Assembly (NCBI GenBank): GCA_031398745.1 | Contig: JANNNX010000007.1 | Location: 8,844 to 72,843 of the forward strand | Length of the DNA stretch: 64,000 nt | Reading direction: 5' to 3' | Origin: Actinomycetes bacterium | GTDB lineage: Bacteria > Actinomycetota > Acidimicrobiia > Acidimicrobiales > CADCSY01 | Part shown: positions 1 to 64,000 of the stretch, piece after piece | Numbering within the stretch: the first letter of the stretch is position 1 | Layout: every line of letters starts with the position of its first letter | Notes under the pieces: model-generated | The model's database searches: none | What the model was told of the DNA's origin: nothing | What the model saw: the letters and a program-made list of their open reading frames with translations, nothing else | Program-made: the position numbers and the translations under genes

Positions 1-31
1 ACCAACGCCGCCCCGGAGATCGAGGTGCGCG

Positions 32-1966
32 ATGTCCCGAGCTACCGACCCGACCCCCGACGTCGACCCCGAAGACATCGGGTCGAACCCGACCGACAAT
101 CGCTCGTTCCGCGACGTGCTCGACGCGCGGCTGTCCCGCCGCTCCCTCATCGGCGGGGGTATCGCCACGGCCGCGGCCGTCGGCTTCCTGAGCGGCACGA
201 CCGCGTCGGTGCTCGGTGCCACCGCTGCCGAGGCCGTAGGTGGCGAGGGATCCCGCCTCGGGTTCCAGAGCGTCCCGGTGGGGACGCTGGACGGCATCGT
301 CGTCCCCGACGGCTACGTGGCCGAGGTGCTCATCCCGTGGGGCACACCCCTTGCTTCGACCGGTCCGGCGTGGAAGAAGGATGGGACCAACACCGCCGCC
401 GAAGTTGCCCAGCAGGTCGGTCAGCACCACGACGGGATGCACTACTTCCCGCTCGGCCGTGGGAACCGCCAGAACACGCAGGGCCTCCTGGTGCTGAACC
501 ACGAGTACATCGACCGCACGATCTTCTACTCGGAAGCCGAAGGCCTGGCCCCGATGTCGCTCGCCAAGGTGGCCAAGGCCCTGGAGGCCCACGGCGTCAC
601 CGTGATCGAGGTGGCCCTCGAGGGTGGCAAGTGGAAGCAGGTCGACTCGGCCTACAACCGCCGCATCACCGGGACGACACCGGTCGGCTTCTCCGGCCCT
701 GTCCCCAGCGGCCACCCCCTGCTCCAGTCGAACAACGCTCCCATGGGGACACTGAACAACTGCGCCCACGGCTACACGCCCTGGGGCACCTACCTCACGT
801 GTGAGGAGAACTTCAACGGGTACTTCGGCACCGCCAGCCCAGGGTTCGCTCCCACCGCGCTCCAGAGCCGCTACGGGTTCACGGCCACCGGCTTCGGTTA
901 CCAATGGCACCTCGGCGATCCTCGCTTCGACCTGGCCGTCAACCCGAACGAGGCTCACCGGTTCGGCTGGGTGGTCGAGATCGACCCGATGGACCCGGCG
1001 TCGACCCCGATGAAGCGGACCGCGTTGGGGCGTTTCAAGCACGAGGGGGCGACCGTCACCGAGGCCCCTGGGGGCCAGGTGGTCGTCTACTCCGGTGACG
1101 ACGAGAACAAGGAGTACATCTACAAGTACGTGAGCCGCCGGCCGTGGCGTCGCCTGCGACGCGAGGGCGTCAGCCCGCTCGACGACGGCACCCTCTACGT
1201 CGCCAGGTTCAACGACGACGGCTCGGGCGAGTGGCTCCCGCTGGTGTTCGGAAGCGGCCCGCTGACCGCGGCCAACCAGTGGCTCGACCAGGCCGACGTG
1301 TTGCTGCGGGCCCGCCAGGCAGCTGACGCCCTCGGAGCGACGAAGATGGACCGACCCGAGTGGGTCGCCATCGACCCCAAGACCCGCGACGTGTTCGTCA
1401 CGCTGACCAACGGTTCGTCGGCTTCCGGCGCGGCCAACCCCCGGGCCAACAACGTGTTCGGCCACATCGTCAAGTGGCGGGAGAAGCACAAGGACGCGGC
1501 GGCACTCACCTTCGAGTGGGACATATTCGTGCTGGCCGGCGATCCCTCCATCGACCCGCTGGTGAACATCAACGGCGACATGTACGGGTCCCCCGACGGG
1601 CTCTGGTTCGACGATGGCGGGCGGCTCTGGATCCAGACCGACATTTCCAACAGCACCCAGAACCTCGGCAACTACGCCAACATCGGCAACAACCAGATGC
1701 TGGCGGCCAACCCCAAGACGGGTGAAACCCGCCGCTTCTTGGTCGGACCCCGAGGCAGCGAGATCACCGGCGTGGTGACCACCCCGGACCAGACGACGAT
1801 GTTCGTCAACGTCCAACACCCGGGCGAGTCGAGCACGGCCTGGGGGAACCCCACACCGGCCAACCCCCGGTTGGTCAGCAACTGGCCCGACTACGACCCC
1901 GCCGGACGGCCTCGCTCGGCCACAGTGGTGATCCGCAAGATCGGCGGAGGTGTCATCGGGAGCTGA
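32..1966 (+). CDS. phoX: PhoX-family alkaline phosphatase (DUF839-type), Tat-exported
   Basis: 644-aa ORF. Twin-arginine signal (LSRRSLIGGGIATAAAVGFL). PhoX-like blocks NHEYIDRT, NNCAHGYTPWGTYLTCEENFNGYF, DRPEWVAIDP, SPDGLWFDDGGRLWIQTD. Confidence 0.85.
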   Translation: MSRATDPTPDVDPEDIGSNPTDNRSFRDVLDARLSRRSLIGGGIATAAAVGFLSGTTASVLGATAAEAVGGEGSRLGFQSVPVGTLDGIVVPDGYVAEVLIPWGTPLASTGPAWKKDGTNTAAEVAQQVGQHHDGMHYFPLGRGNRQNTQGLLVLNHEYIDRTIFYSEAEGLAPMSLAKVAKALEAHGVTVIEVALEGGKWKQVDSAYNRRITGTTPVGFSGPVPSGHPLLQSNNAPMGTLNNCAHGYTPWGTYLTCEENFNGYFGTASPGFAPTALQSRYGFTATGFGYQWHLGDPRFDLAVNPNEAHRFGWVVEIDPMDPASTPMKRTALGRFKHEGATVTEAPGGQVVVYSGDDENKEYIYKYVSRRPWRRLRREGVSPLDDGTLYVARFNDDGSGEWLPLVFGSGPLTAANQWLDQADVLLRARQAADALGATKMDRPEWVAIDPKTRDVFVTLTNGSSASGAANPRANNVFGHIVKWREKHKDAAALTFEWDIFVLAGDPSIDPLVNINGDMYGSPDGLWFDDGGRLWIQTDISNSTQNLGNYANIGNNQMLAANPKTGETRRFLVGPRGSEITGVVTTPDQTTMFVNVQHPGESSTAWGNPTPANPRLVSNWPDYDPAGRPRSATVVIRKIGGGVIGS

Positions 1967-2042
1967 GGCGCGGGATGGACCCGGTGGGTCTGGCCTCGAC
2001 GACGAGCCAGGCCCGCCGGGGACACCCGAAGAGCGATCGGGC

Positions 2043-3752
2043 TCAGAAGTTGGTGACCGCGCCCTTGTCGGCGCCCTGGGCCAAGGCCGCGTACTTGGCC
2101 AGCACCCCCGTGATGTAACGGGGCTCGAGCGGCTTCCACTCGGCCCTGCGACGGTCCAGCTCGGCCTCGTCGACCAGGAGGTCGATGCTCTGGGCCCGCA
2201 CGTCGATGACGATCCGGTCACCGTCGGCGACCAACGCGATGGGTCCCCCGTCGACCGCCTCCGGGGCGACGTGGCCGATGCAGAACCCATGGGTCCCACC
2301 CGAGAAGCGGCCGTCGGTGACCAGGGCGGCGTCGCCCCCTCGGCCCGCCCCCTTCATCGCTCCGGTCACGGCCAGCATCTCGCGCATGCCGGGCCCGCCC
2401 TTGGGCCCCTCGTAGCGGATGACGACCACGTCGCCGGGGCGGATCTCGTCGGCCATGATCGCCGCCATCGCCCCGTCCTCGCCGTCGAACACCCGAGCCG
2501 TGCCCTCGAAGCGGTCGAAGTCGATGCCGGCCACCTTCACCACCGAGCCCTTCGGCGCCAGCGAGCCGGTGAGCACGGCCAGGCCGCCGGTCGCGTGCAG
2601 CGGTCGGTCGAGCGGGTGCACCACCCGTCCGTCGGGGGCCGGGGGGTCGAGGTCGGCCAGGTTCTCGGCCACCGTCTTGCCGGTCACGGTGAGGCAGTCG
2701 CCGTGCAGCAGGCCCTCGTCGAGGAGCATGCGCATCACCATCGGGACGCCACCGACCTTGTCGAGATCGGTCATGTGGAACAGCCCGTGGGGCTTCATGT
2801 CGGCCAGGTGCGGGACGCGGGCCGCCACCTTGTTGAAGTCGTCGAGCTCGAGGTCGACCCGGGCCTCATGGGCGATGGCCAGCAGGTGCAGCACCGCGTT
2901 GGTCGAGCCGCCCAGCGCCATGGTGACGGCGATGGCGTTCTCGAACGCGGCCTTGGTCATGATCTGGCGGGCGGTGAGACCCAGTCGGAGCAGGCCGACC
3001 ACCGCCTCGCCGCTGGCCACCGCGATGCCGTCGCGCCGTCCGTCGACGGCCGGGGCCGAGGCGCTGCCGGGCAGCGACATGCCGATGGCCTCGCCCACCG
3101 CGGCCATGGTGTTGGCCGTGAACATGCCGGCGCAGCTGCCGATCGAGGGGCAGGCGGCCCGCTCGATCTGCTCCAGCTCGGCCAGCTCCATCGAGCCGGT
3201 GCCGTAGGCGCCGACCGCCTCGAACACGTCGACGATGTCGATGGCCCGGCCGTGGTGGGTGCCGGGCAGGATCGAGCCGCCGTAGACGAACACCGAGGCC
3301 AGGTCGAGGCGGGCGGCGGCCATGAGCATGCCGGGCAGGCTCTTGTCGCACCCCGCGAAGCTGACGAAGCCGTCGAGGCGCTCGGCGTGCACGACGGTCT
3401 CGACCGAGTCGGCGATGATCTCCCGCGACACCAGCGACGCCCGCATGCCCTCGTGGCCCATCGAGATCCCGTCGGACACCGCGATGGTGGTGAACTCGAG
3501 GGGATAGCCCCCGGCGGCCCGCACTCCTTCCTTGGCCCGGGCCGCCAGCGCGGCCAGGCCCATGTTGCACGGGGTGAGCTCGTTCCACGACGACGCCACT
3601 CCCACCTGGGGCTTGCCCCAGTCGCCGTCGCTCATCCCGACGGCGCGGAGCATGGCCCGGGCCGGGGCCCGCTCGGGACCATCGGTGACGTCACGGCTGC
3701 GGGGCTTCATGTCGGCCATGGCCCGACAGGCTACGCGGCCGCCCGACACCAT
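2043..3752 (-). CDS. ilvD: dihydroxy-acid dehydratase
   Basis: [43 protein letters not shown] and GGSTN blocks. The start is ambiguous: ATG 3752 has GGAGGG directly adjacent, and in-frame ATGs lie at 3719 and 3710. Confidence 0.95.
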
Positions 3753-3788
3753 CCCTCCGGTTGACCCCGCCGCCTACCCTGCCCGGCC

Positions 3789-5123
3789 GTGCCCAGCATC
3801 GGCCGGCGGACCCGGGCCTACGACCGCGCCATCCTGGGGTTGGCCATCCCGTCGCTCGGGGCACTGGTGGCCGAGCCGCTCTACGTACTGGTCGACACCG
3901 CCGTGGTCGGCCACCTGGGCACCGCCGAGCTGGCCGGTTTGGCCATGGCCGGGACCATCCTCAACAGCTCGTTCTGGATCTTCAGCTTCCTCTCCTACGG
4001 GACCACCGCGGCGGTGGCCCGGGCCCACGGCGGCGGCGACGACACCGGCGCCGCTCGCACCGGCGTCCAGGCCACCTGGCTGGCGGTGCTACTCGGGCTC
4101 GCGGTGGGACTCCTCGGCCAGCTCGTGGTCGGCCCGGTCATCGACCTGTTCGGGGCCTCGGCCGCCGCCCGGGAGGCCGGCCGCACCTACCAGCACCTGG
4201 CCCAGCTGGCCTCGCCGGCGGTGCTGGTAGCGGCGGCCGGCATCGGCTACCTCCGGGGCCGCCAGGACGCCCGGAGCCCACTGCGGGTGGCGCTCGTGGC
4301 CAACCTGGTGAACCTGGTGGCCGAGGTGGTGTGGATCTACGGCTTCGGCGGCGGGATCGCGGCCTCCGCCCTGTCCACGGTGGTGGTCCAGTACGGCGCC
4401 GCCATCCTCTACGCCCGGGCGGTGGTGCTCGACGCCCGCCGAGCCGGGGTCGGCCTCGGCCCCGACGCCCGCCGCATCCGGGCCCTGCTGGTGGTCGGGC
4501 GCGACCTGTTCATCCGCACCGGCTCGATCGTGGGCGCCCTGGCCTTCGCCACGGTGGTGGCCGGGCAGATCTCCACCGACGCGGTGGCCGCCCACCAGAT
4601 CGCCTGGCAGATCATGTCGCTGTTGGCGCTCACCCTCGACGCCCTGGGGATCGCCGGCCAGGCGATGGTCGGCCGCTTCCTCGGCGGCGACGACCCCGGC
4701 TCGGCCCGCGACGCCAGCCGGCGGATGCTCGAGATGGGGCTGATTCTCGGCGTGGGTCTGGGGCTGGTCGTGGCCGGGCTCCACGACCTGCTCCCCCGCC
4801 TGTTCACGTCCGACCCTGCGGTGCGGGACCAGGCCGGGAAGATCCTGTTGGTGGTGGCCGCCTTGCAGCCGATCAACGCCGTCAACTTCGTGCTCGACGG
4901 CGTCCTCATCGGGGCCGGCGACCTGCGCTGGCTGGCCCGAGCCATGTTCGTGGCCTGCGTCGGCTGCTACCTGCCGTGCGCGGCCGCCGTCCTGGTGCTC
5001 GACCTCGGGCTGGTGTGGCTGTGGGGGGCGATGGGCGTGATGATGGCCGCTCGCCTGGTCCTCACCGTCGGGCGCTACGTGGGCGACGGATGGCTGGTGA
5101 CCGGGGCCGAGCGAGCCCGCTAG
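3789..5123 (+). CDS. MATE family efflux transporter (DinF-like)
   Basis: 444-aa polytopic protein with the typical MATE N-terminus ILGLAIPSLGALVAEPLYVLVDTAVVGHLG. GTG start. Divergent from ilvD. Confidence 0.85.
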   Translation: MPSIGRRTRAYDRAILGLAIPSLGALVAEPLYVLVDTAVVGHLGTAELAGLAMAGTILNSSFWIFSFLSYGTTAAVARAHGGGDDTGAARTGVQATWLAVLLGLAVGLLGQLVVGPVIDLFGASAAAREAGRTYQHLAQLASPAVLVAAAGIGYLRGRQDARSPLRVALVANLVNLVAEVVWIYGFGGGIAASALSTVVVQYGAAILYARAVVLDARRAGVGLGPDARRIRALLVVGRDLFIRTGSIVGALAFATVVAGQISTDAVAAHQIAWQIMSLLALTLDALGIAGQAMVGRFLGGDDPGSARDASRRMLEMGLILGVGLGLVVAGLHDLLPRLFTSDPAVRDQAGKILLVVAALQPINAVNFVLDGVLIGAGDLRWLARAMFVACVGCYLPCAAAVLVLDLGLVWLWGAMGVMMAARLVLTVGRYVGDGWLVTGAERAR

Positions 5124-5140
5124 TTCGGAACCGCCCGACC

Positions 5141-5196
5141 CCTCACGTTCTCGGCGCGCTCAGTACGCCATACCGGACGTGGCGCGCCGAGAACGC
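5141..5196. repeat. palindromic intergenic element, copy A (14-bp arms CGTTCTCGGCGCGC / GCGCGCCGAGAACG, 22-nt core)
   Basis: Arms at 5146-5159 and 5182-5195. It sits between the convergent MATE and LLM genes, so it could act as a bidirectional terminator. The core CGCCATACCGGAC is shared with copy B at 11131-11196. Confidence 0.7.
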
Positions 5197-5201
5197 GGCG
5201 C

Positions 5202-6149
5202 TCAGTCGCCCAGGTCGGCCAGCACGTTGCCGGCCCGGTCCAACGACGCGTCGAGGTCGTCGAGGTCGGGGACCAGGAGCGAGAAGGGCGTGCCCAGCAC
5301 GGTGGCCCCGGCGGCCAGGGTGCCGGCCGACGCCTCGAGGGAGCGCGCCAGGTCGGGCGCCGGCGCGTCGGCCGGGGGCGGGCCGAAGGGCATCAGCGGG
5401 GTGCCGTCGGCGGCCACCGGACGGAGGAAACCGAAGACGCCGAGCCGCCCAGGGTCGCGCCCGGCGGCGGCCATCCCGGCCTCGATGGCGGTGACCGTCT
5501 CGCGGATCTCGTCGTCCGACGCCATCCACGGCAGCCAGCCGTCGCCCAGGCGCACCACTCGGTCGACCAGCTCGGGGGTGGCGTGGGAGGCGAACCACAC
5601 CCTCGGCCCCCCGGGGGTGTGGGGCTGGGGCTGGAGGTGGAGGTCGGCGAAGGAGATGGTGGTCGACTCAAAGCTGGCCGGCGACCCCGACCACAGGGCC
5701 CGGCAGGCGGCGACAGTGTCCTCCAGCACCCGGTGGCGGTCGTCGAGGGCGACGCCGAAGAGCGACAGCTCGGCCTCCTGCCAGCTAGCCGAAGCGCCGA
5801 GGATGGCCCGACCCCGCGACAGCTGGTCGAGGGTCGCCAGCTGCTTGGCCAGCAGCACGGGGTGGCGGGCCGGAACCACGAAGGAGGCGTTGAGCATCTC
5901 GATGCGGGTGGTGACCGCGGCGATGGCCGAGAACACCGCCACCGACTCGGGATACGGCGTGTCGAGGTCGATCGGGAGTGGGGATGAGCCTTCGGGCGGT
6001 GGTGCCATCACCACGTGGTCGCTCAAAGTGATCCCGTCGACCACCCCGGATTCGTCCAGCCGGCGGACGAGCTCGGGCAGCTCGGCGTAGCCGTCGGGGT
6101 GGAAGCGCTCGAGGGGGAGGCCGACGAAGAGGCGGGGGCGAGTGGTCAC
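5202..6149 (-). CDS. LLM-class (luciferase-like) flavin/F420-dependent oxidoreductase
   Basis: 315 aa. The layout fits a luciferase-like TIM barrel (GITLSDHVV, ARHPVLLAKQLATLDQLSRGRAILG, VRLGDGWLP). It starts 24 nt downstream of gatB on the same strand. Confidence 0.8.
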   Translation of the reverse strand: MTTRPRLFVGLPLERFHPDGYAELPELVRRLDESGVVDGITLSDHVVMAPPPEGSSPLPIDLDTPYPESVAVFSAIAAVTTRIEMLNASFVVPARHPVLLAKQLATLDQLSRGRAILGASASWQEAELSLFGVALDDRHRVLEDTVAACRALWSGSPASFESTTISFADLHLQPQPHTPGGPRVWFASHATPELVDRVVRLGDGWLPWMASDDEIRETVTAIEAGMAAAGRDPGRLGVFGFLRPVAADGTPLMPFGPPPADAPAPDLARSLEASAGTLAAGATVLGTPFSLLVPDLDDLDASLDRAGNVLADLGD

Positions 6150-6173
6150 GGCGCCGGACGGTACAGCCCGGGG

Positions 6174-7600
6174 TCAGCCCTCGGCGGCCCGGGCCGCGTC
6201 GGCCCGCTGACGCAGCAGGGCGGTGACGGCCTTGCCGTCGGCGTTGCCCCGGGAGGCCTTCATCACCGCGCCAACGAAGGCGCCGGTGACCTTCTGGTCA
6301 CCGGCCAAGTACTTGGCCCAGGCCTCGGGGTCGGCTGCGATGGCCTCGTCGACCAAACCGTCGAGGGCGCCGGCGCCGACGGCCTCGAAGCCCTTGGCCG
6401 CGGCCACCGCGGCCGGGTCGCCCCCCGACGCCACCAGCTCGGCCAGCACCGCCTTGGCCTGGGTGGCGGTCAATGCCTGGTCGACCTCGAGCCTCGACAG
6501 GGCGGCGAACGACGAGGCGCTGAGCTGGCCCGCGCCGTCGGCCAGGTCGTGTTCGGCCCGGGTGAGCAGGCGGTGTCCGTCGCCCCCGGCGGCCAGCGCG
6601 TCGAGCACCAGGCCGTCGAGGTCTCGGCCCACGACCACCGCCACTGCGGCCGGCTCGACCCCGGTGGCCTCGGCCAGCCGGGCCCGGCGCTCGGCCGGCA
6701 TGGGCGGCACCGTCGCCTGGACCGCGTGCTGCCACTCGGCGTCGGGCGCCACCAGCACCAGGTCGGGCTCGGGGAAGTACCGGTAGTCGTAGGCCTCCTC
6801 CTTGGAGCGCAGCGGGAGGGTGCGGCCCTCGTCCTCGTTCCAGTGGCGGGTCTGCTGGACGACTCGGTCACCCCCCTCGAGCAGCTCGATCTGGCGGGCG
6901 ACCTCGTAGTCGACGGCGCGGCCCAGCGACCGGAGGGAGTTGAGGTTCTTGACCTCGCAGCGGGTGCCGAGGGCGTCGGCCCCGACCCGGCGGACCGACA
7001 CGTTGGCGTCGACCCGCATCGAGCCCTCCTCCATCTTGGCGTCGGACACGCCGGCCGCGGTGAGGATGGTGCGCAGCTCGCTGGCATAGGCCCGGGCCTG
7101 CTCGGCCGAACGGATGTCGGGCCGGGAGACGATCTCGAGCAGGGGGACGCCGGCCCGGTTGTAGTCGACCAGGGAGTGCTGGGCGTCGTGGATGCGACCA
7201 CCGCCACCGACGTGGGTGGTCTTGCCGGTGTCCTCTTCGAGGTGCGCCCGCTCGATGCCGACGGTCGACCCATCGGGCAGCTCGAGGAAGCCGTCGGCGG
7301 TGATGGGCTGGTCGAACTGGGAGGTCTGGTAGTCCTTCGGCATGTCCGGGTAGAAGTAGTTCTTCCGGTGGAAGATGCTTGGCCGGACCTCGAGGTGCAG
7401 GGCCACGGCCAGGCGCATGGCCAGCTCGACGGCCCGGCGGTTGAGGACCGGGAGCGACCCGGGCAGGCCCAGGCAGACCGGACACACGTTGGTGTTGGGC
7501 TCGTCGCCGAACTGGTTGGGGCAGCCGCAGAACAGCTTGGTAGCGGTGTCGAGCTCGACGTGGACCTCGAGGCCGATCACCGTCTCCCAGTCGCTCGGGC

Positions 7601-7604
<4 letters not shown>
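6174..7604 (-). CDS. gatB: Asp/Glu-tRNA amidotransferase subunit B
   Basis: [23 protein letters not shown] and [13 protein letters not shown] blocks. I chose GTG at 7604 because it overlaps the gatA stop (GTGA at 7601-7604). The longer track ORF (to 7790) overlaps gatA. Confidence 0.95.
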
Positions 7605-9054
<1,450 letters not shown>

Positions 9055-9058
<4 letters not shown>

Positions 9059-9357
9059 GGCGCCTCGCCCAGCACCGGCGGGACCCGGAAGCGGTCGTCC
9101 TCCACCGCCGGGGCGGCGGCCAGCACCTCGGCTCGGTCCAGGCTGGGACGTACCTCGTCGTCGCGCAGCACGTTGACCAAGGGAAAGGGGTGGGCGGTGG
9201 GCTCGACGTCGTCGATGGCGAGCTCCTCGATGTCGGCCGCGTGTTCGAGCACGGCGGCCAACTGCCCGGTGAAGCGGTCGAGCTCGTCGTCGCTGAGCGT
9301 CAGCCGGGCCAGATCGGCGACATGGGCCACGTCATCCCGGGTCAGTGGCGAGGTCAC
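9055..9357 (-). CDS. gatC: Asp/Glu-tRNA amidotransferase subunit C
   Basis: 100-aa C-terminal part of track ORF 9055..9831: [42 protein letters not shown] at 9357. Confidence 0.9.
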
Positions 9358-9566
9358 CCGGTCATCGTAGGTGGCACCCGGAGAGCCCTCGAACGGGCAT
9401 CCCGGCGCCGGCGAGGCCACCAGGCCACGGCGATACCCGCTCCGGCCGAGACGACGAGCAGCCCCACCAGCTCGAACGAGCCGAGGGCGGCGCCGGCCGC
9501 GACGAGGAACACCGGGAGTGCCAACATCAGCGCGACGAAGGTCAGTAGTCCGGTCAGAAGGCGCAT
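9354..9566 (-). CDS. small hydrophobic protein (two predicted TM segments), hypothetical
   Basis: MRLLTGLLTFVALMLALPVFLVAAGAALGSFELVGLLVVSAGAGIAVAWW... Its stop overlaps the gatC GTG (GTGA at 9354-9357). ATG at 9566, with an alternative ATG at 9590. No family recognised. Confidence 0.35.
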   Translation of the reverse strand: MRLLTGLLTFVALMLALPVFLVAAGAALGSFELVGLLVVSAGAGIAVAWWPRRRRDARSRALRVPPTMTG

Positions 9567-9572
9567 TTTCCA

Positions 9573-9601
9573 ACGATACGCACCGTGCATGTTCCGGTCG
9601 A
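9573..9601 (-). promoter_or_regulatory. candidate sigma70-type promoter giving a leaderless transcript for the small-ORF/gatCAB unit
   Basis: The minus strand reads TCGACC-17 nt-TATCGT-TGGAAA-ATG. The -10 hexamer ends 6 nt before ATG 9566, the spacing expected for a leaderless mRNA. This is a locally GC-poor spacer. Confidence 0.3.
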
Positions 9602-9604
9602 CAG

Positions 9605-10510
9605 CTAGGGCCGCCCGGCCGGTCGAGCCGCCTCCCCGGTCGCCGGGGCCAGTACCGGCAGGCAGCGGGTCCGGACAGTGAAGCGCAGCGGGGGCTCCAG
9701 CTCGACCACCTCGCCGTCGACCGCCACCGGGACCCGCCGGACCGACGACTCGGCCAGCTCGATCGAGACCTCGCTCGCCCTCCAGGCATCGACCACCTGG
9801 GCCCGCTCGCCGGCGGCCACCAGCAGCGCACCCACCAGCCGCGGCCTCGACCAGCGCCGGTCGGCCCGCAGCACCCGCACGTCGAGCTCGTCGCCGTCGA
9901 GGGCGCCCCGGCTGGTGACCGCGAACGGACCGTCGCCGTAGCGGCCGTTGCCCACGAACACGGCCCACGCCCGGCGGGTCCGGCCGTCGACCACCACCCG
10001 CAGTGGCCGCCCCCGCCGAGCGATCTCGGCCGCCGCCCGCACCGTCGCCCGGCGCTTGCCGAGCCGGCTCTCGTGCCGCTCGCGGTGCCGGACCAGCACC
10101 GGGTACAGGCCCAACGACGCGTTGTTCACGAACGTCCGGTCGGCCACCTGGCCGACGGTGACGGTCCGCACCACACCGCCCCCGGCTCCGCTGGCGCTGT
10201 CCCCCACCAGGGCGGCCGCCGCCTCCAGGGTGTCGACCCCGAGGTCGTGGGCGAAGTGGTTGCGGGTGCCGGCCGGGACGACCAGCAGCGGCACCTCCCC
10301 GTCGACCAGCGCCCCGGCCACCGAGCCGACGGTGCCGTCGCCCCCGGCGATACCGACGAAGCCCACGCCCGCGGCCAGGGCGCCCGCCACCCGTGCGTCC
10401 AGCTCGTCGGGCGGGCAGGCCTCGACCCGGTGCCCACCGCCGGCCGCGGCGAACGCCTCGCCCACCGAGTCGAGCGCACCGCCGCCCCCGGCGCCGGGGT
10501 TGACCAGCAC
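9605..10510 (-). CDS. diacylglycerol kinase-family lipid kinase (YegS/BmrU-like)
   Basis: VLVNPGAGGGG, GIAGGDGTVGSVAGAL and VVPAGTRNHFAHDLG blocks. The start is uncertain: GTG 10510 is chosen, and the track ORF to 11131 overlaps the upstream gene. Confidence 0.8.
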   Translation of the reverse strand: MLVNPGAGGGGALDSVGEAFAAAGGGHRVEACPPDELDARVAGALAAGVGFVGIAGGDGTVGSVAGALVDGEVPLLVVPAGTRNHFAHDLGVDTLEAAAALVGDSASGAGGGVVRTVTVGQVADRTFVNNASLGLYPVLVRHRERHESRLGKRRATVRAAAEIARRGRPLRVVVDGRTRRAWAVFVGNGRYGDGPFAVTSRGALDGDELDVRVLRADRRWSRPRLVGALLVAAGERAQVVDAWRASEVSIELAESSVRRVPVAVDGEVVELEPPLRFTVRTRCLPVLAPATGEAARPAGRP

Positions 10511-10569
10511 GACGCCGGGTCGAGGAAGCCAGCGACGCCCGGCCGCCGACGCGAGGTCTTCCTCCGGTC

Positions 10570-11040
10570 TCAGCTGGACGGGGGTGGCGTGGGAGGGGCC
10601 GGCGGCGGGTTCCAGGGGCCGCTGCCCCCGATCCGGCTCGGCGTGATGTGGGTGATGTAGCCGCCGTTCTCGGGCACCGGCATGGGCGGACGGGGCGGTG
10701 GGGCGGGCTCGCCTTCGACCGCCGGGGGCGGCGGCGGCATGCCGCCGCTCAGCAGCTCGACCGCTCCGCCCTCGGTCACCTCGGCGGTGCCGTGGACCAC
10801 CAGGTACTCGCGGGCACCCGGCTCGGCCTGGAACGAGAGCAGCACCCGCGGGTCTCGCTCGATGTTGCGGAGCTTCTGGTAGTAGTTCATGTGGGCCACG
10901 ACCAGCTCGTCGCTGCCCTCGTCGGCGAACTGCACCCGCACCAGGGTGAGCTGCGGGCTGCCGTCCTTGTTGACGGTCACCAGGTGGCCGAGACGGGCCT
11001 GCTCGATGAACGCCCTCGCCTCTTGATCGATCACCGCCAT
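10570..11040 (-). CDS. pyridoxamine 5-prime-phosphate oxidase (PPOX-class) family protein with Pro-rich C-terminal tail
   Basis: MAVIDQEARAFIEQARLGHLVTVNKDGSPQLTLV... split-barrel-like N-terminus. ATG 11040 is preceded by GGGGAGGA. The tail is PPPPPAVEGEPAPPPRPP. Confidence 0.7.
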   Translation of the reverse strand: MAVIDQEARAFIEQARLGHLVTVNKDGSPQLTLVRVQFADEGSDELVVAHMNYYQKLRNIERDPRVLLSFQAEPGAREYLVVHGTAEVTEGGAVELLSGGMPPPPPAVEGEPAPPPRPPMPVPENGGYITHITPSRIGGSGPWNPPPAPPTPPPSS

Positions 11041-11130
11041 GCGGTCCTCCCCTGCTCGGTCGCCTCGACGGGCGAGCCGACACACTGGCCGATGCGGCCC
11101 CGTTAGGCAACCGTCCGGGCCCAAACCCCA

Positions 11131-11196
11131 CCCCCTCGTTCTCGGCGCGCCTGGTCCGAAATGGCGCATGAGGCGCGCCGAGAACGGGAGGGGGGC
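11131..11196. repeat. palindromic intergenic element, copy B (inverted relative to copy A, stem extended to about 20 bp)
   Basis: CCCCCTCGTTCTCGGCGCGCC ...20 nt... GGCGCGCCGAGAACGGGAGGGG. The reverse complement of its core (TGCGCCATTTCGGACCAG) aligns with the copy A core. It lies just downstream of the hydrolase gene and upstream of the PPOX gene. Confidence 0.7.
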
Positions 11197-11200
11197 GAGG

Positions 11201-11956
11201 TCAGCCGACGTGGCGGGCCAAGAAGTCGACGGTGGTTGCCGCCAGCAGGTCGCGGTCGAGGTCGAGGGTGGCCACGTGGAAGCTGTTCGGCAGGCTGAGG
11301 CGCTCGACCGGCCCGGCCAGCAGGGCCGCCAGGTGGTCGCTGTTCGCCGGCTCGACCACGTGGTCCTGGGGCGAAGTCGCGATCAGCACCGGGCAGGCGA
11401 TGCGGGCCAACCCCGGCTGCAGCTCGACCACCGCGTCGAACAGTGAGCGCAGCGCGGCCAGCGGGGTGACGTCGTAGGCCGGCTCGACCCCGTCAGGATC
11501 GGCGATGTCGGCGCCGAGCGCGGGGGCCATGGTGTCGCCCACCGCGAGCATGTCGTCGACCAGGGCCACCAGCGCCCGGTCGACGGGCAGGACGAAGGGG
11601 TTGACCGCGACCACCGCGGCCACCGCCTGGGACCGCAGGTCGGCCAGGGCGCAGGCGATGGTCCCGCCCATCGACTGACCCACCACCGCCACCCGGTCGC
11701 AGCGGCCCACCAGGTCGCTCAGCGCGACCTCGGCTGCGGTGAACCAGTCGTCCCACCGGGTGGCGGTCAGCTCGTCGACGGTCGTGCCGTGGCCGGGCAG
11801 GCACGGGGCCTCGACCGTGTGCCCGGCCGCGGCCAGCGCCTCGGCCAGCGGGCGGACCGAGCCGGCGGAGCCGGTGATCCCGTGGACCACCAGCACCCCG
11901 ACCGGACCGCCGCCCTGCGAGTACGGCTCGGCGCCGGGGAGGAAGGGTGAGGCCAC
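11201..11956 (-). CDS. alpha/beta hydrolase (carboxylesterase/lysophospholipase-like)
   Basis: 251 aa. VLVVHGITGS oxyanion region and nucleophile elbow GQSMGG. Confidence 0.8.
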   Translation of the reverse strand: MASPFLPGAEPYSQGGGPVGVLVVHGITGSAGSVRPLAEALAAAGHTVEAPCLPGHGTTVDELTATRWDDWFTAAEVALSDLVGRCDRVAVVGQSMGGTIACALADLRSQAVAAVVAVNPFVLPVDRALVALVDDMLAVGDTMAPALGADIADPDGVEPAYDVTPLAALRSLFDAVVELQPGLARIACPVLIATSPQDHVVEPANSDHLAALLAGPVERLSLPNSFHVATLDLDRDLLAATTVDFLARHVG

Positions 11957-11975
11957 GGCCCTAGAGTCGCACGCC

Positions 11976-12383
11976 GTGTCGACCTACCCGTTCCTCTCCG
12001 ACGAGTGGGTGGCTGCCGCCCAGGCCATCCGGGACGAGCACCGCGACGCTCTACCCACCCCCGACATCCCGGCCCGGGTGAACCAGATCATCACCGGGGT
12101 GCCGTTCGGTTCGGGCACCATCGAGGCCCATCTGGACACCTCCTCGGGTGCCCTCGACCTCGACCTCGGACACGTCGAGGACGCCGATGCCACCGTCACC
12201 GTCGACTACGACGTGGCCCGGTCGCTGTTCGTCGAGCTCGACCAGGAAGCCATCATGACTGCCTTCCTGGCCGGCAAGATCGTCCTCCAGGGCGACTTCT
12301 CCAAGCTGCTGGGCCTGCTCTCGACCGCCGGGCACCCACTGGCCCAGCAGGCGGCCGAACGCATCCGGGCCATCACCGCCTGA
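11976..12383 (+). CDS. SCP2 sterol-binding domain protein
   Basis: VSTYPFLSDEWVAAAQAIRDEH ... AFLAGKIVLQGDFSKLLGL. GTG 11976 is in frame with track ORF 11739..12383, whose upstream part overlaps the hydrolase gene. Confidence 0.7.
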   Translation: MSTYPFLSDEWVAAAQAIRDEHRDALPTPDIPARVNQIITGVPFGSGTIEAHLDTSSGALDLDLGHVEDADATVTVDYDVARSLFVELDQEAIMTAFLAGKIVLQGDFSKLLGLLSTAGHPLAQQAAERIRAITA

Positions 12384-12396
12384 GGCCCGGCCCCGC

Positions 12397-14379
<1,983 letters not shown>

Positions 14380-14435
14380 TCGGGTCGCCACTGCACCTCG
14401 ATCGTAGGGGGACCCGCCCGCGGGCCGGATGATAG

Positions 14436-16967
<2,532 letters not shown>

Positions 16968-16982
16968 CGCCCGACGCCGAGC

Positions 16983-17912
16983 GTGGGCGGGGGCCGGGCG
17001 AAGTCGAACCGGACGACTCGGGCCCACGAGAATGCCGGCGTGGCGAGGGATCGGGTGTGGCCGTGGGTGGTCAGGCTGGTGTGGGTCGGGCTGCCGCTGG
17101 CGGCCGGACCGGCGCTGGCCGCCGCCCTCGACCCCCGCTCCGCGCCGGTGCAGGCGGTCGCCTCGACCGGCCTGTGGGTGGCCTGGGCGGCGGTGCTCCT
17201 GACCACGGTGGTGCCGCGGCCCGAGGGTCTGGCCGCGGCCCGGGTCGGGTCGGCCGGGGCGGTGGCGGCGGTGCTCGGGGCGGCGGCCAGCGGCGAGGCG
17301 AGCGCGCTGGCGTCGGGGGTCGGGGTGCTGGCCGCGGGCGCTGTCACCGCCGTGCTGCTGGCCCCCGAGACGGGATCGTGGTTCGTGAATGGCGCCGCCT
17401 ATGGCGACGAGCGGCGGTTCCTGCTGCGCCCCCCCGGTTCGACGGTGCTGGTGCTCGCCCCTCTCACCGTGCTGGCAGTGCTGGCCGGGGTGGCGACCGG
17501 ACCACTGCTCTTGGCCACCGGTGAGGTGCTGACCGGCGGCCTGGCCCTGGTCGCCGGCCTGGTGGTGGCCGGCGTCGGCGTGCGCGCTCTGCACGCCCTC
17601 TGCCTGCGCTGGATGGTGCTGGTCCCCGCCGGGCTCGTGCTCAAGGACCACCTCGCCCTGGTCGACCCGGTCCTGTTCCGTCGCCGGGACATCGCCGGGC
17701 TGGGGCCCGCTCCGGCCGACACCGACGCCCTCGATCTGACCTTCGGCGCACTGGGCCTGGCCGTGGAGCTGCGGCTGACGGAGCCCGTGCCCCTGGTGCG
17801 CGCCCGCTCGACCGACCAGCGGGGCCAGCCCGCCCACGCGCTGCTGTGCACCCCGACCCGCCCCGGCCGCCTGCTGACGGCAGCCGCCGACCGTCGCATC
17901 CGGCTGGGCTGA
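16983..17912 (+). CDS. polytopic membrane protein, hypothetical
   Basis: 309 aa. Several Ala/Leu/Val-rich TM segments followed by a roughly 100-aa soluble C-terminus. The start is uncertain (GTG 16983 or GTG 17040). Confidence 0.5.
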   Translation: MGGGRAKSNRTTRAHENAGVARDRVWPWVVRLVWVGLPLAAGPALAAALDPRSAPVQAVASTGLWVAWAAVLLTTVVPRPEGLAAARVGSAGAVAAVLGAAASGEASALASGVGVLAAGAVTAVLLAPETGSWFVNGAAYGDERRFLLRPPGSTVLVLAPLTVLAVLAGVATGPLLLATGEVLTGGLALVAGLVVAGVGVRALHALCLRWMVLVPAGLVLKDHLALVDPVLFRRRDIAGLGPAPADTDALDLTFGALGLAVELRLTEPVPLVRARSTDQRGQPAHALLCTPTRPGRLLTAAADRRIRLG

Positions 17913-17938
17913 GGAACGACCGCCCCACCCCCGCCGAC

Positions 17939-19017
17939 CTACCCGGCGAGACCCCCGCCCAGCACCTCATCGCCCCGGTAGACGACCACCGACTGGCCGG
18001 GGGCCACCCGCCGAGCCGGCTGATCGAGGCGGACCACCCCTCGGGCGGCGTCGACGGTGGCGGCCAGCGGGGCGCCGTGGGCCGAGCACTGGACCTCGAG
18101 CGGGGCACCCGGAGGCGGCGGCCCGGCCACCCAGGTCCAGCTGTCGGGATCGACCGTCACCTGGTCGACCAGGAGGTCCTCCGCGCCGCCGACCCGGACC
18201 ACGCCGGCCGCCACGTCGACGTCGACGGCGTAGCGGGCGGCGGCTCCCCCGGCAGCCCCCAGGCCACGCCGCTGGCCCACGGTGACCATCTCGATCGCGT
18301 CGATCCGGCCGACCTCCGCCCCCGAGTCGACATCGACCACCCGGGCGGGGGTGAAGCGCAGGCCGCGGTCGGCCAGGAAGCCCCGCCGACCGATCGAGGA
18401 GGCCACGAAGCAGACGTCCTGGCTGTCGGGCTTGGCCGCGGTCCGCAGACCGAGCGTCTCCGCGGCCCGGCGCACCGCAGCCTTGGTCCGGTCGCCGACC
18501 GGGAAGCGGGTGCGGGCCAGGACGCTCGACGGGAGCATGTGGAGCACGTAGCTCTGGTCCTTGGCCCGGTCGACCCCGCGCCGTAGACGCCCGTCGACCA
18601 CCTGGGCGTGGTGGCCGGGCGCCGTAGACGCCCGTCGACCACCTGGGCGTGGTGGCCGGTGGCCAGGATCTCGTAGCCGAGGTCGTCGACCCGGCGCAGC
18701 AGCCGATCGAACTTGATGGTGCGATTGCACTCGATGCACGGGTTCGGGGTGCGCCCGGCGGCGTGGGCGGCCACGTAGGGGTCGACCACCCACTCGGTGA
18801 AGTCGTCGGCCAGGTTGAAGACGTAGTGGTCGATGCCGAGCTGCTGGGCCACCCGGCGGGCGTCGTCGACATCGGCCGCCGAGCAGCAGCCCCGATCGGC
18901 GTCGCCGCCCCAGAGCCGGAGGGTCACCCCGGTCACGTCGTGGCCGGCTTCGACCGCCAGCGCGGCGGCCACCGACGAGTCGACCCCGCCGGACATGGCC
19001 ACCAGGACCCGGCTCAT
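17939..19017 (-). pseudogene. mnmA: tRNA 2-thiouridine(34) synthase MnmA, frame broken by a 41-bp tandem duplication
   Basis: The N-terminal frame carries MSRVLVAMSGGVDSS (PP-loop) ... NPCIECNRTIKF ... ILATGHHAQVVDGRLRR. The C-terminal frame carries GHHAQVVDGRLRRGVDRAKDQSYVLHML... The total is 1079 nt; minus 41 it is 1038 nt, a clean 345-aa ORF. Confidence 0.85.
18578..18659. repeat. perfect 2 x 41-bp tandem duplication inside mnmA
   Basis: The sequence gcgccgtagacgcccgtcgaccacctgggcgtggtggccgg occurs at 18578-18618 and again at 18619-18659. Confidence 0.95.
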
Positions 19018-20123
19018 GCTGCCCGCCGGCGGGCTCGGAGCTGCGCCACCGCCTCGGGCACCACGGTCAACGCCCGGTCGACGTCGTCCGGGGTCGACGA
19101 CCAGCCCAGGGTGAGCCGGAGGGAGGCCGCGGCCCGAGGATCGAGGCCCATCGCCCGGGTGACGTGCGACGCCTCGACCGCCCCCGAGGCGCACGAGGCC
19201 CCGATCGAGGCGAACACGCCGGCCTGGTCGAGCAGCACCAGCAGCGACTCGGCGTCGACCCCGTCGATCCGCAGGTGGGCATTGCCGGCGACCTTGCCGG
19301 CCCGCGGCACGGTCTCGGCGCACCCGTCGATCACTCCGGCCAGGCCGTCCACCAGCCGGTCGCGCAGGGCGCCAACCCGCTCGACGGTGGCCGAGCGCTC
19401 GGCCACGGTGCAGCGCACGGCCTCGGCCAGGCCGACGATGCCGGCCACGTCGTGGGTCCCGCTGCGCCGGTCGAGCTCCTGACCACCGCCCCGAAGGAGG
19501 GGGCGCAGCTCGACCCGCGGGCGCACCACCAGCGCCCCCACCCCCTGGGGGCCACCGAGCTTGTGCCCGGAGATCGACAGCAGGTCGGCGTCGGCCGCCA
19601 ACGCGGCCACGTCGAGCCACGGCAGGGCCTGGACGGCATCGGTGTGCAGCACCGCATCGGCGCCCATGCGCAGGCGCACCTCGGCCAGCGGCTGGATCGT
19701 GCCGACCTCGTTGTTGACCAGCATCACCGAGACGAGACCGGCGTCGGTCGGGACGGCGTCGAGGTCGACCCGGGCGTGGTGGTCGACCGGGATCGTCGCG
19801 CCGCCCAGGGCCAGCACCGGCTCGAGGACCGCGTGGTGCTCGATCGCCGAGCACACCGGCCGCCCTCGCCCGACCGCCTGGGCGATGGCGGTGGCATCGG
19901 ACTCGGTACCGCCGCTGGTGAACACCACCTCTCCGGGCCGGCAGCCCACACCGGCGGCCACCACCTCCCGCGCCTCTTCGACGGCCTGACGGGCGGCCCG
20001 GGCGACGGCGTGGCCACCCGACGCGTTGCCGAAGCGACCGCCACCGATCCAGGGCCACATGGCCGCGGCCACCGAGGGGCGGACCGGGGTGGTGGCGGCG
20101 TGGTCGAGGTAGGCGCCCGTCAC
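19014..20123 (-). CDS. iscS: cysteine desulfurase (class V aminotransferase, IscS/NifS-like)
   Basis: AYLDHAATTP, FTSGGTESD and SISGHKLGGPQGVGALV (PLP lysine) blocks. Its stop overlaps the mnmA ATG (ATGA at 19014-19017). Confidence 0.9.
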   Translation of the reverse strand: MTGAYLDHAATTPVRPSVAAAMWPWIGGGRFGNASGGHAVARAARQAVEEAREVVAAGVGCRPGEVVFTSGGTESDATAIAQAVGRGRPVCSAIEHHAVLEPVLALGGATIPVDHHARVDLDAVPTDAGLVSVMLVNNEVGTIQPLAEVRLRMGADAVLHTDAVQALPWLDVAALAADADLLSISGHKLGGPQGVGALVVRPRVELRPLLRGGGQELDRRSGTHDVAGIVGLAEAVRCTVAERSATVERVGALRDRLVDGLAGVIDGCAETVPRAGKVAGNAHLRIDGVDAESLLVLLDQAGVFASIGASCASGAVEASHVTRAMGLDPRAAASLRLTLGWSSTPDDVDRALTVVPEAVAQLRARRRAA

Positions 20124-20153
20124 CCGGCGAGCGTACCCAGGGCCCTCACCGGG

Positions 20154-20212
20154 CGGTCGGGCGGTGCACCGTCCTCACTGGGTCGGCGGACACCGTCCTC
20201 ACTGGGTCGGCG
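20154..20212. repeat. 24-nt-period tandem repeat (two full copies plus a partial one) spanning the RDD stop codon
   Basis: CACCGTCCTCACTGGGTCGGCG occurs at 20167-20188 and 20191-20212, preceded by a partial GGTCGGGCGG. The TCA (stop TGA on the minus strand) is present in both copies. Confidence 0.9.
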
Positions 20213-20963
20213 CGAACCGGCGCTGGTAGTTGGCGGCCACGCAGGCCAGGAAGGCCTCGGGTACCACGCCCGGGGGCACCGAGTGACGGAGCCGAGCCGC
20301 CAGCGGCGTCGCCACCTCGGCCGCCAGGCGCCCGCGAACCTCGGCCGGGAGCGCCGGGGCGCGGGTGAGGAATGCCCGGGCCGCCTGATACTCGCTCGGG
20401 CTCAGAGCGCCCACGTCGATCGTCGCCGCGTAAGCCTCGTAACCCAGGGGCACCGAGAACCACACCGGTGCCGGCGCTCGGGCCGCCGAGCGCTCCCGCA
20501 CCACGAGGGTGCCCGCGGCCATGTCGCCGAGGCGCTGGCTGCGCGGGCTGAGCAGCATGGCCAGCACACCGATCGAGCCCCACAGCAGCCACACGTCGAT
20601 CAGGCCCACGAAGCCTCGGACCGCGGCGTGGCGGAAGCGGATGGCGGCGCCGGTGGTCGTGACCACCCGCAGGCCCAGCACCGCTTTGCCCGGCGTCCGC
20701 CCCCGCCACAACGTCTCCCAGGCGATCGGGTACCCCAGGAAGATGGCCATCACCAGGAGAGTCAGCAGGGCCAGCAGCACCGCTCCGGCCACGTCGCCCC
20801 CGGACGCGACCTGGATGGCCAGGAGCCCGAGGAAGAGGAGGGCGACCTGACCGGTCAGGTCGAGGAGGGCGGCCACGACCCGGCTCCCGAGCCCGGCGGC
20901 GTCGAGATCGACCACGACCGCCTCGGGCGTGACCAAGCGCCCGCCGCTCCAGGGGTTCGCCAT
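20199..20963 (-). CDS. RDD family membrane protein
   Basis: MANPWSGGRLVTPEAVVVDLDAAGLGSR... RGRTPGKAVLGLRVV ... RLGDMAAGTLVV. I chose ATG 20963. The track extension to 21173 runs through the repeat array. Confidence 0.8.
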   Translation of the reverse strand: MANPWSGGRLVTPEAVVVDLDAAGLGSRVVAALLDLTGQVALLFLGLLAIQVASGGDVAGAVLLALLTLLVMAIFLGYPIAWETLWRGRTPGKAVLGLRVVTTTGAAIRFRHAAVRGFVGLIDVWLLWGSIGVLAMLLSPRSQRLGDMAAGTLVVRERSAARAPAPVWFSVPLGYEAYAATIDVGALSPSEYQAARAFLTRAPALPAEVRGRLAAEVATPLAARLRHSVPPGVVPEAFLACVAANYQRRFAPTQ

Positions 20964-20995
20964 GGCCTCGGGAGGGTACCGAGCGGCGCCCGGTC

Positions 20996-21175
20996 GACGT
21001 GGGGACGCCACGTCATCCTGGGAAGGACCCCACGTCCCCACGTCGGGCCCGGGGTCGGCCGCTCTCGGACGTGGGGACCCAGGGTCACGTTGGGGAGGAC
21101 CCGACGTCCCCACGTCGGCGCAAGTCCCCACGTCGGCGTACGTCCCCACGTCCCCACGTCCCCACGTCCCCACGT
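20996..21175. repeat. array of the GTCCCCAC / ACGTGGGGAC motif in a divergent promoter region, including (GTCCCCAC)4
   Basis: Four perfect head-to-tail 8-mers lie at 21142-21173. Forward copies lie at about 21028-21041, 21106-21113 and 21124-21131. Inverted copies lie at 20996-21006 and 21068-21078. Confidence 0.9.
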
Positions 21176-21238
21176 TTGGCCCGGCACCGCCAACGCCAGG
21201 GCGGGGATCTGCCTCGGTACCCTCCCCCGGCAGGGCCC

Positions 21239-22261
21239 ATGGACATCGACCACTTCATCGCTCGGCACCAGCCGAGCTGGGACCGACTCGAGGCCCTCGT
21301 CGGCCGGGCCGGGACGGGCGCCGGGTTGGGAGGCATCGCCGGCGCCGAGCTCGACGAGCTGGTCGTCCTCTACCAGCGGACCTCGACGCATCTCTCCCAG
21401 GCCCGCACGACCTACCGCGACCCGGCCCTGACCGGCCGCCTCAGCCAGCTGGTGTCGCGCGCCGGATCGGTGGTGTACGGCACCCGGCCCCGGTCGTGGC
21501 GGGCGTTCGGGCAGTTCGCCCGGGTGACCTTCCCGGCCGCGGTGTGGTCGGGGCGGCGCTTCGTCGCAGTGGCCGCGCTGCTCCTCCTGGTCCCGGCGAT
21601 CGCCATCGGGGTCTGGCTGGGCCTCTCGGATCGGGCCGTCGAGGCCACCGCCTCCGAGGCCGCCCGGCAGGCCTACGTGGAGGACGACTTCGAGGACTAC
21701 TACTCGTCCCAACCGGCGGTCGACTTCGCCAGCCAGGTGTTCACCAACAACGTCCGGGTCGGGATCCTCGCCTTCGCCGCCGGGATCCTGCTGTGCGTGC
21801 CGGCGGCACTGATCCTCGCCTTCAACGGCGCCAACCTCGGCGTGGCCGGTGGGCTGTTCGCCGACGCCGGGGAGCTGGGGAGGTTCTTCGGGCTGATCCT
21901 CCCCCACGGCCTGCTCGAGCTGACCGCGGTGGCCATCGCCGGCGGCGCCGGACTGCGGCTGGGCTGGTCGATCGTGTCCCCCGGCGACCGGCCCCGAGCC
22001 GAGGCCCTGGCCGAGGAGGGCCGCCGGTCGGTCACCGTCGTGCTCGGCCTGGTCGGCGCGTTCCTGGCGGCCGGCCTGGTCGAGGGCTTCGTCACCGGCC
22101 GACCGTGGCCGACCGCCGTCCGGGTGGGCATCGGCGTGGTGGTCTGGGCGGCGTTCGGCCTCTACGTCTGGCACTGGGGCCGGGTCGCCGAAGCCGCCGG
22201 GTACCGCGGGATCCTGGGTGAGGGCGACGACGCCGGCTGGGCCCGCCACGCCAGGGGTTGA
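21239..22261 (+). CDS. stage II sporulation protein M-like (SpoIIM/DUF95) integral membrane protein
   Basis: MDIDHFIARHQPSWDRLEALV ... FTNNVRVGILAFAAGILLCVPAALILAFNGANLG ... LPHGLLELTAVAIAGGAG. ATG 21239. Confidence 0.75.
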   Translation: MDIDHFIARHQPSWDRLEALVGRAGTGAGLGGIAGAELDELVVLYQRTSTHLSQARTTYRDPALTGRLSQLVSRAGSVVYGTRPRSWRAFGQFARVTFPAAVWSGRRFVAVAALLLLVPAIAIGVWLGLSDRAVEATASEAARQAYVEDDFEDYYSSQPAVDFASQVFTNNVRVGILAFAAGILLCVPAALILAFNGANLGVAGGLFADAGELGRFFGLILPHGLLELTAVAIAGGAGLRLGWSIVSPGDRPRAEALAEEGRRSVTVVLGLVGAFLAAGLVEGFVTGRPWPTAVRVGIGVVVWAAFGLYVWHWGRVAEAAGYRGILGEGDDAGWARHARG

Positions 22262-22328
22262 GCCCGGGAGACCGCCGAGGCCTGGAGGTCGGCGGCGTTG
22301 TCGGTGGGTCGACGTAGCTTGCTCGCCC

Positions 22329-25253
22329 ATGGCGCCGCCCCCCGGACCCCCAGCGTTGGGCCGGGGCGTCGTGGTCACCGCCGGCGGCGTCGTCCCGGCC
22401 GGTTGGGCGGCCGCCGAGGTCGTGCGGATCGACGAGGCGGTGCTGGCAGACCCGGCCGACACCGTGACCCGCCTGCACCGAGCCTGGAGCCAGCGCCAGC
22501 CGCTCGTGGTCGAGCTGGCGGTCGACCCGGCCCGGTTCCGCGAGCCGATGACCGTGGGGGTCGAGCCCTGGACCCTCGGGCCCGACCTCGAGCTGTGGCC
22601 GGACCGGCTGCACCACCTGGTGTGGGCCAACACCTACGACGCCCGGTCGGGCGAACCGATCTGGTGGTGGGGTCGCAAGGCGGCCCGGCTGGGCGCGGTC
22701 GAGTCCCCCGACGGCACGGCCGACGTCACCCTGCCCGGCGGTCGCCCGGCCTGGATCGACGGAGGGCCCCGCGGCCCCCTGGATCTCGCCGACCGCTCGG
22801 CCGACATCGTCCACACCGAGTCGATCGACCTCGGCCGGCTCACCGTCGCCCCACCCGCGGGCCAGCCGACGGCCGTCCTGGCCCCGGACCAGCTGGCCGC
22901 CGTCGCCCACGGCAGCGGAGCGGCCCGGATCGTGGCCCCGGCCGGCTCGGGCAAGACCCGGGTCCTCACCGAGCGCCTCCGGCACCTGATCGTCGATCGG
23001 GGCGTCGAGCCCGAGACGGTTCTGGCGGTGGCCTACAACAAGAAGGCCCAGGCCGAACTCGAGGCCCGCACTGCCGACTTCCGACCCCGGGTCCGGACCC
23101 TCAACGCCCTCGGCTACGGGATCGTCGCCGACGCCTGGGGTCGGCGACCGGCGGTGCTCGACGAGCGCGAGGTCCGGTCGTTGGTCCGCGACCTGGTGCC
23201 CAAGACCCGGCGCCGGGCCAACACCGATCCCCTGGCCCCCTACCTCGAGGCGCTGTCGCTGGTTCGCCTGGGCCTGCGCGACCCCGAGGAGGTCGAGGCC
23301 GAGCGGGACGACGTGGCCGGGTTGGCGGCCGCCTTCGACGGGTTCCGGGGGGCGCTACGCCAGCGGGGGGCGGTCGACTTCGACGAGCAGGTCTACGCCG
23401 CGGTCGAGGCCCTGCTGGCCGACGGCGCCCTCCGGCGTCGGACCCAGAGCGGTTGTCGCCACCTCCTGGTCGACGAGCTCCAGGACCTGACTCCGGCCCA
23501 CGTCCTGCTCCTGCGGGTGCTCGCCGCCCCGGGGCTCGACGTGTTCGGGGTGGGTGACGACGACCAGGTCATCTACGACCACGCCGGTGCCGACCCGGGG
23601 TTCCTCATCGACTTCGACCGCCTGTTCCCGGGCGCCGCCGACCACCCGTTGACCATCAACTACCGCTGCCCGGTGGCAGTGGTCGACGCCGCCCGGACGC
23701 TGTTGTCCTACAACCACCGCAGGGTCGCCAAGGACATCGAGCCCGGACCGGCGGCCGACACCGACCGGTCGTCGCTGGTCGTGGTCCGCCACCCGGCCGA
23801 GGCCGGCGCCCGCTCGGTGGTCGAGGTCGTCCGGGGGTGGCTCGACGACGGGGTCGCACCCGCCTCGATGGCCGTGCTCACCCGGGTCAACTCCCTGCTC
23901 CTGGGTCCGCACGTGGCCCTGGCCAGCGCTGGGATCCCGATCGACTCGGTACTGCGACCCACCGTGCTCGACCGCCTCGGCCTGCGGGCTGCGCTGGCCT
24001 ACCTGCGCCTCGGCGCTTCCGATGACCACATGGCCGCGGCCGACATCGTCGAGATCCTCCGCCGCCCCAGCCGGGGCCTCCCGCCGTGGTTCGCGGAGCG
24101 CCTGGAGCGACGGACGTGGTGGAGCGCCGACCAGATCGAGGGCATCGGCGCGACCTTGCCCGACAAGGACGCGACCAAGGTCGCTTCGCTGGTCGATGAC
24201 CTGCGGACGGTGACGGTGGCGGTGTCCAGGGGCACCACCCGCCAGGCCTTGCGGGTCATCCGCGACGACATCGGCCTGGCCGGCGCCATCTCGCTGCTGG
24301 ACGAGTCGAAGGGGGGTGAGGGATCGAGCCACCTCGACGACCTCGAGGGCCTGCTGCAGGTGGCCGACCTCCACCCCGACCCGGTGACCTTCGAGGCCTG
24401 GCTGCGGGCCGCGCTGGCCGGCGGGCCCGAGGGCGCGCCCGAGCGAGACCGGTCGCCCGAGGGCGCCACCGCCTCTGGCGTCGTGCTCTCGACCGTGCAC
24501 CGGGTCAAGGGCATGGAGTGGGATCGGGTGGCGGTGTTCGGGGTCACCGCCGGCATCGTCCCCCACCGCCTGGCGGCCGACGTCGAGGAGGAACGCCGGG
24601 TCCTGCACGTGGCGATCACCCGAGGGCGCCACCGGGTGACGGTGCTGGCCGACGCCAGCCGACCCTCGCCCTTCCTGGGTGAGCTCGACGGGTCAGCCGC
24701 CCACGGCCCTCCCCCGGCGGTCCCCGGCCCCGGCCGGCGACCCGGCCTGACCGGCGCTCCGGGCGATCGGGCCAAGGCACCCCGGTCCCGGGCGGTCGAG
24801 GCACGGATCGGCACCGAGGTGGTCCTCAACGGAGGCTTCGCCGGGGTCGTCGCCCAGGTCGACCTGGAGGCGGGCGAAGCCGGCGTGCGACTCGAGTCGG
24901 GCGCCACCCTGCGGGTCCGCTTCGGCGAGACGGCCAAGGTCGGCGGGCGGGAGGTCACCCTGGTCGCACCCGAGACCCTTACCGCCGAAGCGGAGGCGGC
25001 CGAGATCGCACTCAAGGCCTGGCGCCTCGAACGGAGTCGCGCCGACAAGGTGGCGGCCTTCATCGTCTTGTCCGACCGCCACCTCCGCGGCATCGCCCGA
25101 GCCCAGCCGACCAGCCTGGCGGAGCTGTCGAAGCTCGACGGGATCGGCCCCACCAAGCTCGAGCAGTACGGCGAGGAGATCCTCGCCACCCTCGACGGCC
25201 TGGGTCCTGCGCCCGGAGCCCGAGGCGGGGACGCAGGGTCCGCCGCGCCGTGA
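22329..25253 (+). CDS. UvrD/PcrA-type superfamily 1 helicase with a roughly 210-aa N-terminal extension and C-terminal HRDC domain
   Basis: Walker A APAGSGKTRVLTER, LLVDELQDLTPAH, INYRC and TVHRVKGMEWDRV blocks. The HRDC-like tail is LKAWRLERSRADKVAAFIVLSDRHLRGIA...LSKLDGIGPTKLEQYG. ATG 22329. Confidence 0.85.
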   Translation: MAPPPGPPALGRGVVVTAGGVVPAGWAAAEVVRIDEAVLADPADTVTRLHRAWSQRQPLVVELAVDPARFREPMTVGVEPWTLGPDLELWPDRLHHLVWANTYDARSGEPIWWWGRKAARLGAVESPDGTADVTLPGGRPAWIDGGPRGPLDLADRSADIVHTESIDLGRLTVAPPAGQPTAVLAPDQLAAVAHGSGAARIVAPAGSGKTRVLTERLRHLIVDRGVEPETVLAVAYNKKAQAELEARTADFRPRVRTLNALGYGIVADAWGRRPAVLDEREVRSLVRDLVPKTRRRANTDPLAPYLEALSLVRLGLRDPEEVEAERDDVAGLAAAFDGFRGALRQRGAVDFDEQVYAAVEALLADGALRRRTQSGCRHLLVDELQDLTPAHVLLLRVLAAPGLDVFGVGDDDQVIYDHAGADPGFLIDFDRLFPGAADHPLTINYRCPVAVVDAARTLLSYNHRRVAKDIEPGPAADTDRSSLVVVRHPAEAGARSVVEVVRGWLDDGVAPASMAVLTRVNSLLLGPHVALASAGIPIDSVLRPTVLDRLGLRAALAYLRLGASDDHMAAADIVEILRRPSRGLPPWFAERLERRTWWSADQIEGIGATLPDKDATKVASLVDDLRTVTVAVSRGTTRQALRVIRDDIGLAGAISLLDESKGGEGSSHLDDLEGLLQVADLHPDPVTFEAWLRAALAGGPEGAPERDRSPEGATASGVVLSTVHRVKGMEWDRVAVFGVTAGIVPHRLAADVEEERRVLHVAITRGRHRVTVLADASRPSPFLGELDGSAAHGPPPAVPGPGRRPGLTGAPGDRAKAPRSRAVEARIGTEVVLNGGFAGVVAQVDLEAGEAGVRLESGATLRVRFGETAKVGGREVTLVAPETLTAEAEAAEIALKAWRLERSRADKVAAFIVLSDRHLRGIARAQPTSLAELSKLDGIGPTKLEQYGEEILATLDGLGPAPGARGGDAGSAAP

Positions 25254-25278
25254 CGCGGCGTCCCCACGTCCGACCGGT

Positions 25279-26588
25279 CTACAGGCTGCCGGTCCGCTTG
25301 ACCTGGAGGTAGGCGTCGACGACGCCGGCTGTCAGCTCGCCCGGCGGGGCGTCGACCACCGAGGCTCCGAGGCTGCGGAGCCGGGTCGCGACCCGATCCC
25401 GCTCCTCCAGCACGCCGAGGGCGGCGGCCTTGCGAAAGGCGCTGGCGGCGTCGAGGGGGTCGCCGCCAGCCCAGCCGGCGACCAGGGGATCGGTGACCGA
25501 CGCCACCACCAGGAGGTGGCCGCGAGCGATGACCGGAACGGCCGGCAGCATCGTGTCGGCCACCGTGTGAGCGGCCAGGTCGGTCAGCAGGACCACCAGC
25601 GAGCGCCGTCGGAACCGGGCCAAGGTGGCGGCGAAGGCGGCCCGGTAGTCGGCCTCGGCCAGCTCAGGCTCCCAGCCGGCGAAGGCCTCGGCCACCCGGC
25701 CCACCTGGGAGCCACCGGCCCGGGGCGGCACCACACCGACGACCTCGGCCCCGAAGCCGAGGACACCGACCGATCGCCGAGCGCCCCGGCTACGTGGGTG
25801 AGGGCGAGCACCGCGTCCATGGCGTGCTCCACCCGGGGCACGTCGGCCACCCGGGCCGCCATCGTCCGACCCAGGTCGAGGATGCACACCACCGACTGGT
25901 TCCGCTCGGCCCGGTAGGTGCGCACGATGGTGCGTCCCGTGCGGGCCGTCGCCGCCCAGTCGATCCGCCGACTCTCGTCGTCGACGGTGTACTCCCGCAG
26001 CGAGTCGAGCTCCGTCCCGCCCCCCCGGGCCAGCGAGGTCCGAAGGCCGGACTCGAGCAGCCGGAACTGGCGCAACCGAAGCTCGGCCGTGGTCCGACCC
26101 GGGAACCGGGGGTGGACCCGCAGGCGTCCGGGGGCCGGGCGCACGCCCTGCCGGGCCGCTAGGCCGAGCGGTCCCTCGATCCGCACCGTCACCGGGCCGA
26201 GGTCGAACCGGCCCCGGCGCGACGGCGTCAGGGTGGTGACGGCCACGGCCCGACCCAGCGCGGGCACCTCGAGCTGGGCCCGACGGGAGGCCGCCCCGAG
26301 CGACGGCGCCAAGGCGTCGGCCAGGCCGACCACCAGGCGTCGCTCGGTGGGGTTGGTCAGGGTCCAGGTCAGCGGGGCGGCGGCACCGAGTGTCACCACC
26401 TCGGCCACCGTCCGGGTGACGTCGACCTCGGCCGGACGCGGGGTCCGAGCCCAATCGACCAGGGCCAGTGCCAACACCAGCCCGTCGACCAGGAGGAAGC
26501 CGGCCGGGAACCCCACCGGCAGGACCAGCGCGGCCAGCGAGGCGGCGACGGCCAGCACCGCCAGGCGCCGGGTGGGGATGGGCAGCAT
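25279..26588 (-). pseudogene. DUF58 (VWA-like) protein, reading frame broken near 25770
   Basis: The N-terminal frame carries two TM segments, then REYTVDDESRRIDWAATARTGRTIVRTYRAERNQSVVCILDLGRTM ... ALTHVAGALGDR. The C-terminal frame carries VGVLGFGAEVVGVVPPR ... LVVLLTDL. The total is 1310 nt, one short of a codon multiple. Confidence 0.75.
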
Positions 26589-26616
26589 CAGCGGCGCGGT
26601 CCGTCGGAGGCGCCCG

Positions 26617-27643
<1,027 letters not shown>

Positions 27644-27654
<11 letters not shown>

Positions 27655-28768
27655 GTTCGACGACCTCCTCGTTCAGCACCCGGGCCGAGTCGGCCAGGCG
27701 CACCAGTTCTTCGGGGGTGCCGACCGGCGCGGCCACCAGCACCGCCCGCACCCGCTCGGGAGGCAGGCCGGCCCGGTGGGCGACGATCTCGGCCACCTGC
27801 TCTGGGGCCGCGGTGGGCGCGAGTCCCACCCGGGTCGCCAGCCGGCGCGACAGGTCCCGACGCAACACCACTCCCGCCTCCTCGTGACGACGCCCGTAAT
27901 GGTGGAGGTCGCCGATCGCCCGCACGAGATCGGCGGCCTCCAACTCCACCGGCAGCGCCTCCGCCACCGGAGGTCCGAGCCGGCGGGCCCGCCACCAGGC
28001 GTAGAGGCCGAACGCCACCGCCAGGGCGGCCAGCAAGCTGCGGACCCGGTCGGACACCAGGTCACCTAGCGTCTCGTCGCCGGCGGCGACCAGCGAGCGT
28101 TGAAGGAACGCCACCCGGGTGCCTTCGACCGGCGCCAGCAGGGCGGCCGCCAGCGCGGCGTTGTCGGCATCCCCCAGAGCGTCGTTGGTGAAGATGCCGG
28201 CGCCGCCGACGGCCACCACCGTGCCGGCACCCTCGTCCCGGGCCACGACCAGCGACCCCGTCACGCCGTCGAGCTCGAAGCACCCGTCCGAGGTCGCGTC
28301 GACGGTGTACACGCTGGCGCCCGGTGTCGGGGCCACTTCCCCGACGTCGGCCACCGCGGCGAGGGCACAACGCCCGGAGCCCAGCGTCGGCGACTCGCCG
28401 AGGACCGAGACGCTGCCGGCCACCGGCGGGGTGAGGCTCGACGTCGGGTCGGCGACCACCAGCACCCCCCCGGCTCGCACCCACGACAGCAGTCGATCCC
28501 GATCGGGCGAGCTCAGCTGGTCGGCCAGCAGGAGAGCGACGTCGACCCGGCCCTCGACCGGTGGCTGACGGGTCACCTCCACGGTGGCGCCGAGCTGGCG
28601 GAGCGACAGCACCAGGGCCTTGGTGCCGTCGGCCGCGACGCTGTCGGGAGCGAGGGGCTCCGTGCTGTCGCCGGAGCCCGCCAGGGCTCCCAGGGCCAGG
28701 ACGACGACGGCCAGCGCCACCCAGGGGGTGGCCCGGTGCCAGTGCACGGTCGCCCACCGGGAGGTCAC
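27644..28768 (-). CDS. DUF4350-like membrane-anchored protein
   Basis: GTG 28768 overlaps the upstream stop (GTGA). N-terminal TM (WVALAVVVLALGALAG), a periplasmic-type domain, and a second TM near the C-terminus (LLAALAVAFGLYAWW). The family call rests on context and architecture. It overlaps the moxR start by 11 nt. Confidence 0.6.
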
Positions 28769-29394
28769 CGGCGCTCGCCGGTCGATACCAGCACCCGGTC
28801 GGCGAGTGCCCGGAAGCGGGCGCTCTCGTCCGCTCCCGTGGGCTGCAGGCCGTACCACGCGTCCTCGAAGAGGGCGGTGGCGGCCGTGAACTCGCCGGCT
28901 GCCGACGGGCGGTGGCGGGCGACCTGGCGCCGGTACTCGCCGGCCGTGCGCCCGGGGGCCTCCTCGACCACCCCACCGTCGGCGAGGTCGGCGACGAGCC
29001 CCCGCCACCGGCACCGCAGGGCCGACCGCCACTCGCCGGCCGCCTCCCGGGCCACCGCCTCGGCCCGCCACTCGGCCGGCCGGCGCCGAGCCACGCCGGC
29101 CACCGGTGACGCGCTGACCGGGTCGGGTCGCACCCCCCGGGTGACCCGCCAAGCGACGAAGCCGACCACCGCCAGGAGGAGGAGGCCCACCGCCCAGGCG
29201 CCGAGCGACCCGGTGCCCTGACCAGCACCCACGAGGTCGGCGATCCGCTCCAGGAGCCAGTCCCGCAGCCGGTCGAGCAGCGACGGGCGCAGCCCGGCGA
29301 ACTCCGGGCGCGACAGCACGTCGTCGACCACCTCGTTGGCGGTGCCGGCCGACTGGGACGGCACCGGCAGGTCAGCGAGGAGCATCGTGGGCAC
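28765..29394 (-). CDS. DUF4129 domain protein
   Basis: Central TM (WAVGLLLLAVVGFVAW), then GRTAGEYRRQVARHRPSAAGEFTAATALFEDAWYG, typical of the DUF4129 C-terminal helix bundle. An alternative start is ATG 29385. Confidence 0.7.
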   Translation of the reverse strand: MPTMLLADLPVPSQSAGTANEVVDDVLSRPEFAGLRPSLLDRLRDWLLERIADLVGAGQGTGSLGAWAVGLLLLAVVGFVAWRVTRGVRPDPVSASPVAGVARRRPAEWRAEAVAREAAGEWRSALRCRWRGLVADLADGGVVEEAPGRTAGEYRRQVARHRPSAAGEFTAATALFEDAWYGLQPTGADESARFRALADRVLVSTGERR

Positions 29395-30511
29395 CGGCCC
29401 GAGCGAGCTCGGCGGCGACGATCTCGAGATCGAACCCCTCGGTGCGGATCCGGGCGTCGAAGTACTGGAGGGTGGCCACGATGGCCACCAGCGGCTGGGT
29501 GATCAGGGCCGCGGCGATGCCACCGGCCGCCACCAGCAGCCACCCCCACCGCATCCCCACCACCAGGGCGGCCACCGTCGGCCCCGTGCTGATGGCGCTG
29601 CCCAGCACGGACGTGACCAACCCGGCCAAGAGGGCCACGCCGAGCACGGGCCAGAACCGGCGACGGACGAGCGCCCAGGAGCGCCGGACTCCCCGAAGGG
29701 GGCCCAGCTCCTCGACCACGATGGCGGGGGCGACCAGCACCGACAGGCCCATGACGGCCAGGGCCAAGCCGACGGAGGCAATGAGCACGGCCACGCCGAC
29801 GATGATCGGCACCGCGCCCAAAGCTCCCCCGACCGAGGAGCCGACGGCCAGCAGCACGGCGCCGAGCACCAGCGCGCCGACGAACGCCCCGAACTCGGCC
29901 AGGTGGACGAGCAGCCAACCTCCCAGCAGGCTCCAGAACCGCCGCCGGACGACCCGGATGGCCTGGCCGGCGCCGATCTGGCGACCGAGGTAGGAGGCGG
30001 CCACGATCTGGCTGATCGCACCGGCGAGGAACGGCAACAGCAGCAGGTTCAGCCCGGTGGACACCAGCGACGCCACCGTGCTCCATCCGTCCCCCGACGA
30101 CGCGGTCACGGCCGAAGGGTCGCTGACCACGTCGAAGATCCCGTTACCACCGAGGAGGCCGCGCTGGCCGAGGGCGGCCAAGAGCTGCACCGGGACGGAG
30201 AAGCCCACCATGATCCCCAGGATCGGCTTGAGGTTGGCCTTGAGCAGCTTGATCGACCCGTCGAGGATGTCGGCCACCGTCATCGGGTGCAGGGGCAGCG
30301 GCCCGGTCCGGTCGTCGCCGGCCTTGGGGCGAGGCTGCTCCCAGCCCTGAGGGCCTCCGGCGGGAGGCAGGGGCGGTGCCGGCAAGGGCGCCCAGCCCGG
30401 CGCGGGTGGGGCCGGCGGCATGGGAGGCGCGGGGGGCGCCCAGCCGCGATCGTCGGCTGGCGGCGAACCAGGGGTGACCGTCACCGCCAGGATGGTAAGG
30501 GTGTCGGTCAT
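29372..30511 (-). CDS. polytopic membrane protein with Pro-rich N-terminus (GPDPase-membrane/DUF975-like)
   Basis: PPAPPMPPAPPAPGWAPLPAPPLPP, then ADILDGSIKLLKANLKPILGIMVGF and about 6 TM segments. First gene of the MoxR operon. The start is uncertain (ATG 30511 or internal Met codons). Confidence 0.55.
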   Translation of the reverse strand: MTDTLTILAVTVTPGSPPADDRGWAPPAPPMPPAPPAPGWAPLPAPPLPPAGGPQGWEQPRPKAGDDRTGPLPLHPMTVADILDGSIKLLKANLKPILGIMVGFSVPVQLLAALGQRGLLGGNGIFDVVSDPSAVTASSGDGWSTVASLVSTGLNLLLLPFLAGAISQIVAASYLGRQIGAGQAIRVVRRRFWSLLGGWLLVHLAEFGAFVGALVLGAVLLAVGSSVGGALGAVPIIVGVAVLIASVGLALAVMGLSVLVAPAIVVEELGPLRGVRRSWALVRRRFWPVLGVALLAGLVTSVLGSAISTGPTVAALVVGMRWGWLLVAAGGIAAALITQPLVAIVATLQYFDARIRTEGFDLEIVAAELARAGAHDAPR

Positions 30512-31268
30512 GACCGCGTACGACCCGGCCGCCTACGGCGACGCCTTCGCCGACGTCTACGACGACTGGTACGGACAGGTCACCGACGCCGAGGCCACCG
30601 CCGACGCGGTCGCGGCCCTGGCCGATGGCGGCCCGGTCCTGGAGCTGGGCATCGGCACCGGCCGCCTGGCGCTGCCCATCGCCGCCCGAGGCCTCGCCGT
30701 CCACGGGATCGACGCGTCCGAGCCGATGCTCGAGCGGCTCCGGACCAAGCCCGGCGCCGACGCGGTGGTGGTGCACCGGGGCGACTTCACCGAGGTGGCG
30801 CTCACCCCGCCGGGTGACGGCTACGCGGTGGTGCTGGTGGGGTTCAACACCCTCCTCAACCTGCCGACGGCCGACGCCCAGGCCCGCTGCGTCGCCCGGT
30901 CGGCGGAGGTGCTGCGCCCCGGGGGGCATCTGGTGATCGAGATGCAGCTGCTGGACGGCGACGTTCTCCGCGCCGCGCCCGACCAGGGCCGGGAGGGGTC
31001 GGCCGGGAGCCCAGGCCCGGGAGTGGCGGGCCGAAGGGCTCGGCACCGCACCGACGTCGACTTGGCCTCCCAGACGGTGAGCGGATCGATCGAGACACCA
31101 TCGGGGGTGCGGCCCTGGCGCATCCGCTGGCTCGACATCGACGAGCTCGATGCGATGGCCGTGGCCGCCGGCCTCGAGCCGGAGGGGCGCTGGGCGACGT
31201 GGGCCGCCGCACCCTGGACCCCAGCCGACGAGACCGCCATCTCCCTCTTCCGACGGGTCCCCGGATAG
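30510..31268 (+). CDS. class I SAM-dependent methyltransferase
   Basis: MTAYDPAAYGDAFADVYDDWYG and the SAM motif VLELGIGTGRLALPIAARG..VHGIDASEPML. Confidence 0.8.
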   Translation: MTAYDPAAYGDAFADVYDDWYGQVTDAEATADAVAALADGGPVLELGIGTGRLALPIAARGLAVHGIDASEPMLERLRTKPGADAVVVHRGDFTEVALTPPGDGYAVVLVGFNTLLNLPTADAQARCVARSAEVLRPGGHLVIEMQLLDGDVLRAAPDQGREGSAGSPGPGVAGRRARHRTDVDLASQTVSGSIETPSGVRPWRIRWLDIDELDAMAVAAGLEPEGRWATWAAAPWTPADETAISLFRRVPG

Positions 31269-31374
31269 CCTGCCCACCGATGGCTGTTATCGAGCGGACC
31301 GATGCTGCGGGAGAGCCCGTCGGCACTACCGGTGTTGTTCGCCCCACGTTGCGCACCCAGCGCCGGGGGCCGCG

Positions 31375-32352
31375 ATGAGCGAGCTCCGCCTGAACCCCCT
31401 CCTCGGGCGCTGGGTCACGGTGGCCACCGACCGCCGCACCCGACCGTCGTCGTTCGACATCCGCCACCTCCCGGTCGAGCACGACCCGAACCGCCCGTGC
31501 CCGTTCTGTCCCGGCAACGAGGAGGACACACCGCCGGCGCTGGTGACCGACGGCCCCAGCGGTGCCTGGCGGGTGCGGGTCGTCCCCAACCGCTACCCGG
31601 CCTTCGAGGGCGACGAGCAGCTCATGGTCCGACACCTGGGGCCGGTGTTCACCCGGGCCAAGGCGTCGGGCGTGCACGAGGTGCTGGTGCTCTCCCCCGA
31701 CCACCAGACCAGCTTCGCCAGCCTCGACGACGAGCAGGTCGAGGCGGTCATGGACGCCCTCCAGGATCGGGTCGCGGCGCACGCAGCCATGCCCTCGGTC
31801 CGCTACTCGCAGGTGATCATCAACCGGGGCCGGGAGGCGGGGGCATCGCTCGACCACCCCCACGGGCAGCTCCTGGGTGTGCCGTTCGTGCCCGGGGAGC
31901 TGGCCGACGAGGAGGCGGGGTTCGCCCGCTTCGTGGGCGGCTGCCTCATGTGCACGACCCTCGAGGCCGAGGTCGAGTCGGGCGAGCGGGTGGTGGCCGA
32001 AGACGGTCACGCCGTCGCTCTCGCCCCGTACTGGAGCGGCACCCCCTACGAGCTGCTGATCATCCCCCGGGCGCACGAGGCCCACCTCGACAAGGTGAAG
32101 CCGGCCGACCTCCACGGTGTGGGCCAGACCCTGCGCGACATGCTGGCCCGCCTGCAGGTCCTGCTCGGTGACATCGCCTACAACGTCGTCTTCCACGCCT
32201 CGCCCCACCGCCACGACGGCGACTTCCACTGGCACGTCCACCTGCTGCCCAAGGTCACCACCCGGGCCGGGTTCGAGCTCGGCACCGGTGTGCTGATCAA
32301 CATCGTCGCCCCCGAGCAAGCCGCCGCCGACCTCAACGGGCTGGGCGGCTGA
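31375..32352 (+). CDS. galT: galactose-1-phosphate uridylyltransferase family (GalT / nucleotidyl-hexose phosphorylase, HIT superfamily)
   Basis: Zn motif CPFCPGNE, VPNRYPAF, and active-site SLDHPHGQLL. 325 aa from ATG 31375. Substrate specificity cannot be read from the sequence. Confidence 0.8.
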   Translation: MSELRLNPLLGRWVTVATDRRTRPSSFDIRHLPVEHDPNRPCPFCPGNEEDTPPALVTDGPSGAWRVRVVPNRYPAFEGDEQLMVRHLGPVFTRAKASGVHEVLVLSPDHQTSFASLDDEQVEAVMDALQDRVAAHAAMPSVRYSQVIINRGREAGASLDHPHGQLLGVPFVPGELADEEAGFARFVGGCLMCTTLEAEVESGERVVAEDGHAVALAPYWSGTPYELLIIPRAHEAHLDKVKPADLHGVGQTLRDMLARLQVLLGDIAYNVVFHASPHRHDGDFHWHVHLLPKVTTRAGFELGTGVLINIVAPEQAAADLNGLGG

Positions 32353-32375
32353 CCACCCGCTTTCGCGTCGCCACG

Positions 32376-32792
32376 GTGCTCGACGCGCCGGCCGATGCGG
32401 TGTGGGACGACCTGGCCGACGTCGGCACCCACGCCGAGTGGATGACCGATGCCGAGTCGCTGAGGTTCACCTCCGAGCAGCACCGCGGGGTCGGCACCAC
32501 CTACGTCTGCGTCACCCGGGTCGGGCCGATCCGCCTCGACGATGCCATGGCCGTCGAGGAGTGGGACGAGGCCGCTCGGGTCCTGGCCGTGCGCCACGAA
32601 GGCGTGGTCACCGGCACCGGCCGCTTCACCCTCCACCCGGTGGCCGCCGGTCGACGGACCCTGTTCGTCTGGGACGAGACCCTGGCCTTCCCGTGGTGGC
32701 TCGGGGGCGTACTCTCGGAGCGCCTCGGCCGCCCGATCCTCCTCGCTATCTGGCAGGGCAACCTCCGCCGCCTGGCCGACCGCTTCGGCTGA
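32376..32792 (+). CDS. SRPBCC (START/polyketide-cyclase-like) family protein
   Basis: LDAPADAVWDDLADVGTHAEWM ... GTGRFTLHPVAAGRRTLFVWDETL. The true start may lie a few codons upstream, close to the galT stop. Confidence 0.7.
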   Translation: MLDAPADAVWDDLADVGTHAEWMTDAESLRFTSEQHRGVGTTYVCVTRVGPIRLDDAMAVEEWDEAARVLAVRHEGVVTGTGRFTLHPVAAGRRTLFVWDETLAFPWWLGGVLSERLGRPILLAIWQGNLRRLADRFG

Positions 32793-32957
32793 AGGCCCGC
32801 GGACGGATAGTCGTGGGCTCGGCGTTCAGCGCCATTGCCGAGGACACGTGCTGGTCTGGCCACATCGCTATGGGGCTCTACGCGACGAACCTGCGACGGC
32901 GGGTTCTGATGCTCGTGACCGATTGAGTCTGGCAGCGGGGTGTGCCGCTTATCGCCA

Positions 32958-33260
32958 TCAGTTTGCTACGAAGACGATCCCTACGAAGACGATGGCAGTA
33001 GCGACGCACCATATCGTTGCCCCCCCAGCCCAACGGTTTCCCCGACGAAACGCTCGGTAGGCCAACAGTGCTCCGAGTAGCGATGGAACAAACAACACGA
33101 GGCCGACCAGTCCCAGCAGCCAGAACAGTGCCGACGACGGGTAGGCACGCACCTGTCGGTCGGGTCCGATCATGTCAAGGTGAGACGGCATGAAGAAGTA
33201 GGCACGAGTGGTGATCCGACGGCGTACCTCGAACTCGGGACGTTCCATGTCGTCGCTCAC
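32958..33260 (-). CDS. small two-TM membrane protein (DUF4190-like pattern), in the low-GC islet
   Basis: 100 aa. SALFWLLGLVGLVLFVPSLLGALLAYRAFRRGNRWAGGATIWCVATAIVFVGIVFV. Codon usage is clearly less GC3-biased than its neighbours. Start is GTG 33260 or ATG 33248. Confidence 0.4.
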   Translation of the reverse strand: MSDDMERPEFEVRRRITTRAYFFMPSHLDMIGPDRQVRAYPSSALFWLLGLVGLVLFVPSLLGALLAYRAFRRGNRWAGGATIWCVATAIVFVGIVFVAN

Positions 33261-33420
33261 GAGAAGGGGTACTCACATTCCGATCAGTAGAGGTAGCAGC
33301 TTCACCTACTGGACAAAGGAAAGTCGTTGGAAGTCGACCTCAGTCGGATGAGCTGCTTTGCCGCCCGGGGGGAGACAACAGACGATCGACGAGCAAGTCG
33401 TTTTTCGGAGGAATGCTTGT

Positions 33421-33741
33421 CTATCTGCTGTCTTTGGGACGCCGAGGGGCCGGAGGCGAATAGCCAATACCACCAAGCCTTCGTAACCACAAGAACCATG
33501 CTGCTGGCGCGATAGGTAGGAATACTCCCCCAGCTTTGGTCGCCGAGAACGTGACTAAGAAGGCGATAATCACCTTTCCTCTCGGGTTGTACCAACGCTC
33601 TGCGGGTGTGTGAATGATGTCGGCGATTGCTGCCAGCCACATGCAAGTGGCGATGACGTTGAGACCGACACGCACGGGGTTGTCGAGCTCGATGGCGACA
33701 CCGGGAAGGGTAGCGTTCATGACTATAAACAGCTCGGCCAT
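33421..33741 (-). CDS. small two-TM membrane protein (weak PLD-N-terminal-domain-like pattern), in the low-GC islet
   Basis: MAELFIVMNATLPGVAIELDNPVRVGLNVIATCMWLAAIADIIHTPAERWYNPRGKVIIAFLVTF... Start is ATG 33741 or in-frame ATG 33720. The longer track ORF upstream looks non-coding. Confidence 0.35.
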   Translation of the reverse strand: MAELFIVMNATLPGVAIELDNPVRVGLNVIATCMWLAAIADIIHTPAERWYNPRGKVIIAFLVTFSATKAGGVFLPIAPAAWFLWLRRLGGIGYSPPAPRRPKDSR

Positions 33742-34038
33742 GTCCCGCCGCCACCACCCGTGGGTATGACCGTTCTCTCGGCATCGACATAGAACACAGC
33801 ATCGACGACAACCGTCTTGTTGCGAAGTCGACCGGCCATCGTGCACTCTCCCCCAGTTCCAGCTCCGTCGGTAGCGAAAGGAAGATACGACGTTCGATCG
33901 GGTCGTCAGGTGCCCGGCGGTGAACCCTTGGCGAACAGTTCCGGCTACGCCCACCACGGGTGGTCCGAGGGTCACCGACGAGATCATTATCCGAGTAGAG
34001 CGAAGCCCACTACACCCGTTCTGTGTGGTGGTGTCCGG

Positions 34039-36213
<2,175 letters not shown>

Positions 36214-36223
36214 CGCGAACCGC

Positions 36224-38032
36224 TCACCGGACGGGGCGCAGGTGCAACAGGTGGCCCGGCCCGACGGCCGGGTCGAGGCGCACGTACTGGGCCGCTCCCA
36301 CCCACGAGTAGGTCTCGCCTCGGAGCTCGTCGTAGGCCACGAACGGGGTCCGCGCCGGCAGACCGAGGCGTTCGAGGTCGAGCCACACGGTGTCCTCTTG
36401 GACGCCGTCGGGGTCGAGGTTGACCACCACCAGGACCACGTCGGCGAGGTCGTCGGACCACCGGGCATAGGCCAGCACCAGGTCGTTGGCCGAGTCGCAG
36501 AAGGCGATGTTGCGCAGACTGCGCAGCGCCGGGTGGGCCCGGCGGGCTCGGTTGACCTCGGTGATGAACGGGGCCAGCGAGTCGGCCGCCGACCAGTCCC
36601 GGGCCTTGATCTCGTACTTCTCGGAGTGGGCGTACTCCTCGTCGTGCTCGGAGCGGGGCTGGTTCTCGCCCAGCTCGAAGCCGGAGTAGATGCCGTAGGT
36701 CGGCACCAGCGTCGCGGCCAGCAGCAGGCGGAGCCGGAAGGCGGCCAGGTTCCCGCCGCGCAGCGGCCCAGCCAGGATGTCGGGCGTGTTGGGCCAGAAC
36801 GCCGGTCGGAAGTGGTCGACCAGCGGTTCTGAGGTCAGCTCGGTGACGTAGCTGGTGAGCTCGGCCTTGGTCCGGCGCCAGGTGAAGTAGGTGTAGCTCT
36901 GGCTGAAGCCGACCTCGGCCAGCTTGACCATGACCTTGGGCCGGGTGAAGGCCTCGGACAGGAACAGCACGTCGGGGTGGAGCGACTGCACGGCGGGGAT
37001 CAGCCAGGCCCAGAACGCCATCGGCTTGGTATGGGGGTTGTCGACCAGGAAGATGCGCACCCCATGCGACACCCAGAACTCGACGATCTCCCGACAGGCC
37101 TGCCACAGCCCCCGGCGCTCGGCCTCGTCGGAGGGCCAGAAGTCGAGCGGGTAGATGTCCTGGTACTGCTTGGGCGGGTTGGCGGCGTGGGCGATGGAGC
37201 CGTCGGCCCGGTGGTGGAACCAGGCCGGGTGCTCGCTGACCCACGGGTGGTCGGGCGAGCACTGCAGGGCGTAGTCGAGGGCGATCTCGAGGCCGAGCTG
37301 TCGGGCACGGGCCACCAGCCGGTCGAAGTCGTCGAGGGTGCCGAGATCGGGGTGCACGGCGGTGTGCCCACCCTCGGGCCCGCCGATGGCCCACGGGCTC
37401 CCGGGGTCGCCGGGCCCGGCCGCCAGCGTGTTGTCGGGCCCCTTGCGCTGGGTGCGGCCGATCGGGTGCACGGGCGGGAGGTAGACGACGTCGAAGCCCA
37501 TGGCCGCCACCTCCACCAGACGCTCGGCGGTGCCGGCGAACCCGCCCTCGGACCGGGGGAAGAGTTCGTACCAGGCACCGGCCACAGCCCGGGGACGATC
37601 GACCCACACTGGGTGCGGGCCACCGGTGGAGTGGCGGCCGGTGGGGGCCACATGGTCGCTTCGGCGGGGCGGCGGCTCCTGCCCGGCGTCGAGCATGATC
37701 CGGGCGTCGCGGGCCCAGGTGGCCTCGAGGTCGACCCAGGCCTCGACGACCACCTCGTGGCGCCCGGCTCGATCGAAGGTGACCACCGCCTCCCAGCGGT
37801 CGTTGCCGACCGCGGTCATGGGGTGCTCGGCCCAGGTGGCCGACCCGGGCCCGGTGGCCAGGTGGATCCGGGCCACCGCCCTCAGCTCGTCGTGGCCGTC
37901 GGTGTAGATGTCGGCCGAGACCCGCACCGGCTCGCCCTCGACCACCTTGGCCGGGAACGCGCCGCTCGGGGTCCGAGGCCGGAAGTCATCGATCACGATC
38001 GGCGGGAGCAGTGGCTCCGGCACTCGGGTCAC
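36224..38032 (-). CDS. glgE: alpha-1,4-glucan:maltose-1-phosphate maltosyltransferase
   Basis: PIVIDDFRPRTPSGAFPAKVVEGEPVRVSADIYTDGHD, WYELFPRSEGG, FDVVYLPPVHPIGRTQRKG, RIFLVDNPHTKP and FWPNTPDIL blocks. GTG 38032 is preceded by GAAGGTGG. Confidence 0.9.
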   Translation of the reverse strand: MTRVPEPLLPPIVIDDFRPRTPSGAFPAKVVEGEPVRVSADIYTDGHDELRAVARIHLATGPGSATWAEHPMTAVGNDRWEAVVTFDRAGRHEVVVEAWVDLEATWARDARIMLDAGQEPPPRRSDHVAPTGRHSTGGPHPVWVDRPRAVAGAWYELFPRSEGGFAGTAERLVEVAAMGFDVVYLPPVHPIGRTQRKGPDNTLAAGPGDPGSPWAIGGPEGGHTAVHPDLGTLDDFDRLVARARQLGLEIALDYALQCSPDHPWVSEHPAWFHHRADGSIAHAANPPKQYQDIYPLDFWPSDEAERRGLWQACREIVEFWVSHGVRIFLVDNPHTKPMAFWAWLIPAVQSLHPDVLFLSEAFTRPKVMVKLAEVGFSQSYTYFTWRRTKAELTSYVTELTSEPLVDHFRPAFWPNTPDILAGPLRGGNLAAFRLRLLLAATLVPTYGIYSGFELGENQPRSEHDEEYAHSEKYEIKARDWSAADSLAPFITEVNRARRAHPALRSLRNIAFCDSANDLVLAYARWSDDLADVVLVVVNLDPDGVQEDTVWLDLERLGLPARTPFVAYDELRGETYSWVGAAQYVRLDPAVGPGHLLHLRPVR

Positions 38033-38121
38033 GCCGCCACCTTCGCAGATCCCTCCTGGATGTCGGCGTGTTTCACACCCACAGTGGTTGCCGATGGGGT
38101 CGCCATCGAGACCACCGACGC

Positions 38122-39798
38122 TCAGCCGGCCCGCTCCCGGCCGGCCAGCCGGGAGCGGATGAGCGCCCGGCGCTCCTGGAGGTCGCGGTAGGTGAAACCG
38201 TCGAGGGCCGGGTCGAGGCCGAGGCTGGCCTTGACCCCCTCGAGGTCGACCTCGAGGGAGGCCGAGCGGCCGGGGCCCAGCTCCGCGGCCAGGCGGTCGC
38301 CGTGGGCGGTGGCGAAGTGGGTCGCGACCTCGGCGATCACGCCCAGCAGGTCGAGGTCGGGGGCGAGGGTGGCGATGGCCCCGTCGAGGAAGAGCAGGTT
38401 TTTGACGTAGAGCATGAGCTCCTTGGGCATCCGGGCCCCGTAGCCCAGGAGGGCCTTGAGCACCCGGCGGACCTCGGCCACCAGCTGGTCGGCCGACAGC
38501 GTGGTCGGGTCGAGCGTCGGCCCCTCGAGGCCGAGGTCGTCGCTCACCTGCTGGAGGTCGGTGTCGGCCGGAAGGGCTCCGAGGTCGCGCAGGGCCGCCA
38601 GCTGGGCCAGCACGTCGTTGGTCATGCCGCCGAGCATCAGGCGCAGGAAGGCCTGGCGCCGATGCTCGTCGAAGCGGGCGGTGATGCCGAAGTCGAGCAG
38701 CGCCACCCGCCCGTCGGGCTGGACCAGGAGGTTGCCGCCGTGGAGGTCGCCGTGGAAGACCCCGTGGAGCATGGCCCCCTCGAGGAACCCGATCATCCCC
38801 GCCCGGACCAGGTCGGCGGGGTCGATCCCGGCCTCGGCCATGGCGGCCAGGTCGTCGAAGGCGAAGCCGTGCAGCCGCTCCATGACCAGGACCCGTCGGG
38901 TGACCAGCTCGGGGTGGGGACGGGGGACGACGTAGCGGCGCTGCCCCAGCTCGGCCAGCACCCGCGACACGTCGAGCATGTTCTGGGCCTCGAGGCGGAA
39001 GTCGAGCTCCTCGCTGATGGTCTCGGCGAACAGCTCGACCAGCGCCGGGGGGTTGGCCAGCGCGGCCACCGGGATCCGCCCGATGAGGTGCGGCGCCACC
39101 CAGGCGAGCACGGCGAGGTCGGCCCCCACCCGGTCGGCGACCGTCGAGCGCTGGACCTTGACCACCACCTCTTCGCCGGTGCGGAGGCGAGCGGTGTGGA
39201 CCTGGGCGATCGACGCCGCCGCCAGGGCCCGACGGTCGAAGCGCTCGAAGACCTCGTGGAGCGGTCGGCCGAGTTCGGCCTCGACGGTGGCCCGCACCAA
39301 CGGGAAGGGCTCCGCCGGCACCTGGTCGCGGCAGCGCTCGAACTCGCTCACCAGGACGTCGGGGAACACCCCCCGTCCGGCGGAAATGATCTGGCCCAGC
39401 TTGATGTAGGTGGGACCCAGGGCCTCGGCGGCCAGGCGGAGCCGGCGAGCGAGGTCGGCGACCGAGTCGGTACCCGAGCGTCGCCGCCGACGCGTCCCGA
39501 GCCACCACCCGGCCAGGGCCGGGCCGAGGTGGCGGGCGGTGACGGCCAGGCGGCCCCCCGGCGGTACCCGCCGCACCCGGGTCAGCTCGGGGACCGACGC
39601 CCGGGTGCGAGCCCGCAACTCGTCGATGCCCCTCTGCCAGGGCATCCCGTCCCGGTCGTCGAGCACCCAGGGGGGGTGGTCGGAGAAGACCCCGAAGGCC
39701 AGGTCGGAGGGCGCCGCGTCGACCTCCACAGTCCCGTCGGCGGGCTCCCCGTCGACCTCCGGCCGCCCGTCGACCGGCGGCAGATCGGCGTGGGGCAC
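38122..39798 (-). CDS. ABC1/UbiB (AarF/ADCK) atypical kinase family protein
   Basis: LGPTYIKLGQIIS, AAASIAQVHTARL, ELDFRLEAQN and HGDLHGGNLLV blocks. 558 aa. Confidence 0.9.
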   Translation of the reverse strand: MPHADLPPVDGRPEVDGEPADGTVEVDAAPSDLAFGVFSDHPPWVLDDRDGMPWQRGIDELRARTRASVPELTRVRRVPPGGRLAVTARHLGPALAGWWLGTRRRRRSGTDSVADLARRLRLAAEALGPTYIKLGQIISAGRGVFPDVLVSEFERCRDQVPAEPFPLVRATVEAELGRPLHEVFERFDRRALAAASIAQVHTARLRTGEEVVVKVQRSTVADRVGADLAVLAWVAPHLIGRIPVAALANPPALVELFAETISEELDFRLEAQNMLDVSRVLAELGQRRYVVPRPHPELVTRRVLVMERLHGFAFDDLAAMAEAGIDPADLVRAGMIGFLEGAMLHGVFHGDLHGGNLLVQPDGRVALLDFGITARFDEHRRQAFLRLMLGGMTNDVLAQLAALRDLGALPADTDLQQVSDDLGLEGPTLDPTTLSADQLVAEVRRVLKALLGYGARMPKELMLYVKNLLFLDGAIATLAPDLDLLGVIAEVATHFATAHGDRLAAELGPGRSASLEVDLEGVKASLGLDPALDGFTYRDLQERRALIRSRLAGRERAG

Positions 39799-39980
39799 CG
39801 GCTCATGATGGCGGTCGGGGACCCCGCTCCCTCCGTCGCCCCCCGTCTGACCTGGGACGGTGACCTCACGGATTGCGTCAGTTCCTCGTCCCGGAACGGA
39901 GAACGTGCGGCGGTTGTCCCAGACACCGGGGGGCCGCAGCTGTGACCCACGGCACTGGGGGTGCTCGCTACCCTCGCCGG

Positions 39981-42515
39981 ATGCAGGCCCTGCACAGCTT
40001 CACCGTCCGCCCGCGCCTCCCCGAGCCGCTCACCTCCCTGCGGGAGCTGGCCACCAATCTGCGCTGGGCCTGGGACGAGCGCACCCGCGACCTGTTTCGC
40101 TCGCTCGACCCCACGACCTGGGACAGCGGGGGCCGCGACCCCCTCCACCTGCTGACCATGGTCGCCCCCGAGCGGCTCGACGAACTGGCCGCCGACGAGG
40201 CCTTCCTCTCGACGCTGTCCGACGTCCACCGCGATCTGCGTCGCTACCTCGAGGAGCCCCGCTGGTTCCAGCGCCGGGGCGACAGCCCGCTGCGGGCGGT
40301 GGCCTACTTCTCCCCCGAGTTCGGCATCGCCGAGGCCCTCCCCCAGTACTCAGGCGGCCTCGGCATCCTGGCCGGTGACCACCTCAAGGCGGCCAGCGAC
40401 CTGGCTTTGCCCCTGGTCGGCGTCGGCCTGCTCTACCGCAATGGGTACTTCCGCCAGTTCCTCGACGGCGACGGCTGGCAGCAGGAGCGCTACCCCGACC
40501 TCGATCCGGTCGAGCTCGGGCTCGAGCCCATCGACGGACCCGACGTCACCGTCGACATGGCCGGCACCGAGGTCGGCATCCGGGTGCTGCGCATCGAGGT
40601 CGGCCGGGTGCCCCTCCTCCTGCTCGACACCGACATCGAGGGCAACGACCCCGACGCCCGGGCCATCGCCGACCGCCTCTACGGCGGCGACATCGAGCAC
40701 CGCCTGCGCCAGGAGATCGTGCTCGGCATCGGTGGGGTCCGGGCCCTGGAGGCGGCCGGGATCCCCACCCAGGTGCTCCACACCAACGAGGGCCACGCCG
40801 GCTTCCTCGGCCTGGAGCGCATCCGGCTGCTGGTGGCCGAGCACGGGCTGTCCTTCGCCGAGGCCGTCGAGGTCGCCCGGGCCGGCAGCATCTTCACCAC
40901 CCACACCCCGGTACCGGCGGGCATCGACCGCGTCCCCCGGGCCCTGGTCGAGCGCTACCTGGCCACCATGGCCACCGCCTGCGGCGCCACCATCGACGAG
41001 CTCATGGCCGTCGCCCGGGAGCCTGGCGACACCGGCGGCACCGTGTTCAACATGGCGGCCATGGGCTTTCGACTGGCCGGTCGATCGAACGGGGTGTCCC
41101 AGCTCCACGGGGTCGTCAGCCGCCAGGCCTTCGCCGCCGTGTGGCCCGAGCTCGAGGCCGACGAGGTGCCGATCACCTCGATCACCAACGGCGTGCACTC
41201 CCGGACCTGGGTGTCTCGGGACATGGAGGACCTGCTGTCGCGCCACGTCGGTCCCGGGTGGCCCGAGGCCGGCGCCGATGCCTGGTCGCGGGTGGTCGAC
41301 GTACCCGACAAGGAGCTGTGGGTGGCTCGGGAGAGCGGCCGGGCCCGGCTGGTGTCCGACGTCCGCAAGCGGCTCCGAGCCAGCCTGGAGGCGACCGGCC
41401 AGGTCGGCCACGCCCCCGACTGGTGCGACGAGGTGCTCGACCCCGAGGCCCTCACCATCGGCTGGGCCCGCCGCTTCGCCACCTACAAGCGGGCCACCTT
41501 GCTCCTGACCCAGCCCGAGCGGCTCCGCGCCCTGCTGACCGACCCCGATCGTCCCCTGCAGCTGGTGATGGCGGGCAAGGCCCACCCGGCCGACGAGCTG
41601 GGCAAGGCCCTCATCGCCGAGCTGGTGCGGTTCTCGTCCGACCCGGCCGTCCGCCACCGCATCGTGTTCATCGAGGACTACGACATGCGCCTGGCCCGGA
41701 CGCTGACCCAGGGTGCCGACGTGTGGCTCAACACCCCCCGGCGTCCGCTCGAGGCCTGCGGTACCAGTGGCATGAAGGCCGCCCTCAACGGGGTCCTCAA
41801 CTGCTCGATCCTCGACGGGTGGTGGGACGAGCTGAGCGACGGGACCAACGGGTGGGCCATCGAATCGGCCGAGCACCTGGCCGACGACACCAAGCGCGAC
41901 CGGCTCGAGGCCGAGCACCTCTACACCTTGCTCGAGGGCAGCATCGTCCCCCGGTTCTACGAGCGGGGCGAGGGACGCGGCGGCGTTCCCGGGCCCTGGG
42001 TCAGCACCGTGAAGCGGTCGCTGGCCACCCTCGGCCCCCAGGTCACGGCGGCCCGCATGGTGCGCGACTACCTCACCGAGCTCTACGAACCGGCGGCCGA
42101 GCACTCCGAGACGCTGCGGGGCACCGACCACGCCCGGGGCCAGGCCCTCTCCCACTGGAAGGCCGCGATCCGGGCTGCCTGGGCCGGGGTCGGCGTGCGG
42201 GTCGTGGCCGGTGACGGCGAACCCGGAGCGCTGGGCGATGCCCGCCAGATCGAGGCCGAAGTGACCCTCGGATCGACCACCGTGGAGGACGTGGCCGTCG
42301 AGCTGCTCCACGGGCCGGTCGACGCCAACGGCCGGCTGACGCACCACGAGGTAGTGCCCATGGCCCTACTCGAGTCGGGCAACGGGACGGCTCGGTATCG
42401 GGGCAGCCTCTCGGCGTCGGAGTCGGGGCGCTACGGGTTCACCGTCCGCGTCCTCCCCCACCACCCCGACCTGGCCCACCGGGCCGAGCTCGGTCTGGTC
42501 GCCCGCCCGACCTGA
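39981..42515 (+). CDS. glgP: alpha-glucan (glycogen/maltodextrin) phosphorylase, long actinobacterial type
   Basis: LATNLRWAWDERTRDLF, YFSPEFGIAEALPQYSGGLGILAGDHLKAASDLALP and EACGTSGMKAALNG (PLP-Lys region) blocks. ATG 39981. Confidence 0.9.
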   Translation: MQALHSFTVRPRLPEPLTSLRELATNLRWAWDERTRDLFRSLDPTTWDSGGRDPLHLLTMVAPERLDELAADEAFLSTLSDVHRDLRRYLEEPRWFQRRGDSPLRAVAYFSPEFGIAEALPQYSGGLGILAGDHLKAASDLALPLVGVGLLYRNGYFRQFLDGDGWQQERYPDLDPVELGLEPIDGPDVTVDMAGTEVGIRVLRIEVGRVPLLLLDTDIEGNDPDARAIADRLYGGDIEHRLRQEIVLGIGGVRALEAAGIPTQVLHTNEGHAGFLGLERIRLLVAEHGLSFAEAVEVARAGSIFTTHTPVPAGIDRVPRALVERYLATMATACGATIDELMAVAREPGDTGGTVFNMAAMGFRLAGRSNGVSQLHGVVSRQAFAAVWPELEADEVPITSITNGVHSRTWVSRDMEDLLSRHVGPGWPEAGADAWSRVVDVPDKELWVARESGRARLVSDVRKRLRASLEATGQVGHAPDWCDEVLDPEALTIGWARRFATYKRATLLLTQPERLRALLTDPDRPLQLVMAGKAHPADELGKALIAELVRFSSDPAVRHRIVFIEDYDMRLARTLTQGADVWLNTPRRPLEACGTSGMKAALNGVLNCSILDGWWDELSDGTNGWAIESAEHLADDTKRDRLEAEHLYTLLEGSIVPRFYERGEGRGGVPGPWVSTVKRSLATLGPQVTAARMVRDYLTELYEPAAEHSETLRGTDHARGQALSHWKAAIRAAWAGVGVRVVAGDGEPGALGDARQIEAEVTLGSTTVEDVAVELLHGPVDANGRLTHHEVVPMALLESGNGTARYRGSLSASESGRYGFTVRVLPHHPDLAHRAELGLVARPT

Positions 42516-42519
42516 GAGA

Positions 42520-42729
42520 TCAGACGGCGACGACCTCGGTGATGCCCTCGACCCGGTCCTTGAGGATGCGCTCGATGCCGGCGGACATGGTCAGGGTCGA
42601 CGCCGGGCAGTCGCCGCAGGCCCCGATCAGCTCGACCTCGACCCGCCCGGTGGCCTCGTCGACGTCGCGGATGATGATGTCGCCGCCGTCGGCTTGCAGG
42701 GCGGGACGGATGACCTCGATGGTGGCCAT
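42520..42729 (-). CDS. NifU C-terminal-domain (Nfu-type) Fe-S scaffold/carrier protein
   Basis: 69 aa. IRPALQADGGDIIIRDV ... LIGACGDCPASTLTMSAGIE (CxxC). ATG 42729 is preceded by AAGGA. Confidence 0.75.
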   Translation of the reverse strand: MATIEVIRPALQADGGDIIIRDVDEATGRVEVELIGACGDCPASTLTMSAGIERILKDRVEGITEVVAV

Positions 42730-42834
42730 CACCTGATCCTTCACGAGCGCTCCTCGGGGCGGGGGTGGCCAGTCTCGCCGTCGGGGGGCCCAGCGACAAC
42801 CACGCGACCGCGAGCCGGCCGTACTCTCGGGGCC

Positions 42835-43284
42835 ATGGAGAGCCCCCTGCGGCCAACCCGTGCCGTCCTGGCGCTGGCCGCCGCCCTCATCCTCACCCTC
42901 GCCGGGTGCAGCAGCGAGGCCGACGACGATGCCGTCGCAACGGCCACGACCACCGCCTCGTCGCTCCCGGAGAGCACCACCACGGGCGACGTCACCACCA
43001 CCACCGATGCCCCGTTCTCGGGCCGCACCATCACCATCGACCTTGCCGAGGACGAGCTGGCGGTCGAGGGCTGCGAGGAGCCGGTGGCCAGGGACACCTC
43101 GATCCGCCTGGTCGTCACCCTCGACCAGGACGACACGATCCACGTCCACGGCTACGAGCAGGAGGTCGAGGTGCGGGCCGGGACCCCGGCCGTACTCGAC
43201 TTCCAAGCCGACCTGCCAGGCCGCTGGGAGATCGAGCTCCACGGGCTGGGCGAGCACATCTGCGAGCTGACCGTCGAGGGGTGA
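42835..43284 (+). CDS. lipoprotein with Thr-rich linker and small beta-rich domain, hypothetical
   Basis: Lipobox LILTLAGC after a signal peptide. The linker is TATTTASSLPESTTTGDVTTTTD. The C-terminal domain carries DDTIHVHGYEQEVEV...WEIELHG. Confidence 0.65.
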   Translation: MESPLRPTRAVLALAAALILTLAGCSSEADDDAVATATTTASSLPESTTTGDVTTTTDAPFSGRTITIDLAEDELAVEGCEEPVARDTSIRLVVTLDQDDTIHVHGYEQEVEVRAGTPAVLDFQADLPGRWEIELHGLGEHICELTVEG

Positions 43285-44609
43285 ACACCGCCCTGCAGGT
43301 CGTCCTGGCCCACGGGGTCGGCAGCGGGCGGGCCGACCTGCCCCTGCCGGTCTGGCTCTTCACCTACGCCGCCGGGATGGCGGTGGCCATCTCGTTCGTC
43401 GCGGCCGGGATCTTCTGGAGCCGACCCCGGCTCCCGCTCGGCCCGCCCGACCCTCCGCTCACCCCGCCGCCGGCACGGGGATGGCTGCGCATGGTGCGAG
43501 GCACCGGCCGGGTGGTCGGCGTGGCGCTGTTCGCCCTCACCGTGGCCACGGCCCTGGCCGGACCGGCCAACGGCAACAACCTCTCGTTGGTGCTGGTGTT
43601 CGTGGTCTTCTGGGTCGGCCTGCCCCTGCTCAGCGCGGTGGTGGGTGACGTCTGGCAGGTGCTCTCGCCCTGGGACACCGCGGCGTTGGTCGCCCGACGG
43701 CTCCGCGGTCGCGGCGCCGACCCGGTGGTGTCGGCGGCCAGCGGCCACTGGCTGGCGGCCGCCGGTCTCGCCGCTTTCGTGTGGCTCGAACTCTGCTACC
43801 ACAGCCCCTCCTCGCCCCGGGTGCTCGGGTGGCTCACCGTCGGCTACGCCTGCGCCATGGTGGCGGGGGCGGCGTGGCGGGGCCGGGGCTGGCTGCGCAC
43901 CGGTGACGCCTTCGCCGCCTGGTTCGGCCTGCTGGCCGCCATCGCCCCGCTACACCGGGATGCTGCCGGCCGGGTCCGACTTCGGCTCCCGTTCGTCGGG
44001 CTGGCGTCGACCACGATCCGCTCGGGCACGGTCGCCCTGGTGGTGGTCGCCCTGGGCTCGACTGCGTTCGACAGCTTCGCCCGGAGCGACTTCTGGCTCC
44101 GGGTGCTCGGCGACCGGGAGGGGTGGGCCCTGACCGGGGTCCAGACCCTCGGGCTGGCGTGGGTGGTCGGGGTGGTGGGCATCGCCTACGCCGGCGCCCT
44201 CCGGCTCAACGCCCGCATGGTCGGTATCGACGACCCCGACGAGCTGCTGGGTCGCTTCGTCCACTCGCTGGTGCCGATCGCCTTGGCCTACGTGATCGCC
44301 CACTACTTCAGCCTCTTGGTCTTCGAGAGCCAGCAGGTGCCGATCCTGATGTCGGACCCCTTGGCGCGGGGGTGGGACCTGTTCGGCACCATCGACTGGA
44401 ACGTCAACTACCTGCTGGTCTCGACCCGCACGATCTCGCTGGTGCAGGTCGGCGCGATCGTCGCCGGCCACGTGGCCGGCGTGCTGCTCGCCCATGACCG
44501 AGCCGTCGCCCTGTTCCCGCCGCGGCAGGCCACCCGAGCCCAGCTCCCACTGGTGGCGGTGATGGTGCTGTACACCGTTGGCGGGCTGCTCCTGCTGCTG
44601 GGGTCGTGA
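43281..44609 (+). CDS. polytopic membrane protein, hypothetical
   Basis: 442 aa, about 10 TM segments. It starts VNTALQVVLAHGVGSGRADLPLPVWLF. The GTG overlaps the lipoprotein stop (GTGA at 43281-43284). Confidence 0.6.
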   Translation: MNTALQVVLAHGVGSGRADLPLPVWLFTYAAGMAVAISFVAAGIFWSRPRLPLGPPDPPLTPPPARGWLRMVRGTGRVVGVALFALTVATALAGPANGNNLSLVLVFVVFWVGLPLLSAVVGDVWQVLSPWDTAALVARRLRGRGADPVVSAASGHWLAAAGLAAFVWLELCYHSPSSPRVLGWLTVGYACAMVAGAAWRGRGWLRTGDAFAAWFGLLAAIAPLHRDAAGRVRLRLPFVGLASTTIRSGTVALVVVALGSTAFDSFARSDFWLRVLGDREGWALTGVQTLGLAWVVGVVGIAYAGALRLNARMVGIDDPDELLGRFVHSLVPIALAYVIAHYFSLLVFESQQVPILMSDPLARGWDLFGTIDWNVNYLLVSTRTISLVQVGAIVAGHVAGVLLAHDRAVALFPPRQATRAQLPLVAVMVLYTVGGLLLLLGS

Positions 44610-44619
44610 CCGAGGGGCG

Positions 44620-44823
44620 GTGGTGACCGTGGTGCTGGCCCACCAGGGCGGGTGGGACGAGGTCCTCTATGTGCTCGGCCCCTTGGCCGTGCTGGTGGCG
44701 CTCTTGCGGTTGGCGTCGAAGCGAGCCGATGCCGAGCACGAGGCCGACGAGCACCGGTCCGCCGAGCGCGGCGCCGAGCCCGACCCCGACGATCCCCCGG
44801 GCGGTGCGTCGTGGCCCGGGTGA
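44620..44823 (+). CDS. small single-TM protein with acidic tail, hypothetical
   Basis: VVTVVLAHQGGWDEVLYVLGPLAVLVALLRL... GTG is preceded by GAGGGG. Its stop overlaps the MFS GTG (GTGA at 44820-44823). Confidence 0.35.
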   Translation: MVTVVLAHQGGWDEVLYVLGPLAVLVALLRLASKRADAEHEADEHRSAERGAEPDPDDPPGGASWPG

Positions 44824-46412
44824 CCAGCCGGCTGGTGGTCGAGCCGGACGACGACCGATGGCCGTTGGGACCCCGCAACGACATCGTCGCCGAACAGCAC
44901 ACCGGAGACTCCCCCACCGAAGCGGGGGCGGAGAGGGGTGGCACGTTCGAGGCGGTGGGCGGTCCCTTCCGCCGGTACCGCCGCAAGGTCAGCACCGCGA
45001 GGCGAACCGATGGCCGGCTGGCGGTCACCACCACCGTCGAATGGGAGTTGGCCATCCCGTTCTTCGGCTGGGTCTACGCCCTCCCGGTGCGGCGCGCCTT
45101 GGCTCGGCGGCCGGGGCCGCCCGGGCACCAGCCGTGGTGGGCGCCCCCGGCCCGGCTCGACCCCCGGGCCTCGTCCACCGTCGGTGCCCTGGCCGCCGCC
45201 GCCCTGGTCGCCGGCTACCTCGGCACGCTGCTCACCCAGACCATCACCTACGCGGCTGACGACCTCGGCCAGGCCAGCCGGGGGGCGCAGGGGATCGTGC
45301 TGGCCTCGGTGCGCCTCGGCGTGCCGCTGGCGCTGCTGGTGACGGTGGTCGCCGACCGGCGGGGACGGCGGCGCGTCCTGCTGCTCAGCGCCGGGGCCGC
45401 CGTGGTGCTGGCCGCCACCGGCGGCCTGGCGCCGTCGATGGCCTGGCTGGGCGCGAGCCAGACGCTGGCCCGAGGGTGCTCCACCGCGGTGGCCCTCCTC
45501 ATCGCGGTGGTGGCGGCCGAGGAGATGCCCCGGGGATCTCGGGCCTACGCGGTGAGCGTCTTGACCCTGGCCGCCGCCCTCGGTTCGGGCCTCTGCGTCA
45601 TGGCCCTGCCCCTCACCGCGCTCGGCCCCGGCGGCTGGCGCCTGCTCTACCTGCTGGCCCTGGCCGGCCTGCCGGTCGTGCTCGCGGTCCGGCGCCACCT
45701 CCCCGAGACCCGGCGTTTCGCGACCCAGCACCGGCAGGTGGCGATGACCGGCCACTGGGGCCGGCTGGCCCTCCTGGCGGCGATGGCCTTCCTGTTCGCG
45801 GTTTTCGCCGCTCCGGCGTCGCAGTTCCAGAACGAGTTCCTCCGGACCGAGCGCGACTACTCCGCCGCCGCCATCGCCCTGTTCACCCTGGTCACCAACA
45901 CCCCGGCGGGTGTGGGGGTGATCGTGGGCGGGCGCCTGGCCGACACCCACGGCCGTCGCCGGGTCGGGGCGGTGGGTGTGGTCGGCCTCACCGCGGGCAC
46001 GCTGGCCACCTACCTGACCGCGGGCCCGTCGATGTGGCTGGCGGCGGTGGTCGGCGGGATGGTCGGGGCGGTGGCCGTGCCCGCCCTCGGCGTCTACGGC
46101 CCCGAGCTCTTCCCGACCTCGCTGCGGGCCCGGGCCAACGGGGCCATCAGCGTGGTCGGGGTGGCCGGCTCCGCGCTCGGGCTCCTGGCCGCGGGTGCCC
46201 TGTCCGACCAGCTCGACGGCGTCGGCCAGGCCATGGTCATCCTCGCCGTCGGGCCCGCAGCCCTGGTCGTGGTGGTGCTCACCCTCCTGCCGGAGACTGC
46301 GGGGCGCAGTCTCGAGGAGCTCAACCCCGAGGACCAGGCTCCCCCGCCCGTCGCTCCACCGCCGCCCAGCCCGTCGTCAGCCGAGGTGGGCCAGCCAGCC
46401 GGCGACCGCTGA
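44820..46412 (+). CDS. MFS transporter with a roughly 140-aa N-terminal soluble extension
   Basis: The MFS core contains VADRRGRRRVLLLS and GRLADTHGRRRV loop motifs and about 12 TM segments. The N-terminal 140 aa show no family I recognise. Confidence 0.8.
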   Translation: MTSRLVVEPDDDRWPLGPRNDIVAEQHTGDSPTEAGAERGGTFEAVGGPFRRYRRKVSTARRTDGRLAVTTTVEWELAIPFFGWVYALPVRRALARRPGPPGHQPWWAPPARLDPRASSTVGALAAAALVAGYLGTLLTQTITYAADDLGQASRGAQGIVLASVRLGVPLALLVTVVADRRGRRRVLLLSAGAAVVLAATGGLAPSMAWLGASQTLARGCSTAVALLIAVVAAEEMPRGSRAYAVSVLTLAAALGSGLCVMALPLTALGPGGWRLLYLLALAGLPVVLAVRRHLPETRRFATQHRQVAMTGHWGRLALLAAMAFLFAVFAAPASQFQNEFLRTERDYSAAAIALFTLVTNTPAGVGVIVGGRLADTHGRRRVGAVGVVGLTAGTLATYLTAGPSMWLAAVVGGMVGAVAVPALGVYGPELFPTSLRARANGAISVVGVAGSALGLLAAGALSDQLDGVGQAMVILAVGPAALVVVVLTLLPETAGRSLEELNPEDQAPPPVAPPPPSPSSAEVGQPAGDR

Positions 46413-46940
46413 GGCCACCTCGGGGTCTCGTCCCCGCAGGTCGTGGCGACCGTCTTCCAACCAGACGTGGGTGACTGGCCCGGGGATGGCGGCGGTGGCG
46501 GCCTCGAGCTCGGCCGGGGTGCCGAACGGGTCGCGGGTGCCAGACACGAACAGGCACGGCACCGACAACGCCGGCAGGTGCTCGGTGCGGAGCCGCTCGG
46601 GGCGCCCCGGGGGGTGCAGCGGGTAGGCGACCAGCACGACACCCGCCGCGGGCAGGCCTTCGGCCACCGCCATCGAGCACATCCGGCCGCCCATCGAGCG
46701 CCCGCCGACCACGATCGACTCGGCCGCCACGCCGGCCTCGGCGGCCACGGCGGCGGCCTCCTCTCGTACTGCGGCGACCAGGCGAGGGGCTCGGTCGGGG
46801 GCCCGGCGACCCTCCTTGCGGTAGGGGAAGTCCATGCGGACGACGGGCAGAGAAGCCACTGCGGCCTCGATGGCAACCAGGGTCGACTGGTCGCGGCCGC
46901 TGCCCGCGCCGGGGGCCAGGAGGAGCGCTCCGGGCCTCAC
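46377..46940 (-). CDS. alpha/beta-fold hydrolase (short dienelactone-hydrolase/KANL3-like type)
   Basis: LLLAPGAGSG, nucleophile elbow GGRSMGG, and FVSGTRDPFG...DGRHDL. GTG 46940 overlaps the upstream stop (GTGA). It overlaps the MFS 3-prime end convergently by 36 nt. Confidence 0.7.
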   Translation of the reverse strand: MRPGALLLAPGAGSGRDQSTLVAIEAAVASLPVVRMDFPYRKEGRRAPDRAPRLVAAVREEAAAVAAEAGVAAESIVVGGRSMGGRMCSMAVAEGLPAAGVVLVAYPLHPPGRPERLRTEHLPALSVPCLFVSGTRDPFGTPAELEAATAAIPGPVTHVWLEDGRHDLRGRDPEVASAVAGWLAHLG

Positions 46941-47659
46941 GGGGCGGCCGACAGCAGGATGCGGCGGGCCTCGGCCAGCTCGGCCAGCCGGCCGGCCGCC
47001 TCGCGACGGTCGCCGCCGTGGTCGGGATGGGCGGCCCGCACCAGGTCGCGGAAGCGCCGACGGACCGCGGCCGCCTCGAGGTCGACCGGCTCGGCGCCGG
47101 ACACGGTCAGGCCGAGCACGGCCAGGGCCCAGGACCGCGGATCGGCGTGGCCCGAGGTGGCCCAGCTGCCGCTGGTAGTGCCGGCCGCCAGGTAGGCCAC
47201 CAACTCCGGGCCGATGCCTCCCGACCAACGCAGTGCCCGACGGATGACGGCCAGCACCGCCGCCCGGTCGCCGACCGCGGCATGGCGGACGGCATAGACC
47301 GCGCCCAGCAACTGGGTCTCGGGCCGGCCCTCGGTCTCGAGTTCGAAGGTGAGCCGCTCGCCGTCTCCGCCGACGAGGCGGTGACGGCTGCGGGCCAGGC
47401 CGATCCGGTCGACCTGGAACCGGTGCCGGAGCCGGGGCTGGGAGATCGGGCGGTCGCCAGCCAGGTCGGTGAGCAGGCCGGGCAAGTCGTCGATCAGCTC
47501 GAGGTCGACCGCCGGCGCGTGGGCCGCCACGATCCCGCCCAGCAAGAGCCCGCCAAAACCAGGGGGAGGCTCGAAGGGAAGGTGCAGGGCGCCGAGGGCG
47601 ACCCGCCGGGTCGGCGCCACCGGACGGCTGTGCCAGATCTCCAGCTCAGCCAGGAGCAC
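46937..47659 (-). CDS. J-domain protein with an uncharacterised N-terminal domain
   Basis: The C-terminus RRRFRDLVRAAHPDHGGDRREAAGRLAELAEARRILL contains the HPD tripeptide in a J-domain helix II/III context. I do not recognise the roughly 170-aa N-terminal domain. Confidence 0.7.
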   Translation of the reverse strand: MLLAELEIWHSRPVAPTRRVALGALHLPFEPPPGFGGLLLGGIVAAHAPAVDLELIDDLPGLLTDLAGDRPISQPRLRHRFQVDRIGLARSRHRLVGGDGERLTFELETEGRPETQLLGAVYAVRHAAVGDRAAVLAVIRRALRWSGGIGPELVAYLAAGTTSGSWATSGHADPRSWALAVLGLTVSGAEPVDLEAAAVRRRFRDLVRAAHPDHGGDRREAAGRLAELAEARRILLSAAP

Positions 47660-47668
47660 GCGTCCACG

Positions 47669-49501
47669 CTACCGGGCGCCCCCGGGCAGGGCCTGGCCGG
47701 GAGGGGGGACATGGCGGGCGAGGAAGTCCTCCACCCGCGCCAGCTCGTCGATGACGGTTGCCGGCAGGGCAAACCCGTGCCGCTCGCCTGGGTAGAGGTG
47801 GTGCTCGACCGGCCGGCCGAGGCCCTGGAGCCGCTCGACCAGGGCCACCGCCTGGTCGGCCACCACCACCTCGTCGTCGAGGCCGTGGAGCACCAGCAGC
47901 GAGTCGACGATGGCCTCGGCTCGGTGCCGGGGCGACCGGCTTCGGTACTCGGCCCCGGACTCGGGCCACGGGCCGACGAGGGAGGCGAAGGCCGGCGCCT
48001 CGAAAGCAGTGGTGCTCGACGCGGTGCGCTCGAGATCGGTGACGGCCGACACCGCGACGCCGGCCGCGCACAGTCCCGGGTAGCTGGCGAGCAGGTTGAG
48101 GACGCAGAAGCCGCCGGCCGAGGCCCCGATGGCCACCACCCGGTGGGGGTCGCCCCATCCCTCGGCGACGGCCGCCCGCACCCCGGCGGCCACGTCCTCG
48201 ACGTCGGCGACACCCCAGCGCCCGACCAGGGCCTGGGTGAAGGCGCGGCCGTGGCCGGTCGAACCCCGGTGGTCGGGCACCAGGACGTTCCACCCCCGGT
48301 CGACCCAATAGGCGATGCGGGGGTTGAAGTGGACCGGCCAGCGATCGGTCGGCCCCCCGTGCACCCACACCAGCAGGGGCGCCACCCCGAGGGGCGAGCG
48401 GGTCCTGTAGAGGCGACCCTCGAGGGGGGTGGCGTCGTCGGCCAGCCAGCGGACCCCCTCGGGTTCGACCAGATCGGCGGCCTCGAACCCGGCGACCGGG
48501 CCGACGGCCAGCACTCGCCGCTCGGCCACGTCCTCGACCGTGGCCGGGACCGTGTAGAGGACGACCTGGGTAGGGGTGCGGGCCCCGGAGCGCACCGCCA
48601 CGACCCGGTCGCCCCGCCACCCGACCGACCCGTGGACGGCCCGCCCGAGACGCACCCGGGTGGCCTCGTCACCGTCGGGCCCCACCAACCACAGGGATCC
48701 GAAGCCGCCCTCGTCGCGAGCGAGTACGAAGCCCGAGCCATCCGGGGCCCAGTCGAAGCTGCGGATGCCGGGGCCCCACGACGGCGGTCCGTGTTCGTGG
48801 GCCTCCTCCCATACGGGTCGGGCCCAGCTGCCGTCGGTCGCTCCCACCCAGAGGTTGAGCCAGCCGGTGGCATCGCTCAGGAAGGCGAGGAGCGAGCCGT
48901 CGGGAGAGAAGCGGGGTTGGGCCACCGACAGCCCCGGGCCGCCGGCGACCACCGTCGGCCCGGCCGAACCGTCGACCGGGGCCACCACCACCCGCGACTG
49001 GTCCCAGGGCATGGCCGTGGCGTCCCACTCGTGCCAGGCGAGCACGCCGCCGGCTCCCCCCGACCAATCGGGGTCGGCCAGCCGGCCGGCCTCGGTCAGC
49101 AGCCGGGCGTCGGAGCCGTCGATCCCCCCGACCCAGAGCTGGCAACCGTCGAGCACCCAGGCGACCTGGCGCCCGTCGGGCGACGGCACCGGCGAAGCGA
49201 TCGCCCCAGGCGCGGCGTCCACCACCGGCGTCGGCCGCCCACCATGGGCGCCGATACGCCAGAGCCCGCCACCCCGGGCCACGTAGACCAGGGATCGGCC
49301 GTCGGGGTACCACTCGAAGGCGCCGCCCCCCCACTGATGGACCCGGGCCGGGGCCGGCTCGGCGGTGAGGACCCGCTCGGGCCCCCCGGCCGCCGGCGTG
49401 GTGACGATGGCGGCCCCGCCCGCCGCCACCGCGAGGAAGGCGACGGTGGCCGCGTCGGGTGAGAGGCGGGGCTGGGCCACCACGCGGCCGTGGGCGCACA
49501 T
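47669..49501 (-). CDS. S9 family serine peptidase (prolyl oligopeptidase/acylaminoacyl-peptidase-like) with beta-propeller
   Basis: Repeated SPDG propeller strands. The catalytic domain carries LLVWVHGGP, GASAGG, LVLHGLDDEVV and ERHGF. ATG 49501. The track extension to 50542 is antisense to glpX. Confidence 0.85.
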   Translation of the reverse strand: MCAHGRVVAQPRLSPDAATVAFLAVAAGGAAIVTTPAAGGPERVLTAEPAPARVHQWGGGAFEWYPDGRSLVYVARGGGLWRIGAHGGRPTPVVDAAPGAIASPVPSPDGRQVAWVLDGCQLWVGGIDGSDARLLTEAGRLADPDWSGGAGGVLAWHEWDATAMPWDQSRVVVAPVDGSAGPTVVAGGPGLSVAQPRFSPDGSLLAFLSDATGWLNLWVGATDGSWARPVWEEAHEHGPPSWGPGIRSFDWAPDGSGFVLARDEGGFGSLWLVGPDGDEATRVRLGRAVHGSVGWRGDRVVAVRSGARTPTQVVLYTVPATVEDVAERRVLAVGPVAGFEAADLVEPEGVRWLADDATPLEGRLYRTRSPLGVAPLLVWVHGGPTDRWPVHFNPRIAYWVDRGWNVLVPDHRGSTGHGRAFTQALVGRWGVADVEDVAAGVRAAVAEGWGDPHRVVAIGASAGGFCVLNLLASYPGLCAAGVAVSAVTDLERTASSTTAFEAPAFASLVGPWPESGAEYRSRSPRHRAEAIVDSLLVLHGLDDEVVVADQAVALVERLQGLGRPVEHHLYPGERHGFALPATVIDELARVEDFLARHVPPPGQALPGGAR

Positions 49502-49570
49502 GGCGGCGGTGATGGTGGGCACGGGCAGGATCGTTGCACGGCGCCGGAGGCGACCGTTTAGGGTCGGGCC

Positions 49571-50575
49571 ATGACGAGCACCGACGACGCCACCCCCCCG
49601 ACCAGACGAGGCCCCGACCGCAACCTGGCGATGGAGCTCGTCCGGGTCACGGAGTCCGCCGCGCTGGCCGCGTCGCGGTGGATGGGCCGGGGCGACAAGG
49701 AGGGGGCCGACGGTGCCGCGGTCGACGCCATGCGCCTGGTGCTCGGGACGGTGCCCATGGACGGCGTGGTGGTCATCGGCGAAGGCGAGAAGGACGAAGC
49801 CCCGATGCTCTACAACGGCGAGAGGATCGGCGACGGCTCGCCCCCGGCCACCGACATCGCCGTCGACCCGATCGACGGCACGACCCTCACCTCCCTCGGG
49901 CGAGGCAACGCGCTGGCCGTCATCGCAGTGTCCGAGCGGGGGACGATGTTCAACCCCGGCCCTTGCGTCTACATGGAAAAGATCGCCGTCGGCCCCGACT
50001 GCGTGGGTGTCGTCAGCTTCGAGCTGTCGCCCACCGAGAACCTCCGGGCGGTGGCCAAGGCCAAGGGCGAGGACGTCCAGGACGTCACCGCCGTCATCCT
50101 CGACCGGCCCCGCCACGCCGAGCTCATCGCCGAGGTCCGCGACGCCGGGGCCCGCATCCGCCTCATCCCCGACGGCGACGTGGCCGGCGCCATCTCCACG
50201 GCCTGGACCGACACCGGCGCCGACATCCTCTTCGGCATCGGCGGCACCCCCGAGGGCGTCATCACCGCGGCCGCCCTCAAGTGCATGGGGGGCGAGCTCA
50301 TCGGCCGGCTCTGGCCCCGGGACCCGGCCGAGCGCCAGGCCGCCCTCGACGCCGGCTACGACCTCGATGCGGTGCTCACCACCGAGGACCTGGTGTCGGG
50401 CGACAACTGCTTCTTCGCGGCCACCGGCATCACCGACGGCGAACTGCTCCGGGGCGTGCACTTCCACACCGGGGGGGCGACCACCCAGTCGCTGGTCATG
50501 CGCTCGAAGACCGGCACCGTCCGCCTGGTCGACGCCCGCCACCGGGTGAACAAGCTCGCTGGTCTGGTCCTCTAG
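49571..50575 (+). CDS. glpX: class II fructose-1,6-bisphosphatase
   Basis: [49 protein letters not shown] and GIGGTPEGV blocks. Confidence 0.95.
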
Positions 50576-50582
50576 CCCGGCC

Positions 50583-51368
50583 TCACCGGCCGAGCAGGCC
50601 CGCCACCCGGCGGCGCACGGCCACCGGGACGAACGCGGCGGCGATGGCCGCCACCCGGTTGACCAGGCCGGGGACGACCCGGACCCGGCGCCCGCCCAGC
50701 GCCCGCAGCGACACGTCGACGACCTCGTCGCTGCTCTGCCACACCCAGCCCGGGAGGCGGCGTGCGTCGAAGCCGGCGGTCTCCTGGAACTCCGAGCGGG
50801 TGAGGCCCGGGCACAGGGCCTGCACCCGCACGCCCTGGCCCCGCACCTCCTCGGCCACCGCCTCGCTGAAGGCCAGGACCAGGGCCTTGGTGCCGGCGTA
50901 GGTGGCGTTGCCGGGCAACGGCGTGAGCCCGGCGATCGAGGCGACGTTGACGATCGTTCCCTGGCCTCGCTCGAGCATCCCGGGCAGGGCCGCCTGGGTC
51001 AGACGGACCAGCGCGCCGGCGTTCAGCGCGATCATCGCCTGCTCCACTGCCGGGTCGAGCCCGGCCAGAGGACCCGACGTCCCGAACCCGGCGTTGTTGA
51101 CCACCATGTCGATCGGCTCCTCGGCGGCCGCCACCCGGGTCGCCACCCGGTCGAGGTCGACCGGGTCCACCAGGTCGGCCGCGAGCACCTCGACCGCCAC
51201 CCCGTGGCGGTCGCGCAACTCGTGGGCGAGCTGCTCGAGACGGTCGCGGCGGCGGGCGACCAGCACCACGTCGACCCCTCCGGCCGCAAGCTTGCGGGCA
51301 TACGCCTCGCCAATGCCGCTCGACGCGCCAGTGACCAGGGCCCGGAACGCTCCGATGGGGGGTGGCAC
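50583..51368 (-). CDS. SDR family oxidoreductase
   Basis: ALVTGASSGIGEAYA (TGxxxGxG), NNAG, and YAGTKALV (YxxxK). Confidence 0.9.
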   Translation of the reverse strand: MPPPIGAFRALVTGASSGIGEAYARKLAAGGVDVVLVARRRDRLEQLAHELRDRHGVAVEVLAADLVDPVDLDRVATRVAAAEEPIDMVVNNAGFGTSGPLAGLDPAVEQAMIALNAGALVRLTQAALPGMLERGQGTIVNVASIAGLTPLPGNATYAGTKALVLAFSEAVAEEVRGQGVRVQALCPGLTRSEFQETAGFDARRLPGWVWQSSDEVVDVSLRALGGRRVRVVPGLVNRVAAIAAAFVPVAVRRRVAGLLGR

Positions 51369-51377
51369 CGGGCGAGG

Positions 51378-52076
51378 CTAACCAGGCAGGTCGAGTACGC
51401 CGTCGAGCACCTGGCGCACGGCGTCGGACAGAGCCACGGCCCCGGCGTCGGTGAGGTGGACCCCGTCGTCCCAGTGGAGGTCGGCCCGGAACTGGTCGCC
51501 TCCGAGGGCCGCCCAGCCATCGGCCAGCACCACGCCCTCGAGCTGGTCGTAGAGGGCGTTGATGCGGGGCGTGCGGGACGCCAGCGGCTCGGCCGCGCTG
51601 GCCGGCCCCCGCACCACGACCACCGCCGCCCCGCGCCCGGACAGGATGGCCACGTCCTGGGTGACCACCCGGGCCCACTCGTCGTACATGGCGTCGCTGT
51701 CCGCGGCCGCGTCGCCCGGTTGGGGGTTGTAGTTGCCGACGTTCTCGAGCACCACCACGTCGGGGTCGAAGTCGGCCACCAGCGACGCGAAGAACGTGCC
51801 GTCGCGGAGGTCGTGGTCGAGGAGTCCCTTGCCCCAAACCGCCCAGACCTGGGTGTCGTAGCCCTCCTCAGCCAGCTCGGCGGAGGTCACGGCCGAGAAC
51901 TGGTCACCGATGGAGTCACCGATGAAGAGGACCCGGCTCGGACGGGGAGTCTCCGCCGAGGCGGGGGCCGAGGTCGGGGCCGGGTCCCGGCGGGGGTCGT
52001 CGTCGATCACCACCACGCCGACCAGGAGGGTGAGCATCGCCAGGCCGGCCACCACCCCGCCTCCCGCGCCACGCAC
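51378..52076 (-). CDS. SGNH/GDSL-type hydrolase with N-terminal membrane anchor
   Basis: TM segment AGLAMLTLLVGVVVI, block I VLFIGDSIG, block III ENVGNY, and block V DDGVHLT. Confidence 0.75.
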   Translation of the reverse strand: MRGAGGGVVAGLAMLTLLVGVVVIDDDPRRDPAPTSAPASAETPRPSRVLFIGDSIGDQFSAVTSAELAEEGYDTQVWAVWGKGLLDHDLRDGTFFASLVADFDPDVVVLENVGNYNPQPGDAAADSDAMYDEWARVVTQDVAILSGRGAAVVVVRGPASAAEPLASRTPRINALYDQLEGVVLADGWAALGGDQFRADLHWDDGVHLTDAGAVALSDAVRQVLDGVLDLPG

Positions 52077-52118
52077 ACCCCCATCATCGGCCCGTTCTCC
52101 GCATTGCTGTACGCGAGA

Positions 52119-52742
52119 TCACGTGTCATCGGGCACAAGTGAGAGCCCCCGGATCCGGAGCGAGGCGATCAGATCCCCCGCACCGGTGAACACCTCGCCG
52201 TCGAAACCGCGGCGGCGACCGGCCTCCACATAGGCCGCGATGTCGTCGGTGTAGAAGCAGGCGCCGGGCGCCACCCCGAGGTCGGCCAGACGGGCGGCGG
52301 CGGCCGCGAACATGGCGTCCTCGGGCTTTCGCGCTCCGACCTCGTAGGACAGCACGAGCTCGTCGAGCTGGTCGAGCGCACCCATGGCACCGAGGTGGCG
52401 CACGTGCAGGGCACAGGTGTTGGAGAACCCGACGGTCGCCACCCCGGCTCGCCGAGCCTGGTCGAGCACGGCCACCACCTGCCGATCGATGGTGAAGATG
52501 TCACCCACGGCCATCGCCAGATCGTCGGACGCCACCGACACCTCGAAGGTCGACTCGAAGCCCCGGTGGAACTCGTCGTCGGCGAGCTTTCCCCGCTCGA
52601 GAGCGTCGAACATCGACGCCTCCCAGGCCCGCCTCACCACGGCCGCCGGCACTCCGGCCAGTGACCCCATCTGGTGCCACATCCGGTCGTGGTCGAAGGG
52701 CACCACCACGTTGCCGAGGTCGACCAGGAGCGCGGCGATCAT
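52119..52742 (-). CDS. HAD-superfamily hydrolase (subfamily IA-like)
   Basis: MIAALLVDLGNVVV (DxG/DxD-type motif I region), FSNT (motif II), KPED and YTDD (motifs III/IV). The ATG overlaps the upstream stop (ATGA at 52739-52742). Confidence 0.8.
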   Translation of the reverse strand: MIAALLVDLGNVVVPFDHDRMWHQMGSLAGVPAAVVRRAWEASMFDALERGKLADDEFHRGFESTFEVSVASDDLAMAVGDIFTIDRQVVAVLDQARRAGVATVGFSNTCALHVRHLGAMGALDQLDELVLSYEVGARKPEDAMFAAAAARLADLGVAPGACFYTDDIAAYVEAGRRRGFDGEVFTGAGDLIASLRIRGLSLVPDDT

Positions 52743-53677
52743 CCTCGGAGGTCGCGGACCAGCTCGTCGTCGGTGCCGCTCGGCACCCACCCGCGATGGC
52801 CCAGGAAGGCGGCCATCGGGCTGGCGGGCTCGGGGGAGGCCGACAGCACGGCCACGCCCACCTCGGCCGCCGCCGACCCGAAGGCGGCCAAGAGCTGGGA
52901 GCCGACGCCGATCCCCCGCTCCCCCTCCACCGTCACCAGGCACGCCAGCCGGCCGATCGCCCCCGCCGTCCAGCCCCGGGCGACCCCCACCACCTCGCCT
53001 CCCCGGCGGGCGGTGACCGCCAGCGGGACCCCGGCCGGAGCGGCGGGGGCCGACCCCGCCGGGGCGCCGGCCAGCAGGGCCATCGCTACCGGGTCGAGGC
53101 GCTCGGTGACCGCCAGCTCGAGCTCGACCCCTCCTCGTCCCACCACCGCCGGGGGGCCAAAAGCTGCATCGGCGACCGGGCGCCAGGCCGTGGGACCACC
53201 GTCCCAGTGACGCTGCTCGAGCAGATGGACCCGATCGACGGTGACCTCGGCCCGGTAGTCGGCCATCGCCGCGGTGGCCGCCGCGATGCGGCTCGGCTCG
53301 AGTTGCTCGCACAGGGTCAGGTGGGGCTCGAAGGTCCATTGCGGCTTGCGGTGTAGCGGTGGCTGCATGACACGGCGGCGCAGCTCACGCACCGCATCCA
53401 GGTCGCCCCCCACGGCCAGGTACAGCACCGGGTTGACGGGCAGGAACGTGGCCGGGGGTCCGAAGGTCAGGACGAAGGGCGCGGTGGCCTCGGCCGCCGC
53501 CCGCAGCACGGCCAGCGCCGCCGGCAGCTCGTGGTCGTGGAAGTTGAGCGGCGGGACCAGGGTCACGTGACCAGGAATGCGCTCGATCCGCTCTCCGACC
53601 GCTCGCCGTAGGCCGTCGATCTCGGCCGCCAGCGGTTGGGGGAGCAGGAGGGCGACACCCACCCGGATCCTGGTCAC
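52739..53677 (-). CDS. fusion protein: 2H phosphoesterase (LigT/2-prime-5-prime RNA ligase-like) N-terminal domain plus GNAT acetyltransferase C-terminal domain
   Basis: Two HxT motifs (GHVTLVPP and PHLTLCEQ) in the first roughly 170 aa. GNAT motif A (VEGERGIGVGSQLLAAF) in the last roughly 110 aa. Confidence 0.7.
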   Translation of the reverse strand: MTRIRVGVALLLPQPLAAEIDGLRRAVGERIERIPGHVTLVPPLNFHDHELPAALAVLRAAAEATAPFVLTFGPPATFLPVNPVLYLAVGGDLDAVRELRRRVMQPPLHRKPQWTFEPHLTLCEQLEPSRIAAATAAMADYRAEVTVDRVHLLEQRHWDGGPTAWRPVADAAFGPPAVVGRGGVELELAVTERLDPVAMALLAGAPAGSAPAAPAGVPLAVTARRGGEVVGVARGWTAGAIGRLACLVTVEGERGIGVGSQLLAAFGSAAAEVGVAVLSASPEPASPMAAFLGHRGWVPSGTDDELVRDLRG

Positions 53678-53749
53678 ACCCTCATCCTGTCCACCCCGGC
53701 TGCACCCGGCATCGGCCGCCGATCCCCACGGCCGGGCAAGGGGACGAGG

Positions 53750-54136
53750 TCAGCCGCCGGCGAGGCGGACGCGGAGGCGGGCTCGGGTCAGGCGGGCCTC
53801 GATCTCGGCGTCGTCGCGGGCGTGGAGCTGGCGCTCGAGCTCGTCGACCTCGCGGCGGGCGTGCTCGAGATCGATCTCTCGCACCAGCTCCGCGCTGTCC
53901 GACAGCACCGTGACCCGGTCGCCGGCCACCTCGACGAAGCCGCCGTGGACCGCCACCGCCTCGTCGCCGTCGTCGGTGCCGATGATCCGCACCGCGTCGG
54001 CCACCAGCTCACCCACGAAGGCGGCGTGGCCCGGCTGGAAGGCGATCTCACCCTCGGTGGTGCGGGCCACCACCAGGTCGGCGTCGCCCGAGAACAGGAT
54101 CCGCTCGGGCGAGACCACCTCGACGTGCAGGGCCAC
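53750..54136 (-). CDS. atpC: F1 ATP synthase epsilon subunit
   Basis: MALHVEVVSPERILFSGDADLVVARTTEGEIAFQPGHAAF. Last gene of the atp operon. Confidence 0.9.
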   Translation of the reverse strand: MALHVEVVSPERILFSGDADLVVARTTEGEIAFQPGHAAFVGELVADAVRIIGTDDGDEAVAVHGGFVEVAGDRVTVLSDSAELVREIDLEHARREVDELERQLHARDDAEIEARLTRARLRVRLAGG

Positions 54137-54142
54137 CGCCCG

Positions 54143-56577
<2,435 letters not shown>

Positions 56578-56584
56578 GGCTCGA

Positions 56585-58135
56585 TCAGTCCTCGACGCGG
56601 GCCGTGTCGGCGTCGACCACGGCGGTGGCGACGAACTGCTCGACGAAACCGGCGATGCCGGCCCGGAAGGCGTCCTCGTCGGGGATGGACCCGCCGGTGC
56701 GGATGGCCTCGAGCACGTCGGCGTGGCGGCTGCGGAACCAGTCGAGCAGCTCGAGCTCGAAGCGACGCACGTCCTCGACCGACACCCCGTCGAGGTAGCC
56801 CCGGGTCGCCGCGAACAGCGAGACGACCTGCTCCTCGACCCGCATGGGCTGGCCCTGGGGCTGCTTGAGGAGCTCGGTGAGCCGGTAGCCCCGATCGAGC
56901 TGGGCCTGGCTGACCTTGTCCAGCTCGGAGCCGAAGGCGGCGAACGCCTCGAGCTCACGGAACTGGGCCAGGTCGGTCTTGAGGGTGCCCACGGCCGTCT
57001 TCATGGCCTTGATCTGGGCGGCCGAGCCGACCCGGGAGACCGAGATGCCCACGTCGATGGCCGGCCGGACGCCCGACTTGAACAGGTCGTCCTGCAGGTA
57101 CACCTGGCCGTCGGTGATCGAGATCACGTTGGTCGGGATGTAGGCCGAGACGTCACCGGCCTTGGTCTCGATCACCGGCAGGGCGGTGAGCGAGCCGGCA
57201 CCCCGGTCGTCGCTGAGCTTGGCCGCCCGCTCCAGCAGGCGGGAGTGGAGGTAGAAGACGTCGCCCGGGTAGGCCTCGCGGCCCGGCGGGCGGCGCAGCA
57301 GCAGGGCGATCTGGCGGTAGGCCTCGGCCTGCTTGGACAGGTCGTCGTAGACGATGAGGGCGTGCTCGCCGTTCTCCATCCAGTGCTGGCCCATGGCGCA
57401 GCCGGAGTAGGGGGCGAGGTACTTGAACGGCGCCGAGTCGCCGGCCGGGGCCGAGACCACCACCGTGTACTCCATGGCCCCGGCCTCTTCCAGGGTGGCC
57501 ACCGTCTGGGCCACGGTCGAACCCTTCTGGCCGACGGCGACGTAGATGCACTTCACGCCCAGGCCCCGCTGGTTGATGATCGTGTCGATCGCAACGGTGG
57601 TCTTGCCCGTCTTGCGGTCACCGATGATGAGCTCGCGCTGGCCACGGCCGATCGGGGTCATGGCGTCGATGGCCTTGATCCCGGTCTGGAGCGGCTCGTG
57701 CACCGGCTTGCGCCCGGTGATGCCGGGGGCCTGGATCTCCATGCGCCGCAGCTGGGAGCCGGTCAGGGGGCCCTGGCCGTCGATGGGCGTGCCCAAGGCG
57801 TCGACCACCCGGCCGAGCAGGGCGTCGCCCACCGCCACCTGGAGGATGTCGCCGGTGGCCCGCACCGACTGGCCCTCCTCGATGTGGTTCACGTCGCCCA
57901 GGACCACGGCCCCGATCGACTCCTCGTCGAGGTTCAGGGCCAGGCCCAGGGTCCCGTCCTCGAACTCGAGGAGCTCGTTGACCGCCGCGTTGGGGAGGCC
58001 GCTCACCCGGGCGATGCCGTCACCGACCTCGAGGATGCGCCCGACCCGGGCCACCTCGGTGGTCAGGTCGAAGCCGGCCAGGTTGGCCCGGAGGGCGTCC
58101 GCGATCCCCTCTGCCGACAGCGTCAGCTCAGCCAT
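56585..58135 (-). CDS. atpA: F1 ATP synthase alpha subunit
   Basis: [57 protein letters not shown] and [22 protein letters not shown] blocks. Confidence 0.97.
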
Positions 58136-58186
58136 GTCGATCCTCGTTCCGTGTCGCCTGAGCGGGCCGCCAGGCAGCGCCCGCGT

Positions 58187-58720
58187 TCACTGGAGGTGCG
58201 CCCGGAGCCGGTCGAGCCGGGTCCGCACCGTGCCGTCGATCACCGTGTCGCCGATCTCGGCGACCAGGCCGCCGAGCACGCTGGGGTCGACCAGGACCTT
58301 GACCTCCACCGACTTGCCGGTGGCTCGTCCCAACGCCTCGGCCAGGCGGGTCCGCTGGCCCTCGTCGAGCGGCACCGCCGAGCGCACCTCGGCCACCACG
58401 TGCTGGCGCTCGGCCGCGGCCAGCTCGACCACCCGGTCGACGATGGCCGGCAGGTCGCGGGCCCGCCCGGCGGTCACCACCAGGTTCACCAGGCTCACCG
58501 TCGCCTGCGACGCCTGGGCCCCGAGCAGATCGGCGATGACCCCGAGGCGGCGGCCCACCGGGATGGCGGCGTCGGTCAGCGTCTCCCGCAGTTCGTCGCT
58601 GCCCTCGAAGGCCCGGGCGAAGCGGAAGAGCTCGTCCTCGATCTCGTCGAGATCGCCCTCGGCCCGAGCCACCTCGAACGCGGCCCGGGCATAGGCCTCG
58701 ATGCGGTGCTGGTCGGCCAC
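58187..58720 (-). CDS. atpH: F1 ATP synthase delta subunit (OSCP)
   Basis: 177 aa. ...VVAEVRSAVPLDEGQRTRLAEALGRATGKSVEVKVLVDPSVLGGLVAEIGDTVIDGTVRTRL. Confidence 0.9.
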   Translation of the reverse strand: MADQHRIEAYARAAFEVARAEGDLDEIEDELFRFARAFEGSDELRETLTDAAIPVGRRLGVIADLLGAQASQATVSLVNLVVTAGRARDLPAIVDRVVELAAAERQHVVAEVRSAVPLDEGQRTRLAEALGRATGKSVEVKVLVDPSVLGGLVAEIGDTVIDGTVRTRLDRLRAHLQ

Positions 58721-58722
58721 GG

Positions 58723-59415
58723 CTACGCGGTGCCCCCGGCCCCGGCACCCGCCCCGAGGCTGTTGATGTAGTCCTCGATGAGGCGGAGGTTGGCGTCACG
58801 GTCGAGGTTCGCCCCCACGACCCGCTCGGCCAGATCGATGGCCAGCGTCGACACCTGGCCCTGGACCTCGGCCAGCACCCGCTGGCGCTCGCCCTCGACC
58901 TGGTCGGCGTTGCGCCGGCGCAGTTCCTCGGCCTCGGCCTCGGCCCGGGTGGTGAGCTCCCGACGGAGGGCCTCGGCGCTCTGACGGGCCTCGTCGATGA
59001 TCCGGCCGGCCTCGGCGCGGGCTTCGGCGAGCTGAGCCCGGTACTGCCCGAGGAGTGCCTCGGCTTCGCTCCGGGACCGCTCGGCGCTGTCGATCTCACC
59101 CTGGATCGTGGCCGTGCGGGCCTCCATGGCCTTCTTCGCTGCCGGGTAGCCGTAGACGCTGAGGAAGCCGAACACGATCACGAACGCGATCGATCCCCAG
59201 ATGATCTCGTTGGTCTCGGGCAGGAGCGGGTTGGGCGCCTCCTGGCAGTCGTCGATGGTCCCGCCCTCCTCGAGGAGGTGGATGCACTCCTCCTCGGCGT
59301 GGGCGATCTCGGGCTCGGCGCCGGTCTCGGCTTCGGCCGCCCAGGCCGCCGAGGCCGGTCCGGCCACGGCCACCACGACGGCGGCCGCGCCGACGATCAG
59401 TCGGATGCGTCGCAT
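58723..59415 (-). CDS. atpF: Fo ATP synthase b subunit with a roughly 60-aa N-terminal signal-like and acidic Cys-pair extension
   Basis: NPLLPETNEIIWGSIAFVIVFGFLSVYGYPAAKKAMEART, followed by a long coiled coil. The N-terminus is MRRIRLIVGAAAVVVAVAGPASAAWA...EEECIHLLEEGGTIDDCQ. Confidence 0.85.
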   Translation of the reverse strand: MRRIRLIVGAAAVVVAVAGPASAAWAAEAETGAEPEIAHAEEECIHLLEEGGTIDDCQEAPNPLLPETNEIIWGSIAFVIVFGFLSVYGYPAAKKAMEARTATIQGEIDSAERSRSEAEALLGQYRAQLAEARAEAGRIIDEARQSAEALRRELTTRAEAEAEELRRRNADQVEGERQRVLAEVQGQVSTLAIDLAERVVGANLDRDANLRLIEDYINSLGAGAGAGGTA

Positions 59416-59423
59416 GCTGGCTC

Positions 59424-61266
<1,843 letters not shown>

Positions 61267-61339
61267 GGTCCTGGAGGAGGTTCCTGGAGGAGGTCGAGGA
61301 GGACGAGCCAGCCGTGGCTGGGCTCGTGAAAGTGTTCTC

Positions 61340-61368
61340 AATCTAAAGCCGGTTCGCGAGAGGTGCAA
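61340..61368 (-). promoter_or_regulatory. candidate sigma70-type promoter of the atp operon
   Basis: The minus strand reads TTGCAC (61368-61363), exactly 17 nt, then TAGATT (61345-61340). It sits in the only GC-poor patch of the spacer and implies a leader of about 65-70 nt. Confidence 0.35.
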
Positions 61369-61414
61369 ACCTGACGTTGCCCACGTCGGAGGCCCATGGC
61401 ACCATCGTCGGCCC

Positions 61415-63535
61415 GTGGCCTACACCCTCGATCTGCCGCCCGAGGACCGTGCCCGCTCGCCGATCACCGGCTGGACCCGAGCCCACTGGGAGGCGGTCGC
61501 CGACCACCTCCTCGACAGCCTCGGGCCGTGGTGGTCGCCGGCCCAGGCCCGCATCGACCTCCCCGGCCGGGCCAGTGCCGCGGGGCCGGCCAGCGATGGG
61601 CTCGAGGCCTTCGCTCGGAGCTTCGTTCTGGCCGCCTACCGGGCCGCGGACGGGAGCCCGGCCGGGCAGACCCGCCTGGCCCGCTACCGCGAGGGACTGG
61701 CCGTAGGAACCGACCCGACCGCGGCCGAGGCGTGGCCCACTCCCCAGGTGGCCCGCCAGAGCCTGGTCGAGGCCGCCTCGCTGGTCACCGCCCTGGCCGC
61801 GCTCGGCCGCCCGTTCTGGGACGACCTCGACGACCGCACCCGCCACCATGTCGCCGAGTGGCTCCAGGGCGGGCTCCAGCTGCCGCTGCGGTCGCTCCCG
61901 ACCAACAACTGGCTCCTCTACCCGGTTCTCATCGAGGCCTTCCTCCGATCGGTCGGGGTCGCACCGGTGGCGCGCCCCAGCGACGAGGCACTGGCACTGA
62001 TCGAGTCGTTCCACGTCGCCGACGGCTGGTACCGCGACGGGCCGGGCGACGCCTTCGACCACTACGGCGCCTGGTCGATCCACCACCATCTGGCGACCTG
62101 GCTGCGCATCCAGGGTTCGGCCGCCGATCCGGACGTGGTGGCCACGCTGGGGGCGCGGCGCCGGGCCTTCCTCGACGCCTATTGCGACCTCTTCGGCACC
62201 GACGGCGCTCCGCTGCACCACGGGCGCTCGCTCCCCTACCGCACCGCCACCGCCGGGCCGTTCTGGCTGGCCGCCCTCGACGGCGACTCCCCTCTGAGTG
62301 CGGGGGCCACCCGCCGCCTGGCGTCGGGCGTGCTCCGCCACTTCGTCGACCGGGGGGTCGGAGTCGACGGGCCACTCAGCCTCGGCTGGTACGACGAGTG
62401 CCTGGCGCTCACCCAGCGCTGGGCCGGACCAGGCTCGCCCTACCTGGCCAGCCTGGGCTTCGCTGGGCTGCTCGCGCCGCCCGACCACGCCCTGTGGACC
62501 GCGCCCGAAGAGCCGCTGCCGCTCGACGTGGGCGACGTGTCCCGGACCATCGCGGCCACCGGGTGGGTGGTGTCGGGCACCGCCGCCGACGGCATCGTTC
62601 GGGTGGCCAACCACGGTGCCGACCACCACCCCTTCCCGGTCGAGCGGGACGACAACCCGCTCTACCGCAAGCTCATCTACAGCACCGCCACCGGCCCGGG
62701 CCTGGGCCTGGCCGACACGCACGACATCGACGCCACCGTGACCGTCCTGGGCGACGACGACGCTCTCCTCCTGCGGTCGCGGTGGACAACCGTGGCGTCC
62801 GGCGACGGCTGGGCCATCTCCCGCACCGTGGCCGAGGCTCGCTCGCCCGGGAGCCGGGCCGTGCTGGCGGCCACCGTCGCCCGCTACGAGGGGGCGCTGG
62901 TCCGGCGGGTCCCGCCGCTGCGACTGCTCCCCCGGCGCCGGCTGCTCCGCCGCCTCCTCGGCCCCCCGGCAGTGCCGCCTTCGGGCTACGACCAGATCGA
63001 GACGTGCAGCGTCCTGCGGGGCGACGTCGAGGTCCGGGTCCACCACCTCTCGACCCTCGATCTGCGCAGCCTGCGCGACGGTGGTGCCATGGTGGCGGCA
63101 AGCCAGGAGGTGGCCACCGACCACGGCCCGGGGTGGGCCCGGGTGACCAGCAGCAACGGCTTGACCAGCGTGGCCGTGGCTCTCCACGGCGGTCGCCGGT
63201 CCAGCGCGCCGGGCTACGACGACGCCAACGCCTTCGGCCCCCGGGCCGCGGCGCCGGGGTTGGTGTCGGCGCCGATCGTGGCCCAAGGCCTGGTGGCCTC
63301 GGCGTTCGTCCTCCGGCGAGGCCACTGCGACCCGACCGAGCTCGCCGCGTCGGTCGCCTTCCGTCCCGTCGGCCGGCGGGCCGGCGTGCTCGAGTGGGCC
63401 GACGGCGAGCGCTTCCTGGTCTGTCTGGGGGTTCCCGAGGCGCTGTCCCACGGCCTCGACGGCGTGCCCGAGGACCGCCCGCTGCGGGCCGCCCGGCTGC
63501 GCCCGGGATTCCCCCCGCAGCTCTGGCCGGCCTGA
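61415..63535 (+). CDS. DUF2264 domain protein
   Basis: SPITGWTRAHWEAVADHLLDSL, DGLEAFARSFVLAAY, NNWLLYPVLIEAFL and DGWYRDGPGDAFDHYGAWSIHHHL blocks. The start is uncertain (GTG 61415 chosen). Confidence 0.7.
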   Translation: MAYTLDLPPEDRARSPITGWTRAHWEAVADHLLDSLGPWWSPAQARIDLPGRASAAGPASDGLEAFARSFVLAAYRAADGSPAGQTRLARYREGLAVGTDPTAAEAWPTPQVARQSLVEAASLVTALAALGRPFWDDLDDRTRHHVAEWLQGGLQLPLRSLPTNNWLLYPVLIEAFLRSVGVAPVARPSDEALALIESFHVADGWYRDGPGDAFDHYGAWSIHHHLATWLRIQGSAADPDVVATLGARRRAFLDAYCDLFGTDGAPLHHGRSLPYRTATAGPFWLAALDGDSPLSAGATRRLASGVLRHFVDRGVGVDGPLSLGWYDECLALTQRWAGPGSPYLASLGFAGLLAPPDHALWTAPEEPLPLDVGDVSRTIAATGWVVSGTAADGIVRVANHGADHHPFPVERDDNPLYRKLIYSTATGPGLGLADTHDIDATVTVLGDDDALLLRSRWTTVASGDGWAISRTVAEARSPGSRAVLAATVARYEGALVRRVPPLRLLPRRRLLRRLLGPPAVPPSGYDQIETCSVLRGDVEVRVHHLSTLDLRSLRDGGAMVAASQEVATDHGPGWARVTSSNGLTSVAVALHGGRRSSAPGYDDANAFGPRAAAPGLVSAPIVAQGLVASAFVLRRGHCDPTELAASVAFRPVGRRAGVLEWADGERFLVCLGVPEALSHGLDGVPEDRPLRAARLRPGFPPQLWPA

Positions 63536-63560
63536 GCCCCGAGTCGGCGCCGGCGAGCGG

Positions 63561-64000
63561 TCAGCCGGTCCCGGTGCCCCGTCGGCGGGCGCGGGCCTGG
63601 CGACGGACCGAGCGCACCCGGCCCCGCCAGTCGAGCTCGGGCCGGAAGTGCAGGATCCAGGCCCGCCGGACGCCGTCGGAGCGGTTGGGTCCGGTGTAGT
63701 GGAGCGTGCCGGGCGTGTGCAGCGTCACCCCGCCCACCGGGATGGGGCAGGCCACGGCCTGGGTCGGGTCGACGTGGTCGGTCTCCAGCACCGAGGTCCG
63801 GGGATCGTGGTTGCGGCGGTGGTGGCCCACCACCTCGCGGTGTGACCCCCCGATGAAGTGCATGCAGCCGTTCTCGAGGGTGGCGTCCTGGAGAGGCAGC
63901 CAGATGTGGACGGCCGGCCGCAGCACGGGGCCCTCCGGCAGGTAGACCGCGTCCTGGTGCCACGAGGTGGCGGCGTCGTTGTGGGCCGGCTTGTAGATGG
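63561..64000 (-). CDS. phytanoyl-CoA dioxygenase (PhyH) family Fe(II)/2-oxoglutarate oxygenase; 5-prime end lies beyond the window
   Basis: The frame stays open to the window edge: IYKPAHNDAATSWHQDAVYLPEG (HxD) ... ENGCMHFIGGSH ... GGVTLHTPGTLHYTGPN. Confidence 0.75.
   Translation of the reverse strand, partial: IYKPAHNDAATSWHQDAVYLPEGPVLRPAVHIWLPLQDATLENGCMHFIGGSHREVVGHHRRNHDPRTSVLETDHVDPTQAVACPIPVGGVTLHTPGTLHYTGPNRSDGVRRAWILHFRPELDWRGRVRSVRRQARARRRGTGTG

Follow-up and report, generated by a model that had tools for sequence, protein, structure and literature searches.

The mnmA gene in the window (the whole 64-kb stretch of DNA that was analysed) is split between two reading frames by a perfect 41-nt tandem duplication. 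The second 41-nt copy probably does not reflect biology but an error made in assembling the deposited contig or in calling its consensus. The organism, an uncultured member of the Acidimicrobiales, would then carry one intact copy of a C-type mnmA, whose translation is coupled to that of a cysteine desulfurase gene, and we infer that the extra copy would have been introduced during assembly, consensus or polishing of the deposit. An error is favoured because an independent assembly of the same population contains the one-copy intact gene, because the deposit also contains a second frameshift and an aberrant codon which the read-based contigs do not support, and because mnmA is uninterrupted in all 80 relatives compared, the two copies are identical and there is no decay downstream of them.

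The 41-mers at positions 18578-18618 and 18619-18659 are identical (GCGCCGTAGACGCCCGTCGACCACCTGGGCGTGGTGGCCGG) and the copy number is exactly 2. The match extends 0 bases beyond either edge, so there is no flanking microhomology. Tandem repeat analysis with TRF gave a period of 41, 2.0 copies and 100% matches with a score of 164, the top score in the window. The longest perfect full duplication found in 200 first-order shuffles of the window had a period of 13, thus the 41-bp duplication is far beyond chance; the next largest perfect full duplications in the real window have periods of 21, 16 and 13. The 31-mer across the copy-to-copy junction of the two-copy allele is GGGCGTGGTGGCCGGGCGCCGTAGACGCCCG. 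Folding of the repeat region as single-stranded DNA did not reveal any unusual structure promoting slippage (z = -1.53). The breakpoints, having neither microhomology nor special structure, are therefore uninformative either way.

As written, mnmA occupies positions 17939 to 19017 on the minus strand, a frameshifted stretch of 1079 nt. It starts with the ATG at 19017, opening MSRVLVAMSGGVDSS, and this N-terminal frame is correct up to residue 133 (..GRLRR; ..ATGHHAQVVDGRLRR), coded by 19017-18619. The copy at 18619-18659 is the first in the direction of transcription and supplies residues 120-133 in this frame. After residue 133 the second copy, 18578-18618, is read out of frame and 153 wrong codons follow before a stop at 18157, the open reading frame from the mnmA start (18157 to 19017, minus strand) thus comprising 133 correct and 153 out-of-frame residues. 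Residues 119-345 of MnmA are coded by 18622-17942 in the other frame, in which the second copy encodes (T)GHHAQVVDGRLRR, with the stop at 17939. Deleting one copy in silico gives 1038 nt and a single protein of 345 amino acids. A reading made earlier from the sequence alone had claimed a perfect 41-bp duplication at 18578-18659, a consequent frameshift of mnmA and the recovery of a 1038-nt gene for a 345-aa MnmA on removal of one copy. Direct comparison and TRF bear out the first, the N- and C-terminal parts are indeed in different frames, and the single-copy gene is as described. That sequence-only reading had also suggested an alignment of the single-copy translation with MnmA references, which extends from end to end (positions 1-344 of 345 in the NCBIfam model NF001138, and Protein Data Bank entry 2der), and a search for a second mnmA, which found none within the 64-kb window.

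The repaired protein scored 331.1 bits against NF001138 (MnmA; cutoff 284) and 262.9 bits against TIGR00420 (cutoff 236.95), while the family-model match of the gene as written is split across two frames. Three Pfam domains are present, PF03054 (residues 3-192), PF20259 (206-263) and PF20258 (279-343), in the order catalytic HUP domain, central PRC barrel and C-terminal barrel. Residues 9-15, SGGVDSS, form the PP-loop and fit the ATP-pyrophosphatase motif SxGxDS/T, as defined previously (PMC7025502). The cysteines C44-C45, C94-I-E-C97 (CxxC) and C189 make up the CC-CxxC-C pattern that defines the [4Fe-4S]-dependent C-type MnmA, of which Actinobacteria are among the carriers (Shigi et al. 2020, PMC7025502). 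By these motifs the repaired protein is a C-type (Fe-S) MnmA, for which an Fe-S cluster and a function in forming s2U34 on tRNA-Lys, tRNA-Glu and tRNA-Gln are predicted. It resembles the C-type enzyme of Thermus thermophilus, TtMnmA, in having SGGVDSS, the five cysteines and the three Pfam domains, and the pairing of mnmA with a cysteine desulfurase is also as in the TtMnmA system; cysteine desulfurase served as the sulfur donor in MnmA assays (PMC7025502). Unlike TtMnmA, the gene in the window is split by the 41-nt duplication after codon 133. Residues 3-343 also align with the D-type MnmA of E. coli (PDB 2der/2det/2deu; E-value of 3e-60 for 2der) with the same fold and domain order. However, E. 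coli MnmA has DxxC (Asp99/Cys102) where the repaired protein has CxxC, and it is thought to use a persulfide relay and not a cluster (PMC7025502).

The frameshift point follows the CxxC and precedes both C189, the third cluster cysteine, and the two tRNA-binding domains. The product of the N-terminal open reading frame lacks Cys189 and both tRNA-binding barrel domains. Given that the frameshift separates the cluster cysteines and precedes both tRNA-binding domains, mnmA as written would be null. Downstream of the duplication no decay is visible in the frame.

The repaired 345-aa MnmA is present verbatim in the protein collection searched, where it comes from the Logan assembly of run SRR20217204. 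The deposited NCBI contig (123,011 bp) is represented in the same collection by a 202-aa C-terminal fragment of MnmA only, which the gene caller begins after the KDQSY motif. The corresponding Logan contig, L081 (2451 bp), matches window positions 17225-19716 with 100% identity, the sole difference being that the 41-mer occurs in it once. A full-text literature search for SRR20217204 found no paper, and a scan of JGI metagenomes with a 28-nt flank of the repeat gave 0 matches.

The way in which Logan contigs are made determines how this result should be read. Logan assembles each run separately with k=31, dropping k-mers seen once and simplifying the Minia3 graph conservatively, and every 31-mer in its contigs is distinct by construction (PMC12424806). 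Since repeated 31-mers are impossible, the two-copy allele could not be written inside a Logan contig at all, and the evidence at mnmA is the existence of an unbroken contig and not a direct count of copies. When a noise-free graph with k=31 is built from the two-copy allele, it falls apart into unitigs of 1383, 41, 60 and 1087 nt, whereas the one-copy allele gives a single unitig of 2451 nt, the length of L081. Given the k-mer filter and the graph simplification, the unbroken L081 means that the 30 junction k-mers are absent from SRR20217204, or are minor enough there to be pruned. From the lengths of the Logan contigs (1-6 kb), the chance that low coverage removed all 30 junction k-mers and so collapsed a real duplication is estimated at a few percent.

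The Logan contigs L081-L086 from SRR20217204 cover 19,487 bases of the window at 99.97-100% identity outside the duplication. Over these bases there are five differences from the deposited contig, namely the 41-nt duplication, a 1-nt deletion at 25770 and substitutions at 23021, 54203 and 63258. A scan of reading frames by GC3 over the 64 kb found only two places where the frame switches on the same strand without a stop, one being the mnmA repeat and the other lying at about 25700-25750. The second falls in a DUF58/VWA-like gene at about 25279-26590 on the minus strand, downstream of the gene for a MoxR ATPase, and contains the deletion at 25770. Here the window reads GAT CGG TCG GTG where GAT CGG GTC GGT is needed (..GALGDR|VGVLGFGAE..). 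On the coding strand L084 has GGG where the window has GG, and its DUF58 gene is intact. Inserting one G in the window gene gives a 436-aa protein that is present verbatim in the Logan assembly of SRR20217204, and the change from GGG to GG splits the gene into pieces of 334 and 105 amino acids, both of which are in the collection. A 35-aa ENA member of the DUF58 cluster was discarded as it came from unrelated metagenome contigs, one of them a gut metagenome.

The substitution at 54203 lies in atpD on the minus strand, where the window has TTA (Leu) and L083 has TTC (Phe). The position corresponds to the Phe in the motif LPEQAF, a residue shared by all three of the solved F1-beta chains shown aligned, and among the five genes counted the TTA codon occurs nowhere else. 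A base error in the deposit is the probable cause. At 23021, in a UvrD-like helicase gene, the window has the rare GTT and Logan has the synonymous GTG. At 63258, in a PF10022-family gene, the window has GGG (Gly) and Logan has GTG (Val). All three substitutions are G/T transversions. With two indels to three substitutions, and with the aberrant state in the deposit wherever this can be judged, the differences look like technical error and not like strain divergence.

The gene upstream of mnmA, at 19014 to 20123 on the minus strand, encodes a cysteine desulfurase of the class-V aminotransferase fold (NifS/IscS-like). Its TGA stop at 19014-19016 overlaps the mnmA start at 19017-19015 in an ATGA that was read directly, and the stop-start coupling of the two genes proposed at the outset is therefore upheld. 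A genome scan with the repaired MnmA gave only relatives of at most 67% identity, and the eighty Acidimicrobiales loci (L001-L080) fetched for comparison do not include the source genome. The nearest genomes are those of uncultured Acidimicrobiales, whose MnmA is 55-69% identical; no homologue is listed above 69%, the 90% cluster being represented by the 202-aa fragment of the deposited contig. A cysteine desulfurase gene is directly upstream on the same strand in 69 of the 74 relatives with enough upstream sequence. In all 80 relatives mnmA is one uninterrupted translated (tblastn) match across the site. To judge by its domains, motifs and neighbour, the repaired gene encodes an unremarkable C-type MnmA and has the usual cysteine desulfurase pairing. 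The duplicated stretch (18619-18660, residues 120-133) covers a hairpin following ATGHHA whose length varies among the relatives, from 0 extra residues up to 12 more than are found here. Of the 80, 78 have a hairpin with 3-12 additional residues, and its shortest form is found in this genome and two relatives.

A separate observation concerns ligA (14895-17912), which lies on the strand opposite to mnmA. Among the 80 relatives, ligA is downstream of mnmA and on the same strand in 60 of the 60 with ligA in the fetched flank. The gene order, sampled in 30 relatives, is RDD, cysteine desulfurase, mnmA, a convergent membrane-protein gene and ligA. This suggests either a local inversion in this lineage or a misjoin; none of the Logan contigs retrieved spans the junction between ligA and the membrane-protein gene.

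Two other perfect tandem repeats in the window, at 20167-20212 and 61269-61294, served as a control. Both are shorter than k and thus cannot be collapsed, and Logan reproduces both. The first is a 24-bp unit present 1.9 times, also found in L082, which repeats the last codons and the TGA of an RDD-family gene in the spacer that precedes the gene for the cysteine desulfurase. The second is a 13-bp unit present twice (TCCTGGAGGAGGT), also found in L085, and it is non-coding and just upstream of the ATG of a minus-strand gene. Since the Logan contigs carry them, both repeats are genuine.

Two further repeats were also seen. About nine CCCCACGT octamers at 21028-21044 and 21100-21175, which were also scored as periods of 16, 18 and 26 bp, lie in the spacer from which the RDD gene and a gene for a SpoIIM-like membrane protein diverge. 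The Logan contigs L082 and L084 stop on opposite sides of this array, which could be a set of regulator binding sites. The N-terminus of the MoxR-like AAA ATPase contains MPDPADG repeats, which are encoded at 27550-27625 by an in-frame 21-bp repeat of about 3.4 copies with 80-89% identity.

The split mnmA resembles the indel and duplication errors of draft or metagenome-assembled contigs in that a conserved housekeeping gene is frameshifted, has not decayed and is intact in an independent assembly, and in that a 1-nt homopolymer deletion and odd substitutions accompany it in the same contig. However, a clean, perfect 41-nt tandem duplication is less typical of consensus errors than are homopolymer indels. 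It should also be noted that the deposit may stem from a sample other than SRR20217204 in which the two-copy allele could be dominant, and that this genome does acquire small tandem duplications naturally, two of them confirmed by Logan. As a lead only, 41 might be the k-mer size of the assembler, the ends of two contigs having been joined without their overlap being trimmed. The sequence-only reading had offered inactivation, phase variation and an artefact as options; the last has gained support from the one-copy Logan contig and from the other defects of the deposit, while inactivation and phase variation are unsupported.

The alternative that survives best, although we consider it rather unlikely, is that the duplication is real and unfixed, a very recent loss-of-function allele of mnmA in a sub-lineage or in one sample with the intact allele found elsewhere. 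Such an allele would be transient, probably deleterious and readily reverting by the loss of one copy, and it would be either dominant in the sample of the deposit or picked up from a minority of its reads. Some bacteria tolerate the loss of mnmA (mnmA mutants of E. coli grow slowly but are viable), which counts in favour of a real allele. The near identity of the deposited contig to the read-based contigs (99.97-100% otherwise), the other genuine small perfect tandem duplications in the genome and the location of the site in a loop of variable length among the 80 relatives all fit with it as well. The perfect head-to-tail copies, the length that is not a multiple of 3 and the restoration of the gene by deletion are as in spontaneous tandem-duplication frameshift alleles. 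The case here differs from these, however, in that the duplication has no flanking microhomology and the two-copy allele is known from the deposited contig alone. Against a real allele, the sole independent assembly is an unbroken one-copy path, mnmA is intact in all 80 relatives and there is neither microhomology at the breakpoints nor unusual secondary structure (z = -1.5); moreover, with a second frameshift and an aberrant codon in the same contig, errors explain the whole set more simply. It is unlikely, in our estimation, that within a natural population of Acidimicrobiales a reversible 41-nt duplication has knocked out mnmA in some members while the intact allele persists. If it had, wobble-uridine thiolation, and hence the fidelity and speed of translation, would show standing heterogeneity within a single environmental population.

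Phase variation, in which the 41-mer would toggle between one and two copies as a heritable ON/OFF switch for tRNA s2U34 thiolation, is very improbable. Both versions are in public sequence and, 41 not being a multiple of 3, a change in copy number would switch the frame. However, the unit is long and present in at most two copies, whereas contingency loci consist of many short units, and the one-copy state has neither a repeat to slip on nor flanking microhomology. The 80 relatives match without interruption across the site by translated match, the sole difference in copy number is that between the deposit and Logan, and the unrelated defects co-occurring in the same contig point to error. 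That the split gene still functions, by ribosomal +1 frameshifting within the second copy to give a 14-residue loop insertion or by the reassembly of two separately translated fragments, is scarcely credible even though the insertion would fall in a surface hairpin to which 78 of the 80 relatives add 3-12 residues, given that inspection of the sequence and folding did not reveal a frameshift-prone motif or a stimulatory structure, that C94 and C97 would be separated from C189 and the N-terminal product would be without both tRNA-binding domains, and that the C-terminal frame has no credible start, the gene caller finding the 202-aa piece only.

An error in the deposited contig is thus the explanation that we prefer. 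It is best not to regard the duplication as a real feature; if it is real, it would be an instance of the known spontaneous tandem-duplication frameshift. The main value of the analysis is quality control of the deposited contig, whose errors feed truncated proteins into databases; the 202-aa MnmA and the 334-aa and 105-aa DUF58 fragments are already in the collection. Suspected frameshifts of this kind can be tested cheaply by repairing the protein in silico and searching read-based assemblies for an exact match. Taken at face value, the contig would suggest that this Acidimicrobiales genome lacks a functional mnmA and has a broken DUF58 gene. Were the duplication real, it would be a modest example of a tRNA-modification gene that was lost recently and reversibly in the wild.

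Follow-up and report, generated by a model that had tools for sequence, protein, structure and literature searches.

How should one read a dense repeat array lying between two divergent genes: as a conserved switch that controls both of them, or as the trace of a repeat that was inserted there and expanded? The question is raised by a 275-bp spacer (20964–21238) within a 64,000-nucleotide stretch of DNA that was analysed as a whole (the window). The two divergent genes and the features found at the spacer ends are the following.

20199–20963, minus strand: gene for an RDD-family membrane protein (ATG at 20963; Pfam PF06271, E = 1.8e-17)
21239–22261, plus strand: gene for a SpoIIM-like membrane protein (ATG at 21239; Pfam PF01944, E = 4.5e-43)
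20965–20983, minus strand: left copy of a 19-nt inverted repeat (I3), the minus strand reading CTCGGTACCCTCCC
21213–21231, plus strand: right copy of the 19-nt inverted repeat, reading CTCGGTACCCTCCC
20973–20978, minus strand: TACCCT (TANNNT) −10-like box on the RDD side, 9 nt before the RDD ATG
21218–21223, plus strand: TACCCT box on the SpoIIM side, 15 nt before the SpoIIM ATG

The initial annotation took this spacer to be non-coding, and that assignment holds. In both proteins the N-terminus encoded from the annotated ATG aligns with those of the orthologues (MDIDHF..., ...LVTPEAVV...), an independent gene caller returned identical starts for the two genes, and the RDD protein, whose N-terminus is kept in the orthologues, is the same in the gene call made on Logan contigs. 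The SpoIIM-like protein has 4573 homologues, the nearest being at most 70% identical. The copies of the 19-nt inverted repeat at either end of the spacer are 89% complementary and share an exact 14-mer on both strands. Judged from their sequence and position, the TACCCT boxes are the likely core promoters of RDD and SpoIIM, and both are located outside the array. A scan for E. coli-type promoters and terminators gave no sites, a result that is uninformative at 73% GC.

The array is built from one 8-nt unit, GTCCCCAC, which is found 14 times on the two strands of the window. Nine of these exact copies are crowded into 180 bp (20999–21173) and four of them follow one another perfectly head-to-tail, while shuffles of the whole window contain 8.4 ± 2.7 copies, or approximately 0.02 expected per 180 bp. 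Only five copies are found outside 20999–21173, four of them outside any hairpin unit, where about eight are expected for the whole window; a reading as a DNA-uptake-like sequence was ruled out on this chance-level occurrence outside the hairpins. The features of the array, together with a related unit located downstream, are listed below.

20995–21045, unstranded: hairpin U1 (CGACGTGGGGACG, 25 nt, CGTCCCCACGTCG; perfect 13-nt arms; inverted repeat I13)
21045–21067, unstranded: G-rich 23-nt linker GGGCCCGGGGTCGGCCGCTCTCG, which gives the 72-bp period (direct repeat D2, spacing 72)
21067–21117, unstranded: hairpin U2 (GGACGTGGGGAC, 27 nt, GTCCCCACGTCG; inner stem GGGTC/GACCC)
21106–21141, plus strand: two 18-nt right-arm-only repeats, GTCCCCACGTCGGCGCAA and GTCCCCACGTCGGCGTAC (TRF period 18; direct repeats D1 and D6)
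21142–21175, plus strand: (GTCCCCAC)4 followed by GT, an arm-derived 8-nt microsatellite with its tandem copies at 21142–21173
21144–21171, minus strand: predicted canonical G-quadruplex (G4) motif GGGG(ACGT GGGG)3, that is GGGGACGTGGGGACGTGGGGACGTGGGG (G4Hunter 2.0–2.3)
25221–25271, unstranded: hairpin U3 (13 + 25 + 13), between convergent helicase and DUF58 genes

Most of what had been described from the letters alone is found in place. Longer forward copies (GTCCCCACGTCGG) lie at 21034, 21106, and 21124, inverted copies (GACGTGGGGAC) occupy 20996–21006 and 21068–21078, and the eight GGGG tracts claimed for the minus strand are counted as eight CCCC tracts on the plus strand. A further copy described as degenerate at 21086–21096 is indeed present as such, but it is weak (CACGTTGGGGA). 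Tandem Repeats Finder (TRF) reports a period of 8 (9 copies, 76% matches) and a period of 18 (3.7 copies). The claimed match of (GGGGACGT)4 to the canonical G4 pattern is also confirmed: four G-runs of at least three G with loops of 1–7 nt are found at 21144–21171, and no other motif in the 64 kb has four G-runs that are each four G or longer.

The 8-mer is not a free-standing unit. It is the arm of a hairpin of approximately 49–51 nt that consists of GACGTGGGGACG, 25 nt, and CGTCCCCACGTC. In the spacer, two complete hairpins are spaced at 72 bp, and behind them come copies of the arm alone, two at an 18-nt period and then four at an 8-nt period; the first of the 18-nt repeats, GTCCCCACGTCGGCGCAA, overlaps the right arm of U2. 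The two hairpins form a higher-order repeat (20996–21046 and 21068–21118, 82% identity), each copy of which is an inverted-repeat pair with 11–13-nt arms, and the 23-nt linker is measured between the GACGT...ACGTC hairpin cores at 20996–21044 and 21068–21116. Folded as DNA, U1 reaches −18.8 kcal/mol (z = −3.5) and U2 −17.2 kcal/mol. The third hairpin, U3, overlaps the end of the helicase gene, whose stop codon falls in the U3 loop, and it has GGGGACsCAGGGTC in common with U2. The arms are perfect in U1 and U2, and U3 has two mismatches in its left arm. Thus the window contains three hairpin units at two loci. The 72-bp repeat, the 19-nt inverted repeat at the spacer ends, and U3 had been overlooked in the initial annotation.

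The same hairpin is abundant in other genomes of the class. A scan with the pattern GGGGACN{25,27}CGTCCCCACGTC recovered at least 114 stretches, at least 77 of which come from two Acidimicrobiia MAGs, STL-ACT9 and SSF4. These two contain at least 189 units in at least 81 head-to-tail arrays, with one to nine units per array (most commonly two), periods of 62 nt (76 cases) or 72 nt (15 cases), and G-rich linkers of 13 or 23 nt; the 23-nt/72-nt class is found in both genomes, and the pair U1–U2, 72 nt apart with a G-rich 23-nt linker, conforms to this layout. Orientation is uniform in 64 of the 66 multi-unit arrays and mixed in none, and an identical 47-mer recurs in ten separate 8-kb blocks of STL-ACT9. 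The invariant inverted arms ACGTGGGGAC and GTCCCCACGT are identical between the window family and the two MAGs, and the interior from GGGGAC to GTCCCC measures 27 nt in all three window units and in essentially all of the 189 MAG units, as opposed to mostly 26 or 28 in chance matches from other taxa. Both arms are perfect in 187 of the 189 units, whereas the interiors are far less conserved. A covariance model (R1) built from STL-ACT9 and SSF4 only, with the window excluded, matched U1 (20993–21047, E = 2.5e-8), U2 (21065–21119, E = 6e-7), and U3 (25219–25273, E = 0.004) over 55 of 55 positions each when run against the 64 kb, and the next match had E = 0.64.

The interiors of the window units contain inner stems of their own, lack the apical TGTG, and share no consensus with the interiors of STL-ACT9 or SSF4; because of this, it is the arms and the length of the interior that indicate homology between the window units and the family, and by sequence the window hairpins are best classed as a diverged subfamily. 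A covariation test found 88.9% of the cells paired, which is not above column shuffles, so that nothing in it points to selection on structure over and above the inherited palindrome. The window comes from neither STL-ACT9 nor SSF4: its GC content is 73.3% as against 70.7% and 70.4%, and the tetranucleotide correlation is 0.90 versus 0.99. The idea that it is itself a part of STL-ACT9 was rejected on these signatures, and it has no megablast match there.

Elsewhere the head-to-tail arrays are found chiefly at the 3′ ends of genes. A crude gene call places them in convergent contexts in 26 cases, tandem in 27, and divergent in 9, so that 53 of the 65 classifiable arrays in STL-ACT9 and SSF4 are convergent or tandem. 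Many of them lie 5–30 nt past a stop codon, the adjoining genes are unrelated, and orientation relative to the upstream gene is biased 27:11. The orthologous spacers between RDD and SpoIIM show a different picture. In eight orthologous lineages it is only 19–73 bp long, and the motif, the hairpin, and any match to R1 are absent from all eight. The array therefore reads as a lineage-specific insertion. For the same reason the claim that it constitutes a control region or operator of the MoxR-associated module is not supported, and absence from orthologous spacers had been set beforehand as the test for refuting it.

It could still be supposed that a protein binds ACGTGGGGAC, with its palindromic ACGT core, at 9–11 sites and thereby regulates the MoxR-associated membrane module, since the sites are dense at this locus and the near-invariance of the arms next to variable interiors is compatible with protein recognition. 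However, orthologous promoters lack the motif, the 8-mer does not exceed chance outside the hairpins, and no transcription-factor gene was found among the neighbourhood genes scanned. What had been considered as a possible 8-nt operator unit is in fact the arm of a dispersed hairpin that elsewhere lies mostly past the stop codons of unrelated genes, and we regard regulation of this kind as very unlikely.

A second proposal starts from the opposite strand, on which (GGGGACGT)4 would fold into a G-quadruplex (with an i-motif or slipped DNA facing it) and modulate the RDD and SpoIIM promoters. According to the twin-domain model, negative supercoiling arises between divergent genes, and it would be expected here as well. 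The tract resembles known promoter G4s in its four GGGG runs, its 4-nt loops, and its setting in a divergent promoter region, and G-tract microsatellites also flank other arrays of the family, where the density of G4 motifs is 0.63/kb as against 0.10/kb elsewhere, an enrichment of approximately six-fold. Unlike an established promoter G4, however, the tract is a predicted structure that is conserved in none of the eight orthologous spacers; it descends from a hairpin arm of a dispersed repeat, its end is 43 nt short of the putative SpoIIM −10 box, and it lies approximately 165 nt from that of RDD. There is also no equivalent in the rest of the family: (GTCCCCAC)n with n of at least 2 is absent from the 77 family blocks of STL-ACT9 and SSF4, and compared with these the 8-mer expansion is unique to the RDD/SpoIIM locus. 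A G4 switch is thus very improbable, and the motif is a formal by-product of slippage in a repeat arm, although the 8-mer expansion may have some local function at this locus.

The hairpins might instead act as RNA, in the form of a 5′-UTR element, a small RNA, or terminators or insulators of upstream RDD/SpoIIM transcripts. The spacer folds far better than shuffles on both strands (z = −4.2 and −4.7), and the 3′-end location of the family elsewhere, together with its 27:11 orientation bias, would be compatible with a terminator or stabiliser. Against this, no Rfam match was obtained, covariation does not rise above shuffles, and the array has no U-tracts. Moreover, transcription of two divergent genes from −10-like boxes directly beside their start codons would probably leave the array outside both mRNAs, and we give a structured RNA at this locus hardly any weight. 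In the orthologous spacers, TACCGT −10-like boxes stand 6–10 nt before both start codons. The comparison thereby exposes a conserved palindromic TACCGT/GGTACC core at the RDD/SpoIIM pair, which probably drives leaderless divergent transcription of the two genes in Acidimicrobiia.

Our preferred explanation, which we consider probable, sees in the array a local cluster formed by a palindromic repeat of a dispersed, REP-like kind that was inserted and then slipped, and not a conserved switch. In this scenario the ancestral spacer would have been very short, with overlapping or adjacent −10 boxes of the leaderless type. A doublet of elements of the 72-nt period class would have been inserted into it, leaving a copy of the promoter core at either end of the insert, the two inverted relative to each other. 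Slipped-strand mispairing would then have lengthened the right arm of U2, first in an 18-nt and then in an 8-nt register, the latter creating (GTCCCCAC)4 and with it the G4-type tract on the opposite strand. The family as a whole may spread as a non-autonomous selfish element that depends on an enzyme for its movement and amplifies locally. Both putative core promoters lie between the array and the genes, and transcripts of RDD or SpoIIM probably do not include the array; its effect would therefore be neutral or, at most, structural; a cruciform, slipped DNA, or a G4 could absorb negative supercoiling between the divergent promoters.

As for the route of insertion, no transposase was found beside the arrays at two candidate loci (L047 and L120, where arrays flank ferredoxin-reductase-like and DUF559 genes) or among the window genes scanned. 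No clear or general pattern of target-site duplication was seen, with one single unit (L024) having a direct repeat of 10 out of 13 positions. In place of such duplications the array linkers copy one flank: the linker copies the adjacent flank in 32 of 54 arrays as against 2 of 54 controls. The conservation of the arms far above that of the interiors hints at sequence-specific recognition, which is not explained by a pure “junk” reading. On the less likely view, taken up below, that the family is a new kind of mobile element, the combination of ACGTGGGGAC arms, a 27-nt interior, and quantised linkers of 13 or 23 nt would suggest a dedicated non-RAYT protein that measures both sequence and length, and the periods of 62 and 72 nt differ by one helical turn.

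Among known repeat systems the closest comparison is with REP, BIME, and REPIN sequences, short extragenic hairpin-forming repeats with many dispersed copies (Bertels and Rainey, 2011, PMC3116915; Di Nocera et al., 2013, PMC3733652). The present family is likewise extragenic, palindromic, and high in copy number (in STL-ACT9 and SSF4), lies mostly between convergent or co-directional genes just past the coding regions, with some units overlapping gene ends, and shows lineage restriction, genome-specific subfamilies, and frequent doublets or clusters. However, its hairpin of approximately 49 nt has about 21 paired positions, while REPs are 20–40 bp long with stems of 5–13 bp (PMC3733652). The host phylum also differs, being Actinomycetota; the text of the REP survey does not contain the word “Actinobacteria” and reports none there (PMC3733652). 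Further differences are that the family is without GTAG and carries no unpaired GTAG/CGTC tag, the GACG/CGTC pair forming the base of the stem, and that its units follow one another strictly head-to-tail at 62 or 72 nt, whereas head-to-head or tail-to-tail dimers are typical of REPs. Near the L047 and L120 arrays and among the window genes scanned, no RAYT gene was seen.

Regular 62- or 72-nt periodicity and partly palindromic constant parts also give the arrays a likeness to CRISPR. Nevertheless, within any one array the 27-nt interiors and the 13-nt linkers differ little or not at all, the interiors often recur between loci as well, and each genome has dozens of tiny arrays. With such identical “spacers” a CRISPR array was ruled out, and no cas genes were found in the Pfam-scanned neighbours. 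A comparison within Actinobacteria is offered by the MIRU-type intergenic VNTRs of mycobacteria, which have 40–100-bp units arranged head-to-tail in few copies at many intergenic loci, with a copy number that varies between loci; MIRUs are not long perfect palindromes and are described with small ORFs coupled to the flanking genes. By description the two resemble each other in their head-to-tail, intergenic arrays of locus-dependent copy number, but the unit of the present family is a hairpin and its 62-nt period is not a multiple of the codon.

It is possible, though unlikely, that the family represents an undescribed actinobacterial mobile or amplifying element whose arrays serve as structural DNA or RNA elements. 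If so, arrays could act, for example, as bidirectional terminators or as stems of RNase III size, and the RDD/SpoIIM array could be a supercoil-responsive cruciform or a G4 insulator between divergent leaderless promoters. Database searches added no further members: Rfam gave nothing above noise for the spacer and five family arrays, a metagenome scan with the window-subfamily 20-mer GGACCCSACGTCCCCACGTC returned only four chance matches in coding DNA of other organisms, a blastn search of a plasmid collection matched neither the window spacer nor an STL-ACT9 array, and viral contigs yielded three chance matches only. A literature search on the sequence, on Acidimicrobiia repeats, and on the MAG name returned nothing relevant, and the family is undescribed there. 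For annotation, the explanation by repeat insertion and slippage curbs the over-interpretation of an array that looks strikingly like a G4 or an operator, and it adds a well-defined hairpin repeat family for Acidimicrobiia. Its unusual features (head-to-tail order, quantised periods, arms conserved above interiors, and G-tract flanks) could reveal the route of amplification.

An independent assembly of the same sample (Logan contigs, run SRR20217204) matches the window exactly over 20083–21135 and again, from 21146, over the spacer and SpoIIM, the only differences being located downstream (an SNP at 23021 and a 1-bp indel near 25770). Most of the spacer is thus confirmed, and the array is not an assembly artefact. 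The Logan contigs break only within repeated arm copies, and contig L001 begins inside the (GTCCCCAC)4 tract with at least 3.5 copies, the exact count of four tandem 8-mers being that of the window's own assembly. One might see here a contingency locus (VNTR), in which changes of copy number in 8-, 18-, or 72-nt steps alter promoter geometry and switch RDD and SpoIIM: perfect short tandem repeats slip readily, family arrays range from one to nine units between loci, and the k = 31 contigs break exactly at this point, which leaves copy number without independent confirmation. Such breaks are, however, expected from any repeat of at least k, and the putative −35 positions lie between the repeats and the genes, so that a change in copy number would leave the −10/−35 spacing unaffected; a contingency locus therefore seems very improbable. 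More generally, arrays of the family interrupt assemblies made with short k and may be mistaken for CRISPRs by CRISPR finders.

The spacer between the divergent RDD and SpoIIM-like genes carries a dense array of GTCCCCAC, which the initial annotation had read as a candidate G-quadruplex (G4) or operator control region. All the repeat features listed there are present in the sequence; the array is probably an inserted doublet of a palindromic repeat resembling the repetitive extragenic palindromes (REP), expanded later by slippage. The G+C content of the window is about 73%, and the source names of its nearest homologues point to an actinobacterial MAG of Acidimicrobiia type. The genes around the spacer are arranged as follows.

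Genes and spacer of the locus
14436-16967, plus strand, ligA
about 17939-19014, minus strand, mnmA
19014-20123, minus strand, iscS-like gene
20199-20963, minus strand, RDD gene
20964-21238, RDD/SpoIIM-like spacer, 275 bp
21239-22261, plus strand, SpoIIM-like gene
22329-25253, plus strand, UvrD/HRDC helicase gene
from 25279 (25279-26590 region), minus strand, DUF58 gene
26617-27672, minus strand, MoxR gene
29372-30532, minus strand, DUF7847 gene

Nine of the 14 exact copies of GTCCCCAC in the window lie within 20999-21173, the expectation being about 8 over the whole 64 kb on both strands; the exact 8-mer count rests on the window's own assembly. Tandem repeat periods (TRF) in the spacer are 8 and 18, and a perfect fourfold tandem stands at 21142-21173. 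Its minus strand reads GGGG(ACGTGGGG)3 (21144-21171), the window's sole motif with four runs of at least 4 G. The array is real, since two contigs from the independent Logan assembly of run SRR20217204 reproduce the spacer, and an assembly artefact is thus excluded: one is identical over 20083-21135 without a mismatch, the other is identical from 21146 through the spacer and SpoIIM, and both end only within repeated arm copies.

These repeats are hierarchical. The segments at 20996-21046 and 21068-21118 repeat each other directly, 72 bp apart and with 82% identity, and each copy is in itself an inverted repeat (U1 and U2). On the 3' side of U2 the right arm alone recurs, twice in an 18-nt register (21106-21141) and four times in an 8-nt register (21142-21173). 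Based on this anatomy, the 8-mer is one arm of a hairpin roughly 50 nt long.

Hairpin units of the window
20995-21045, U1, in the spacer: CGACGTGGGGACG, 25 nt, CGTCCCCACGTCG
21067-21117, U2, in the spacer: GGACGTGGGGAC, 27 nt, GTCCCCACGTCG
25221-25271, U3, at the helicase 3' end: 13 + 25 + 13 architecture as in U1

U3 has GGGGACsCAGGGTC in common with U2 and lies between the convergent helicase and DUF58 genes, with the helicase stop codon inside its loop. Single-strand folding of the units gives -17 to -19 kcal/mol (DNA parameters), and on either strand the complete spacer is much more stably folded than its shuffles (z = -4.2 and -4.7). The spacer ends form a 19-nt inverted repeat (20965-20983 / 21213-21231), so that the same CTCGGTACCCTCCC stands immediately 5' of both start codons.

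The same hairpin is dispersed in two other genomes. A scan for GGGGAC-N25-27-CGTCCCCACGTC in one genome per species returned at least 114 stretches; among the matches listed, Acidimicrobiia bacterium STL-ACT9 accounts for 44 eight-kb blocks and Acidimicrobiia bacterium SSF4 for 33. The remainder are singletons from unrelated taxa whose interiors mostly measure 26 or 28 nt, and we treated them as chance. One block from Neobacillus niacini (L100) holds two long perfect-palindrome terminators (992-1048 and 3793-3853; GGGGACGGTTCTCGTGGTCAT...ATGACCACGAGAACCGTCCCC with a T-run), which matched by chance and look like a separate repeated terminator element. Among the matches listed, STL-ACT9 and SSF4 have at least 189 units in at least 81 arrays, with one unit in 14 arrays, two in 41, three in 18, four in 6, and six and nine in one each; a 62-nt period was counted 76 times and a 72-nt period 15 times, and orientation is uniform in 64 arrays and mixed in none. 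The STL-ACT9 consensus is sGACGTGGGGACG-tGaGgtGGGTTGTGgACCCGTTTtG-CGTCCCCACGTCGG, and in that of SSF4 the inner stem is replaced by another, compensating one (ATCGCGyTGTGAGCGCG). The arms are essentially invariant, including an outer ACGT required by no search pattern, and the interiors are variable. Covariation did not rise above column shuffles in the hairpins of these two genomes, and thus nothing shows selection for structure as such. An identical 47-mer in at least 10 separate STL-ACT9 blocks, among the matches listed, is read as a sign of recent copying. The linkers, mostly G-rich, measure 13 or 23 nt; in 32 of 54 arrays the linker shares 60% or more identity with the flank next to it, versus 2 of 54 at a control offset, indicating that the hairpin is amplified together with a stretch of flank of fixed length.

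A crude GC3-based gene call places these arrays between genes (in convergent context 26 times, tandem 27 and divergent 9, among the matches listed), and many start 5-30 nt past a stop codon or provide the stop via ACG-TGA. In several blocks (e.g. L038, L045, L062, L075, L090, L104, L106) the neighbouring ORF enters the first hairpin by 16-17 nt and terminates in the TGA where arm and interior meet (GAC GTG GGG ACG TGA); the element can therefore supply a stop codon. The strand with the TGTG loop, which usually also carries the G-rich linker, is antisense to the gene with the abutting 3' end in 27 cases and sense in 11. No Rfam family matched the hairpin, and literature searches found no description of it.

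A covariance model built from STL-ACT9 and SSF4 units only (R1) and run filters-off over the 64 kb recovered all three window units at full length, the next match having E = 0.64.

Matches of R1 in the window
20993-21047, U1, E = 2.5e-8
21065-21119, U2, E = 6e-7
25219-25273, U3, E = 4e-3

The window units share the arms and the exact 27-nt interior length with the family, and U1-U2 also the 72-nt period and 23-nt G-rich linker, whereas their interiors differ and the apical TGTG is missing. That the window is part of either MAG was rejected on GC content (73.3% vs 70.7% and 70.4%) and on tetranucleotide correlation, which is 0.90 between window and MAGs, 0.986 between the MAGs and 0.997 between STL-ACT9 block halves. 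We therefore regard U1-U3 as a diverged subfamily, carried by a third genome. Metagenomes scanned with a 20-mer specific to this subfamily gave chance matches only.

The orthologous locus was taken from eight lineages, the nearest SpoIIM homologues having at most 70% identity. The order ligA, mnmA, iscS, RDD and divergent SpoIIM is kept, often continuing as DUF58-MoxR-DUF4350-DUF4129-DUF7847. The helicase gene stands between SpoIIM and DUF58 in this genome only; in the eight other loci the gene next to SpoIIM is either DUF58, leading on to MoxR, or another gene. Their RDD/SpoIIM spacers are only 19-73 bp long, with neither GTCCCCAC nor a match to the hairpin model. On this orthologue comparison, which the initial annotation had itself put forward as a check, both of its functional proposals fail: a G4 switch, whose one favourable point is the formal motif, is improbable, and an operator array, for which the conserved arms are the one argument, is slightly more so. 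The orthologues have TACCGT or TACGGT (TANNNT) 6-10 nt 5' of both starts in all eight lineages, and the two boxes overlap as the palindrome CGAGGGTACCGTCG where the spacer is shortest. Going by what is known of promoters and leaderless mRNAs in actinobacteria, we infer that these are probably the -10 elements of a divergent pair of transcripts, both essentially leaderless; the TACCGT/GGTACC core conserved near both starts (L002, L005, L008, L011, L133-L136) suggests that the -10 boxes of the pair overlap. In the window, the corresponding boxes are TACCCT, 9 nt 5' of the RDD ATG and 15 nt 5' of the SpoIIM ATG, hence at the two extremities of the spacer, and the intervening 229 bp are additional DNA particular to this lineage. 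With a putative core promoter on either side of the insert, the array probably lies upstream of both and is not transcribed, and with this geometry an RNA element at the spacer is very unlikely. The ORF extensions through the array are non-coding, as had been proposed, because the protein N-termini align from the annotated ATGs.

The insertion reading would run as follows: a REP-like, non-autonomous palindromic repeat entered a short divergent promoter region as a 72-nt-period doublet, the right arm of U2 then expanded via slippage into the 18-nt and 8-nt repeats, and the G4-type tract arose out of that expansion. G-tract microsatellites recur beside other family arrays, as (GGGGTC)n and (GGGGTTCGGA)n, and (GTCCCCAC)n tracts are absent from the other arrays sampled. 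Linker-related G/C-tract microsatellites, e.g. (CCCCGA)7 and CCGAACCCC repeats, also flank arrays (L026 4578-4620; L050 7560-7700; L116 161-187; L073 4250-4290), some being canonical G4 motifs. Within 60 nt of an array, such motifs are about six times as dense as elsewhere (0.63 vs 0.10 per kb), and they lie beside only 10 of 81 arrays among the matches listed. We infer that the effect of the array is neutral or merely structural; cruciform, slipped DNA or G4 might form under negative supercoiling between the divergent promoters. Mycobacterial MIRU-VNTR loci appear similar in array form, although they differ in that the present unit is a hairpin and its 62-nt period is no codon multiple. A VNTR or contingency locus is given very little probability here. 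CRISPR is ruled out, as the "spacers" are identical.

Like REP, BIME and REPIN elements, the family is extragenic, palindromic, dispersed and 3'-end-biased, with genome-specific subfamilies and frequent doublets. Unlike REPs, it has no unpaired GTAG or CGTC tag, its stem is much longer, and it is strictly head-to-tail where REPs are inverted dimers (PMC3733652); its host phylum lies outside the coverage of that survey. Neither the REP transposase RAYT nor another transposase was found among the limited set of neighbour genes examined. The family is REP-like, though it lacks several defining REP features.

Several smaller irregularities occur in the neighbouring genes. A perfect 41-bp tandem duplication at 18578-18659 shifts the frame of mnmA on the minus strand, and in silico removal of one copy brings the ORF back to its full length, about 345 aa (MSRVLVAMSGGVDSS...); either mnmA is a true pseudogene or the assembly is wrong here. 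The RDD stop codon is spanned by a perfect 24-bp x1.9 tandem duplication (20167-20212); as Logan contig L137, assembled independently, has it too, it is not particular to the window's assembler. Relative to another Logan contig (L001), the window has a single SNP at 23021 and is one C short near 25770 (CGACCCGATC vs CGACCGATC), which splits DUF58 into two ORFs where L001 encodes an intact 436-aa protein. Lastly, the N-terminal extension of the MoxR ORF contains a 21-nt (7-codon) tandem repeat x3.4 (27550-27625; repeated peptide ...DGMPDPA..., read by eye); this could be a low-complexity coding stretch, or the start may be mis-called.

Follow-up and report, generated by a model that had tools for sequence, protein, structure and literature searches.

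A low-GC islet with two small membrane-protein ORFs between convergent SRPBCC and glgB genes in an Acidimicrobiales-like actinobacterium

Genomic islets are short segments of atypical composition and codon usage that lie between conserved neighbours, are absent from syntenic relatives and carry small genes without annotated function. The locus described here shares all of these traits. It differs from such islets in lacking an integrase, a tRNA target and flanking repeats, in lying between two convergent 3′ ends and in having no traceable donor. A related comparison is with the cargo of actinobacterial plasmids and integrative elements. Homologues of one of the two genes in our islet, orfB, occur near a MobF relaxase on one contig (L104) and near integrase fragments on another (L111); however, 72,556 plasmid records yielded no homologue, and no transfer or integration gene lies nearby in the window (by which we mean the whole 64-kb stretch of DNA that was analysed).

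At the level of the encoded proteins, two families offer points of comparison. PLDc_N (PF13396) is the N-terminal module, with two transmembrane (TM) segments, of cardiolipin-synthase-like proteins, and it often stands alone. Its layout, in which a TM helix ending in D-[VI]-x-R is followed by a short loop and a Pro/Gly-containing hydrophobic segment, resembles that of the orfB family, but the G-x-[YF]-x-P-x-x-P-x-x-W of the second segment is specific to the orfB family. DUF308/HdeD shares with the product of the other gene, orfA, a two-TM hairpin with a short basic connecting loop, but has no counterpart to the 40-residue charged N-terminal region of orfA.

The features discussed below are, in window coordinates:

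32376..32792, plus strand: SRPBCC (Polyketide_cyc2) gene, left flank; Pfam E = 5.7e-10; GC3 0.93; 3′ end intact
32793..34038, no strand: low-GC islet, 59.4% GC; the gap between convergent SRPBCC and glgB
32958..33260, minus strand: orfA, encoding a predicted two-TM protein of 100 aa; GTG start, with an alternative ATG at 33248 giving 96 aa; orphan
33421..33741, minus strand: orfB, encoding a predicted membrane protein of 106 aa; alternative start ATG 33720 giving 99 aa; rare family
33742..33987, minus strand: upstream (5′) part of the Logan-contig 188-aa call, beyond orfB; 82 codons; probably not translated
34039..36240, minus strand: glgB, right flank, last gene of the glgE-glgB unit; GC3 0.92; 3′ end intact

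Composition and setting of the islet

The interval between the SRPBCC and glgB stops had been singled out in the initial annotation as a compositional outlier, and a sliding-window analysis of GC content agrees. The islet has a GC content of 59.4%, compared with 73.3% for the whole window, and windows of 1 kb (mean 0.734, s.d. 0.028) reach their minimum of 0.579 at a start position of 32901, inside the islet, which is the strongest compositional outlier and the deepest GC dip across the 64 kb. The four hand counts of GC in 60-nt lines that accompanied the original claim (0.50, 0.567, 0.60 and 0.733) were exact. In a two-change-point likelihood fit, the low-GC block extends from about 32834 to about 34030. 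The 2-lnL support ranges of the change points (32783–32960 and 33894–34071) include both flanking stop codons, and the block therefore fills the entire gap from the SRPBCC stop to the glgB stop. A separately assembled Logan contig (3,010 nt, SRR20217204) is 100% identical to window positions 31641–34650 and spans both junctions; the islet is thus not an artefact of one assembler.

Low GC by itself is no proof of foreign origin, because the short native spacers of the same genome have a GC content of 57–65%, and the normal non-coding state in this genome could account for part of the low GC of the islet. The length of the islet is nonetheless eight times that of any other low-GC spacer within the window. 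We also drew a crude gene map, in which ORFs with a third-position GC (GC3) of at least 0.88 were taken as native-type. These ORFs cover 93% of the window, and the islet (1,246 nt) is the longest stretch left uncovered and, of the long ones, the only one that is poor in GC. The rest of these have 72–79% GC and correspond to native genes that were missed by the GC3 filter. Elsewhere in the window, a GC dip at about 1.4–1.7 kb falls within a native-type ORF (2–1966), and a dip at about 59.6–60.3 kb overlaps a gene with a GC3 of 0.98 and a GC2 of 0.35, and hence reflects amino-acid composition rather than foreign codon usage.

Pfam searches show that the flanking genes had been annotated correctly as Polyketide_cyc2/SRPBCC, GalT-like, GlgB, GlgE and glucan phosphorylase. 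The GalT-like gene precedes SRPBCC on the plus strand; on the minus strand glgE precedes glgB, with the glucan phosphorylase gene further along. The glgB product contains GlgB_N, CBM_48, Alpha-amylase and Alpha-amylase_C domains, and the GC3 of galT, SRPBCC and glgB is 0.92–0.95. Neither coding end that faces the islet seems to be truncated: SRPBCC homologues align to residues 1–137 of 138, and GlgB of relatives aligns up to residue 732 of 733.

The window comes from an Acidimicrobiales-like actinobacterium that has no near relative among sequenced genomes. A search of 185,579 species representatives gave 66% as the highest GlgB identity, and the best SRPBCC identity, found in JGI metagenomes, is 56%. 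In seven relatives (L002, L005, L006, L010, L013, L049 and L080), SRPBCC and/or galT lie downstream of glgB in convergent orientation. The low-GC segment, orfA and orfB are absent from all seven, each with a GlgB identity of at most 66%. The gap in these genomes is shortest in L013 (66 nt) and longest in L080 (6 kb), and in six of them it exceeds 1 kb, has native GC and contains different high-GC3 ORFs in each genome. Given that the relatives carry different, native-GC ORFs in the gap, the islet is not ancestral, as had been proposed; a segment shared with distant relatives at the same position would have spoken for an ancestral feature, and this pattern was not observed. A tblastx comparison with the loci of all relatives detected only scattered noise and no relics of their gap genes inside the islet. 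From these comparisons, the glgB 3′ junction is a spot of gene-content turnover among Acidimicrobiales-like genomes. As the relatives are all distant (GlgB identity of 66% or less), the gain of the islet has neither a date nor a polarity and cannot be shown to be recent.

Two predicted membrane proteins

The two minus-strand ORFs are present as originally described, at 100 and 106 aa and with two hydrophobic segments each, and the claim that their third-position GC is lower than that of the flanking genes also holds (0.67 for orfA and 0.64 for orfB, compared with 0.92–0.95 in the neighbours). ORF length alone is uninformative at 59% GC, because stop-to-stop ORFs that reach 80 codons number about six in a random islet; two frames of the real islet also hold ORFs, 169 and 188 aa long, that overlap. 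The chance test used 3,000 first-order Markov randomizations of the islet, in which we looked for ORFs that reach 80 aa and encode two or more Kyte–Doolittle TM segments. One such ORF arose in 0.3% of the random islets and two in none (0 of 3,000); in the real islet there are two, both on the minus strand. Both orfA and orfB are beyond chance. Their GC content is periodic across the three codon positions (0.63/0.49/0.67 for orfA and 0.56/0.51/0.64 for orfB). Neither has a clear Shine–Dalgarno motif, and a promoter and terminator scan of the islet predicted no sigma-70-like promoter or terminator for either gene.

The predicted product of orfA consists of the charged N-terminal part followed by a hairpin that is strongly hydrophobic and has a basic loop. 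Its two hydrophobic segments have Kyte–Doolittle means of about 2.5, and a single-sequence model is a helical hairpin (residues 41–72 and 78–99). The best Pfam match, to DUF308 (PF03729), scores 12.4 bits (E = 0.2), below the gathering cut-off of 25 bits. We found no homologue of orfA by word-indexed search, in plasmids, phages or IMG/VR, or at any fetched locus. The orphan status is provisional, because none of the orfB homologues was detected by the word-indexed method either. The gene caller of the Logan contig left orfA uncalled; we consider that this 100-aa ORF is probably a gene.

For orfB, a word-indexed protein search with the 188-aa ORF that was called on the Logan contig returned only the self-hit on that contig. 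The sensitive HMM search that the initial annotation had suggested was run as a single-sequence phmmer search with the same query, a full scan of 1.84 billion representatives, and it recovered 10 homologues (P0003–P0012; 79–194 aa, E values of 7e-16 to 9e-5, 32–46% identity). A further phmmer hit, a 4,165-aa repeat protein (P0002), was discarded as the sum of 24 weak repeat matches. The best non-self homologue is 46% identical to orfB, and no donor or near-identical copy was found elsewhere.

All 10 homologues align to residues 88–184 (approximately) of the 188-aa ORF, and none aligns to residues 1–87. Full-length homologues begin 12–19 alignment columns after M1 of orfB, with three exceptions: two homologues have their start Met as the sole earlier residue, and P0012 begins at column 1. 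These starts indicate that the orfB gene corresponds to 33421–33741 (106 aa) or begins at ATG 33720 (99 aa). The extension at 33742–33987 lacks codon-position periodicity (0.60/0.62/0.65). The 188-aa gene call is over-extended, and its first 82 codons are probably untranslated; together with the uncalled orfA, this constitutes a correction to the annotation of the locus.

Alignment of the family (A1) reveals six invariant residues (N28, A38, D41, W50, G72 and P76), and orfB is full length and retains every one of them. The family consensus is N-V-x(7)-W-L-A-A-x-V-D-V-x-R-T-P-x(3)-W-x-N-P-R-G-K-V ... G-V-Y-x-P-V-x-P-x-x-W. The first TM helix ends in W-L-x-A-x-x-D-[VI]-x-R-x-P and is followed by a short basic loop, W-x-N-x-R-G-K, and a conserved G-x-[YF]-x-P-x-x-P turn interrupts the second hydrophobic segment. 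Judged by this conservation, orfB is a real gene for a conserved protein. An AF2 model of orfB that was built from A1 (pLDDT of 75) has a helix at residues 22–44 and two short helices (53–65 and 77–89) that flank the conserved Gly/Pro turn (G-x-[YF]-x-P); the inter-helix loop and the C-terminal tail are both basic. The model would be compatible with a TM helix followed by a re-entrant hairpin.

There is no Pfam model for the orfB family, and the structure search (Foldseek), also suggested at the outset, returned no fold match for the orfB model in the PDB or BFVD. A PDB sequence-search match to a 58-aa chain (10ed_X, E = 0.15) was not significant. One of the 10 family members matches PLDc_N at E = 0.065, far below the Pfam threshold, and orfB itself has no match to PLDc_N at E ≤ 5, let alone at the gathering threshold; homology between these sequence families is not established. 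A profile search of a database of 5.8 billion clusters retrieved only seven clusters, each on a single contig, which makes the family very rare. These searches place orfB in a rare and so far unnamed family of small (79–120 aa) predicted membrane proteins on high-GC actinobacterial-type contigs, and the family, with its clear motif, can be entered in the catalogue of such proteins.

Genomic contexts of the orfB family and signatures of mobility

The homologues occur in varied surroundings. On L104 (73% GC), the homologue lies among ORFans, 3.5 kb from genes for a NERD protein and a TrwC/MobF relaxase; the best plasmid matches of this relaxase, in Streptomyces, Paenarthrobacter and Rhodococcus, share about 30% identity with it. 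The same contig also carries an rve_2 fragment. On L111, a 31-kb contig with 67% GC, the orfB copy is possibly degraded and lies in an ORFan island that also holds fragments of the rve, PIN, barstar, GGDEF and HIRAN families. By their gene content, these two contigs are accessory or mobile regions. Another homologue adjoins a DUF397 and DUF5753 gene pair (L107), and the homologue on L105 has native GC and lies between a hydrolase gene and an IMPDH/NMO-like gene. On the P0004 contig, the neighbours are APH-like, CSD and glyoxalase genes; the other contexts are short contigs. No neighbour recurs across the gene tables of nine contexts, and no orfA-like ORF is present in the DNA recovered around eight homologues. 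The closest homologues are on contigs with 64–65% GC, and their codon-position GC (for example, 0.60/0.49/0.68 for L110) is nearly the same as that of orfB.

The earlier report of no integrase, transposase, tRNA or flanking direct repeat is borne out by the Pfam, tRNA and repeat scans. There is no tRNA in the entire window, and the islet has no meaningful flanking direct or inverted repeat and no att-like or terminal inverted repeat. No integrase or transposase was detected, and no islet ORF has a Pfam match above threshold. The family scans covered eight islet ORFs on both strands and returned no significant match in Pfam, NCBIfam or PHROGs and no PADLOC match at E ≤ 1; the single match in the PHROG scan, over 18 residues, is noise. 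Searches of the 72,556 plasmid records (protein and distant-DNA modes) gave no protein or DNA match, 50,697 phage genome records gave no tblastn or blastn match, and peptide patterns found no match in IMG/VR. A degenerate-motif search of IMG/VR produced two chance matches that were rejected by hmmsearch. Signs of a phage holin or prophage remnant were looked for as homologues in phage genomes and IMG/VR and as fold matches in BFVD, and none was found. The islet has no Rfam match at E ≤ 1, and its three spacers fold no better than shuffled sequences (z = 0.13 for 33742–33987, and −1.48 and −0.21 for the others).

Origin of the islet and possible roles of its products

The best account of these observations is that the islet is a small, horizontally acquired block with two independent small membrane-protein genes, and we consider this moderately probable. 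We infer a foreign origin from two observations: the GC3 is 0.64–0.67, whereas native genes have 0.88 or more, and the contigs that carry the closest homologues have 64–65% GC. The case for import thus combines a real gene, orfB, with a GC3 of 0.64, the mid-GC contigs of its relatives and the absence of the segment from syntenic relatives. Most likely, the islet, at the convergent 3′ ends of the glgE-glgB and galT-SRPBCC units, would be what is left of an actinobacterial mobile element or cargo delivered by one. This would have placed two independent genes on the glgB strand, with each product predicted to insert in the membrane as a helical hairpin. Given that no terminator is predicted, orfA and orfB may be expressed by read-through from glgB. 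Their products may act singly at the membrane or envelope, as stand-alone cargo-type accessory proteins rather than as a two-component system. Against import stand the lack of an integrase, transposase, tRNA or repeats, the lack of a plasmid, phage or IMG/VR match and the distance of the nearest homologue (46% identity). The original proposal of a horizontally acquired insert is therefore retained in part: the islet is an outlier, it is not ancestral and some homologues of orfB are in mobile or accessory contexts, but its recency cannot be shown.

The absence of mobility signatures would fit with native, long-resident DNA, that is, a mostly non-coding or decaying gap that has relaxed to about 60% GC, in which orfB is losing constraint and orfA arose by chance or de novo. 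The similarly low GC of short native spacers, the lack of a ribosome-binding-site or promoter consensus, and the status of orfA as an uncalled ORF without a homologue all point in this direction. We nevertheless regard this explanation as rather unlikely, as it has to accommodate two clean two-TM ORFs of a kind that never arose as a pair in the random islets, a full-length orfB with all of the family-invariant residues and a gap that exceeds every other low-GC spacer of the window eightfold in length. Moreover, the relatives contain no trace of the segment, and the islet contains no tblastx remnants of their gap genes. A chimeric assembly, in which a piece from a lower-GC organism was misjoined into a high-GC contig, would explain the abrupt compositional change at both gene ends and is conceivable for a metagenome-type source without a close reference. 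It is very improbable in view of the Logan contig, which was assembled separately and is identical across both junctions, and of the several relatives in which glgB and SRPBCC-galT are neighbours, as a misjoin would have to fit this preserved synteny exactly.

The initial annotation had also suggested that orfA and orfB form one module, a membrane toxin/immunity or phage-exclusion (abortive-infection) pair. Both are co-oriented small membrane-protein genes, 160 nt apart in one foreign-looking block, and relatives of orfB occur in accessory islands together with genes of toxin–antitoxin type (PIN and barstar). We find a paired function improbable, however: the two genes do not co-occur in the eight homologue contexts with recovered DNA, no neighbour is shared across the nine gene tables, orfA is unrelated to the orfB family (hhalign probability of 0.1%) and a spacer of 160 nt is long for coupled genes. 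Nor is there a defence, phage or plasmid match: at E ≤ 1, PADLOC and PHROG returned nothing beyond the 18-residue noise match, and phage and IMG/VR data yielded no member of the family. This part of the earlier interpretation was not upheld.

Returning to two independent genes of probable foreign origin, the islet is fairly ordinary accessory DNA, in which small membrane proteins are common and mostly uncharacterized; it has no bearing on any long-standing question and would not surprise a specialist. A more specific idea, which we regard as a long shot, is that the orfB family and, independently, orfA are unrecognized membrane-acting accessory factors that are spread by actinobacterial mobile elements. 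Candidate activities could include an entry-exclusion or surface-exclusion protein, an abortive-infection protein or a membrane-depolarizing protein. Were this so, a demonstrated activity would define a new family of small proteins (about 10 clusters, with no Pfam model or structure), one factor of which would have been captured beside alpha-glucan genes and may be expressed through glgB read-through.

Apparent gene turnover at the glgB junction and the base composition of the window

In the convergent arrangement shared by seven Acidimicrobiales-like relatives (L002, L005, L006, L010, L013, L049 and L080), the distance between the end of glgB and the end of the SRPBCC gene or galT ranges from 66 nt to 6 kb, and the intervening DNA is of native GC content. 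Every gap of more than 1 kb is filled by ORFs of 99–783 aa with high GC3, and the set of ORFs is distinct in each relative. Gene turnover appears to recur in the region 3′ of glgB. From the end of glgB to the end of the SRPBCC gene or galT, the content of the junction is unlike in each of the seven.

Native short intergenic spacers in the window (9451–9604, 38054–38121 and 61297–61378) have GC contents of 57–65% compared with 73% for the genome, so that a low GC content is what non-coding DNA typically shows here and, taken alone, is no proof of a foreign origin. Of all regions of the window, the one with the second-lowest GC content overlaps a minus-strand ORF (59702–60463) that has a GC3 of 0.98 and a GC2 of only 0.35. 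The product of this ORF is probably a native membrane protein of very high hydrophobicity, in which case the dip in GC stems from amino-acid composition rather than from foreign DNA. The alpha-glucan cluster also includes the following gene, located between glgE and the gene for the glucan phosphorylase:

38122–39798, minus strand, ABC1/UbiB-type atypical kinase gene

Contexts and matches of the orfB family

On a metagenome contig with 73% GC (L104, positions 1–12239), a homologue of orfB, the rare-family membrane protein gene of the low-GC islet, is surrounded by ORFans. The contig also encodes a protein with a nucleotidyltransferase domain, a NERD protein, a 1,439-aa TrwC/MobF relaxase and an rve_2 fragment, and probably belongs to a conjugative or mobilisable element of actinobacteria. 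In a second homologue, P0008 (194 aa; contig L111, 7188–7772), the family core is confined to residues 73–133 and the rest of the ORF is unrelated. The surrounding 17 kb are crowded with short, fragment-like genes (GGDEF, HIRAN, rve, PIN and barstar). The two readings of this region are a decayed island and a long-read assembly rich in frameshifts.

We rejected the homology of P0002, a 4,165-aa tandem-repeat protein that matched the 188-aa query (an over-extended gene call containing orfB) with E = 2 × 10−39, because its score is a repeat-summation artefact: the sum of 24 weak matches to one 42-residue stretch. The sole solved small membrane protein that resembles the family at all is PDB 10ed chain X (58 residues, deposited as ‘MFS transporter’), which aligned to the TM1–loop region of the family profile without significance (E = 0.15).

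A short repeat in orfA

The 3′ end of orfA, which encodes the predicted two-TM protein of the islet, contains a perfect 13-nt direct repeat, CTACGAAGACGAT, with a spacing of 15 (32966–32993). It codes for a repeated IVFV motif in the last TM helix and may represent a small in-frame duplication.
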